Assembly: GCA_009914755.4 (NCBI GenBank)
Contig: CP086569.2
Location: 20,928,001-20,992,000 of the forward strand
Direction: 5' to 3'
Origin: the human T2T-CHM13v2.0 reference genome, Homo sapiens
Length of the DNA: 64,000 nt
Positions 1 to 64,000 of the stretch are shown piece after piece. How positions within the stretch are numbered: position 1 is the first letter of the stretch; each line of letters opens with the position of its first letter. The notes under the pieces are model-generated. The model was not told the origin of the DNA and did no database searches. It saw only the letters and a list, made by a program, of their open reading frames with translations. The position numbers were made by a program, and so were the translations under genes.

Positions 1-350
1 TTCTCTGTTTCAAGGGAGAGGCCTGGTAGCAGGTGATTGGATCATGGGAGTGGTTTTCCCTCATTCTCTTCTTGTGATAATCTGATTGTGAGAGCTCTCA
101 TCATGAGTTCTCCTGAGATATGATGGTTTTACAGGTGATTGGTTTTCCTTCTTTGCTTACACTCTATCCTGCTGCCTTTTAAAAAAGGAGATGTTTGCTT
201 CCTCCTTTGCCATAATTTTGCGTTTCCTGAGGCCTCCCCAGCCATGTGGAATTGGGAGTCAATTAAACCTCCTTTATTGATTAACTAACCAGTCTCAGGT
301 AGTATCTTTATAGCAGTGTGAGAATGAACTAATACAACCATCATGTGGTT
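1..350 (+). mobile_element. MaLR LTR (THE1/MST-like), truncated at the window edge
   Basis: Characteristic THE1/MST blocks are present: GTGATTGGATCATGGGAGTGGTTTTCCC, ...GAGATATGATGGTTTTAC..., CCTGAGGCCTCCCCAGCCATGTGGAATTGGGAGTCAATTAAACCTCCTTT and CAGTCTCAGGTAGTATCTTTATAGCAGTGTGAGAATGAACTAATACA. Recognised from memory of the consensus, not by alignment. Confidence 0.55.
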
Positions 351-2016
351 TTCCTCTCCAAGTAGACTCTGGAGGACGTTGGTGCTAAGCCTGAACTGGG
401 GAGGACTATGGTTCTTTTAGACTGAAGTCAAGAAATTAAGTACAAGGTACTCTGTTGATTACAAGAATCAGATGTGTATACTCTATGCAATACCTCTTAC
501 TATATAGAATAATTGCATTGCAAATACCAAATTTTTATACATACTGAAAAGTTATTGTTTTTTCTGATATTGTTTTTGAATATTAGATATCAAATCAAAT
601 ATTGTTAAGTATTGAAAATAACTTAAAAATTAAACTTTACTTTGGTGCCTGAATTTATATTTGATAAATCTCATAATCCCAATTAACATAAACAAACCCT
701 GGGATCTAGGAATCCCAGGATTAGTATACCACCTACTAAACATGGTATAGACATAGGAGAGTTGGAATAGAAAAAAAAATGAGTAATGCATTTTGGTCTG
801 AGTGTAAAGGTAAATTGTGTCCTAAGTGACAGCATCAAAATATAAATCTGACGGAACATCTCAGATTAGTATAAACAGTTACTGCTTGTCCTTCGTCTGA
901 AAGTGAAGTTCCTTAGAACTCTTAGAAATAGACAATACATATTAAGTTCATCTTCCTTATTGGCACTTCCATCTTAGAATATCCTTAATATTGTAAACCA
1001 CAAAACATATATATAATCATAGAAATATTGAGGGAAACAACACCATTAAAAGGACCAAGAAACAGTCATTAATCACAAGGTTGATGGGTTTAGATTTGGT
1101 TTTATAAAAGAACTATAATGAAAAAAATTATTTACAAATAACTATGTGTGTGTGTGCACGCGTGCTTGGCCTAAGTATAATGTAAAAACATCCCAGAAAA
1201 AGTAGAAATAACGAATTTAGAGAATTTCCTTTATGGTAGAAGAATGCTATATAGTTCACCTTTGCAAAACATTACCTTATGACATCATTATTTAAATAAT
1301 ATTAAAGTATTAAAAGCAAACTAATATTTTGCCCAAATTAAAAACAAACATAGAGAAGTGTGATTAAATTCTGGGGAATTTGTTCACATTCACTGAGCCT
1401 TAAAAGAATTGTTTATAAATTGATAAAATTAGTTAATAATTTAAATGTAATATCCAAAAATAACAAATTTCATCTTAAAATCCATACATTTATATGCTTA
1501 TATTAATCTAATTTATACGTTATCCAGAAACAGCTCCTGATTAGTTATCATTTAGTGAGATAAAGAAGGAAAATATAACAGACTTACAGAAATTATTCAG
1601 GAAAACCTGCCTTCTCCAACCACCTCAGTCTTGAGCATTTGCTGTTACTGAAACTGAGAAAAAGACACACAGCTGAGTCTTGGGGTTATTCTGTGTATGT
1701 AAATTATGGTCCCAAGGACATGGTATAAGGAAGGAATGCCACTGGTTTATCTCCCTCCAGGTCGATAACTATCAAGCTGTCTGTAGAAGCAGAAGAGCTC
1801 TAACTCTGTGACTGTTAGGAAGAGCGGACACCAAAGGGAAAATTGAACTTATCTAATTAATGGCAAACAGGAGAGTAGCAACAGCTGGATTCCAAACTTT
1901 ATATGAGTTCATTTTCTTAGGTATGTATACCAGGTTTCTTGTCTGGTCACAGCTCTTGGCAACAAAACATATGTTAAACAATAACTCTGACTCAATCTAA
2001 AAAAAAAAAAATCATC

Positions 2017-2340
<324 letters not shown>

Positions 2341-2504
2341 TCATGTTGGATTATCCAGTATATCCTCCTTATCTCAGCAGATTTCTGGTGGCCTTCACAC
2401 AGGTTCTCTAGTGGTCCCTGGATTTCAGGGTCATAAGTAGTTTTTATACCAGTATCTTAAAAATAAATACAATGACCCGTGCTCCAGACCTACATATGTG
2501 AAGA

Positions 2505-2531
2505 GCTTTTTTTTTTTTTTTTTTTTTTTTT
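2505..2531. repeat. poly(T) homopolymer of ~27 nt, with a second T-run at 2594-2611
   Basis: Seen directly in the sequence. No Alu body is attached, so the source is unknown. Confidence 0.9.
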
Positions 2532-2893
2532 CCCTAGAAGGTGAAACCCACCCTGAGTCAGGGCACCTAGGAAAGGAAGCAGAATGCAGACGTCTTTTTT
2601 TTTTTTTTGCTGTATCTCAGCCTATTGAGGGAGGTGTATTTTGGGAGACAGGAAAAAAACTTCCACTCAGGCAACATGGAGAGTTGTAATTTGCAGTGTC
2701 TTTACCATGTTACCTTATTTCAACTTGAACATCTAAGGTCTCATAGAGGATCTTCTGTGACCCTATGCTTCAGCCTCTTCTGTTACTTATACTCACAGGA
2801 AAGTTTCACTTTAAACACTCGAATTTACACTGTGTGAAATAATATGATTTGAGCACCAGAGGCAACTGTTTTATATGCTTCTGCAATGAACAT

Positions 2894-3010
2894 CAACCAC
2901 ACATTTGTTTGGAGTATTCTTCATTTCAACCCTAACATTAACCACACATTTGTTTGGACTATACTTAATTTCAACCCTAACCTTAATGATAACTGACACA
3001 TTTGTGAGAC
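2894..3010. repeat. Local tandem duplication, ~47-bp unit x ~2.3
   Basis: CAACCACACATTTGTTTGGAGTATTCTTCATTTCAACCCTAACATTA is followed by ACCACACATTTGTTTGGACTATACTTAATTTCAACCCTAACCTTAATGA, then by ...CTGACACATTTGTGAGAC. Confidence 0.6.
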
Positions 3011-5331
3011 TTTTTAAAATAAAATATTGTCTGCTTTTAAAGGGATCAGTTTCCGTCACTGAACATATGGATCTTTTTCCAGGACATAATGTTTAATTAT
3101 ATTTGACTTTAGACTGGTGTCCCTCTCATGTGCCATTTTTGATGCTCTAACAAATTCTTCATTTGGATAAAGTCAGAATCACTCTCCCCACTTCTACAGT
3201 TTCTAATTATAATTCTTTCTGCCATCTTCAACCTAGTCCACTATCTGTCATCACTATGACACTGCTGCCCAACATAGTCATCATTCTTAGGTCTTGAATT
3301 CTTTTTCTGCATAGAAGATTTTTAACTCCTCCCTTATGTGTGTATATGCATGTATTTCAGTTCTCAAAAAAAAAAAAAAAACTGTCCACCAAGAATTCTA
3401 TACTCATTGCATGTAAACTTCATATTCAATTGACAGAAAACTGAGATGCTTCATTAATAGCACGCAGACTTTATGGAAAATACTGGAAAACAGTTGTTCA
3501 TATAAAGAGCAAATACTCCCAGAAAATAATTTATATGAATAAGAAAGACAAAGAGTACTGTTAAAGCAACTTGTAAGACAATTTTGTGACTATTTCCTGT
3601 TTTAACTGATTTTACAAACAAATATATGATGCTGTTTATAATAGTATCCTTGGTGCTAAGTCATATAGAAATTCAATGTAATTGCAAATAACAACCTAGG
3701 GGAGGTAGATAAAAGAAAAGGCATATTTGGCTAAAAAATATGTTCAGATAATAACTTGAATCCATAAACAATGAGAAAAAAATTGGAAAACAGGAAAACT
3801 TAACATTTCAAAATTGTAAATATGTAAATGTTCTTCTTTCTTCTTTATGCTTATTTAAAACAAACATATATAACCAAGTAACTGTTAAGAACAGGTTTTT
3901 CAATTTGTAGCATGTCTAAATGCAATAAGTATAACATTACTGCCACAAAAATGAGGAAAAGGGAAATAAAGATGTACAAGAGTGACATTTCTATAAGAAG
4001 AATATAGAAATAAGATGCAATATTTTAGTACCTGTATACATTGTGTAATAATCACATTAATATAATTAGCGTGTACCATTATCACATATCAATCACAAAC
4101 AAAACAATACTTTAAAATAATACTGAAAATCCATTGTATAAATTAAAAGTCATAAGAAAAACTTTCACTTAATGGAAATAAAAAACAGTAAAGGTGAAAT
4201 AAAGAATAAAAAAAGAACTAGAAAACAAAAAGTAAGTGTGCCCATGTGTTACAATCTCTCCAGTACACCACAACATAACAGTCTCTTATTGTGAAATATC
4301 GCCCATAGTTTTTTTGGTCAAAGGTGTTTCTATGTTAGTTCTAATTTACGTATCAGAGTAGTTCCAGGCATGCTTTTAGACACAAAGGACAAAGTCGTTT
4401 TTCTGTTGAGCCTCATTCTGTTTCGTGAGTAGCCAGAGGTTTGTGCTAGCGTCCTTATCTGTGCCTGCAGGCTGATTTTTCAGGCTGTTTCTCTGTTTAA
4501 AGAAGTTTAATCAAGACTCATCCTAACTACCTAATGTTTCTCTCTCACATGCACAATGGGTAAATATATGTAACTTCTATCTCATGTTCACCTTGAGGCA
4601 GGGTTTTAGCAATAAAGATAAGACAGAATTTTGCTTTTATATCAAAGGTGAATTATAGAATACAGAGATAGTTTGTGTATAATCTGTACAAGCTAATTGA
4701 AACTGGCAAGGGCCACAGTCTCTAATTGGAAGAGTGTTTGTAAGGTCACCCACTTTCCAGTCAGCATTTCAGTAATTTGGGTTTTAAATTTGAGTAAGGA
4801 TGGGGGTCTGAAAATTTGACTAATGGCTCCTATTGTTAGAGAATATAATGAGAGTGTGTTTTGTCTTGTAGCTCTAAGAATTTAGAAATTTGCCATGCCA
4901 TCCAGGCCATGAACTTTAAACTCACAGATAACTTTTGGTAACCTTAGTGCCCTTCTGAATTAATAAGAACACAAGTTAGATCACATCTAAGGAGAACTCA
5001 CAGCAATAAATTTCTTTCTTAAAAATGAAGAAAAATCTCAAATCAATGGCTTAATATTTGTCAAAAACATTTAAGTGATAGTGAACTGCCAAGCAAACCT
5101 GGTGCAAAGGTTATGATTTGGAAAAAGTCATGCTGGAAAACTCTAGGAGGAAATACTGGAGAATAAGACCCTTGGAGGGAATTTCAGAGGCCCAAGGCAG
5201 AGGAGGACCAGGTTTGGTAAGGAAAGACCAAGGAAGATCTTCGGCTCTCACTAGTCTTTGACCTTCAAATTCTGCACAGAAAGTAAAGGCAAAGGCCAAG
5301 TACTTTCTGGCTGACTGGCAAAGGCCTGCCC

Positions 5332-5334
<3 letters not shown>

Positions 5335-5378
<44 letters not shown>
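5335..5378. repeat. (AC)n dinucleotide microsatellite, ~22 repeats
   Basis: An uninterrupted ACACAC... run. It produces the poly-Cys/Val artefact ORF at 5111..5407 on the minus strand. Confidence 0.95.
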
Positions 5379-5380
<2 letters not shown>

Positions 5381-5382
5381 CT

Positions 5383-8070
5383 TCAGGCCAATATCTCTGA
5401 TGAACATAGATACAAATTAAATCTAGCAGCCTATCCAAAAGCTAATTGTTTATAGACAAGTAGGATTTATCCTTGGGATGCAAGGTTGATTCAATGTATG
5501 CATATTAATAAATCTGATTCATCACATAAACAAAACTAAAAATAAAGATGTGATTATCTCAATAGATGCATAGAAGGTTTTAGGTAAAATTTCACATACT
5601 GTTGGGTATGGTGGCTCATGTCTATAATCTCAATACTTTAAGAGGCCTAGGCAGGTGGATTACCTGAGGTCAAGAGTTCGAGATCAGCCTGACCAACATG
5701 GTGAAACCCTGTCTGTACTATAGATAAAAAAACTAACTGAGTGTGGTGGTGCATGCCTGTAATCCCAGCTACTTGGGGAACTGAGGCAGGAGAATTGCTT
5801 GAATCTGGGAGGTGAAAGTTGCGGAGCTGAGATCGTACCATTGCACTTCAGCCTGGGCAACAAGAGGAAAATTCCATCTCAAACAAAAAAAAAAAAAAAA
5901 AGGAATTTATATCCCTTTAGGTTGAAAACCCTCAACAAAGTATTATAAGAACATAACTTGTTTTATTAAGAGCAACTTTTGACAAATTCATAGTCAACAT
6001 CATAGTGATGGAAAAAAAAGCTAGAAACATTCCCTCTGAAATCTAGAACAAGACCTGGATGCTCATTCTCACCACTTCTATTGAACCCAGTCCTGGAAAT
6101 CATGGTAATCAGCCAAGAGAAAGAAATGGAAAACAGTCAAATAGAAAGAGAAGAAGTCATACTGATTTTCTTTACAGATTATGTAATTCTACACTGAGAA
6201 AATTCAATAGTCTCTGCCCAGAGGCTTCTAGAACTGACAAACAACTTCTGTAAAATTTCAGCATAAAAAAATGAACATAGATGCAAATTGAATCTAGCAG
6301 CCTATCCAAAAGAAATTCTACTGATATACAAAAATCAGTAGCAATTTCACAAAACAACTATTTCCAACTGAAAGCCGTAACAAGGAGGCAATTCTACTCA
6401 CAATAGCCACATAAAGAATAAAATACCTAGAAACACAGATAACTAAGGAGATAAAAGATCTCTACAGTGAGAATTACAAAACACCTCAAAAGAAATTACA
6501 GATTACAAACAAATGAAAATGCTTTCCATTTTACTTTCCTATCCTATCCTTAATAGATAGGAAGCATCAATATTGATAAAATGGCCATACTGTTCAAAGC
6601 AATTTACAAATTCAATGCAATTCCTATCAAACTACCAGTCTCATTTTTTGCATAATTAAAAACAAATTCTAAAATGTATATAAAACCAAAAAAGAAGACC
6701 AAGCAGTCAAAGCAATTCTAAGGAAAAACAAACAGACAAACAGCTGGTACCGGTACAAAAATAAAGACCTAGACAAATGGAATAAGTTACAGTGACCAGA
6801 AATAAAGCTGCAAAACTATTTTGTCCAAGCCAAAAGTAACAAGCAATGAATAAACATCCTCCTATTCAATAAAGTGTTTGTGAATAACTGGCTAGCCATA
6901 TGCAGAATATTGAAACTGAACTTCTTCATTTTAGTATGTACAAAAATAAAGTCAAGATAAATTAAAGAATTAAATGTAAGCCCTAAAACTAGAATAATCC
7001 TGGGAGAAAATCTAGGAAATACCATTCTGGATTCCTAGGCAAATATTTCATGACAAAGTCTCCAAAAGTAGTTGCAGGAAAAACAAAAATGGACTTGAAG
7101 GACCTAATTATGTAAAAGAGATTCTTCAGAGCAAAAGAAGTTATCAACAAAATAAGCAGACAAACCTAGAGAATTGGGTAAAATATGCAAACTATCCATC
7201 CCACAAAGGACTGATACATAGAGTCTATAAGAAAATAAGAAAAATGTGGGCAAAGGATATAAGGAGACACTTCTCAAAAAATATATATATATATGCAGCC
7301 AACAAACATGAAAAAAAATTAAAAAGCTCAACATCCCTAATCATCAGAGAGAAGTAAATGAGACCCATAATGAGATACCATTTCCTGCTAGTTAGAATAA
7401 ATATTATTCAAAATTCAAAAAATAACAGATGGTGGGGTTGTGGAGAAAAGAAAATGCTTATACACTGTTGGTGGAAATGCAAATTTTTAGTAGTTCAGCC
7501 ACTGTGGAAAACTATTTGACATTTTCTCACAGAACTTAAACCAGAAGTACCATTTGACCTCCCCAAAAAACTCATTACTCAAAGTAATATAAATAGTTAT
7601 ACCCAAAAGTCACATGAACTAATGTGTTCGTTGCAGTACATTTGCAATAGCAAAGACATGGAATTACCGAAAATGCCCATCAAAGGTGGGCATTATACAC
7701 AATGGACTACTGTGCAGCTATAAAATATATATCTCTATGTGTCCAACTTAGATGCAGCTGGAGGCTGTTATCCTGAGCACATTAAATGAGAAACCAAAAA
7801 CCAAATACCATATATCTCATTTATAACTAAGAGCTAAACATTGAATACACATAGACACAAAAAGGTGAATACATCCTGGAACATACTTGAGAATGGAAGG
7901 TAGGAGGAGGGTAAGCGTTTAAAAAACTACTTATCAGGTACTGTCCTACTACCTGGTTGATGAAATTATTTGTAAATTAAACGTCACTGGCACAAAATTT
8001 ATTCTGGTAACAAATCTGCACATCTACTCTTTGAACCTAAAATAAAAGTTAAAAAAAAATTAAATAAATA
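5383..8070 (+). mobile_element. Old L1 (L1PB/L1M-like) ORF2 and 3'UTR remnants: two partly overlapping pieces, 5383-6260 and 6262-8070
   Basis: Translation gives recognisable L1 ORF2 motifs (..[16 protein letters not shown].., [35 protein letters not shown].., later MRYHFLLVRI..GCGEK..LIHCWWKC). The ~55-bp segment TGAACATAGATnCAAATTnAATCTAGCAGCCTATCCAAAAG occurs twice, at 5393 and 6268, so there are two pieces. It ends in an A-rich tail at 8040-8070. Divergence from L1HS is well above 10%. Confidence 0.7.
5602..5901 (+). mobile_element. Alu SINE (AluS-like) inserted inside the old L1 ORF2 remnant
   Basis: TTGGGTATGGTGGCTCATGTCTATAATC...GGAGGCCTAGGCAGGTGGATTACCTGAGGTCAAGAGTTCGAGATCAGCCTGACCAACATGGTGAAACCCTGTCT...GCCTGGGCAACAAGAGGAAAATTCCATCTC, followed by (A)~20. 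L1 ORF2 sequence continues on both sides. Confidence 0.9.
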
Positions 8071-8400
8071 GGCTGAGTGTGGTGTCTCACATTTGTAATC
8101 CCAGCACTTTGAGAAGCCAAGGTGGGTGGATCACGAAGTCAGGAGATTGAGATCATCCCAGCCAGCATGGTGAAACCCATCTCTAGTAAAACATAGAAAA
8201 TTAGCTGGGCATGTTAGTGAATTCCTGAAATCTGAGCTACTCAGGAGGCTGAGGCATGGGAATCACTTGAACCTGGAAGGCAGAGATTGCATTGAGCCAA
8301 AATAGTGCCACTGTACTCCAGCCTGGTGACACAGCAAGACTTCATCTTAAAAAAAAATAAAATTAAAAATAAATACATACATAAATAAATAAATAAATAG
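8071..8400 (+). mobile_element. Alu SINE, diverged, with an A-rich (AAAT)n-type tail
   Basis: GGCTGAGTGTGGTGTCTCACATTTGTAATCCCAGCACTTTGAGAAGCCAAGGTGGGTGGATCACGAAGTCAGGAGATTGAGA...CCAGCCTGGTGACACAGCAAGACTTCATCTT, then AAAAAAAATAAAATTAAAAATAAATACATACATAAATAAATAAATAAATAG. It abuts the polyA end of the upstream old L1. Confidence 0.9.
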
Positions 8401-9054
8401 GAAGCATTATTTACTATAAAAAATTTTAGAATAAAAATCTTCAATTTTAAAATGGTTTTGCAAAGTAATATTCCTAATTCCTAACATTCAGTATGCGATT
8501 ATGTACATTTATATATGAGAGAGTACAAATGTGGTAAGATACTAATGATTTGGAAACCTGGGTAAATAAAATATAAAATCTTAAAATACGTTTCTCATAA
8601 TTTATCTGTAAATTTGAAATTCAAAATAAGTTACTACAGTTGGTCAATCCAAAATGGAGTAGTCATAATAATAATAAGGTAATTAATAAGTAAACCAAGG
8701 ATGAAGGATATTTAGAGCTTCAGGAGGTAAGGCTATATAAAGTCTTTAGGGAGTGCAGCAAATTGAATTAAATTCTGAATTGTACATAGGGTTTTTATAA
8801 TAAGAATAGAGGGAGAAAAAAGGGAGTTTCTGTTCACATAAACAATAACAAAATATTTTAGAAATGAAGACGTTGTGCTTGGAAAATCATAAGTAGACTG
8901 GGTAGGCTGGAGTGGAGAGCTCATGGTGAGAAATAAGTAGGAGATGGGTTGAAAATATGAAAGAGCTCAGAGCATGAATGGTGCATCAACATAAAGCAGA
9001 ATAAATTAGGGTTTGACCTCATTTTCATTGGAGTTTACAGAGCAAAATTGCAAG

Positions 9055-9250
9055 AATAGCAAAATGGAGAGTAATTACTTCATTTATTAAAAATTTTATT
9101 TGTTGAGCTTTTTGTTTTTAATGCAACCTTAAGCAAGAAAATGTGTCAAGGAAAGCAAAATAGAGAATAATGACTTCGTTTTTTATTTTCTTTGTTCAGG
9201 TTTTTGTCTTTAAAGCAACTGTACCTAAGAAAATATGTCAATTAAAGCTT
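9055..9250. repeat. Imperfect ~95-bp local tandem duplication (2 copies)
   Basis: GCAAAATGGAGAGTAATTACTTCATTTATTAAAAATTTTATTTGTTGAGCTTTTTGTTTTTAATGCAACCTTAAGCAAGAAAATGTGTCAAGGAAA compared with GCAAAATAGAGAATAATGACTTCGTTTTTTATTTTCTTTGTTCAGGTTTTTGTCTTTAAAGCAACTGTACCTAAGAAAATATGTCAATTAAA. Confidence 0.4.
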
Positions 9251-9467
9251 ATCATCAGTTTAATGTTACTCTAAGACCCTCATTATTTTGGGACAACTTC
9301 ATCTAGTAAATAAATATACATTACATACTTACTACAGTTTATTGAGCACTCTCAAACCAAAATTCACCTAAGCTTTTTAAACTTGCTCTTCTTTCTCAAG
9401 GAAAACTTCTTCCAAAAGGAAATTATATTTATTTCATTTCATTTCATTTATTATCTTTTTGGTTTTA

Positions 9468-9478
9468 AAGAAATAGCT
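9468..9478. repeat. Upstream target-site duplication of the full-length L1 (AAGAAATAGCT)
   Basis: The same 11-mer (12 if a leading A is counted) recurs at 15621-15631, immediately after the L1 polyA tail. Upstream context TTTT|AAAG fits the L1 endonuclease TTTT/AA preference. Confidence 0.85.
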
Positions 9479-10515
9479 GGGGGAGGAGCCAAGATGGCCG
9501 AATAGGAACAGCTCCGGTCTACAGCTCCCAGCCTGAGCGACGCAGAAGATGGGTGATTTCTGCATTTCCATCTGAGGTACCAGATTCATCTCACTAGGGA
9601 GTGCCAGACAGAGGGTGCAGGACAGTGGGTGCAGCACACCATGCACCAGCCAAAGCAGGGTGAGGCATTGCCTCACTTGGGAAGTGCAAGGGGTCAGGGA
9701 ATTCCCTTTCCTGGTCAAGGAAAGAGGTGACAGACAGCACCTGGAAAATAGGGCCACTCCCATCTGGATACTGTGCTTTTCCAAAGGTCTTAGGAAATGG
9801 CACACCAGGAGATTATATCCCGCACCTGGCTCAGAGGGTCCTACACCCATGGAGTCTTGCTGATTGCTAGCACAGCAGTCTGAGATCAAACTGTAACATG
9901 GCAGCGAGGCTGGGGGAGGGGTGCACACCATTGCCCAGGCTCCCTTAGGTAAACAAAGCAGCCGGGAAGCTCCAACTGGTTGGAGCCCACCACAGCTCAA
10001 GGAGGCCTACCTGCCTCTGCAGGCTCCACCTCTGGGGGCAGGGCACAGAAAAACAAAAAGACAGGAGTAACCTCTGTAGACTTAAATGTCCCTGTCTGAC
10101 AGCTTTGAGGACAGCAGTGGTTCTCCCAGCATGCAGCTGGAGATCTGAGAATGGGCAGACTGCCTCCTCAAGTGGGTCCCTGACCCCTGAACCCCGAGCA
10201 GCCTAACTGGGAGGCAGCCCCCAGTAGGGGCAGACTGACACCTCACATGGCCGGGTACTCCTCTGAGACAAAACTTCCAGAGGAATGATCAGACAGCAGC
10301 ATTTGCGGATCACTAAAATCCGCGGTTCTGCATACACTGCTACTGATACCCAGGCAAACAAGGTCTGGAGTGGACCTCTAGCAAACTCCAACAGACCTGC
10401 AGCTGAGGGTCCTGTCTGTTAGAAGGAAAACTAACAAACAGAAAGGACATCCGCACCAAAAACCCATCTGTACATTGCCATCATCGAAGACTAAAACTAG
10501 ATAAAACCACAAAGA
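9479..10515 (+). promoter_or_regulatory. L1PA 5'UTR, with internal RNA pol II sense promoter and antisense promoter region (decayed copy)
   Basis: Position within the element and homology to the L1PA 5'UTR. Functional status is unknown. CpG decay suggests it is old and inactive. Confidence 0.6.
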
Positions 10516-11531
10516 CTGGGAAAAAAACAGAGCAGAAAAACTGGAAACTCTAAAAAGCAGAGTGCCTCTCCTCCTCCAAAGGAATGCAGTTCCTCACCAG
10601 CAATGGAACAAAGCTGGATAGAGAATGACTTTGACGAGTTGAGAGAAGAAGGCTTCAGATGATCAAACTACTCCGAGCTACAGGAGGAAATTCAAACCAA
10701 AGGCAAAGAAGTTGAAAACTTTGAAAAAAAATTTAGGCAAATGTATAACTAGAATAACCAATACAGAGAAGGGCTTAAGGGAGCTGATGGAGCTGAAAGC
10801 CAAGGCTCGAGAACTACGTGAAGAATGCAGAAGCCTCAGGAGCCAATGTGATCAACTGGAAGAAAGGGTATCTGTGATGGAAGATGAAATCAATGAAATG
10901 AACTGACAAGGGAAGTTTAGAGAAAAAAGAATAAAAAGAAATGAACAAAGCCTCCAAGAAATATGGGACTATGTGAAAAGACCAAATCTACATCTGATTG
11001 GTGTACCTGAAAGTGACGGGGAGAATGGAACCCAGTTGGAAAACACTCTGCAGGATATTATCCAGGAGAACTTCCCCAATCTAGCAAGGCAGGCCAACAT
11101 TCAGATTCAGGAAATACAGAGAATGCCACAAAGATACTCCTCGAGAAGAGCAACTCCAAGACACATAATTGTCAGATTCACCAAAGTTGAAATGAAGGAA
11201 AAAATGTTAAGGGGAGCCAGAGAGAAAGGTCGGGTTACCCACAAAGGAAGCCCATCAGACTAACAGCGGATCTCTAGGCAGAAACTCAACAAGCCAGAAG
11301 AGAGTGGCAGCCAATATTCAACATTCTTAAAGAAAATAATTTTCAACCCAGAATTTCGTATCCAGCCAAACTACACTTTATAAATGAAGGAGAAATAAAA
11401 TACTTTACAGACAAGCAAATGCTGAGAGATTTTGTCACCACCCAGCCTGCCCTAAAAGAACTCCTGAAGGAAGCACTAAATATACAAAGTCACAACTGGT
11501 ACCAGCCACTGCAAAATCATACCAAAATGTA
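10516..11531 (+). pseudogene. L1 ORF1 (ORF1p) remnant, with start codon lost and internal stops
   Basis: The position homologous to the ORF1 ATG reads ACTGGGAAAAAAACAGAGCAG (ATGGGG changed to ACTGGG). There is an in-frame TGA at about 10641 (..GFR*). The track shows only pieces (10712-10906 ...ECRSLRSQCDQLEERVSVMEDEINEMN*, and 10973-11263 ...IGVPESDGENGTQLENTLQDIIQENFPNLARQANIQIQEIQRMPQRYSSRRATPRHIIVRFTKVEMKEKMLRGAREKGRVTHKGSPSD*). The ORF1 stop homologue CCAAAATGTAAAGACC lies at ~11529. Confidence 0.8.
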
Positions 11532-11595
11532 AAGACCATCGAGATTAGGAAGAAACTGCATCAACTCAAGAGCAAAATAACCAGCTAACATCATA

Positions 11596-15394
<3,799 letters not shown>

Positions 15395-15620
15395 ACAATG
15401 AGAACAGATGGACACAGGAAGGGGAATATCACACTCTGGGGACTGTTGTGGGGTGGGGGGAGGTGGGAGGGATAGCATTAGGAGATATAACTAATGCTAA
15501 ATGACAAGTTAATGGGTGCAGCACACCAGCATGGCACATGTATACGTATGTATGAAACCTGCACATTGTGCACATGTACCCCAAAACTTAAAGTGTAATA
15601 ACAATAAAAAAAAGAAAAAA

Positions 15621-15631
15621 AAGAAATAGCT
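15621..15631. repeat. Downstream TSD copy of the full-length L1 (AAGAAATAGCT)
   Basis: Identical to 9468-9478. GGTTTTAA-like flank is also present on both sides. Confidence 0.85.
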
Positions 15632-15769
15632 TTAGGTTTTAATTTTAGAAACAATTAAGAATTCAGACTTATTTATTTATGATAAGGATAGTTTTGGTTT
15701 GTTTGTTTTTTTTTAATCCAAATCTAGTTACAGATTTTCCTTGCAAATTTCTCCACAAGTGTTTTTTTA

Positions 15770-18700
15770 AAAGAGGTGTTTAAAGTTCTTAGAGACCCTG
15801 CAAAGAGACAGACTCCAACACAATAATAGTGGAACACCATGGCTGGGTGCGGTGGCTCATGGCTGTAATCCCAGCACTTTGGGAGGACAAGGCAGGTAGA
15901 TCACAAGGTCAGGAGATGGAGACTATCCTGGCTAACACAGTGAATCCCCATCTTTACTAAAAATACAAAAAAATTAGCCGGATATGGTGGCATGCGCCTG
16001 TAGTCCCAGCCAACTCGGGAGGCTGAGACAGGAGATATGCTTAAACCCAGGAGGTGGAGATTACAGTGAGCCAAGACCACACCACTGTACTCCAGCCTGG
16101 GTTACAGAGTAAGAGTCTGTCTCAAAAGAAAAACAAATAATAGGACACCCTAACTCATCACTGTCAGTATTAGACAGAGCATTGAGATAGAAAATTAACA
16201 AAGATATTCAGAACTTTAACTTGTTCCTCGATCAAGTGGACCTAGTAGATATCTACAGAAATCTTCACTCATAACAACAGAATAATTCACCTCATCACCA
16301 CATGGCGCTTACTCTAAAACTGATGATACAATTCAAAGAAAAACAATCCTCAGTAAATGTGAAAGTACTGAAATCATAATGAAGAGTGACTCAGATGACT
16401 GCACAATTAAATTAGAACTCAGGAGTAAGAAACACACTCAAAACCATAAAACTACATAGAAATTGGCAGAAGATGAGAAATAATCAAGATTAGAGCAGAA
16501 CTGAAGGAGACAGAGATTGAAAAACCCTCCAGAGGATCAGCAAACCCAGGATCTTTTTTTTGACAAAAAGCAATAAAACATAGACTGCTAGCTAGACTAA
16601 TAAAGAAGAAAAGGGAGAAGAATCAGACACAATAAAAAATAATAAAGGGGATATCACCAGTGATCCCACAGAAATACAAACAACTATCAGAGAATATTAT
16701 AAACAATTATATGCAAATAAACTGGAAAATCTAGAAGAAATTGATAAATTCCTGGGCCCACATACCCCCTACCCCCAAGATTGAATCAGGAAGTTAAATC
16801 CCTGAATAAGCTCTGAAATTGGGTCAGTAATAAACAGACAGCAACCAAAAAAATCTCAGGACCAGATGGACTTACAGCTGAATTCTACCAGAGGTACAAA
16901 GAAGAACTGGTACCATTTCTATTAAAACTATTTCAAAAAATTGGAAAACATTAACTCATTCTATAATGCCAACATTATTCTGGTAGGAAAATATGACAGA
17001 GATCCAAAAAAAAAAAAAGAAGAAGTAGGAAAACTTCAGGCCAATATCCCTGATAAACATTAATGCAAAAATCCTTGATGAAATACAGGCAAACCAAACC
17101 CAGCAGCACATCGAAAAACTTATTCAAAACAATCAAGTTGGCTGTATCCTTGGGATGCAAGGTTGTTTCAACATATGCAAGTTAATAAATGTAAATTTAT
17201 TACATAAACAAAAAAAGTCTAAAATTACAAGATTATCTCAATACATGCAGAAAAGTCCTGTGATAAAATTCAACACCCCAGTCATGTTAAAAACTCTAAT
17301 AAACTAGGTAATGAATGAACGTACCTCAAAATAATAAGAGCCATTATGTCAAGTCCATAGCTAATATCATACTGAATGGGCAAAAGCTGAAAACATTCCC
17401 CTTGAAAACTGGCACAAGATAAGGATGCCTTGTCTCACCACTCCCTTTCAACATAGTGTTGGAAGTTCTAGGCAGGGGAATCAGGCAAGAGAAAAAATTA
17501 AATTGTATTCAAATTGCAAGAGAGGAAGTCAAATTTTCTCTGTTTGCAGATGATGTAATTCTATATTTGTAAAACCCCATATTTCAGCCCAAAAGCTTCT
17601 GAGCTGATAAGCAACTTCAGCAAAGTCTCAGGATACAAAATCAACATGCAAAAATTATAAGCATTCCTATCCATCAACAACAGACAAGCTGAGAACCAAA
17701 TCATAAGTGAACTCCCATTCACAATTACTACAAAGAGAATAGAACACCTAGAAATACAGCTAACAAGGGAAGTGAAGGACCTTTTCAAGGAAAACTACAA
17801 ACCAATGTTCAAGGAAATGAGAGAGGACACAAACAAATGAAAAAACATTCATATATAGAAAAAAATCAGTATCATGAGAATGGCCATACTGCCCAAGGTA
17901 ATTTACAAATTTAGTGCCTTTCCATTAAACTGTCATTAACGTTTTTCACAGGATTAGAATAATAGTTTAAAAATTCATATCGAACAAATAAACAGCCCAT
18001 AGAGTCAAGCCAATCTTAAGCGAAAAGAACAAAGATAGAGGCATCACACTACCTGACTTCAAACTACACAACAAGGCTATAGTCACCCAAATAGCATGCT
18101 GCTGACACAATTACAGATGCATAGCCTAATGGAAAAGAATAAAGATCTCTTAAATAAAACTCATATCTATAACCATCTGATCTTTGACAAACTTGACAAA
18201 AACAAGCAAGGGGAAAGAATTTCTTATTTAATAAGTGATGCTGGGAGAACTGGCTAGCCATATGCAAAAATTGAAATCTGGCCTCTTCCTTACACCTTAT
18301 ATAAAAATTAACAAAGATGGATTAAAGACTTAAATGTAAAACCCAAGATTATGAAAACCCTAGAAGAACAACTAGGGAATACCTTTTAGGACATAGGCAC
18401 AGTCAAAGGTTTCATGACAAAAATATCAACAGCAATTGCAATAAAAGCAAAGATTGACAAATGGGATCTAAATAAGCTAAAGAGCTTCTGCAAAGTAAAA
18501 GAAACTATCATCACATCATAACAGTAAACGTCAACCTACAGACTAGGAGGAAATTTTTGCAACCTATTTAATTGCCTGAGGTCTAATGTCCAGAGTCTAC
18601 AAGGAACTTAAACAAATTTACAAGGAGAAAAAAAAATTACAAAGAGGGAAAAAGACACAAACAGACACTTCTCAAAAGAAGATATTTATGTCCCCACCAA

Positions 18701-19430
18701 AGATATGAATAAAAGCTTAACATCACTAATCATTAGAGAAATGCAAATCAAAACGACAATGAGATACCATCTCACACCATTCAGAATGGCAATTATTAAA
18801 AAGTAAAGAAACAACAAATGCTGGTGAGGATGCGGACAGATAGGAACACTTTTACACTGTTGGTGGGAAGGTAAATTACTTTATACATTGTTGAAGACAG
18901 TATGGTAATTCCTCAAAGACCTAGAAGCAGAAATGCCATTTGACCCAGCATTCAGAGAAATATAAGTTATTTTATTATAAAAGTACATGCACATGTACGT
19001 TCATGACAGTGATATTCACAATAGCAAAGACATGGGGTTAACCCAGATGCCCATCAACTATAGGCTGCATAAATAAAATATGGTACACATATACAATGGA
19101 ATACTATGCAGCCGTGAAAAGGAATTAGATTATGTCCTTTACAGGGACATGGATGGAGCTGGAAGCCATTATCCTGAGCAAACTAATACTGGAACAGAAA
19201 ATCAAACACACATGTCCTTACTCATAAGTGGGAGCTGAAAAATGAGGACACATGGACACAGTGGGGGAACAACACACACTGGGGTCTGGGCTGGGGTAGA
19301 GGTAGGGAGAGCATGATGCATGAGGGGTTTAATACTTAGATGATGAGTTGATAGGTGCAGTAAACCAACATGGCACACATTATTCTATGTAAAAAAATGT
19401 ACATCATGCCCATGTACCTCAGAACTTAAT
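15770..19430 (+). mobile_element. Older 5'-truncated L1 (about 3.3 kb of ORF2 3' two-thirds plus 3'UTR), interrupted by a nested Alu
   Basis: Starts within ORF2 (..QVLRDPAKRQTPTQ** / DSNTIIVEHH, homologous to ..LQRDLDSHTLIMGDFN..). After the Alu it continues IGHPNSSLSVLDRALR.KINKDIQ... through RT- and Cys-rich-homologous sequence (..[19 protein letters not shown]..) to ...CATGTACCTCAGAACTTAATTTTTTTT. Divergence from L1HS is about 15-20%. Confidence 0.75.
15841..16140 (+). mobile_element. Alu SINE nested in L1 ORF2, with diverged ~15-bp TSD copies
   Basis: GGCTGGGTGCGGTGGCTCATGGCTGTAATCCCAGCACTTTGGGAGGACAAGGCAGGTAGATCACAAGGTCAGGAGATGGAGAC...CTCCAGCCTGGGTTACAGAGTAAGAGTCTGTCTCAAAAGAAAAACAAATAATAG. 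L1 text AATAATAGTGGAACACC precedes the Alu, and AATAATAGGACACCC follows it. Confidence 0.9.
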
Positions 19431-19562
19431 TTTTTTTAAAAGATATTTATTATCTATCCCTTTCCTTATTCATCATTGCCCATAGAGAGTCCAAAGGCTT
19501 CCCATGGTAGTGGGTGAGGTGTGAAGGGGCAGGTTATGCCTACTACCTGAGAAATAGAAGAG

Positions 19563-19609
19563 TTTATTATTATTATTATTTTTATTATTATTATTATTCT
19601 TAGAAAGTT
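19563..19609. repeat. (ATT)n/(TTA)n trinucleotide microsatellite
   Basis: TTTATTATTATTATTATTTTTATTATTATTATTATTC. Confidence 0.8.
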
Positions 19610-20224
19610 TATTTACAAAAGTTGTATTTACTTACACAATTTCCAGTTCTTATTCACTTATTGCCTTACCTACAGTTATTTTTAAAGTATGGAGTCAAAT
19701 ATACATTATAAAGCAATGTCTCAAAGTTGATTTTTTATTCTTGGTGCAAATAGCTAAAAATTGTTTTGATAGTACTTATTGAGTGAGCATTCATCTTCTG
19801 TTTGATTGATGAGGCCCTTCTCACTTCCTACCTTATTACTATGCATAATTCTGCACTATTGCTTATTTCTAATGATCTATCCCACACGTTATATCATTAC
19901 CACAAAATGCACTAAAATATTAAATGTATGTTTTCATTTCTTAGCAAATACATTTGTTTCATTCTTTTAATAGCTGTTCTCACACATTTGTTTATCCTAA
20001 ATATCTTTAGAAACAATTTTTTTAAGTTCCAGAATAGAGGCGTAAATTTTTCTTGGAATTGAATTTTGCTATAATTTAAATTGGAAATAAGAAAAAATGA
20101 ATAAAGTCTGTGTTTTTTAGATTGTGTTTCTACTCAGGATGAAGTACATTCAAGAAAATTGCACTTGCATAAAATATGGAAGGTGGTTGTTAAGTGGATG
20201 CTCTTCTCTCTGTGATGGTGATGG

Positions 20225-22400
20225 TTTTCAGCTCCATCAGGTCATTTAAGGACTTCTCTACACTGTTTATTCTAGTTAGCCATTCACCTAATCTTTTTCA
20301 AGGTTTTTAGTTTCTTTGCGACGGGTTTGAACATCCTCCTTTTGCTCAGAGAAGTTTGTTATTACTGATTGTCTGAAGCCTTCTCCTCTCAAATTGTCAA
20401 AGTCATTCTCTGTCCAGGTTTGTTCCAATGCTGAGAAGGAGCTGTGTTCCTTTGGAGGAGAAGCGGCACTCTGATTTTTTGTATTTTTAGCTTTTCTGCT
20501 CTGGTTTCTCCCCATTTTTGTGGTTTTATCTACTTTTGGTCTTTGATGATGGTGATGTACAGATGGGGCTTTGGCGTGGATGTCCTTTCTTTTTGTTAGT
20601 TTTCCTTCTAACAGTCAGGACCCTCAGTTGCAGGTCTGTTGGAGTTTGCTAGAGGTCCACTCCAGACGCTGTTTGCCTGGTTATCACCAGTAGAGTCTGC
20701 AGAACAGCAAATATTGCAGAACGGCAGATGGTGCTGCCTGATCCTGCCTCTGGTAGCTTCATCTCAGAGGGGCACCCAGCTGTATGAGGTGTCAGTTGGC
20801 CCCTACCACCAGGTGTCTCCCAGTTAGGCTACTCAGGGTTCAGAGACCCACTTGAGGAGGCATACTGTCCGTTCTCAGATCTCAAACTCTGTGCTGGGAG
20901 AACACTACTCTCTTCAAAGCTGTCAGACAAGGATGTTTAAGTCTGCAGAAGTTTCTGCCTCCTTTTGTTCAGCTGTGCCCTGCCCCCAGAGGTGGTGTCT
21001 ACAGAGGCAGGCAGGTCTCCTTGAGCTGCAGTGGGCTACATCCAGTTCCAGCTTCTAGGCTGCTTTGTTTACCTTTTCAAGCCTCAGCAATGGTGGATGC
21101 CCCCCCGATCTTTGCTGCCACCTTGCAGTTCCATCTCAGACTGCTGTGCTAGCAGTGAGCAAGGCTCTATGGGTATGGGACCCTCTGAGCCATGCGCAGG
21201 ATATAATCTCCTGGTGTGCTATTTGCTAAGTCCACTGGAAAAGCACAGTATTAGGGTGTGAGTGTCCTGAATTTCCAGGTACTGTCTGTCATGGTTTCCC
21301 TTTGCAAAGAAAGGGAATTCCCCAACCCCTTGTGCTTCCCGGATCAGGTAATGCTGTGCCCTTCTCTGTGGGCTGCACCAACTGTCTGACAAGCCCCAGT
21401 GAGATGAACCCAGTACCTCAATTGGAAATGCAGAAATCACCTGTCTTTTGTATTGTTCACGCTCAGAGCCGCAGACTGGAGCTCTTCCTATTCAGCCATC
21501 TTGGAACCACCAAGGACAGTTGCTCCTTTCTCCATTACTCTGTCCCAGGTTGATGGGGGTTTTATATCTATAAGTCCCTGACTGGGGCTGCTGCCTTTTT
21601 TTCTGTGATGCCCTGCCCAGAGAGGAGAAATCTGGCAGTCCAGCCACAGCAGCCTTGTTGAGCTGCAGTGGACTTAGCCCAGTTTGAACTTCCTGGCAGC
21701 TTTGTTTACACTGTGAACATAACACCACCAACTCAAGCCTCAGCAATAGTGGACGCCCTTCCCCCATCCAAGCTCAGGCATCCCAGTTTGATCTCAGACT
21801 GCTGTTGTGCTGGCAGTGAGAATTTCAAGCCAGTGGATGTTAGTTTCCCGGGCCCCATGGGGGTGGCACCTGCCAAGCCAGGCCACTTGGCTCCCTAGCT
21901 TCAGCACCTGTTTCCAGAGAAGTGAACAGTTCTGTCTCACTGACATTCTAGGCACCTCGGGGTATGGATTAAAAAAAAACAAAACAAAAAAAACCTCCTA
22001 CCGCTAGTTCGATGTCTGCCCAAATGGCTGCCCAGTTTTGTGCTTGAAACCCAGGGCCCTGGTGGGGTAGGCACCACAGGGAATATCCTGGTTTGTGGGT
22101 TGCAAAGACTGTGGGACAAGGGCAGTATCTGGGCTGGAGTTCTTGGTTCCTCAGGCTCGGTCCCTCATGGCTTCCCTTGGGTAGGGGAGAAAATTCCCTG
22201 ACCCCTTGCACTTCCTGAGTGAGGTGACATCCTACCCTGCTTTGGCTCCTCCTCCATGGGCTGCATCCACTCTCCAACAAGTCAAAGTGACACGAACCGG
22301 GTACCTAATTTAGAAATGCAGAAATCACCCACCTTCTGTATCAATCTGGCTGGGAACTGCAGAGCAGAGCAATTCCTATTTGGCCATCTTGATCAGTAGA
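20225..22400 (-). mobile_element. L1 5' end on the minus strand. It carries a ~1.9-kb 5'UTR made of two tandem homologous 5'UTR copies plus the first ~75-100 codons of ORF1. The rest of the element is missing (3'-truncated)
   Basis: The reverse complement of 22400 and below reads CTACTGATCAAGATGGCCAAATAGGAATTGCTCTGCTCTGCAGTTCCCAGCC..., an L1PA-type 5' start. A second start-like copy, GGTGGTTCCAAGATGGCTGAATAGGAAGAGCTCCAGTCTGCGGCTCTGAGCGTGAAC, is at about 21490 (reverse complement). The two ~0.9-kb halves are alignable throughout (..GCTAGCACA(A/G)CAGCAGTCTGAGATC(A/G)AACTG.., ..ATTGCTGAGGCTTGA.., ..AAACAAAGC(T/A)GCC..). The minus-strand ORF at 20288..20515, MGRNQSRKAKNTKNQSAASPPKEHSSFSALEQTWTENDFDNLRGEGFRQS..., is the ORF1p N-terminus. 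ORF1 homology fades by ~20225. Confidence 0.8.
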
Positions 22401-23837
22401 CCAGTATATTATTTTTAAATAACCATAGTGGATAAAAGTTTCTAATCAAAAGTGTCCAAAAATGTAAGAGAGAAAAAAAGTAAAAGTGTTGAAATGTTAG
22501 CATATCAGAAGGACTATTAGCTAATACTTTTTCAATTGTTTTGGTAATTCATAAGGATTAGCATAAAAGTTTATTCAATTCAACTGTGTACCTATAATTG
22601 AGTAGTTTGTGTATGTTCATAGTATCAATGAAATAGAAAAGGACAGAGTGCAGAATAAAGAGATAATTTCAAAAGAGTGAGGTCTCAGTATAGTGAGAGC
22701 ACAAATAGTGTGTATACTAGAAGGGTGAGACTGTGGATATGTTTATGTTTTTTTAATCCCTTGGTGTAGAAAATAATGCAAAGGCTGGTGTATCAAGAAT
22801 TTATATGTGATAGCTAAGGTTTATCCAGAGTAAGAGGATAAAATAAAACAAGAAAAAAGATGTGTGGTAAATTTGACTGCTAAAGAATGAATATTGATGA
22901 GGTAAGATTCTTTAGCTTTTTTTCCAGATACATATTTTTAAACTTCTTCTGTCATTAGGAAGAAAAATTTTTCCACTCATGTTATCGGACTCTCAGTCAA
23001 CACCTTTCTCCTTTTCCTCTAAATCTTCATACTCCTCAAATGCAGGCCTAAGCTCCATGTTGTGATCACCTTTCACTTGGCATTCACCCATGTAATGATG
23101 CTCCTCACTGCAGCATTTTTCTTCAGGCCTCTTTGAGTCCAATGTGATCATCTCAACAGCAGAAAACACATTCTCCAGTGAGCTTCATTATCAGAGGAAT
23201 GTTTTTTATTGTGAAAGAAATTCTTCCAGAATGTATTCTGTGTAGGAATCTTGTTACTTTCAAGTGCATACATGGTGATTCTCTTTTCCAGGCATACAGG
23301 CAATTTCAGAACATTCAGAACCAAACTCTCCACCAAAATGTCCCCAGAGAACAGAGCCAACCAGACCATTCTGTGCTGGTCAGTTTCTGTTTGATCACGT
23401 ACTGAGTGAATATCATTAGTTTGTCTTTTCTAACCATGTTGTGAGCCTACAACCCAGTCACCCTGGAAATTTGAAAGCTGATTCTCAATCTCTATGTACT
23501 GTCTGTCCTTTGTACAAATCAGTTCTGATAAAATAATGACAAATATTCTGTAAAATGTACATAGTGCCACTCATTTTTCATAAAGCTTTACTGGACAAAA
23601 TTCTTCTGAAAAGAAACTGATTACTCTGCTGTGAGTTAAACTATTCATGTAGCATATAGTTTTTTAACTGACTTAGGTAAAACACGTAAAGAAAAATTTC
23701 ATTATATCTAAATACTTTCAGTGCTGCTAGAGACTATTTAGTTTCTTTAGTTCAATGTCCACTCAGATTTACTGTTACTAATTCAAATCTTTTACTATTT
23801 TGTTTTTATTTTTAATTTTATAAAAAAGAACTTTTTT

Positions 23838-24132
23838 TCTCATTTTTTATTAAAGCTAGGATTTTGCTCTGTAGCATAGGCTGGAGGACAGTGGCACAAT
23901 CACAGCTTACTGCATCCTTGACATCCCAGGCAAACACGACACTCCCACCTCACCTTTCTGAGCAACTGGGACTACAAGCATGTGCTACCAAGTCCAGCTA
24001 ATTTTTACATTTTTTGTAGAGATGGAGTTTTGCCATGTTGCCCACTCTTCCCTGGAAATCTTGGCCTCAAGCAATCCCGCCCCTCAGTCTCCTAAAGTGC
24101 TTGGATTGCAGGCATAAGCCAGTGTGCCGAGA
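23838..24132 (-). mobile_element. Alu SINE, older and diverged (AluJ/S-like), on the minus strand
   Basis: The reverse-complement structure runs poly-T (23826-23850), then ..GCTCTGTAGCATAGGCTGGAGGACAGTGGCACAATCACAGCTTACTGCA..CCTCACCTTTCTGAGCAACTGGGACTACAAGCATGTGCTACCAAGTCCAGCTAATTTTTACATTTTTTGTAGAGATGGAGTTTTGCCATGTTGCCCA..GCCTCAAGCAATCC.GCCCCTCAGTCTCCTAAAGTGCTTGGATTGCAGGCATAAGCCAGTGTGCC. Confidence 0.8.
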
Positions 24133-25395
24133 ATTCTACATTTTAAGTACTTTTTAAACTTATTTTTCTTTTTCAAACATAATGCTTTTCTGAATTCAAA
24201 AATTTATATATTTTTTTCTGAAACTAGAAAAAAAATTTTACTGAATAGTTAATTTAAAAATATTGATTATTTTTATTTTAGAAGGATAAATCCCTATGAA
24301 TGTTGACTTTAATGATTTTAATATATCCTAGAGAAACAACTAGATTACATTTATTTTATTTCATTCTACTCTTCATATGTGTATAATTTTATTTGTATTT
24401 TTTATTAACTTTTCTTCTTTTAGTGTACTTAACTATATTGTGTTCAATATTCTGGTTCATTAATATTCTCATTGACTCAAGAGTAATCTAACATTTACCT
24501 ATATGTTATATATTAAGTAGATTAGTCACACTTTCAGTTGTTTATATTTGACTGTTTTCTAAATATGGCTTACTGGGCTATGGTTTCTTGATCTTTTCAC
24601 ATTGTTATTATTTTTCTGTTGCATTGGCTTGAACACATTGAATATGAGTCTTATAACTGGTGTAATATAAGTTGTAATTTGGTTCTCACTTATGGGTGAT
24701 ATCACAATTGTAATGTGATTCATTTACGCCTGATGCTTTTTGGTTTTCTCCATTTGCCTTATGGATGGTTGGACAACCCACATGGATTTGACATCTGTGT
24801 AATCATATCTAAGAGGATAACTTGTTTTGTAGTTTGACCACTTTCTTGATTTTTTTTTTTTGTTTACTTAGGTACCTAGAATGTTCTCATGTTTTTCTTT
24901 TAACTCTGTTGAGCATTTTAAAGATAGTTACAACTTTCTGAGAAGTTGAGCTTTTCAAATTTAAAAATTTTAGAATCTGTAGTACTTTTCCAAAAGGTCA
25001 AAATATGGAGAGTGCACACATGAGGAAAATATTTCACATTTTTAATAACATGTAACAGCGTGTCATGAGAAATTTCAAATATTTTATTTAGAACTCTTCT
25101 AAATATTCTGCAAAGTAATAATAATTTGTGGCATGGTTTTTTTATACTAGAAAATTGATTTTATATTTTTCACAAATTTCTGAAATAAAAATACTCCTCT
25201 GCAGAGAATAGCACCTACATATGACCAGAATTACTATTTTTCTCTGCCATTACACTAAAATTAGCAGAATTATTTACCTGAATTCAAGTTTTTGGCTTCC
25301 GATACTATGCTTCTTCTTTAACACTTTTCTGAGTTTATAAAAATCTCAATTTGAATTCTCTGTTTATTCATAACTTAATTTCAAAAATCATTATG

Positions 25396-25797
<402 letters not shown>

Positions 25798-26451
25798 TTA
25801 CTTATTGGTTACACATTAAAAATTACTGTTGTTATTTACAATTCTCAGAAAATATATTCTGCTTAGTTTCAGCTATTAAATTCAATGGCATATTGCAAAC
25901 TTAAAATATTTCCATTCAAATTACTTGTGTCTGGTATTTGAATATAATGGAGATCATTTGTGTATTGGTCAAAAACTATGCTCATTTGTTTCTATGCCTA
26001 ATTAGTTTATAATAATTCATGTTTATTTAGTTGAATAACAAAACAGTTAATTTCTATAAGTGCACAAAATCTTAATTAGACAAGAAGAATAAGATTTAGT
26101 TATCAGTTGCACAAAGTAATGAATATAATACATAATACGTATTGTGCTTTTCAAAATTGCTATGAAGAGTGGATTGTAAATGTTTTCAATACAAAAATTG
26201 TGAGGATAAGTGATAATGAATTTCTTAGTTTCATTTAATCATTTACAACATAAACTATCAAAATATGACACTCCATTAAAAATTTATACAATTGTTTTCA
26301 GTTAAAAAGATAATTTTTAAAAAGATATCAACTTTTTCATCTTTGATTTACCCTATTTAAACTTAGATATTAAGAATAGTGTTTAACATATTATATATGT
26401 TAAATAATAACTATTCTGATTGTCAAATTATATTTTATTCATAGCACTCTA

Positions 26452-27427
<976 letters not shown>

Positions 27428-27428
<1 letters not shown>

Positions 27429-28960
27429 GTTGTACCTGAAAGTGATGGGGAGAATGGAGCCAAGTTGGAAAACACTCTTCAGGATATTATCCAGGAGAAC
27501 TTCCCCAACCCAGCAAGGCAGGCCAACATTCAAATTCAGGAAATACAGAGAACACCACAAAGATACTCCTTGAGAAGAGCAACTCCAAGACAAATAATCG
27601 TCAGATTCACCAAGGTTGAAATGCAGGAAAAAGTGTTAAAGGCAGCCACAAAGAAATGTTGGGCTACCCACAAAGAGAAGCTCAACAAACTAATAGCAGA
27701 TGTTTCTGTAGAAACACTTCAAGCCAGAAGACAGTAGGCGCCAATATTCAACATTCTTAAAGAAAATAATTTTCAAGCCAAAATTTCATATGTAGCCAAA
27801 CTAAACTTCAAAAGTGAAGGAGAAATAAAATCCTTTACAGGCAAGCAAATGCAGAGAGATTTTGTCACCACCAGGCCTCTCTTACAAGAGCTCCTCAAGG
27901 AAGCACTAAACATGGAAAGGAACAACTGGTACCAGCCACTGCAAAAACATACCAAATTGTAAAGAACATCAACATTATGAAGAAACTGCATCAACTAACG
28001 GGCAAAACAACCAGCTAACATAATAATGACAGGAATAAATTCACATTTAACAATATTAATCTTAAATGTAAATGAGCTAAATGCCCCAATTAAAAGACAC
28101 AGAATGGCAAATTGGATAGAGTCAAGACCCATCAGTGTGCTGTATTCAGGAGACCCATGTCTCGTGCAAAGATACACACGGCCTCAAAATAAAAGGATGG
28201 AAGAATATTTACCAAGCAAATGGAAACCAAAAAAACAAGAGCTGCAATCCTGATCACTGATAAATCAGACTTTAAACCAACAAAGATCAAAAGAGACATA
28301 GAAGGCTATTACATAACGGTAAAGGGATCAATCCAGTAAGGGAGCTAACTATCCTAAATATATGTGCACACAATACAGGAGCACCCAGATTCATAAAGCA
28401 AGTTCTTAGAGAGCTACAGAGACTTGGCCTTCACACAATAATAGTGGGAGATTTTAACATCCTATTGTCAATATTAGACAGATAAATGAGGCAGAAAATT
28501 AGCAAGGATATTCAGGACATGAACTCAGCTCTGGACCAAGCAGACCTAATAGATTTCTACACAACTCTCCACCCCAAATCAATAGAATATACATTCTCCT
28601 CAGGAGTTCCTCGGACTTATTCTAAAATTGACCACATAATTGGAAGTAAAACACTCCTCAGCCAATACAAAAGAATGGAAATCATAACACTCTCTCAGAC
28701 CACAGTGCAATCAAATTGGAACTCACAATTAAGAAACTCACTCAAAACCGCACAACTACGTGGAAACTGAACAGGCTGCTTCTGAATGACTACTGGGAAT
28801 ACAATGAAATGAAGGCAGAAATATTTTCCTTGAAACCAATAAGAACAAAGGCACAATGTGTCATAATCTCTGGGACACATATAAGGCACTTTTTAGAGGA
28901 AAATTTATAGTACTAAATGCCCATAAGAGAAAGGAGGAAAGATCTAAAATTGACACCCTT
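27428..28960 (+). mobile_element. L1 ORF1 C-terminal half, inter-ORF spacer and ORF2 N-terminal ~300 codons. It is joined directly downstream of the ORF2-middle segment, a permuted order
   Basis: GTACCTGAAAGTGATGGGGAGAATGGAGCCAAGTTGGAAAACACTCTTCAGGATATTATCCAGGAGAACTTCCCCAACC (ORF1 ..VPESDGENG..LENTLQDIIQENFPN..). ORF2 starts at 28026, MTGINSHLTILILNVNELNAPIKRHRMANWIESRP... The segment ends ...GCCCATAAGAGAAAGGAGGAAAGATCTAAAATTGACACCCT at ~28960, and non-L1 sequence follows. Confidence 0.8.
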
Positions 28961-31045
28961 CTAATGTTGTTGGGTAAAATAGAGACATGAGTGTCCTATC
29001 AAATTAATTTAATTCAGTGCTTAGATAAATGCAGTTTAATGGCACAAGAAAACAGAAAAACAACATAAATTCAAATTTTTCTGAGATGTAAATGTGTCCA
29101 ATTAAAATTATAATTTGAAGGTCATGAAAACAATGCAGAAATGTTGACAATTAGTCTTACTTTGTCCTATTCATAAATGACTGAGATAGAACATTGCACT
29201 GAAACCACTTAATATGTACTTATAAAAGATATAATGTGCAGTTGAAATGTTGTTAATGTAAAACTCCAAAACTTGAGCCAGTAAATAAACATTTGTTTTA
29301 ACTCCCAGAACCAAACAATGGATAGATTTATCAACATGCATTTTCACCCTCAGTTCACTGTGGTTCTGTTGTCATGATGGAACCAGAAAAAAAGTATCAG
29401 GACTTAAAAGTGTAATGGCTTTCATATTTTGAAGACTATGGTTTTCCTGTATAATACTTGAACTTGGCCTAATAAGATGTGTGCAATTGCTTAAAAACTA
29501 CAGTTCATTTACTTTTATTAAAAGTACATACAGTATAAGCAATCCAATAAAAAGTAAAACAATTAGATAAATAATAGATTAGAGTTTTAATAATTTATTT
29601 TTTCCCCATGGTGTATTCTGTTTATACCATGTATTTCATGCTCCTCTCACTGTAAATGACTATCATGCACCGAAAAATACTGATTTGCTGAATTATCAGA
29701 TGGAGTATTTTTCCAACAAGGCTCTTGAGGTCACTGGTCCTGATGCTGGACAAGAAAAGACTATCATAGCATTGATGGCTAAAGTATAATTATTTTTATA
29801 TTTCTTTTGGAAATTTAGCTACACTCACAGAAGCTAACAACTAATAGTTTTCAATAGCATATATGTGCATCCCAAAGATATTCATTGTGTTTTTAAATTT
29901 TAAAATTAGTTTCCTGTTTGTATTTTTACTTGAGGCATCTGCATACTTTGCTATGAAAAAAATTGATATTTGCAATAATATGCTGCCAACCTGAGAGGAG
30001 TGTTATAGAAGAAAATAATCACAAAAGTCACCTGTATTTTGTCCACAGTGCAAAGAACTGGGATCTACTAGATCGAGTAAGAACTTTTGGTTCTTACTGT
30101 GATATGAAGCCCAAGGATGATTACAGCTGAGGGATAAACCAAGCACTATCAGGAGAGAGAAAATGCAGGTTCAGTGCATCCTTATTATATTGGATTTCAC
30201 TATAGACTGTTTTTAATATTCTAAGTCCAATGTGTCTACATAATGATGGATAAAGTGGAGAAAATGTTATTATTAAATTAACCAGAAATCAATGATTGAT
30301 TATGTAGGCTTAAATTAGATATCTGAAAAAAAGAGAAGTCTACTAAAAAGAAGCCATTTACACAAATTCAGGAGCTGTTTTGCGTGCAACTAATATTTTC
30401 ACTGAAAATAAAAGAAGTTTTCTAAAACCTCTTTCCTCATCTTTGTCAAAATATATAATTTTTAGAGTAGGGTTATTTATGATAAAATTTATTGTCATTT
30501 TATGTACAAATGTCCAATGGTCATCACAGTCATTTAAAAATATAATTTATATGATAAAATATTCATTCATTTTATGTTTAATCAAAAGTGTTATATATAG
30601 CTATATACACTGAGCAGCATTTTCAGACGTGACTGCTTATTGACAATATATAATTGTTATGAAAATTTTCTATGACAAATCAACAGGGGATTTGTTGATG
30701 TGGTAGCTATAGGTGGGAAAAAGTATAAATCAACAGGAACATTTAGAAAAGGTAAACACCATTTCCACCAATATTAATTCCACAAAAGAAGCTTTTTCAA
30801 ATAGACAAATGCCAGAAGAGCAAATACGGTAATCAATCAAAACCATCAAGTGACTGCAATGAAATTACTCTTTGTTGGTAATTGAACTTAGTGTAGGTGC
30901 TACTGAAAACACAAAGCTACTGGCAAGCATATTCCTAATCTCACACATATGTCAGTTCTCTAAAGAAAAAGAGTAAGTAGCGTAAGTGTCAATACAGAGG
31001 ACAGAAAAAGATCAGCAGAAGTCTGACTACAAGTTGTATGGTATG

Positions 31046-32165
31046 ATTTTTTTATTTTATTTTTACTTTTATTATAACAAATTCTGGGATACATGTACAG
31101 AACGGGCAGGTTTGTTACATAAGTATACAAGTCCCTTGGTGGTTTGCTCTGCCCATCAACCAATCATATACATTAGGTATTTCTCCTAATGCTATCCTTC
31201 CCCTAACCCCCACCCTCTGACAGGCCCTGGTGTGTGATATTCCCCTCCATGTGTCCATGTGTTCTCATTATTCAACTCCCACTTATGAGTGAGAACATGT
31301 GGGGTTTCGCTTTCTGTTCCTGTGTTAATTTGCTGAGAATGATGGTTTCCAGCTTCAACCATGTCCCAGCAAAAGGACATAAACTCATTCTTTTTTGTGG
31401 CTGCATAGTATTCCATGGTGTATATAAGCCACATTTTCTTTATCCAGTCTATCATTCATGGGCATTTGGATTGGTTCAAAGTCTTTGCTGTTGTGAATAG
31501 TGCTACAGTAAACACACATGTGCATGTGTCTTTATAATAGAATAATTTATAATCCTTTGGGTGTATACACCATAATAGGATTGCTGGGTCAAATGGTATT
31601 TCTGTTTCTAGATCTTTGAGTAATCAGCACACTGTCTTCTATTAGTTCTATGTTGAACTGATTTACACTCCCACCAACAGTATAAAAGTGTTCCTATTTC
31701 TCCACATCCTCTTCAGCATTTGTTGTTTTCTGACTTTTTAATGATCACCATTCAAACTGGCATGAGATGGTATCTCATTGTGGTTTTCATTTGCAATTCT
31801 CTAATGACCACTGAGGATAAGCATTTTTTTATGTGTTTATTGGCTGCATAAATGTCTTTTTTTTTTTTTTTTTGAGACTGAATAGCCAGGATGGTCTTGA
31901 TCTCCTGACCTTGTGATCTGCCCACCTCGACCTCCCAAAGTGCTGGGACTACAGGGATGAGCCACAGCACCCGGGCCATAAATGTCTCCTTTTGAGAAGT
32001 GTCTGTTCATATACTTCATCCACTTTTTGATAGGATTATTTTTGTTTATTGTAAATTTGTGTAAGTTATTTGTAGATTCTGGATATTAGCCCTTTGTCAG
32101 ATGGATAGATGGCAAAAATTTTCTCTCATTCTGTAGGATGCCTGTTCACTCTGATGACAGTTTCT
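31046..32165 (-). mobile_element. 5'-truncated L1 (about 1.0 kb of ORF2 C-terminus and 3'UTR) on the minus strand, carrying a nested FLAM insertion
   Basis: Poly-T and T-rich tail at 31046-31075, then reverse-complement L1 3'UTR and ORF2 end. The minus-strand ORF at 31192..31455 is [74 protein letters not shown]... L1 homology continues to about 32165, where the reverse complement reads ..AAGAAACTGTCATCAGAGTGAACAGGCATCCTACAGAATGAGAGAAAATTTTTGCCATCTATCCATCTGACAAAGGGC. Confidence 0.85.
31857..31976 (-). mobile_element. FLAM-like, left-monomer-only Alu element with its own poly-A, flanked by an 11-bp TSD (CATAAATGTCT)
   Basis: On the plus strand, (T)17 is followed by GAGACTGAATAGCCAGGATGGTCTTGATCTCCTGACCTTGTGATCTGCCCACCTCGACCTCCCAAAGTGCTGGGACTACAGGGATGAGCCACAGCACCCGGGCC. 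This is the reverse complement of the Alu left monomer, and no right monomer is present. CATAAATGTCT lies at 31846-31856 and again at 31977-31987. L1 ORF2 sequence is contiguous across the TSD. Confidence 0.8.
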
Positions 32166-32494
32166 TGGTATAAATTTTTGGAAATCCTAAAAGTGCTCTT
32201 TAAAGTGTGATCTTTTGAACACTGGAAATACGAAGACACCAGGAAAGCATAATACCCTATTTTCAAGAGTTGATGACCTGAATCCCTGTGTAGCTCTCTA
32301 ATGCAAAGATGAGAGTCACAGCAACTGGGTCAAATAATAAATTTTGAAGAAAATGAAGACTGTGTTCTCAGTTCCAGGTGCTTCATCAGGCTCATTGTGG
32401 ATCCAGACTACCAGACACAAGACATTACACATTGTAATGCATTAAATGCATAGTTTTAACAGTAATAATTTAAAAGAGATTTAGAATTTTATAA

Positions 32495-32876
<382 letters not shown>

Positions 32877-32957
32877 ATAGAGGCACTTTTAACCATAAAT
32901 GAACACTGTTATGATTTGTATTACCACAGTATCATTATTCTGTCCTGTTTGCCTTAC

Positions 32958-33218
32958 ATTTTATTTATTTATTATACTGTAAGTTCTGGGATACATGTGC
33001 AGAATGTGCAGGTTTGTTACAGAGATATATGCTTGTTTGCTGCACCTGTCAGTTTTTCATCTACATTAGGTATTTCTCCTAATGCTATTCCCTGTTAGGT
33101 CCCCACCCTCCAACAGTCTCCAGTGTTTGATGTTCCCCTCCCTATGTCCATGTATTCTCATTTTACAACTCCCACCTATGAGTGAGAAATTGCAGTGTTT
33201 GTGTGTTTGGAACTTATT
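32958..33218 (-). mobile_element. Short L1 3'-end fragment (tail, 3'UTR and last ORF2 codons) on the minus strand, directly abutting the satellite array
   Basis: TTTTATTTATTTATTATACTGTAAGTTCTGGGATACATGTGCAGAATGTGCAGGTTTGTTACAGAGATATATGC...TTAGGTATTTCTCCTAATGCTATTCCCTGTTAGGTCCCCACCCTCCAACAGTCTCCAGTGTTTGATGTTCCCCTCCCTATGTCCATGTATTCTCATTTTACAACTCCCACCTATGAGTGAGAAATTGCAGTGTTTGTGTGTTTGGAAC is the reverse complement of the L1 ORF2 end and 3'UTR. Confidence 0.75.
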
Positions 33219-33227
33219 CCTTCCAGT

Positions 33228-33345
33228 GGGTTTGTGGTCTCGCTCACTGCAAAAATGAAGCTGTAGACCGTTTCGGTGTGTGTTACAACTCTTAAAGGTG
33301 GTGTGTCTGGAGTTTGCTACTTCACATGAGCTCATGGTCTTGCTT
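33228..33345. repeat. Edge monomer of the array. It is the most divergent unit and the most LTR12-like (ancestral-looking)
   Basis: GTTTGTGGTCTCGCTCACTGCAAAAATGAAGCTGTAGACCGTTTCGGTGTGTGTTACAACTCTTAAAGGTGGTGTGTCTGGAGTTTGCTACTTCACATGAGCTCATGGTCTTGCTTACTTC. It keeps GTGGTCTCGCT and TCTTAAAGGTGGTGTGTCTGGAGTTTG, which are closer to the LTR12 start than to the homogenised array consensus. Units at 33345-33800 are intermediate. Confidence 0.6.
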
Positions 33346-34949
33346 ACTTCAAGAATGAAGCTGCAGACATTTACGGTGAGTGTTACAGCATTTAAAGCTG
33401 TTATGTCCAGAGTTTGTTCCTTAAGATGTGTCCAGAATTTCTTCCTTCAGGCAGGTTCATGGTCCTGCTTAATTCAAGAACGAAGCTGCAGACATTTACG
33501 GTGAGTGTTACAGCACTTAAAGGTGTTATGAACACAGATTGTTCCTTCAGATGTGTCCAGAGTTTCTTCCATCTGGCAGGTTCATGGCCTTGCTTACTTC
33601 AAGAATGAAGCTGCAGACCTTTACTGTGAGTGTTACAACACTTAAAGGTGTTATGTCCAGAGTTTGTTCCTTCAGATGTGTTCAGAGTTTCTTCCTTCTG
33701 GCAGGATCATGGTCTTGCTCACTTCAAGAATAAAACTGTAGAACTTAGTGGTGAGCGTTACAGCACTTAAAGGTGTTACGTCCAGAGTTTGTTCATTCAC
33801 ATGTGTCCAGAGTTTCTTCCTTCTGGCAGGTTCATGGTCTTGCTCACTTCAAGAATGAAGCTGCAGACCTTAGTGGTGAGTGTTACAGCACTTAATGGTG
33901 TTATGTTCAGAGATTGTTCATTCAGATGTGTCCGTAGTTTCTTCCTTCTGGCAGGTTCATGGTCTTGCTCACTTCAAGAATGAAGCTGCAAAGCTAAGTG
34001 TTGAGTGTTACAGCACTTAAAGGTGTTATGTCCAGAGTTTCTTCCTTCAGATGTGTCCAGAGTTTCTTCCTTCTGGCTGGCTCAAGGTCCTGCTTAATTC
34101 AAGAATGAAGCTGCAGACCTTAGTGGTGAGTGTTACAGCACTTAAAGGTGTTATGTCCAGAGTTTCTTCCTTCAGATGTGTCCAGAGTTTCCTCCTTCTT
34201 GCAGGTTCATGGTCTTGCTTACTTCAAGAATGAAGCTGCAGACATTAGTGGTGACTGTTACAGCACTTAAAGGTGTTATGTCCAGAGTTTGTTCCTTCAG
34301 ATGTGTCCAGAGTTTCTTCCTTATGGCAGGTTCATGGTCTTGCTCACTTCAAGAAAGAAGCTGAAGACCTTTACGGTGAGTGTTACAGCACCTAAAGGTG
34401 TTATGTCCAGAGTTTCTTCCTTCAGATGTGCCCAGAGTTTCTTCCTTCTGGCAGGTTCATGGACTTGCTCACTTCAAGAATGAAGCTGCAAACCTTTACG
34501 GTGAGTGTTACAAAACTTAAAGGTGTTATGTCCAGAGATTTTTCCTTCAGATGTGTTCAGAGTTTCTTCCTTCTGGCAGGTTCATGGTCTTGCTCACTTC
34601 AAGAATGAAGCTGCAGACCTTTACGGTGAGTGTTACAGCACCTAAAGGTGTTATGTCCAGAGCTTGTTCCTTCAGATGTGCCCAGAGTTTCTTCCTTCTG
34701 GAAGGTTAATGGACTTGCTCACTTCAAGAATGAAGCTGCAGACCTTAGTGGTGAGTGTTACAGCACTTAAAGGTGTTATGTCCAGAGATTGTTACTTCAG
34801 ATGTGTCCGGACTTTCTTCCTTCTGGCAGGTTCATGGTCTTTCTCACTTCAAGAATGAAGCTGCAGACCTTAGTGGTGAGTGTTACAGCATTTAAAGGTG
34901 TTATGTCCAGAGTTTGTTCCTTCAGATGTGTCCAGACTTTCTTCCTTCT

Positions 34950-37620
34950 GGCAGGTTCATGGTCTTCTCACTTCAAGAATGAAGCTGCAGACATTTACGG
35001 TGAGTGTTACAGCACCTAAAGTTGTTATGTCCAGAGTTTGTTCCTTCAGATGTGCCCAGAGATTCTTGCTTCTGGTAGATTCATGGTCTTGCTCACTTCA
35101 AGAATGAAACTGCAAACCTTTACGGTGAGTGTTACAACACTTAAAGGTGTTATGTCCAGAGTTTGTTCCTTCAGATGTGTTCAGAGTTTCTTCCTTCTGG
35201 CAGGTTCATGATCTTGCTCACTTCAAGAATGAAGCTGCAGAAGTTAGTTGTGAGTGTTACAGCGCTTAAAGGTGTTATGTCCAGAGGTTCTTCATTCAGA
35301 TGTGTCCGGAGTTTCTTCCGTCTGGCAGGTTCATGGTCTTGCTCACTTCAAGAATGAAGCTGCAGACCTTAGTAGTGAGTGTTACAGCACTTAAAGGTGT
35401 TATGTCCAGAGTTTGTTCATTTAGATGTGTCAAGAGTTTCTTCCTCCTGGCAGGTTCATGGTCTTGCTCACTTCAAGAATGAAGCTGCAGACCTTTACGG
35501 TGAGTGTTACAGCACTTAAAGGTGTTAGGTCTAGAGTTTGTTCCTTCAGATGTGTCCAGATATTCTTCCTTCTGGCAGGTTCATGGTCTTGCTCACTTCA
35601 AGAATGAAGCTGCAGACCTTAGTGGTGAGTCCCACAGCACTTAAAGGTGTTATGTCCAGAGTTTGTTCATTCAGATGTGTCCGGAGTTTCTTCCTTGTGG
35701 CAGGTTCATGGTCTTGTTCTCTTCAAGAATGAAGCTGCAGAAATTAGTGGTGAGTGTTACAGCACTTATAGGTGTTATGTCCAGAGTTTATTCCTTCAGA
35801 TGTGTCCAGAGTTTCCTCCTTCTGGCAGGTTCATGGTCTTGCTGACTTCAAGAATAAAGCTGCAGACCTGTACGGTGAGTGTTACAGCACTTAAAGGTGT
35901 TATGTCCATAGTTTGTTCCTTCAGATGTGTCCAGAGTCAATTCCTTCTGGCAGGCTCATGGTCCTGCTCACTTGAAGAATGAAGCTGCAGACCTCACTGG
36001 TGAGTGTTACAGCACTTAAAGTTGTTATGTCCTGAGTTTGTTCATGCAGATGTGACCGGAGTTTCTTTCTTCTGGCAGGTTCATGGTCTTGCTCACCTCA
36101 AGAATGAAGCTGCAGACCTTAGTGGTGAGTGTTACAGCACTTAAAGGTGTTATGTAGAGAGTTTGTTACTTCATATGTGTCCAGAGTTTCTTCATTCTGG
36201 CAGATTCATGGTCTTGCTCACTTCAATAATGAAGCTGCATACCTTTACGGTGAGTGTTACAGCACTTAAAGGTGTTAGGTCCAGAGTTTGTTCCTTCAGA
36301 TGTGCCCAGAGATTCTTGCTTCTGGTAGATTCATGGTCTTGCTCACTTCAAGAATGAAACTGTAAACCTTTACGGTGAGTGTTACAACACTTAAAGGTGT
36401 TATGTCCAGAGTTTGTTCCTTCAGATGTGTTCAGAGTTTCTTCCTTCTGGCAGGTTCATCATCTTGCTCACTTCAAGAATGAAGCTGCAGAAGTTAGTTG
36501 TGAGTGTTACAGCGCTTAAAGGTGTTATGTCCAGAGGTTCTTCATTCAGATGTGTCCGGAGTTTCTTCCGTCTGGCAGGTTCATGGTCTTGCTCACTTCA
36601 AGAACGAAGCTGCAGAACTTAGTGGTGAGTGTTACAGCACTTAAAGGTGTTATGTCCAGAGTTTGTTCATTTAGATGTGTCCAGAGTTTCTTCCTTCTGG
36701 CAGGTTCATGGTCTTGCTCACTTCAAGAATGAAGCTGCAGACCTTTACGGTGAGTGTTACAGCACTTAAAGGTGTTAGGTCTAGAGTTTGTTCCTTCAGA
36801 TGTGTCCAGATATTCTTCCTTCTGGCAGGTTCATGGTCTTACTCACTTCAAGAATGAAGCTGCAGACCTTAGTGGTGAGTCTCACAGCACTTAAAGGTGT
36901 TATGTCCAGAGTTTGTTCATTCAGATGTGTCCGGAGTTTCTTCCTTGTGGCAGGTTCATGGTCTTGTTCTCTTCAAGAATGAAGCTGCAGAAATTAGTGG
37001 TGAGTGTTACAGCACTTATAGGTGTTATGTCCAGAGTTTGTTCCTTCAGATGTGTCCAGAGTTTCCTCCTTCTGGCAGGTTCATGGTCTTGCTGACTTCA
37101 AGAATAAAGCTGCAGACCTGTACGGTGAGTGTTACAGCACTTAAAGGTGTTATGTCCATAGTTTGTTCCTTCAGATGTGTCCAGAGTTTCTTCCTTCTGG
37201 CAGGTTCATGGTCTTGCTCACTTCAAGAATGAAGCTGCAGACATTTACGGTGAGTGTTACAGCACCTAAAGGTGTTATGTCCAGAGTTTGTTCCTTCAGA
37301 TGTGCCCAGAGTTTCTTGCTTCTGGCAGATTCATGGTCTTGCTCACTTCAAGAATGAAGCTGCAAACCTTTACGGTGAGTGTTTCAACACTTAAAGGTGT
37401 TATGTCCAGAGTTTTTTCCTTCAGATGTGTACAGAGTTTCTTCCTTCTGGCAGGTTCATGATCTTGCTCACTTCAAGAATGAAGCTGCAGAAGTTAGTTG
37501 TGAGTGTTACAGCGCTGAAAGGTGTTATGTTCAGAGGTTCTTCATTCAGATGTGTCCGGAGTTTCTTCCGTCTGGCAGATTCATGGTCTTGCTCACTTCA
37601 AGAATGAAGCTGCAGACCTT
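34950..37620. repeat. 1,250-bp higher-order repeat (10 monomers), about 2 full copies plus a shortened third at +1,000 bp
   Basis: Track peptides repeat at exactly +1250: 35163/36413 (MFLQMCSEFLPSGRF(M/I)ILLTSRMKLQKLVVSVTALKGVMSRGSSFRCVRSFFRLAGSWSCSLQE), and the pairs 35300/36550, 35425/36675, 35538/36788 and 35647/36897 (111 aa each). The next copy is at +1000: 37413, 37550, 37675, 37788 and 37897. Confidence 0.75.
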
Positions 37621-40600
37621 AGTGGTGAGTGTTACAGCACTTAAAGGTGTTATGTCCAGAGTTTGTTCATTTAGATGTGTCCAGAGTTTCTTCCTTCTGG
37701 CAGGTTCATGGTCTTGCTCACTTCAAGAATGAAGCTGCAGACCTTTACGGTGAGTGTTACAGCACTTAAAGGTGTTAGGTCTAGTGTTTGTTCCTTCAGA
37801 TGTTTCCAGATATTCTTCCTTCTGGCAGGTTCATGGTCTTGCTCACTTCAAGAATGAAGCCGCAGACCTTAGTGGTGAGTCTCACAGCACTGAAAAGGTG
37901 TTATGTCCAGAGTTTGTTCATTCAGATGTGTCCGGAGTTTCTTCCTTCTGGCAGGTTTATGGTCTTGTTCTCTTCAAGAATGAAGCTGCAGAAATTAGTG
38001 GTGAGTGTTACAGCACTTATAGGTGTTATGTCCAGAGTTTGTTCCTTCAGATGTGTCCAGAGTTTCCTCCTTCTGGCAGGTTCATGGTCTTGCTGACTTC
38101 AAGAATAAAGCTGCAGACCTGTACGGTGAGTGTTACAGCACTTAAAGGTGTTATGTCCATAGTTTGTTCCTTCAGATGTGTCCAGAGTTAATTCCTTCTG
38201 GCAGGCTCATGGTCCTGCTCACTTGAAGAATGAAGCTGCAGACCTCACTGGTGAGTGTTACCGCACTTAAAGTTGTTATGTCCTGAGTTTGTTCATGCAG
38301 ATGTGACCGGAGTTTCTTTCTTCTGGCAGGTTCATGGTCTTGCTCACCTCAAGAATGAAGCTGCAGACCTTAGTGGTGAGTGTTACAGCACTTAAAGGTG
38401 TTATGTAGAGAGTTTGTTACTTCATATGTGTCCAGAGTTTCTTCATTCTGGCAGATTCATGGTCTTGCTCACTTCAATAATGAAGCTGCATACCTTTACG
38501 GTGAGTGTTACAGCACTTAAAGGTGTTATGTCTAGAGTTTGTTCCTTCAGATGTGTCCAGAGTTTCTTCTTTCTGGCAGGTTCATGGTCGTGCTCACTTC
38601 AAGAATGAAACTGCAGACCTTTACGGTGACTGTTACAACACTTAAAGGTGTTAGGTCCAGAGTTTGTTACTTCAGATGTGTCTAGAGTTTCTTCCTTTTG
38701 GCAGGTTCATGGTCTTGCTCACTTCAAGAATGAAGCTGCAGACCTTTACAGTGAGTGTTACAACACGTAAAGATGTTAGTTCCAGAATTTGTTCCTTCAG
38801 ATGTGTTCAGAGTTTCTTCCTTCTGGCAGGTGCATGGTCTTGCTCACCTCAGGAATGAAGCTGCAGACCTCAGTGGTGAGTGTTACAGCACGTAAAGGTG
38901 TTATGTCCAGAGATTGTTAATTCAGATATGTACAGAGTTTCTTCCTTCTGGCAGGTTCATTGTCTTGCTCACTTCAAGAATGAAGCTGCAGACCTTTACG
39001 GTGACTGTTACAGCCCTGAAAGGTGTTAGGTCCAGAGTTTGTTCCTTCAGATGTGTCCAGAGTTTCTTCGGTCTGGCAGGTTCATTGTCTTGCTCACTTC
39101 AAGAATGAAGCTGCAGACCTTTACGGTGAGTGTTACAGCATATAAAGGTGTTATGTCCACAGCTTGTTCCTTCATATGTGTCCAGAGTTTCTTCCTTCTG
39201 GCAGGTTCATGGTCTTGCTCACTTAAAGAATGAAGCTGCAGACGTTAGTGGTTAGTGTTGCAGCACTTAAAGGTGTTATGTCCAGAGATTGTTCATTCAG
39301 ATGTGTCCGTAGTTTCTTCCTTCTGGCAGGTTCATGGTCTTGCTCACTTCAAGAATGAAGGTTCAGACATTAGTGGTGAGTGTTACAGCACTTAAAAGTG
39401 TTATGTCCAGTGATTGTTCATTCAGATGTGTCCGTAGTTTCTTCCTTCTGGCAGGTTCAAGGCCTTGCTCACTTAAAGAATGAAGCTGCAGACCTTAGTG
39501 GAGAGTGTTTCAGCACTTAAAGGTGTTATGTCCAGAGTTTGTTCCTTCAGATGTGTCCAGAGTTTCTTCCTTCTGGCAGGTTCATGGTCTTGTTCACTTC
39601 AAGAATGAAGCTGCTGACCTTTACGGTGAGTGTTACAGCACTTAAAGGTGTTATGTCTAGAGTTTGTTCCTTCAGATGTGTCCAGAGTTTCTTCCTTCTG
39701 GAAGGTTCATGGTCTTGCTCACTTCAAGAATGAAGCTGCAGACCTTAGTGGTGAGTGTTACAGCACTTAAAGGTGTTATGTCCAGAGATCGTTACTTCAG
39801 AGGTGTCAGGAGTTTCTTCCTTCTGGCAGGTTCATGGTCTTGCTCAATTCAAGAATGAAGCTGCAGACCTTAGTGGTGAGTGTTACAGCACTTAAAGGTG
39901 TTATGTCCAGAGTTTGTTCCTTCAGATGTGTTCAGAGTTTCTTCCTTCTGGCAGGCTCATGGTCCTGCTTAATTCAAGAATGATGCTGCAGACATTTACG
40001 GTGAGTGTTACAGCACTTAAAGGTGTTATGTCCAGGGTTTGTTCCTTCAGATGTGTCCAGAGTTTCCTCCTTCTGGCAGGTTCATGGTCTTGCTTATTTC
40101 AAGAATGAAGCTGCAGACCTTAGTGGTGAGTGTTACAACACTTAAAGGTGTTATGTCCAGAGTTTGTTCCTTCAGATGTGTCCAGAGTTTCTTCCTTCTG
40201 GCAGGTTCATGGTCTTGCTCACTTCAAGAATGAAGCTGCACACATTTACGGTGAGCGTTACAGCACCTAAAGGTGTTATGTCCAGAGTTTGTTCCTTCAG
40301 ATGTGCCCAGAGTTTCTTGCTTCTGGCAGATTCATGGTCTTGCTCACTTCAAGAATGAAGCTGCAAACCTTTACGGTGAGTGTTTCAACACTTAAAGGTG
40401 TTATGTCCAGAGTTTTTTCCTTCAGATGTGTACAGAGTTTCTTCCTTCTGGCAGGTTCATGATCTTGCTCACTTCAAGAATGAAGCTGCAGAAGTTAGTT
40501 GTGAGTGTTACAGCGCTGAAAGGTGTTATGTTCAGAGGTTCTTCATTCAGATGTGTCCGGAGTTTCTTCCGTCTGGCAGATTCATGGTCTTGCTGACTTC

Positions 40601-43480
40601 AAAAATGAAGTTGCAGACCTTAGTGGTGAGTGTTACAGCACTTAAAGGTGTTATGTCCAGAGTTTGTTCATTTAGATGTGTCCAGAGTTTCTTCCTTCTG
40701 GCAGGTTCATGGTCTTGCTCACTTCAAGAATGAAGCTGCAGACCTTTACGGTGAGTGTTACAGCACTTAAAGGTGTTAGGTCTAGAGTTTGTTCCTTCAG
40801 ATGTGTCCAGATATTCTTCCTTCTGGCAGGTTCATGGTCTTGCTCACTTCAAGAATGAAGCCGCAGACCTTAGTGGTGAGTCTCACAGCACTGAAAAGGT
40901 GTTATGTCCAGAGTTTGTTCATTCAGATGTGTCCGGAGTTTCTTCCTTCTGGCAGGTTCATGGTCTTGTTCTCTTCAAGAATGAAGCTGCAGAAATTAGT
41001 GGTGAGTGTTACAGCACTTATAGGTGTTATGTCCAGAGTTTGTTCCTTCAGATGTGTCCAGAGTTTCCTCCTTCTGGCAGGTTCATGGTCTTGCTGACTT
41101 CAAGAATAAAGCTGCAGACCTGTACGGTGAGTGTTACAGCACTTAAAGGTGTTATGTCCATAGTTTGTTCCTTCAGATGTGTCCAGAGTTAATTCCTTCT
41201 GGCAGGCTCATGGTCCTGCTCACTTGAAGAATGAAGCTGCAGACCTCACTGGTGAGTGTTACAGCACTTAAAGTTGTTATGTCCTGAGTTTGTTCATGCA
41301 GATGTGACCGGAGTTTCTTTCTTCTGGCAGGTTCATGGTCTTGCTCACCTCAAGAATGAAGCTGCAGACCTTAGTGGTGAGTGTTACAGCACTTAAAGGT
41401 GTTATGTACAGAGTTTGTTACTTCATATGTGTCCAGAGTTTCTTCATTCTGGCAGATTCATGGTCTTGCTCACTTCAATAATGAAGCTGCATACCTTTAC
41501 GGTGAGTGTTACAGCACTTAAAGGTGTTATGTCTAGAGTTTGTTCCTTCAGATGTGTCCAGAGTTTCTTCCTTCTGGCAGGTTCATGGTCGTGCTCACTT
41601 CAAGAATGAAACTGCAGACCTTTACGGTGAGTGTTACAACACTTAAAGGTGTTAGGTCCAGAGTTTGTTTCTTCAGATGTGTCCAGAGTTTCTTCCTTCT
41701 GGCAGGTTCATGGTCTTGCTCACTTCAAGAATGAAGCTGCAGACCTTTACGGTGAGTGTTACAACACGTAAAGGTGTTAGTTCCAGAATTTGTTCCTTCA
41801 GATGTGTTCAGAGTTTCTTCCTTCTGGCAGGTTCATGGTCTTGCTCACCTCAGGAATGAAGCTGCAGACCTCAGTGGTGAGTGTTACAGCACGTAAAGGT
41901 GTTATGTCCAGAGATTGTTAATTCAGATATGTACAGAGTTTCTTCCTTCTGGCAGGTTCATTGTCTTTCTCACTTCAAGAATGAAGCTGCAGACCTTTAC
42001 GGTGAGTGTTACAGCCCTGAAAGGTGTTATGTCCAGAGTTTGTTCCTTCAGATGTGTCCAGAGTTTATTCGGTCTGGCAGGTTCATTGTCTTGCTCACTT
42101 CAAGAATGAAGCTGCAGAACTTAACGGTGAGTGTTACAGCATATAAATGTGTTATGTCCACAGTTTGTTCCTTCATATGTGTCCAGAGTTTCTTCCTTCT
42201 GGCAGGTTCATGGTGTTGCTCACTTAAAGAATGAAGCTGCAGACGTTAGTGGTTAGTGTTGCAGCACTTAAAGGTGTTATGTTCAGAGATTGTTCATTCA
42301 GATGTGTCCGTAGTTTCTTCCTTCTGGCAGGTTCATGGTCTTGCTCACTTCAAGAATGAAGGTTCAGACCTTAGTGGTGAGTGTTACAGCACTTAAAAGT
42401 GTTATGTCCAGTGATTGTTCATTCAGATGTGTCCGTAGTTTCTTCCTTCTGGCAGGTACAAGGCCTTGCTCACTTAAAGAATGAAGCTGCAGACCTTAGT
42501 GGAGAGTGTTTCAGCACTTAAAGGTGTTATCTCCAGAGTTTGTTCCTTCAGATGTGTCCAGAGTTTCTTCCTTCTGGCAGGTTCATGGTCTTGCTCACTT
42601 CAAGAATGAAGCTGCAGACCTTTACCGTGAGTGTTACAGCACTTAAAGGTGTTATGTCTAGAGTTTGTTCCTTCAGATGTGTCCAGAGTTTCTTCCTTCT
42701 GGAAGGTTCATGGTCTTGCTCACTTCAAGAATGAAGCTGCAGACCTTAGTGGTGAGTGTTACAGCACTTAAAAGTGTTATGTCCAGAGATTGTTACTTCA
42801 GATGTGTCAGGAGTTTCTTCCTTCTGGCAGGTTCATGGTCTTGCTTACTTCAAGAATGAAGCTGCAGACCTTAGTGGTGAGTGTTACAACACTTAAAGGT
42901 GTTATGTCCAGAGTTTGTTCCTTCAGATGTGTCCAGAGTTTCTTCCTTCTGGCAGGTTCATGGTCTTGCTCACTTCAAGAATGAAGCTGCATACATTTAC
43001 GGTGAGTGTTACAGCACTTAAAGGTGTTATGTCCAGAGTTTGTTCCTTCAGATGTGCCCAGAGTTTCTTGCTTCTGGCAGATACATGGTCTTGCTCACTT
43101 CAAGAATGAAGCTGCAAACCTTTACGGTGAGTGTTACAACACTTAAAGTTGTTATGTCCAGAGTTTTTTCCTTCAGATGTGTACAGAGTTTCTTCCTTCC
43201 GGCAGGTTCATGATCTTGCTCACTTCAAGAATGAAGCTGCAGAAGTTAGTTGTGAGTGTTACAGCGCTGAAAGGTGTTATGTCCAGAGGTTGTTCATTCA
43301 GATGTGTCCGGAGTTTCTTCCGTCTGGCAGATTCATCGTCTTGCTCACTTCAAGAATGAAGCTGCAGACCGTAGTGGTGAGTGCTACAGCACTTAAAGGT
43401 GTTATGTCCAGAGTTTGTTCATTTAGATGTGTCCAGAGTTTCTTCCTTCTGGCAGGTTCATGGTCTTGCTGACTTCAAGA
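37380..43480. repeat. About 3,001-bp higher-order repeat (24 monomers): two near-identical copies, then a third with deletions (offsets +2751 and +2375)
   Basis: Identical or near-identical peptides at +3001: 37379/40380 (117 aa), 37754/40755 (145 aa), 37788/40789, and the pairs 38414/41415, 38664/41665, 38914/41915, 39539/42540 and 39664/42665. The third copy is 43131..43472 (+2751) and 43801 (+2386 versus 41415). Confidence 0.75.
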
Positions 43481-46199
43481 ATAAAGCTGCAGACCTGTAC
43501 GTTGAGAGTTACAGCACTTAAAGGTGTTATGTCCATAGTTTGTTCCTTCTGATGTGTCCAGAGTTAATTCCTTCTGGCAGGCTCATGGTCCTGCTCACTT
43601 GAAGAATGAAGCTGCAGACCTTACTGGTGAGTGTTACAGCACTTAAAGTGTTATGTCCTGAGTTTGTTCATGCAGATGTGACCGGAGTTTCTTTCTTCTG
43701 GCAGCTTCATGGTCTTGCTCACCTCAAGAATGAAGCTGCAGACCTTAGTGGTGAGTGTTACAGCACTTAAAGGTGTTATGTACAGAGTTCGTTACTTAAT
43801 ATGTGTCCAGAGTTTCTTCATTCTGGCAGATTCATGGTCTTGCTCACTTCAAGAATGAAGCTGCATACCTTTATGGTGAGTGTTACAGCACTTAAAGGTG
43901 TTATGTCTAGAGTTTGTTCCTTCAGATGTGTGCAGAGTTTCTTCCTTCTGGCAGGTTCATGGTCGTGCTCACTTCAAGAATGAAGCTGCAGACCTTTACG
44001 GTGAGTGTTACAGCACTTAACGGTGTTAGGTCCAGAGTTTGTTTCTTCAGATGTGTCCAGAGTTTCTTCCTTCTGGCAGGTTCATGGTCTTGCTCACTTC
44101 AAGAATGAAGCTGCAGACCTTTACGGTGAGTGTTACAACACTTAAAGGTGTTAGTTCCAGAATTTGTTCCTTCATATGTCTACAGAGTTTCTTCCTTCTG
44201 GCAGGTTCATGGTCTTGTTTACATCAGGAGTGAAGCTGCAGACCTCAGTGGTGAGTGCTACAGCACTTAAAGGTGTTATGTCCAGAGATTGTTATTTCAG
44301 ATATGTCCAGAGTTTCTTGCTTCCTGCAGGTTCATGGTCTTGCTCACTTCAAGAATGAAGCTGCAGACCTTTACGGTGAGTGTTACAGCACTGAAAGGTG
44401 TTATGTCCAGTGTTTGTTCCTTCAGATGTGTCCAGAGTTTCTTCCGTTTGGCAGGTTCATGGTCTTGCTCACTTCAAGAATGAAGCTGCAGACCTTTACG
44501 GAGGGTGTTACAGCACATAAAGGTGTTATGTCCACAGTTTGTTCCTTCATATGTGTGCAGAGTTTCTTCCTTCTGGCAGGTTCATGGTCTTGCTCACTTA
44601 AAGAATGAAGCTGCAGACCTTAGTGGTGAGTGTTGCAGCACTTAAAGGTGTTATGTCCAGAGATTGTTCATTCAGATGTGTCCGTAGTTTCTTCCTTCTG
44701 GCAGGTTCATGGTCTTGCTCACTTCAAGAATGTAGCTGCAGACCTCAGTGGTGAGTGTTACAGCACTTAAAAGTGTTATGTCCAGTGATTGTTCATTCAG
44801 ATATGTCCGTAGTTTCTTCCTTCTGGCAGGTTCAAGGTCTTGCTCACTTCAAGGATGAAGCTGCAGACCTTAGTTGAGAGTGTTTCAGCACTTAAAGTTG
44901 TTATGTCCAGAGTTTGTTCCTTCAGATGTGTCCAGAGTTTCTTCCTTCTGGCAGGTTCATGGTCTTGCTCACTTCAAGAGTGAAGCTGCAGACCTTAGTG
45001 GTGAGTGTTACAGCACTTAAAGGTGTTATGTCCAGAGATTGTTACTTCAAATGTGTCAGGAGTTTCTTCCTTCTGGCAGGTTCATGGCCTTGCTCACTTC
45101 AAGAATGAAGCTGCAGACATTAGTGGTGAGTGTTACAGCCCTTAAAGGTGTTATGTCCAGAGTTTGTTCCTTCAGATGTGTCCAGAGTTTCTTCCTTCTG
45201 GCAGGTTCATGGTCTTGCTCACTTCAAGAATGAATCTGCGGACCTTTACTGTGAGTGTTACAGCACGTAAAGGAGTTATATCCAGAGTTTGTTCCTTCAG
45301 ATGTATCCAGAGTTTCTTCCTTCTGGCAGGCTCATGGTCCTGCTTAATTCAAGAATGAAGCTGCAGACATTTACGGTGAGTGTTACAGCACTTAGAGGTG
45401 TTATTTCCAGAGTTTGTTCCTTCAGATGTGTCCAGAGTTTCTTCTTTCTGGCAAGTCCATGGTCTTGCTCTCTTCAGGAATGAAGCTGCAGACGTTTACG
45501 GTGAGTGTTGCAGCACCTAAAGGTGTTATGTCCAGAGATTGTTCCTTCAGATGTGCCCAGAGTTTCTTCCTTCTGGCAGATTCATGGTCTTGCTCACTTG
45601 AAGAATGAAGCTGCAAACCTTTACGGTGAGTGTTACAACACTTAAAGGTGTTATGTCCAGTGTTTGTTCCTTCAGATGTGTCCAGAGTTTCTTCCTTCTT
45701 GCAGGTTCATGGTCTTGTCCACTTCAAGAATGAAACTGAAGACCCTTACGGTGAGTGTTACAGCACTTAAAGGTGTTATGTCCAGAGATTGTTCTTTCAG
45801 TTGTGTCCACAGTTTCTTCCTTTTGGCAGGTTCATGGTCTTGCTCACTTCAAGAATGAAGCTGCAGACCTTGGTGGTGAGTTTTACAGCACTTACAGGTT
45901 TTATGTCCCGAGTTTGTTCCATCAGATGTGTCCAGAGTTTCTTCCTTTTGGCAGCTTCATGGTCTTGCTCACTTCAAGAATGAAGCTGCAGACCTCAGTG
46001 GTGAGTGTTACAGCACTTAAGTGTGTTATGTAAAGAGTTTGTTCCTTCAGATGTGTCCAAAGTTTCTTCAATCTGGCAGGTTCATGGTCTTGCTCACTTC
46101 AAGAGTGAACCTGCAGAATTCAGTGTTGAGTGTTACAGCACTTAAAGGTGTTATGTCTAGAGTTTGTTCCTTCAGATGTGTCCAGAGTTTCTTCCTTCT

Positions 46200-49100
46200 G
46201 GCAGGTTCATGGTCTTGCTCACTTCAAGAAAGAATGAAGCTGCAGACCTTTACGGTGAGTGTTACAGCATATAAAGGTGTTATGTCCAGAGTTTTGTCCT
46301 TCAGATGTCTCCAGAATTTCTTCCTTCTGGCAGGTTCATGGTCTTGCTCACTTCAAGAATGAAGCTGCAGACCTTGGTGGTGAGTGTTACAGCACTTAAA
46401 TGTGTTATGTCCAGAGTTTGTTCCATCTGATGTGTACAGAGTTTCTTCCTTCTGGCAGGTTCATGGTCTTGCTCACTTCAAGAATGAAGCTGCAGACCTT
46501 AGTGGTGAGTGTTACAGCACTTAAAGGTGTTATGTCCAGAGTTTTTTCCTTGTGATGTGTCCAGAGTTTCTTCCTTCTGGCAGGTTCATGGTCTTGCTCA
46601 CTTCAAGAATGAAGCTGCAGACCTTTACGTTGAGTGTTAGAGCACTTAATGTTGTCATGTCCAGAGTTTATTCCTTCAGATGTGTCCAGAGTTTCTTCAT
46701 TCTGGCAGGTTCATGGTCTTGTTCTCTTCAAGAATGAAGCCGCAGACCTTAGTGGTGAGCGTTACAGCACTTAAAGGTTTTATGTCCAGAGTTTGTTCCA
46801 TCAAATGTGTCTAGAGTTTCTTCCTTCTGGGAGGTTCATGGTCTTGCTCACTTCAAGAATGAAGCTGCAGACCTTAGTGGTGAGTGTTACAAGACTTAAA
46901 GGTGTTATGTCCAGAGTTTGTTCCTTGTGATGTTTGCAGAGTTTCTTCATTCAGGCAGGTTCATGGTCTTGCTCACTTCAAGAATTATGCTGCAGACCTT
47001 TACGGTGAATTTTACAGCACTTAAAGGTGTTATGTCCAGAGTTTTTTCCTTTAGTTGTGTCCAGAGTTTCTTTCTTCTGGCAGTTTCATGTTCTTGCTTA
47101 CTTCAAGAATGAAGCTCCAGACCTTTACGGTGAGTTTTACAGCACTTAAAGGTGTTATGTCCAGAGTTTTTTCCTTCAGTTGTGTCCAGAGTTTCTTTCT
47201 TCTGGTAGTTTCATGTTCTTGCTCACTTCAAGAATGAAGCTCCAGACCTTTACGGTGAGTGTTACAGCACTTAAAGCTATTATGTCCAGAGTTTTTACCT
47301 TCAGATGTGTACAGGCTTTCTTCCTTCTGGCAGGTTCATGGTCTTGCTAGATTCAAGAATGAACCTCCATTCCTTTACGGTGAGTGTTACAGCACTTAAA
47401 GGTGTTATGTCCAGAGTTTGTTCCTTCAGATGTGTCCAGAGTTTCTTCCTTCTGGCAAGTTCATGGTCTTGCTCACTTCAAGAATGAAGCTGCAGACCTT
47501 GTTGGTGTGTGTTACAGCACTTACACTTTTTATGTCTCGAGTTTGTTCCATCAGATGTGTCCAGAATTTCTTCCTTTTGGCAGGTTCATGGTCTTGCTCA
47601 CTTCAAGAATGAAGCTGCAGACCTTAGTGGTGAGTGTTACAGCACTTAAAGGTGTTATGTAAAGAGTTTGTTCCATGTGATGTGCGCAGAGTTTCTTCCT
47701 TCTGGCAGGTTCATGGTGTTGCTCACTTGAAGAATGATGCTGCAGACATTTACGGTGAGTGTTACAGCACTTAAAGGTGTTATATCCAGAATTTGTTGCT
47801 TCAGATGTGTCCAGAGTTTCTTTCTTCTGGCAGTTACATGGTCTTGCTTACTTCCAGAATGAAGCTACAGACCTTTACGGTGAGTTTTACAGCACTTAAA
47901 AGTGTTATGTCCAGAGTTTGTTCCTTCAGTTGTGTCCAGAGTTTCTTCCTTCTGGCAGGTTCATGGTCTTGCTCACTTCAAGAATGAAACTACAGACCTT
48001 TACGATGAGTGTTACAGCACTTACAGGTGTTATGTCCCGAGTTTTTTCCATCAGATGTGTCCAGAGTTTATTCCATTTGGCAGGTTCATGGTCTTGCTCA
48101 CTTCAAGAATGAAGCTGCAGACCTTAGTGGTGAGTGTTACAGCACTTAAAGGTGTTATGTCCAGAGGTTGCTCCTTGTGATGTGTGCAGAGTTTGTTTCT
48201 TCTGGCAGGTTCATGGTCTTGCTCACTTCAAGAGTGAAGCTGCAGGCCTTTACGGTGAGTGTTATAGCACTTAAAGGTGTTATGCCCAGAGTTTGTTCCT
48301 TCAGATGTGTTCAGAGTTTCTTCCTTCTAGCAGGTTCATGGTCTTGCTCACTTCAAGAATGAAGCTGCAGACCTTAGCGGTGAATGTTACAGCACTTAAA
48401 GGTGTTATGTCCAGAGTTTTTTCTTTCAGATTTGTCCGGAGTTTCTTCCATCTGGCAGGTTCATGGTCTTGCTCACTTCAAGAGTGAAGCTGCAGAATTT
48501 AGTGGTGAGTGGTACAGCACTTAAAGGTGTTATGTCCAGAGTTTCTTCCTTCAGATTTGTCCAGAGTTTCTTCCTTCTGGCAGGTTCATGGTCTTGCTCA
48601 CTTCAAGAGTGAAGCTGCAGAATTTAGTGGTGAGTGTTACAGCACTTAAAGGTGTTATGTCCAGAGTTTGTTCCTTCAGATGTGTCCAGATATTCTTCCT
48701 TCTTGCAGGGTCATGGTCTTGCTCACTTCAAGAAAGAATGAAGATGCAGACCGTTACGGTGAGTGTTACAGCATATAAAGGTGTTATGGACGGAGTTTGG
48801 TCTTTCAGATGTATCCAGAGTTTCTTCTTCGGGCAGGTTCATGGTCTTGCTCAATTCAAGAATAAAGCTGTAGACCTTGGTGGTGAGTGTTACAGCACTT
48901 AAAGGTGTTATGTCCAGAGTTTGTTCCATCAGATGTGTCCACAGTTTCCTTCTTCTCTCAGGTTCCTGGCCTTGCTCACTTCAAGAATGAATCTCCAGAC
49001 TTTCATGGTGAGGTTTACAGCACTTAAAAGTGTTATGTCCAGAGTTTGTTCCTTCAGTTTTGTCCAGAGTTTCTTCCTTCTGGCAGGTTCATGGTCTTGT

Positions 49101-52100
49101 TCAATTCAATAATGAAGCTGCACACCTTGGTGGTGGGTGTTACAGCACTTAAAGGTGTTACGTCCAGAGTTTGTTCCATCAGATGTGTATAGACTTTCTT
49201 CCTTTTGGCAGATTCATGGTATTGCTTACTTCAAGAATGAAGCTGCAGACATTTACGGTGAGTGTTACAGCACTTAAAGTTGTTATATCCAGAGTTTGTT
49301 CCATAAGATGTGTCTAGAGTTTCTTCCTTCTGGCATGTTCATGGTCTTGCTCACTTCAGGATAGAATGAAGCTGCAGACATTTACGGTGAGTGTTACAGC
49401 ATATAAAGTGTTATGTCCAGAGTTTGTTCCTTCAGATGTGTCCAGAGTTTCTTCTGGCAGGTTCATGGTCTTGCTCACTTCAAGAATGAAGGTCCAGTCC
49501 TTTACGGTGAGTGTTACAGCACTTAAAGGTGTTATGTCCAGAGTTTGTTCCTTCAGATGTGGCCAGAGTTTCTTCCTTCTGTCAGGTTCATGGTCTTGCT
49601 CACTTCAAGAATGAAACTGCAGACCATTACCGTGAGTGTTACAGCACTTAAATGTGTTATGTCCAGAGTTTTTTCCTTCAGATTTGTCCAGTTTCTTCCT
49701 TCTGGCAGGTTCATGGTCTTGCTCACTTCAAGAATGAAACTGTCGACCTTTACCGTGAGTGTTACAGCACTGAAAGATGTTATGTCCAGAGTTTGTTCCT
49801 TCAGATATTTCCAGAGTTTCTTCCATCTGGCAGGTTCATGGTCTTGATCACTTCAAGAATGAAGCAGCAGACCTTATTTGTGAGGGTTACAGCTCTTAAA
49901 GGTGTTATGTCCAGAGTTTTTTCCTTCAGTTGTGTCCAGAGTTTCTTCCTTCTGGCAGGTTCATGGTCTTGCTCACTTCAAGAATGAAGCTGCAGACATT
50001 TACTGTGAGTGTTACAGCACTTAAATTTGTTATATCCAGAGTTTGTTCCTTCAGATGTGTCTAGAGTTTCTTCCTTCTGGCATGTTCACGGTCTTGCTCA
50101 CTTCAAGAAAGAATGAAGCTGCAGAAATTTACGGTGAGTGTTACAGCATATAAAGTGTTATGTCCAGAGTTTGTTCCTTCAGATGTGTCCAGAGTTTCTT
50201 CCTTCTGGCAGGTTCATGGTCTTGCTCACTTCAAGAATGAAGCTGCAGACCTAGGTGGTGAGTGTTATAGCACTTAAAGATGTTATGTCCAGAGTTTGTT
50301 CATTCAGATGTGTCCAGAATTTCTTTCTTCTGGCAGGTTCATGGTCTTGCGGACTTCAGTAATGAAGCTCAAGTCCTTTACGGTGAGTGTTACGGCACTT
50401 AAAGGTGTTATGTCCAGAGTTTCTTCCATCAGATTTGTCCAGAGTTTCTTCCTTCTGGCGGGTTCATGGTCTTGCTCACTTCAAGAATGAAGCTGCAGTC
50501 CTTAGTGGTGAGTGTTACAGCACTTAAAGGTGTTATGTAAAGAGTTTGTTCCTTCAGATATGTCCAAAGTTTCTTCAATCTGGCAGGTTCATGGTCTTAC
50601 TCACTTCAAGAGTGAAGATGCAGAATTTAGTGGTGAGTGTTACAGCACTTAAAAGTGTTATGTCCAGCGTTTGTTACTACAGATGTGTCCAGATATTCTT
50701 CCTTCTGGCAGGTTCATGGTCTTGCTCACTTCAAGAAAGAATGAAGCTGCAGACCTTTACGGTGAGTGCTACAGCATAGAAAGGTGTTAGGTCTAGAGTT
50801 TTTTCCTTCAGATGTGTCCAGAGTTTCTTCCTTCTGGCAGGTTCATGGTCTTGCTCAATTCAAGAATGAAGCTGCAGACCTTAGTTTTGAGTGTTACAGC
50901 CCTTGAAAGTGTTATGTCCAGAGTTTGTTCCTTCAGATGTGTCTAGAGTTTCTTCCTTCTGGCAGGTTCATGGTCTTGCTCACTTCAAGAATGAAGCTGC
51001 AGACCTTAGGGGTGAGTGTTACAGTACTTAAAGGTGTTATGTGCAGAGTTTTTTTCCTTCAGATGTGTCCAGAGTTTCTTCCAACTTGCATTTTCATGGT
51101 CTTGCTCACTTCAAGAGTGAAGCTGCAAAATTTAGTGGTGATTGTTACAGCACTTAAAGGTGTTATGTCCAGAGTTTGTTCCTTCAGATGTGTCGAGATA
51201 TTCTTTCTTCTGGTATGTTCATGGTCTGGCTCACTTTAAGAAAGAATGAAGCTGCAGACCTTTACGGTGAGTGTTACAGCATATAAAGGTGTTATGTCCA
51301 GAGTTTTGTCCTTCAGATGTCTCCAGAAATTCTTCCTTCGAGCAGGTTCATGGTCTTGCTCACTTCAAGAATGAAGCTGCAGACTTTGGTGGTGAGTGTT
51401 ACAGCACTTAAATGTGTTATGTCCAGAGTTTGTTCCATCTGATGTGTACAGAGTTTCTTCCTTCTGGCAGGTTCATGGTCTTGCTCACTTCAAGAATGAA
51501 GCTGCAGACCCTAGTGGTGAGTGTTACAGCACTTAAAGGTGTTATGTCCAGAGTTTGTTCCTTGTGATGTGTCCAGAGTTTCTTCCTTCTGGCAGGTTCA
51601 TGGTCTTGCTCACTTCAAGAATGCAGCTGCAGACCTTTACGTTGAGTGTTAGAGCACTTAATGTTGTCATGTCCAGAGTTTGTTCCTTCAGATGTGTCCA
51701 GAGTTTCTTCATTCTGGCAGGTTCATGGTCTTGTTCTCTTCAAGAATGAAGCCGCAGACCTTAGTGGTGAGCGTTACAGCACTTAAAGGTTTTATGTCCA
51801 GAGATTGTTCCATCAAATGTGTCTAGAGTTTCTTCCTTCTGGGAGGTTCATGGTCTTGCTCACTTCAAGAATGATGCTGCAGACCTTAGTGGTGAGTGTT
51901 ACAACACTTAAAGGTGTTATGTCCAGAGTTTGTTCCTTGTGATGTTTGCAGAGTTTCTTCATTCTGGCAGGTTCATGGTCTTGCTCACTTCAAGAATGAT
52001 GCTGCAGACCTTTACGGTGAGTTTTACAGCACTTAAAGGTGTTATGTCCAGAGATTTTTCCTTCAGTTGTGTCCAGAGTTTCCTTCTTCTGGCAGTTTCA

Positions 52101-55100
52101 TGTTCTTGCTCACTTCAAGAATGAAGCTCCAGACCTTTTAGGTGAGTGTTACAGCACTTAAAGGTATTATGTCCAGAGTTTTTTCCTTCAGATGTGTACA
52201 GAGTTTCTTCCTTCTGGCAGGTTCATGGTCTTGCTAGCTTCAAGAATGAACCTCCATTCCTTTACGGTGAGTGTTACAGCACTTAAAGGTGTTATGTCCG
52301 GAGTTTGTTCCTCCAGATGTGTCCAGAGTTTCTTCCTTCTGGCAGGTTCATGGTCTTGCTCACTTCAAGAATGAAGCTGCAGACCTTAGTGGTGAGGGTT
52401 ACAGCATTTAAAGGTGTTATGTCCAGAGTTTTTTCCTTCAGATGTGTCCAGAGTTTCTTCCTTCTGGCAGGTTTATGGTCTTGCTCACTTCAAGAATGAA
52501 ACTACAGACCTTTACGATGAGTGTTACAGTACTTACAGGTGTTATGTCCCGAGTTTTTTCCATCAGATGTGTCCAGACTTTATTCCTTTTGGCAGGTTCA
52601 TGGTCTTGCTCACTTCAAGAATGAAGCTGCAGACCTTAGTGGTGAGTGTTACAGCACTTAAAGGTGTTATTTCCAGAGGTTGCTCCTTGTGATGTGTCCA
52701 GAGTTTGTTTCTTCTGGCAGGTTCATGGTCTTGCTCACTTCAAGAATGAAGCTGCAGGCCTTTACGGTGAGTGTTAAAGCACTTAAATGTGTTATGTCCA
52801 GAGTTTGTTCCTTCAGATGTGTTCAGAGTTTCTTCCTTCTGGCAGGTTCATGGTCTTGCTCACTTCAAGAGTGAAGCTGCAGAATTTAGTGGTGAGTGTT
52901 ACAGCACTTAAAGGTGTTATGTCCAGAGTTTGTTCCTTCATATGTGTCCAGATATTCTTCCTTCTTGCAGGGTCATGGTCTTGCTCACTTCAAGAAAGAA
53001 TGAAGATGCAGACCGTTACGGTGAGTGTTACAGCATATAAAGGTGTTGTGGACGGAGTTTGGTCCTTCAGATGTATCCAGAGTTTCTTCTTCGAGCAGGT
53101 TCATGGTCTTGCTCAATTCAAGAATAAAGCTGCAGACCTTGGTGGTGAGTGTTACAGCACTTAAAGGTGTTATGTCCAGAGTTTGTTCCATCAGATGTGT
53201 CCACAGTTTCCTTCTTCTCTCAGGTTCCTGGCCTTGCTCACTTCAAGAATGAATCTCCAGACTTTTACGGTGAGGTTTACAGCACTTAAAAGTGTTGTGT
53301 CCAGAGTTTGTTCCTTCAGTTTTGTCCAGAGTTTCTTCCTTCTGGCAGGTTCATGGTCTTGTTCAATTCAATAATGAAGCTGCACACCTTGGTGGTGGGT
53401 GTTACAGCACTTAAAGGTGTTACGTCCAGAGTTTGTTCCATCAGATGTGTATAGACTTTCTTCCTTTTGGCAGGTTCATGGTATTGCTCACTTCAAGAAT
53501 GAAGCTGCAGACATTTACGGTGAGTGTTACAGCACTTAAAGTTGTTATATCCAGAGTTTGTTCCATAAGATGTGTCTAGAGTTTCTTCCTTCTGGCATGT
53601 TCATGGTCTTGCTCACTTCAGGATAGAATGAAGCTGCAGACATTTACGGTGAGTGTTACAGCATATAAAGTGTTATGTCCAGAGTTTATTCCTTCAGATG
53701 TGTCCAGAGTTTCTTCTTTCTGGCAGGTTCATGGTCTTGCTCACTTTAAGAATGAGGCTGCAGACCTAGGTGGTGAGTGTTACAGCACGTAAAGGTGTGA
53801 TGTCCAGAGTTTCTTCCGTAAGATGTGTCTAGAGTTTCTTCCTTCTGGCATGTTCATGGTCTTGCTCACTTCAAGAAAGAATGAAGCTGCAGACCTTTAC
53901 GGTGATTGTTACAGCATATAAAGTGTTATGTCCAAAGTTTGTTCCTTCAGATATGTCCAGAGTTTCTTCCTTCTGGCAGGTTCATGGTCTTGCTCACTTT
54001 AAGAATGAGGCTGTAGACCTAGGTGGTGAGTGTTACAGCACTTAAAGGTGTGATGTCCAGAGTTTGTTCCTTCAGATGTGTCCAGTGTTCCTTTCTTCTG
54101 GCAGGTTCATGGTCTTGCTCACTTCAAGAATGAAGCTCCAGTCCTTTACGGTGAGTGTTACAACACTTAAAGGTGTTATGTGCAGAGTTTGTTCCTTCAG
54201 ATGTGTCCAGAGTTTCTTCCTTCTGGCAGGTTCATGGTCTTGCTCACTTCAAAAATGAAACTGCAGACCATTACGGTGAGTGTTACAGCACTTAAAGGTG
54301 TTATGTCCAGAGTTTGTTCCTTCAGATGTGTCCAGTTTCTTCCTCCTGGCAGGTTCATGGTCTTGCTCACTTCAAGAATGAAACTGTAGACCTTTACGGT
54401 GAGTGTTACAGCACTGAAAGATGTTATGTCCAGAGTTTTTTCCTTCAGATATTTCCAGAGTTTCTTCCATCTGGCAGGTTCATGGTCTTGGTCACTTCAA
54501 GAATGAAACTGCAGACCTTAGTGGTGAGTGTTACTGCACTTAAAGGTGTTATGTCCAGAGTTTTTTCCTACAGATGTGTCCAGAGTTTCTTCCTTCTGGC
54601 AGGTTCATGGTCTTGCTCACTTCAAGAATGAAGCTACAGACCTTAGTTATGAGTGTTACAGCACTTAAAGGTATTATGCCCAGAGTTTGTTACTTCAGAT
54701 GTGTCCAGAGTTTCTCCCTTCTGGCAGGTTCATGGTCTTGCTCACTTCAAGAATGAAGCTGCATTCCTTAGTGGTGAGTGTTCCAGCACCTAAAGATGTT
54801 ATGTAAAGAGTTTGTTCCTTCAGATGTGTCCAAAGTTTCTTCAATTTGGCAGGTTCATAGTCTTGCTCACTTCAAGAGTGTAGCTGCAGAATTTAGTGGT
54901 GAGTGTTACAGCACTTAAAAGTGTTATGTCCATAGTTTGTTACTTCAGATGTGTCCAGATATTCTTCCTTCTGGCAGGTTCATGGTCTTGCTCACTTCAA
55001 GAAAGAATGAAGCTGCAGACCTTTACGGTGAGTGCTACAGCATATAAAGGTGTTATGTCCAGAGTTTTTTCCTACAGATGTGTCCAGAGTTTCTTCCTTC

Positions 55101-58100
55101 TGGCAGGTTCATGGTCTTGCTCAATTCAAGAATGAAGCTGCAGACCTTAGTTTTGAGTGTTACAGCACTTAAAAGTGTTATGTCCAGAGATTGTTCCTTC
55201 AGATGTGTCCAGAGTTTCTTCCTTCTGGCAGGTTCATGGTCTTGCTCACTTCAAGAATGAAGCTACAGACCTTAGGGGTGAGTGTTACAGTACTTAAGGG
55301 TGTTATGTCCAGAGTTTTTTCCTTCAGATGTGTTCAGAGTTTCTTCCAACTTGCATTTTCATGGTCTTGCTCACTTCAAGAGTGAAGCTGCAAAATTTAG
55401 TGGTGATTGTTACAGCACTTAAAGGTGTTATGTCCAGAGTTTGTTCCTTCAGATGTGTCGAGATATTCTTTCTTCTGGTATGTTCATGGTCTTGCTCACT
55501 TCAAGAAAGAATGAAGCTGTAGACCTTTACGGTGAGTGTTACAGCATATAAAGGTGTTATGTCCAGAGTTTTGTCCCTCAGATGTGTCCAGAATTTCTTC
55601 TTTCGGGGAGGTTCATGGTCTTGCTCACTTCAAGAATGAAGCTGCAGACCTTGGTGGTGATTGTTACAGCAGTTAAAGGTGTTTGTCCTGAGTTTGTTCC
55701 ATCGGATGTGTATAGAGTTTCTTCCTTCTGGCAAGTTGATGGTCTTGCTCACTTCAAGAACGAAGCTGCAGACCTTTACGGTGAGTGTCACAGCACTTAA
55801 AGGTGTTATGTCCAGAGTTTGTTCATTCAGATGTGTCCAGAATTTCTCCCTTCTGGCAGGTTCATGGTCTTGCTCACTTCAAGAATGAAGATGCAGACAT
55901 TTAGGGTGAGTGTTACGACACTTAAAAGTTTTATGTCCAGAGTTTGTTCCTTCAGATGTGGCCAGAGTTTCTTCCTTCTGGCAGGTTCACGGTCTTGCTC
56001 ACTTCAAGAATGAAGCTGCAGACCTAGGTGGTGAGCGTTACAGCAATTAAAGGTGTTATGTCCAGAGTTTGTACCGTCAGATACGTCTAGAGTTTCTTCT
56101 CTCTGGCAGGTTCATGGTCTTGCTCACTTCAAGAATGAAGCTGCAGACCTTAGTGGTGAGTGTTACAGTACTTAAAGTTGTTATGTCCAGAGTTTGTTCG
56201 TTCAGATGTGTCCAGAGTTTCTTCCATCTGGCAGGTTCATGGTCTTGCGCACTTCAAGAATGGAGCTGCAGACCTTTGAGGTGAGTGTTGCAACAATTAA
56301 AGGTGTTATGTCCAGGGTTTTTTCCTTCAGAGGTGTCCAGAGTTTCTTCTTTCTGGCAGGTTCATGGTCTTGCTCACTTCAAGAATGAAACTGTAGACCT
56401 TTACGGTGAGTGTTACAGCACTGAAAGATGTTATGTCCAGAGTTTTTTCCTTCAGATATTTCCAGAGTTTCTTCCATCTGGCAGGTTCATGGTCTTGCTC
56501 ACTTCAAGAATGAAGCTGCAGACCTTAGTGGTGAGGGTTACAGCACTTAAAGTTGTTTTATCCAGAGTTTTTTCCTTCAGATGTGTCCAGAGTTTCTTCC
56601 TTCTGGCATGTTCATGGTCTTGCTCACTTCAAGAATGAAGCTGCAGACCTTAGTGGTGGGTGTTACAGCACTTAAAGGTATTATGCCCAGAGTTTGTTAC
56701 TTCAGATGTGTCCAGAGTTTCTTCCTTCTGGCAGGTTCATGGTCTTGCTCACTTCAAGAATGAAGCTGCAGACATTTACGGTGAGTGTTACAGCACTTAA
56801 ATTTGTTATATCCAGAGTTTGTTCCTTCAGATGTGTCCAGAATTTCTTCCTTCTGGCAGGTTCATGGTCTTCCTTACTTCAAGAATGAAGCTGCAGACCT
56901 TTATGGTGAGTGTTACAGCACTTAAAAGTTTTATGTCCAGAGTTTGTTCCTTCAGATGTGTCCAGAGTTTCTTCCTTCAGGCAGGTTCATGGTCTTGCTC
57001 ACTTCAAGAATGAAGCTGCAGACCTAGGTGGTGAGCGTTACAGCACTTAAAGGTGTTATGTCCAGAGTTTGTTCCTTCAGATGTGTTCTGAGTTTCTTCC
57101 TTCTGGCAGGTTCATGGTCTTGCTCACTTCAAGAATGAAGCTGCAGACCTTAGTGGTGAATGTTACAGCAATTAAAGGTGTTATGTCCAGAGTGTTTTCT
57201 TTCAGATGTGTCCGGAGTTTCTTCCATCTGGCAGGTTCATGGTCTTGCTCACTTCAAGAGTGAAGCTGCAGAATTTAGTGGTGAGTGTTACAGCACTTAA
57301 ATGTGTTATGTCCAGAGTTTGTTCCTTCAGATGTGTCCAGATATTCTTCCTTCTTGCAGGGTCATGGTCTTGCTCACTTCAAGAAGGAATGAAGGTGCAG
57401 ACCTTTACGGTGAGTGTTACAGCATATAAAGTTGTTATGTACGGAGTTTAGTCCTTCAGATGTGTCCAGAGTTTCTTCCTTCGGGCAGGTTCATGGTATT
57501 GCTCACTTCAAGAATAAAGCTGCAGACCTTGGTGGTGAGTGTTAGAGCACTTAAAGGTGTTATGTTCAGAGTTTGTTCCATCAGATGTGTATAGAGTTTC
57601 TTCCTTCTGGCAGGTTCATGGACTTGTTCACTCCAAGAATGAAGCTGCAGACCTTTACGGTGAGTGTTACAGCACTTAAAGTTGTTATATTCAGAGTTTG
57701 TTCCTTCAGATGTGTCCAGAGTTTCCTTCTTCTCTCAGGTTCATGGCCTTGTTCAATTCAAGATTGAATCTCCAGACCTTTACGGTGAGTTTTACAGCAC
57801 TTAAAAGTGTTATGTTCAGAGTTTGTTCCTTCAGTTTTGTCCAGAGTTTCTTTCTTCTAGCAGGTTCATGGTCTTGCTCACTTCAAGAATGAAGCTGCAC
57901 ACCTTGGTGGTGAGTGTTCCAGCACTTAAAAGTGTTATGTCCAGAGTTTGTTCCATCAGATGTGTATAGACTTTCTTCCTTCTGGCAGGTTCATGGTCTT
58001 GCTTACTTCAAGAATGAAGCTGCAGACATTTACGGTGAGTGTTACAGCAATTAAAGTTGTTATATCCAGAGTTTGTTCCGTAAGATGTGTCTAGAGTTTC

Positions 58101-61100
58101 TTCCTTCTGGCATGTTCATGGTATTGCTCACTTCAAGTAAGAATGAAGCTGCAGACCTTTACGGTGATTGTTACAGCATATAAAGTGTTATGTCCAAAGT
58201 TTGTTCCTTCAGATGTGTCCAGAGTTTCTTCCTTCTGGCAGGTTCATGTTCTTGCTCACTTTAAGAATGAGGCTGCAGACCTAGGTGGTGAGTGTTACAG
58301 CACTTAAAGGTGTGATGTCCAGAGTTTGTTCCTTCAGATGTGTCCAGAGTTTCTTTCTTCTGGCAGGTTCATGGTCTTGCTCACTTCAAGAATGAAGCTC
58401 CAGTCCTTTACGGTGAGTGTTACAGCACTTAAAAGTGTTATGTCCAGAGCTTTTTTCCTTCAGATGTGTCCAGAGTTTCTTCCTTCTGGCAGGTTCATGG
58501 TCTTGCTCACTTCAAAAATGAAACTGCAGACGATTACGGTGAGTGTTACAGCACTTAAAGGTGTTATGTCCAGAGTTTGTTCCTTCAGATGTGTCCAGTT
58601 TCTTCCTCCTGGCAGGTTCATGGTCTTGCTCACTTCAAGAATGAAACTGTAGACCTTTACGGTGAGTGTTACAGCACTGAAAGATGTTATGTCCAGAGTT
58701 TTTTCCTTCAGATATTTCCAGAGTTTCTTCCATCTGGCAGGTTCATGGTCTTGGTCACTTCAAGAATGAAACTGCAGACCTTAGTGGTGAGTGTTACTGC
58801 ACTTAAAGGTGTTATGTCCAGAGTTTTTTCCTACAGATGTGTCCAGAGTTTCTTCCTTCTGGCAGGTTCATGGTCTTGCTCACTTCAAGAATGAAGCTAC
58901 AGACCTTAGTTATGAGTGTTACAGCACTTAAAGGTATTATGCCCAGAGTTTGTTACTTCAGATGTGTCCAGAGTTTCTCCCTTCTGGCAGGTTCATGGTC
59001 TTGCTCACTTCAAGAATGAAGCTGCATTCCTTAGTGGTGAGTGTTCCAGCACCTAAAGATGTTATGTAAAGAGTTTGTTCCTTCAGATGTGTCCAAAGTT
59101 TCTTCAATTTGGCAGGTTCATAGTCTTGCTCACTTCAAGAGTGTAGCTGCAGAATTTAGTGGTGAGTGTTACAGCACTTAAAAGTGTTATGTCCATAGTT
59201 TGTTACTTCAGATGTGTCCAGATATTCTTCCTTCTGGCAGGTTCATGGTCTTGCTCACTTCAAGAAAGAATGAAGCTGCAGACCTTTACGGTGAGTGCTA
59301 CAGCATATAAAGGTGTTATGTCCAGAGTTTTTTCCTACAGATGTGTCCAGAGTTTCTTCCTTCTGGCAGGTTCATGGTCTTGCTCAATTCAAGAATGAAG
59401 CTGCAGACCTTAGTTTTGAGTGTTACAGCACTTAAAAGTGTTATGTCCAGAGATTGTTCCTTCAGATGTGTCCAGAGTTTCTTCCTTCTGGCAGGTTCAT
59501 GGTCTTGCTCACTTCAAGAATGAAGCTACAGACCTTAGGGGTGAGTGTTACAGTACTTAAGGGTGTTATGTCCAGAGTTTTTTCCTTCAGATGTGTTCAG
59601 AGTTTCTTCCAACTTGCATTTTCATGGTCTTGCTCACTTCAAGAGTGAAGCTGCAAAATTTAGTGGTGATTGTTACAGCACTTAAAGGTGTTATGTCCAG
59701 AGTTTGTTCCTTCAGATGTGTCGAGATATTCTTTCTTCTGGTATGTTCATGGTCTTGCTCACTTCAAGAATGAAACTGTAGACCTTTACGGTGAGTGTTA
59801 CAGCACTGAAAGATGTTATGTCCAGAGTTTTTTCCTTCAGATATTTCCAGAGTTTCTTCCATCTGGCAGGATCATGGTCTTGGTCACTTCAAGAATGAAG
59901 CTGCAGACCTTAGTGGTGAGGGTTACAGCACTTAAAAGTGTTATGTCCAGAGTTTTTTCCTACAGATGTGTCCAGAGTTTCTTCCTTCTGGCAGGTTCAT
60001 GGTCTTGCTCACTTCAAGAATGAAGCTACAGACCTTAGTGGTGAGTGTTACAGCACTTAAAGGTATTATGCCCAGAGTTTGTTACTTCAGATGTGTCCAG
60101 AGTTTCTCCCTTCTGGCAGGTTCATGGTCTTGCTCACTTTAAGAATGAAGCTGCAGACATTTACGGTGAGTGTTACAGCACTTATATTTGTTATATCCAG
60201 AGTTTATTCCTTCAGATGTGTCCAGAATTTCTTCCTTCTGGCGGGTTCATGGTCTTGCTCACTTCAAGAATGAAGCTGCAGACTTTTAGGGTGAGTGTTA
60301 CAGCACTTGAAAGTTTTATGTCCAGAGTTTGTTCCTTTAGATGTGTCCAGAGTTTCTTCCTTCAGGCAGGTTCATTGTCTTGCTCACTTTAAGAATGAAG
60401 CTGCAGACCTAGGTGGTGAGCGTTACAGCACTTAAAGGTGTTATGTCCAGAGTTTTTCCTTCAGATGTGTCCAGAGTTTCTTCCTTCTGGCAGGTTCATG
60501 GTATTGCACACTTCAAGAATGAAGCTGCAGAACTTTACGGTGAGTGTTATAGCACTTAAAGGTGTTATGTCCAGCGTTTGTTCCTTCAGATGTGTTCAGA
60601 GTTTCTTCCTTCTGGCAGGTTCATGGTCTTGCTCACTTCAAGAATGAAGCTGCAGACCTTAGTGGTGAATGTTACAGCAATTAAAGGTGTTATGTCCAGA
60701 GTTTTTTCTTTCAGATGTGTCCGGAGTTTCTTCCATCTGGCAGGTTCATGGTCTTGCTCACTTCAAGAGTGAAGCTGCAGAATTTAGTGGTGAGTGTTAC
60801 AGCACTTAAATGTGTTATGTCCAGAGTTTGTTCCTTCAGATGTGTCCAGATATTCTTCCTTCTTGCAGGGTCAAGGTCTTGCTCACTTCAAGAAAGAATG
60901 AAGATGCAGACCTTTACGGTGAGTGTTACAGCATATAAAGTTGTTATGTACGGAGTTTAGTCCTTCAGATTTGTCCAGAGTTTCTTCCTTCGGGCATGTT
61001 CATGGTATTGCTCACTTCAAAAATAAAGCTGCAGACATTGGTGTTGAGTGTTACAGCACTTAATGGTGTTATGTCCAGCGTTTGTTCCATCAGATATGTA

Positions 61101-63950
61101 TAGATTTTCTTCCTTCTGACAGGTTCATGGACTTGTTCACTTCAAGAACGAAGCTGCAGACCTTTACGGTGAGTGTTACAGCACTTAAAGGTGTTATATA
61201 CAGAGTTTGTTCCATAAGATGTGTCTAGAGTTTCTTCCTTCTGGCATGTTCATGGTCTTGCTCACTTCAAGAAAGAATGAAGCTGCAGACCATTACGGTG
61301 AGTGTTATAGCATATAAAGTGTTATGTCCAAAGTTTGTTCCTTCAGATGTGTCCAGAGTTTCTTCCTTCTGGCAGGTTCATGGTCTTGCTCACTTCAAGA
61401 ATGAAGCTGCACACCTTAGCGGTGAGTGTTACAGTACTTAAAGGTGTTATGTCCAGAGTTTTTTCCTTCAGATGTGTCCAGAGTTTCTTTCAACTTGCAT
61501 TTTCATGGTCTTGCTCACTTCAAGAGTGAAGCTGCAAAATTTAGTGGTGATTGTTACAGCACTTAAAGGTGTTATGTCCAGAGTTTGTTCCTTCAGATGT
61601 GTCCAGATATTCTTTCTTCTGGCATGTTCATGGTCTTGCTCACTTCAAGAAAGAATGAAGCTGTAGACCTTTACGGTGAGTGTTACAGCATATAAAGGTG
61701 TTATGTCCAGAGTTTTGTCCCTCAGATGTGTCCAGAATTTCTTCTTTCGGGCAGGTTCATGGTCTTGCTCACTTCAAGAATGAAGCTGCAGACCTTGGTG
61801 GTGATTGTTACAGCAGTTAAAGGTGTTTGTCCTGAGTTTGTTCCATCGGATGTGTATAGAGTTTCTTCCTTCTGGCAGGTTGATGGTCTTGCTCACTTCA
61901 AGAATGAAGCTGCAGACCTTTACGGTGAGTGTCACAGCACTTAAAGGTGTTATGTCCAGAGTTTGTTCATTCAGATGTGTCCAGAATTTCTTCCTTCTGG
62001 CAGGTTCATGGTCTTGCTCACTTCAAGAATGAAGATGTAGACATTTAGGGTGAGTGTTACGGCACTTAAAAGTTTTATGTCCAGAGTTTGTTCCTTCAGA
62101 TGTGGCCAGAGTTTCTTCCTTCTGGCAGGTTCACGGTCTTGCTCACTTCAAGAATGAAGCTGCAGACCTAGGTGGTGAGCGTTACAGCACTTAAAGGTGT
62201 TATGTCCAGAGTTTCTACCGTCAGATACGTCTAGAGTTTCTTCCCTCTGGCAGGTTCATGGTCTTGCTCACTTCAAGAATGAAGCTGCAGACCTTGGTGG
62301 TGATTGTTACAGCAGTTAAAGGTGTTTGTCCTGAGTTTGTTCCATCGGATGTGTATAGAGTTTCTTCCTTCTGGCAGGTTGATGGTCTTGCTCACTTCAA
62401 GAATGAAGCTGCAGACCTTTACGGTGAGTGTCACAGCACTTAAAGGTGTTATGTCCAGAGTTTGTTCATTCAGATGTGTCCAGAATTTCTTCCTTCTGGC
62501 AGGTTCATGGTCTTGCTCACTTCAAGAATGAAGATGTAGACATTTAGGGTGAGTGTTACGGCACTTAAAAGTTTTATGTCCAGAGTTTGTTCCTTCAGAT
62601 GTGGCCAGAGTTTCTTCCTTCTGGCAGGTTCACGGTCTTGCTCACTTCAAGAATGAAGCTGCAGACCTAGGTGGTGAGCGTTACAGCACTTAAAGGTGTT
62701 ATGTCCAGAGTTTCTACCGTCAGATACGTCTAGAGTTTCTTCCCTCTGGCAGGTTCATGGTCTTGCTCACTTCAAGAATGAAGCTGCAGACCTTAGTGGT
62801 GAGTGTTACAGTACTTAAAGTTGTTATGTCCAGAGTTTGTTCGTTCAGATGTGTCCAGAGTTTCTTCCATCTGGCAGGTTCATGGTCTTGCGCACTTCAA
62901 GAATGGAGCTGCAGACCTTTGAGGTGAGTGTTGCAACAATTAAAGGTGTTGTGTCCAGGGTTTTTTCCTTCAGAGCTGTCCAGAGTTTCTTCCTTCTGGC
63001 AGGTTCATGGTCTTGCTCACTTCAAGAATGAAACTGTAGACCTTTACGGTGAGTGTTACAGCACTGAAAGATGTTATGTCCAGAGTTTGTTCCTTCAGAT
63101 ATTTCCAGAGTTTCTTCCATCTGGCAGGTTCATGGTCTTGTTCACTTCAAGAATGAAGCTGCAGACCTTAGTGGTGAGGGTTACAGCACTTAAAGTTGTT
63201 TTATCCAGAGTTTTTTCCTTCAGATGTGTCCAGAGTTTCTTCCTTCTGGCAGGTTCATGGTCTTGCTCACTTCAAGAATGAAGCTGCAGACCTTAGTGGT
63301 GGGTGTTACAGCACTTAAAGGTATTATGCTCAGAGTATCTTACTTCAGATGTGTCCAGAGTTTCTTCCTTCTGGCAGGTTCATGGTCTTGCTCACTTCAA
63401 GAATGAAGCTGCAGACATTTACGGTGAGTGTTACAGCACTTAAATTTGTTATATCCAGAATTTGTTCCTTCAGATGTGTCCAGAATTTCTTCCTTCTGGC
63501 AGGTTCATGGTCTTGCTTACTTCAAGAATGAAGCTGCAGACCTTTAGGGTGAGTGTTACAGCACTTAAAAGTTTTATGTCCACAGTTTGTTCCTTCAGAT
63601 GTGTCCAGAGTTTCTTCCTTCAGGCAGGTTCATGGTCTTGCTCACTTCAAGAATGAAGCTGCAGACCTAGGTGGTGAGCGTTACAGCACTTAAAGGTGTT
63701 ATGTCCAGAGTTTGTTCCTTCAGATGTGTTCTGAGTTTCTTCCTTCTGGGAGGTTCATGGTCTTGCTCACTTCAAGAATGAAGCTGCAGACCTTAGTGGT
63801 GAATGTTACAGCAATTAAAGGTGTTATGTCCAGAGTTTTTTCTTTCAGATGTGTCCGGAGTTTCTTCCATCTGGCAGGTTCAAGGTCTTGCTCACTTCAA
63901 GAGTGAAGCTGCAGAATTTAGTGGTGAGTGTTACAGCACTTAAATGTGTT
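46200..63950. repeat. Distal part of the array, built from multi-kb HORs: an ~4.26-kb (~34-mer) block in at least 4 copies, overlapped by an ~3.1-3.5-kb block. It contains a variant monomer with an 8-bp insertion
   Basis: Peptides identical at +4263: 54314/58577 (105 aa), 54574/58837, 54896/59159 (79 aa), 55078/59341, 55191/59454 and 55328/59591. At +4262: 48588/52787, 48723(-)/52985(-) and 48921/53183. The QTLGV/PTCIF unit pair sits at 50925, 55191, 59454 and 61335. The ~3.1-3.5-kb family is seen at 56285, then 59670, then 62928, and at 57069, then 60578, then 63712. The 133-bp variant monomer ...CTTCAAGAAAGAATGAAGCTGCAGACCTTTACGGTGAGTGTTACAGCATATAAAG... occurs 17 times (46228, 48728, 49359, 50104, 50742, 51236, 52988, 53620, 53872, 55000, 55510, 57380, 58137, 59265, 60890, 61270, 61640). 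It never occurs before 46.2 kb. Confidence 0.7.
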
Positions 63951-64000
63951 ATGTCCAGAGTTTGTTCCTTCAGATGTGTCCAGATATTCTTCCTTCTTGC

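What the first reader, a model, noticed from the sequence alone, without database searches (positions are those of the whole stretch)
34950..43480. Nested higher-order repeats in the proximal array: a 1.25-kb 10-mer inside a 3.0-kb 24-mer, with near-identical copies
Exact +1250-bp and +3001-bp recurrences of long identical peptide strings in the six-frame track (listed in the features) show that whole blocks of 10 and 24 monomers were duplicated very recently. The 117- and 145-aa ORFs at 37379 and 37754 recur identically at 40380 and 40755. The same marker unit (KLQKLVV...RGSSFRCVRSFFRLA) recurs at 35163, 36413, 37413, 40414 and 43165, with spacings of 1250, 1000, 3001 and 2751 bp. This pattern indicates unequal crossing-over with deletions of 2 and about 2-5 monomers. 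Monomers within an HOR differ by about 5-10%, while HOR copies are above 99% identical.
Basis: seen in the sequence. Interest (0 to 1): 0.55.

Follow-up and report, generated by a model that had tools for sequence, protein, structure and literature searches.

The report
Block duplications inside a 125-bp satellite

Summary
Window 33235-64000 is one head-to-tail array of 246 monomers of 125 bp, with a median monomer-to-monomer identity of 88%. It abuts Alu and L1 sequence, so the genome is a primate.

The off-diagonals at +3001 and +1250 bp are real and far beyond chance. The longest same-lag run of monomer pairs at 96% identity or more is 22, against a maximum of 3 in 200 shuffles.

Monomer typing shows one 24-monomer unit (A-X) in tandem copies of 10, 8, 24, 22 and about 20 monomers, with older relics on both sides. 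Every junction is a single in-register switch. Two junction monomers are clean hybrids (K/A and H/X), the signature of unequal homologous exchange.

- Copies are 95.7-98.6% identical, not above 99%.
- Monomers within a unit differ by a median of 11%, not 5-10%.
- The two ORFs recur with 1 and 2 amino-acid changes, not identically.
- Each of the two periods occurs only once.
- The 10-monomer unit lies upstream of the 24-monomer copies, not inside them.

A divergence of 1.4-2% means these duplications are not recent on the timescale of human Y lineages.

The array fits published descriptions of DYZ19 (125 bp, LTR12B-derived, with internal tandem duplications). The phenomenon is known and of low interest.

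The parts
33235..64000 (+). Head-to-tail array of 246 monomers of about 125 bp. It runs off the window end. The first unit (33235-33332) is truncated or about 100 bp.
   Evidence: TRF. The nhmmer decomposition gave 246 hits, all on the + strand and none upstream of 33235. 214 of 246 monomers are exactly 125 bp.
34208..34957 (+). Older relic of the same unit (types X, A, B, A/T, U, V/X/D), 95-96% identical to the reference monomers.
   Evidence: Best-match typing.
34958..36206 (+). Copy c1: monomers A-J (10 monomers).
   Evidence: Each monomer's best match is the same-letter monomer of c3, at 96.0-100%. Lag-18 and lag-42 diagonals.
36207..36331 (+). K/A hybrid monomer, the crossover product that creates the 1250-bp period. 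The switch lies between monomer columns 60 and 76.
   Evidence: Informative sites are K-like on the 5' side and A-like on the 3' side, with one clean switch.
36207..37206 (+). Copy c2: monomers A'-H (8 monomers).
   Evidence: Typing at 94.4-99.2%. Lag-10 diagonal to c1 at 98.4%. c1/c2 are 98.0% identical over A-H.
37082..37206 (+). H/X hybrid monomer, the crossover product that deleted I-W (16 monomers) from c2. The switch lies between columns 78 and 108.
37207..40207 (+). Copy c3: the full 24-monomer unit A-X (3001 bp). Monomer F (37832-37957) is 126 bp, which explains the extra base.
40208..42958 (+). Copy c4: A-U then X (22 monomers, 2751 bp). V and W are deleted.
   Evidence: Typing at 96.8-100%. 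37 mismatches in 2626 bp against c3. The junction switch lies between column 110 of U and column 13 of X.
42959..45457 (+). Copy c5: A-D, H-S, U and three less clear monomers (20 monomers). E-G and T are deleted. It is more diverged, at 91-98%.
45458..45707 (+). Relic start of a further copy (A and B, each at 95.2%).
32960..33205 (+). L1-like fragment directly abutting the array start, with an Alu at about 32700-32870. This is the proximal boundary of the array.
   Evidence: Sequence read directly. The Alu and L1 assignment is from my knowledge of the consensus sequences. L1 ORF1/ORF2-like ORFs lie further upstream.

Best explanation
The region is the edge-proximal part of a 125-bp tandem satellite in a primate genome, most likely DYZ19 of the human Y long arm, an array derived from an internally repetitive part of an LTR12B retroviral LTR. 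Within it, a block of 24 diverged monomers (A-X, 3001 bp) was amplified as a unit and its copies were then shortened. Both steps came from homologous exchange between misaligned, in-register monomers: unequal sister-chromatid or intrachromatid recombination, since a male-specific Y region has no homologue.

Shown:
- The copies are colinear (units of 10, 8, 24, 22 and about 20 monomers).
- Hybrid monomers sit at the junctions.
- The copies group as ((c1,c2),(c5,(c3,c4))).
- Differences between copies are mostly private point substitutions that accumulated after duplication.

Inferred:
- A K-by-A exchange created the 10-monomer duplication (c1/c2).
- An H-by-X exchange deleted 16 monomers from c2.
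- A V-by-X (or U-by-W) exchange deleted 2 monomers from c4.
- A D-by-G (or E-by-H) exchange deleted 3 monomers from c5.
- The youngest event is c3/c4 in the middle and the older copies and relics lie outward, a layered local expansion.
- The sequence has no coding role. The ORFs exist only because the unit is poor in stop codons.
For: Array and background:
- 125-bp array, all units on the + strand.
- Median background monomer identity is 88%.

Block structure:
- A 22-monomer diagonal at lag 24, plus diagonals at lags 10, 8, 18, 42, 22, 46, 19 and 43, tie the copies together.
- Monomer typing gives ABCDEFGHIJ / A'BCDEFGH / A-X / A-U,X / ABCD,H-S,U....
- Shuffle control: observed run 22, against a maximum of 3.

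Junctions and history:
- Hybrid monomers and single-switch junctions.
- 13 informative sites group (c1,c2) against (c3,c4). Seven sites group c5 with c3 and c4.
- In 34 c3/c4 differences, one state is nearly always the array consensus and matches the outgroup copy, while the other is present in 6% or less of other monomers. This points to point mutation after duplication.

Identity of the array:
- DYZ19 is a 125-bp head-to-tail array of 63.5-428 kb, a fragment of an LTR, with central and distal homogenisation (10.1101/2022.12.01.518658).
- Its monomer is derived from LTR12B, and tandem duplications are visible in the T2T-Y self dot-plot (10.1101/2022.12.01.518724).
- LTR12B itself contains 3 tandem copies of an approximately 125-bp repeat (PMC2588610).
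- The flank contains Alu and L1.

No coding signal:
- No Pfam family reaches its cut-off for the ORFs.
- 125 is not a multiple of 3, so successive monomers are read in different frames.
Against: - Identity with DYZ19 and Y linkage was not tested at sequence level.
- A single haplotype cannot distinguish duplication by exchange from long in-register gene conversion.
- Divergence between c3 and c4 is uneven: 0.8% over A-K against 2.1% over L-U, binomial p = 0.008. One clean duplication followed by clock-like mutation is therefore too simple.
- The shared identity around the crossover intervals is short (about 15-30 bp between flanking mismatches), which also fits replication-based template switching.
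Confidence: 0.82

Rival explanations
1. The same block structure was produced by replication errors (slippage, fork stalling with template switching, or break-induced replication on the same chromatid) rather than by reciprocal unequal exchange.
For: The crossover intervals are short stretches of shared identity (columns 60-76, 78-108 and about 110-13) between monomers that are only about 92-96% alike. This is below what classical homologous recombination normally prefers. The unusual substitution spectrum could fit error-prone repair synthesis.
Against: All junctions are exactly in register, with no inserted or lost bases. Both models predict this, so the sequence alone cannot separate them.
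Confidence: 0.12
2. The blocks became similar through long-tract gene conversion between out-of-register parts of a pre-existing array, without a change in copy number.
For: Identity along c3/c4 is heterogeneous: A-K 0.8% against L-U 2.1%, p = 0.008. A later conversion over part of the block would produce this. HIJ of c1 is 99.5% identical to c3 and c4, although ABCD of c1 is only 96.4-97.4%. This also suggests patchy exchange.
Against: - Five colinear copies with hybrid junction monomers and missing internal monomers are deletion or duplication products. Conversion does not delete monomers.
- The derived states that distinguish the copies are mostly private, not copied from other monomers.
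Confidence: 0.04
3. The near-identical copies are an assembly artefact (false duplication of a collapsed repeat).
For: Satellite arrays are prone to misassembly. GRCh38's DYZ19 is reported as incomplete and rearranged relative to T2T-Y.
Against: - False duplications are expected to be essentially identical. Here the copies differ at 37 of 2626 sites and by whole-monomer deletions.
- The copies form a consistent tree.
Confidence: 0.02

Closest known systems
DYZ19, the 125-bp LTR12B-derived satellite array of human Yq11.222 (Skaletsky 2003; Warburton 2008, PMC2588610; Rhie 2023; Hallast 2023)
   Same: - 125-bp unit in head-to-tail orientation.
- The array is at least 30.8 kb and continues beyond the window.
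- The flank is ordinary interspersed-repeat-rich primate sequence.
- Internal tandem duplications are visible in a self dot-plot.
[quoted passage not shown]
- From memory, the monomer reads like a CpG-decayed copy of the LTR12 repeat region.
   Different: No difference was demonstrated. The papers I could read describe the array at 1-kb-window resolution. They do not give a monomer-level unit (24 monomers), hybrid junction monomers, or the order of events for the proximal edge.
Alpha-satellite higher-order repeats (for example DYZ3 34-mer/36-mer) and their layered expansions
   Same: - Diverged monomers (here a median of 11%) are arranged in a fixed order.
- That order is repeated as a unit at much higher identity (96-98.6%).
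- Variant units arise by in-register monomer deletions.
- The youngest copies are central and older ones lie outward.
   Different: - There are only 5-7 copies, and no two have the same length.
- Copy identity is lower than in active centromeric HOR arrays.
- There is no array-wide period. Neighbouring parts of the same array use other block sizes (34, 40, 49 and 53 monomers).
- The monomer is unrelated to the 171-bp alphoid unit, and the locus is not centromeric.
Smith (1976) unequal-crossover model of tandem-repeat evolution
   Same: It predicts exactly this outcome: spontaneous emergence of multi-monomer periodicities, in-register hybrid units at exchange points, and turnover by duplication and deletion.
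   Different: It is a model, not a family. On a non-recombining Y region the exchange must be between sister chromatids or within one chromatid.

Membership tests
DYZ19 (human Y 125-bp satellite) | Tandem unit of 125 bp in head-to-tail orientation | tested here: met
   TRF period 125 with 244.9 copies. 246 nhmmer hits, all on the + strand, and 214 monomers are exactly 125 bp.
DYZ19 (human Y 125-bp satellite) | Monomer derived from the internally repeated part of LTR12B (about 85% similar) | not testable with these tools
   No Repbase or Dfam library is available. The match to the LTR12 repeat region is from memory only. The first unit at 33235 keeps CpGs and lacks the 25-bp internal duplication, which is consistent with an LTR-like progenitor edge.
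DYZ19 (human Y 125-bp satellite) | Located in Yq11.222 and flanked by X-degenerate sequence | not testable with these tools
   No human or ape genome is searchable. The flank is Alu and L1, so primate. Exact-ORF look-up and collection scans found no copy of the array.
DYZ19 (human Y 125-bp satellite) | Large array (63.5-428 kb) | tested here: inconclusive
   The window holds 30.8 kb and the array runs off the end. This is compatible with the range but not measured.
Higher-order repeat (HOR) organisation | Monomers within the unit are much more diverged than the corresponding monomers between units | tested here: met
   Median 11% within the unit, against 1.4-4.3% between copies.
Higher-order repeat (HOR) organisation | Conserved monomer order between adjacent units | tested here: met
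   Monomer strings are colinear, apart from in-register deletions.
Higher-order repeat (HOR) organisation | A constant period repeated many times across the array | tested here: not met
   Unit lengths are 10, 8, 24, 22 and about 20 monomers. Lags 24 and 10 each occur once, and other parts of the array show lags of 34, 40, 49 and 53. TRF with a maximum period of 2000 reports only 125 bp.

The most novel reading that the evidence does not exclude
The proximal edge of this array may be an old, frozen record of intrachromosomal exchange on a non-recombining chromosome. Its crossover points are resolved to 15-30 bp. Differences between its paralogous copies show an atypical substitution spectrum: a transition fraction of 0.44, with an excess of C>A and C>G. 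That spectrum would point to break-repair-associated mutagenesis inside Y heterochromatin. If this holds across many Y assemblies, the array could calibrate exchange and mutation processes in satellites.
Probability: 0.1. Interest if true: 0.45.

Novelty: already known. Interest (0 to 1): 0.15.

Why it matters
It matters little beyond description. The array type, its origin from an LTR, its size polymorphism and its internal tandem duplications are all published. Multi-monomer periodicities with hybrid junction units are the textbook outcome of unequal exchange.

Three points are useful:
- The correction that these blocks are old (1.4-4% diverged). They should therefore be shared by living human Y lineages rather than vary between individuals.
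- The junction-level reconstruction, which gives concrete markers (the K/A and H/X hybrid monomers) for comparing assemblies.
- The side observation of a low transition-to-transversion ratio among young paralog differences.

Tried and rejected
- TRF with maximum period 2000 on 33-47 kb reports only the 125-bp period. It is not suited to low-copy block repeats, so I used offset histograms and monomer typing instead.
- The exact-protein look-up of the 145-aa ORF found nothing on record.
- Scans of metagenome and prokaryote-genome collections with a marker specific to monomer C found nothing.
- The most conserved 28-mer found one metagenome contig, L001, carrying only about 2 units between L1-like sequence. 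This is a dispersed copy, not the array. It found nothing in genome contigs. No independent copy of the region could therefore be compared.
- A full-text search for monomer sequence strings returned no paper.
- Paar et al. 2011 on Y-chromosome HORs is not held. The Hallast supplement has no monomer-level description.
- Rfam found no family in the window.
- Pfam gave only a sub-threshold DUF3514 hit (17.5 bits against a cut-off of 25) for one ORF, so I rejected a coding interpretation.
- I tested gene conversion as the source of the c3/c4 differences and largely rejected it, because the derived states are private.
- I computed molecular-clock dates (5-9 Myr for c3/c4 and 13 Myr for c1/c2 at 0.76e-9 per site per year) but do not trust them as absolute ages. 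The same clock would date the 11-12% background divergence to about 75 Myr, which is implausible for an LTR12B-derived array. Only relative ages, and the conclusion that the events are older than the common ancestor of human Y chromosomes, are retained.
Full report
**What is there**

TRF finds a single array of 125-bp units from 33332 to the end of the window, with 244.9 copies and 87% matches. A profile built from 20 in-phase monomers cuts the window into 246 units, all on the + strand. They start at 33235 and none lies upstream. 214 of them are exactly 125 bp.

All-against-all alignment of monomers gives a median identity of 88%. Adjacent monomers average 87.6%, and fewer than 1% of pairs reach 96%.

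Immediately upstream lie an Alu-like element (about 32700-32870) and an L1-like fragment (32960-33205). I read these directly and recognised them from my knowledge of the consensus sequences. ORFs resembling L1 ORF1 and ORF2 lie at 10973-15394 and 27465-28770. The window is therefore primate DNA holding one boundary of a satellite array.

**Checking the observation**

In 34950-43480 the commonest self-offset of 20-mers is 3001 bp (2374 words, 43% of positions). Next is 1250 bp (1078 words, 14.8%). Both exceed the basic 125 bp (983 words, 11.7%).

Per-bin identity at +3001 is 96-100% from 37207 to 39957. Outside that stretch it falls to background levels of 84-92%. At +1250 it is 96-100% only from about 35082 to 35956. 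Exact runs reach 338 bp at +3001 and 157 bp at +1250, against 65 bp at +125.

The longest run of consecutive monomer pairs at 96% or more on one diagonal is 22. Permuting monomer order 200 times never gave more than 3. The off-diagonals are real.

The ORFs at 37379 (117 aa) and 37754 (145 aa) recur at 40380 and 40755, but with 1 and 2 amino-acid differences. The marker peptide recurs at spacings of 1250, 1000, 3001 and 2751 bp.

**Anatomy**

I named the 24 monomers of 37207-40207 A to X and typed every other monomer by its best match. This gives:

| Copy | Coordinates | Monomers | Content |
|---|---|---|---|
| c1 | 34958-36206 | 10 | A-J |
| c2 | 36207-37206 | 8 | A'-H |
| c3 | 37207-40207 | 24 | A-X; F is 126 bp, hence 3001 bp |
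| c4 | 40208-42958 | 22 | A-U then X; V and W missing |
| c5 | 42959-45457 | 20 | A-D, H-S, U plus three less clear monomers |

Relics at 95-96% identity lie on both sides. They are typed X, A, B, A/T, U, V/X at 34208-34957, and A, B at 45458-45707.

The 10-monomer unit is therefore the first ten monomers of the 24-monomer unit and sits upstream of it. There is no 1250-bp sub-period inside the 3-kb copies.

Identities between copies:
- c3/c4 are 98.6% identical over A-U (37 mismatches in 2626 bp).
- c1/c2 are 98.0% identical.
- c1 or c2 against c3 or c4 are 97.1-97.8% identical.
- c5 against c3 or c4 is 95.7-97.8% identical.

Monomers within the unit differ by a median of 11%, with 5th-95th percentiles of 6.4-15.9%.

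**Mechanism**

The junction monomers are informative.
- Monomer 36207-36331 matches K on its 5' side and A on its 3' side. The switch lies between columns 60 and 76.
- Monomer 37082-37206 matches H up to about column 78-108 and X after that.
- The U|X junction of c4 and the D|H junction of c5 each switch once, near a monomer boundary.

All junctions are in register, with no extra or missing bases. This is what exchange between misaligned homologous monomers produces.

My inferences from this:
- A K-by-A exchange gave the 10-monomer duplication.
- An H-by-X exchange removed 16 monomers from c2.
- Further exchanges removed V and W from c4, and E-G and T from c5.

Shared derived sites group (c1,c2) against (c3,c4) at 13 sites, and place c5 with c3 and c4 at 7 sites. 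The youngest event is therefore central and older ones lie outward.

In the c3/c4 differences, one state is almost always the array consensus and agrees with the outgroup copy. The other state is present in 6% or less of other monomers. The differences are therefore post-duplication point mutations rather than sequence imported by conversion.

Some later patchy exchange is likely. A-K differ by 0.8% and L-U by 2.1% (p = 0.008). HIJ of c1 is 99.5% identical to c3 and c4, while ABCD of c1 is 96.4-97.4%.

Whether the exchange was reciprocal sister-chromatid recombination or replication-based template switching cannot be decided from one sequence.

**Age**

The Y substitution rate has a 95% interval of 0.67-0.86e-9 per site per year, quoted. 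The point value of 0.76e-9 is from my knowledge. At that rate, two copies separated for the roughly 180,000 years spanned by living human Y lineages (abstract of 10.1101/2022.12.01.518658) would differ by about 0.03%. That is under one site in 2.6 kb. The observed count is 37.

Even a tenfold higher local rate leaves these duplications older than the common ancestor of human Y chromosomes. I do not trust the absolute clock dates. The same clock would put the background divergence at about 75 Myr.

The conclusion is that 'very recent' is not supported. The structure should be shared among men rather than polymorphic.

Truly recent events do exist further along the array. One is a perfect 499-bp, 4-monomer tandem duplication at 61758-62755. 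Another is 8-9 identical monomers at lag 34.

**Comparison with what is known**

Published descriptions fit closely.
- DYZ19 is a 125-bp head-to-tail array of 63.5-428 kb on Yq. It is a fragment of an LTR, with its central and distal parts homogenised by at least two rounds of expansion.
- Its monomer derives from an expanded portion of LTR12B, and the T2T-Y self dot-plot shows tandem duplications.
- LTR12B itself holds three tandem copies of an approximately 125-bp repeat. DYZ19 was the largest of the 16 large locus-specific tandem-repeat arrays reported in that survey of the human genome.

I could not test the assignment at sequence level, so membership rests on unit length, orientation, size and context. 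The organisation meets two of the three criteria for a higher-order repeat: divergence within the unit far above divergence between units, and conserved monomer order. It fails the third, a constant period repeated many times.

I found no paper describing this 24-monomer unit. It is nevertheless a descriptive detail of a known array behaving as the unequal-crossover model predicts.

**No coding role**

125 is not divisible by 3, so successive monomers are read in different frames. Pfam gives nothing above its cut-offs. Rfam finds nothing in the window.

**Verdict**

The unequal-crossover interpretation is supported and now has junction-level evidence. The claims of recency, above-99% identity and nesting are not supported. 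Novelty: already known. Interest is low.

Noticed in passing
window 33235-64000 (all near-identical monomer pairs): Differences between near-identical monomers have an unusually low transition share. It is 157 transitions to 199 transversions on a spanning tree of pairs at 96% or more, and 14 to 23 for c3/c4 alone. Polarised by the consensus, the classes are C>A 22%, C>G 14.5%, C>T 29.5%, T>A 11%, T>C 15% and T>G 8%. The consensus monomer has no CpG. The cause is unexplained. Candidates are conversion among monomers, polarisation error, or repair-associated mutagenesis.
   Followed up: partly
window 33235-33416: The first unit of the array is about 100 bp, and TRF reports period 100 here. It lacks the 25-bp internal duplication (GTTATGTCCAGAGTTTSTTCCTTCA, twice) that the later 125-bp monomers carry. 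It also keeps CpGs that later monomers have lost. It looks like the progenitor, LTR-like edge of the array.
   Followed up: no
window 48587-59747: A different block period of 34 monomers (4262-4263 bp) recurs serially: 48587-49463 to 52849-53729, 50715-51219 to 54981-55484 to 59244-59747, and 53855-55484 to 58117-59747. Identity reaches 100% over 8-9 monomers, so this block is younger than the one in the finding.
   Followed up: partly
window 61758-62755: A perfect tandem duplication of 4 monomers: 499 bp twice, 100% identical. It is the best candidate in the window for a truly recent and possibly polymorphic event, or for an assembly duplication.
   Followed up: no
window 55614-57237 and 62257-63880: A 13-monomer block repeated at a lag of 53 monomers (6643 bp) with 98.6% identity. 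Lags of 49, 40, 28 and 27 monomers also occur nearby. The distal half of the window is a patchwork of several block sizes.
   Followed up: no
window 46208 onward: Monomers of 128-129 bp appear only from 46208 onward. Mean identity to the array consensus drops from about 0.93-0.94 to about 0.915-0.925 at about 47 kb. This suggests two sub-domains of the array.
   Followed up: no
L001 155-400 (contig OOKJ01005318.1): A 1289-bp metagenome contig carries about 2 units of the same 125-bp repeat, flanked by L1-like and (CA)-rich sequence. It is a dispersed short copy of the repeat in contaminating primate DNA, not part of the array.
   Followed up: partly
window 9434-15394 and 27465-28770: L1-derived ORFs lie in the flank: ORF1-like at 10973-11263 and 27465-27737, and ORF2 endonuclease- and RT-like at 11596-15394. 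No other gene-like feature was noticed. The region 20-22 kb has a higher GC content (0.47) and was not examined.
   Followed up: no
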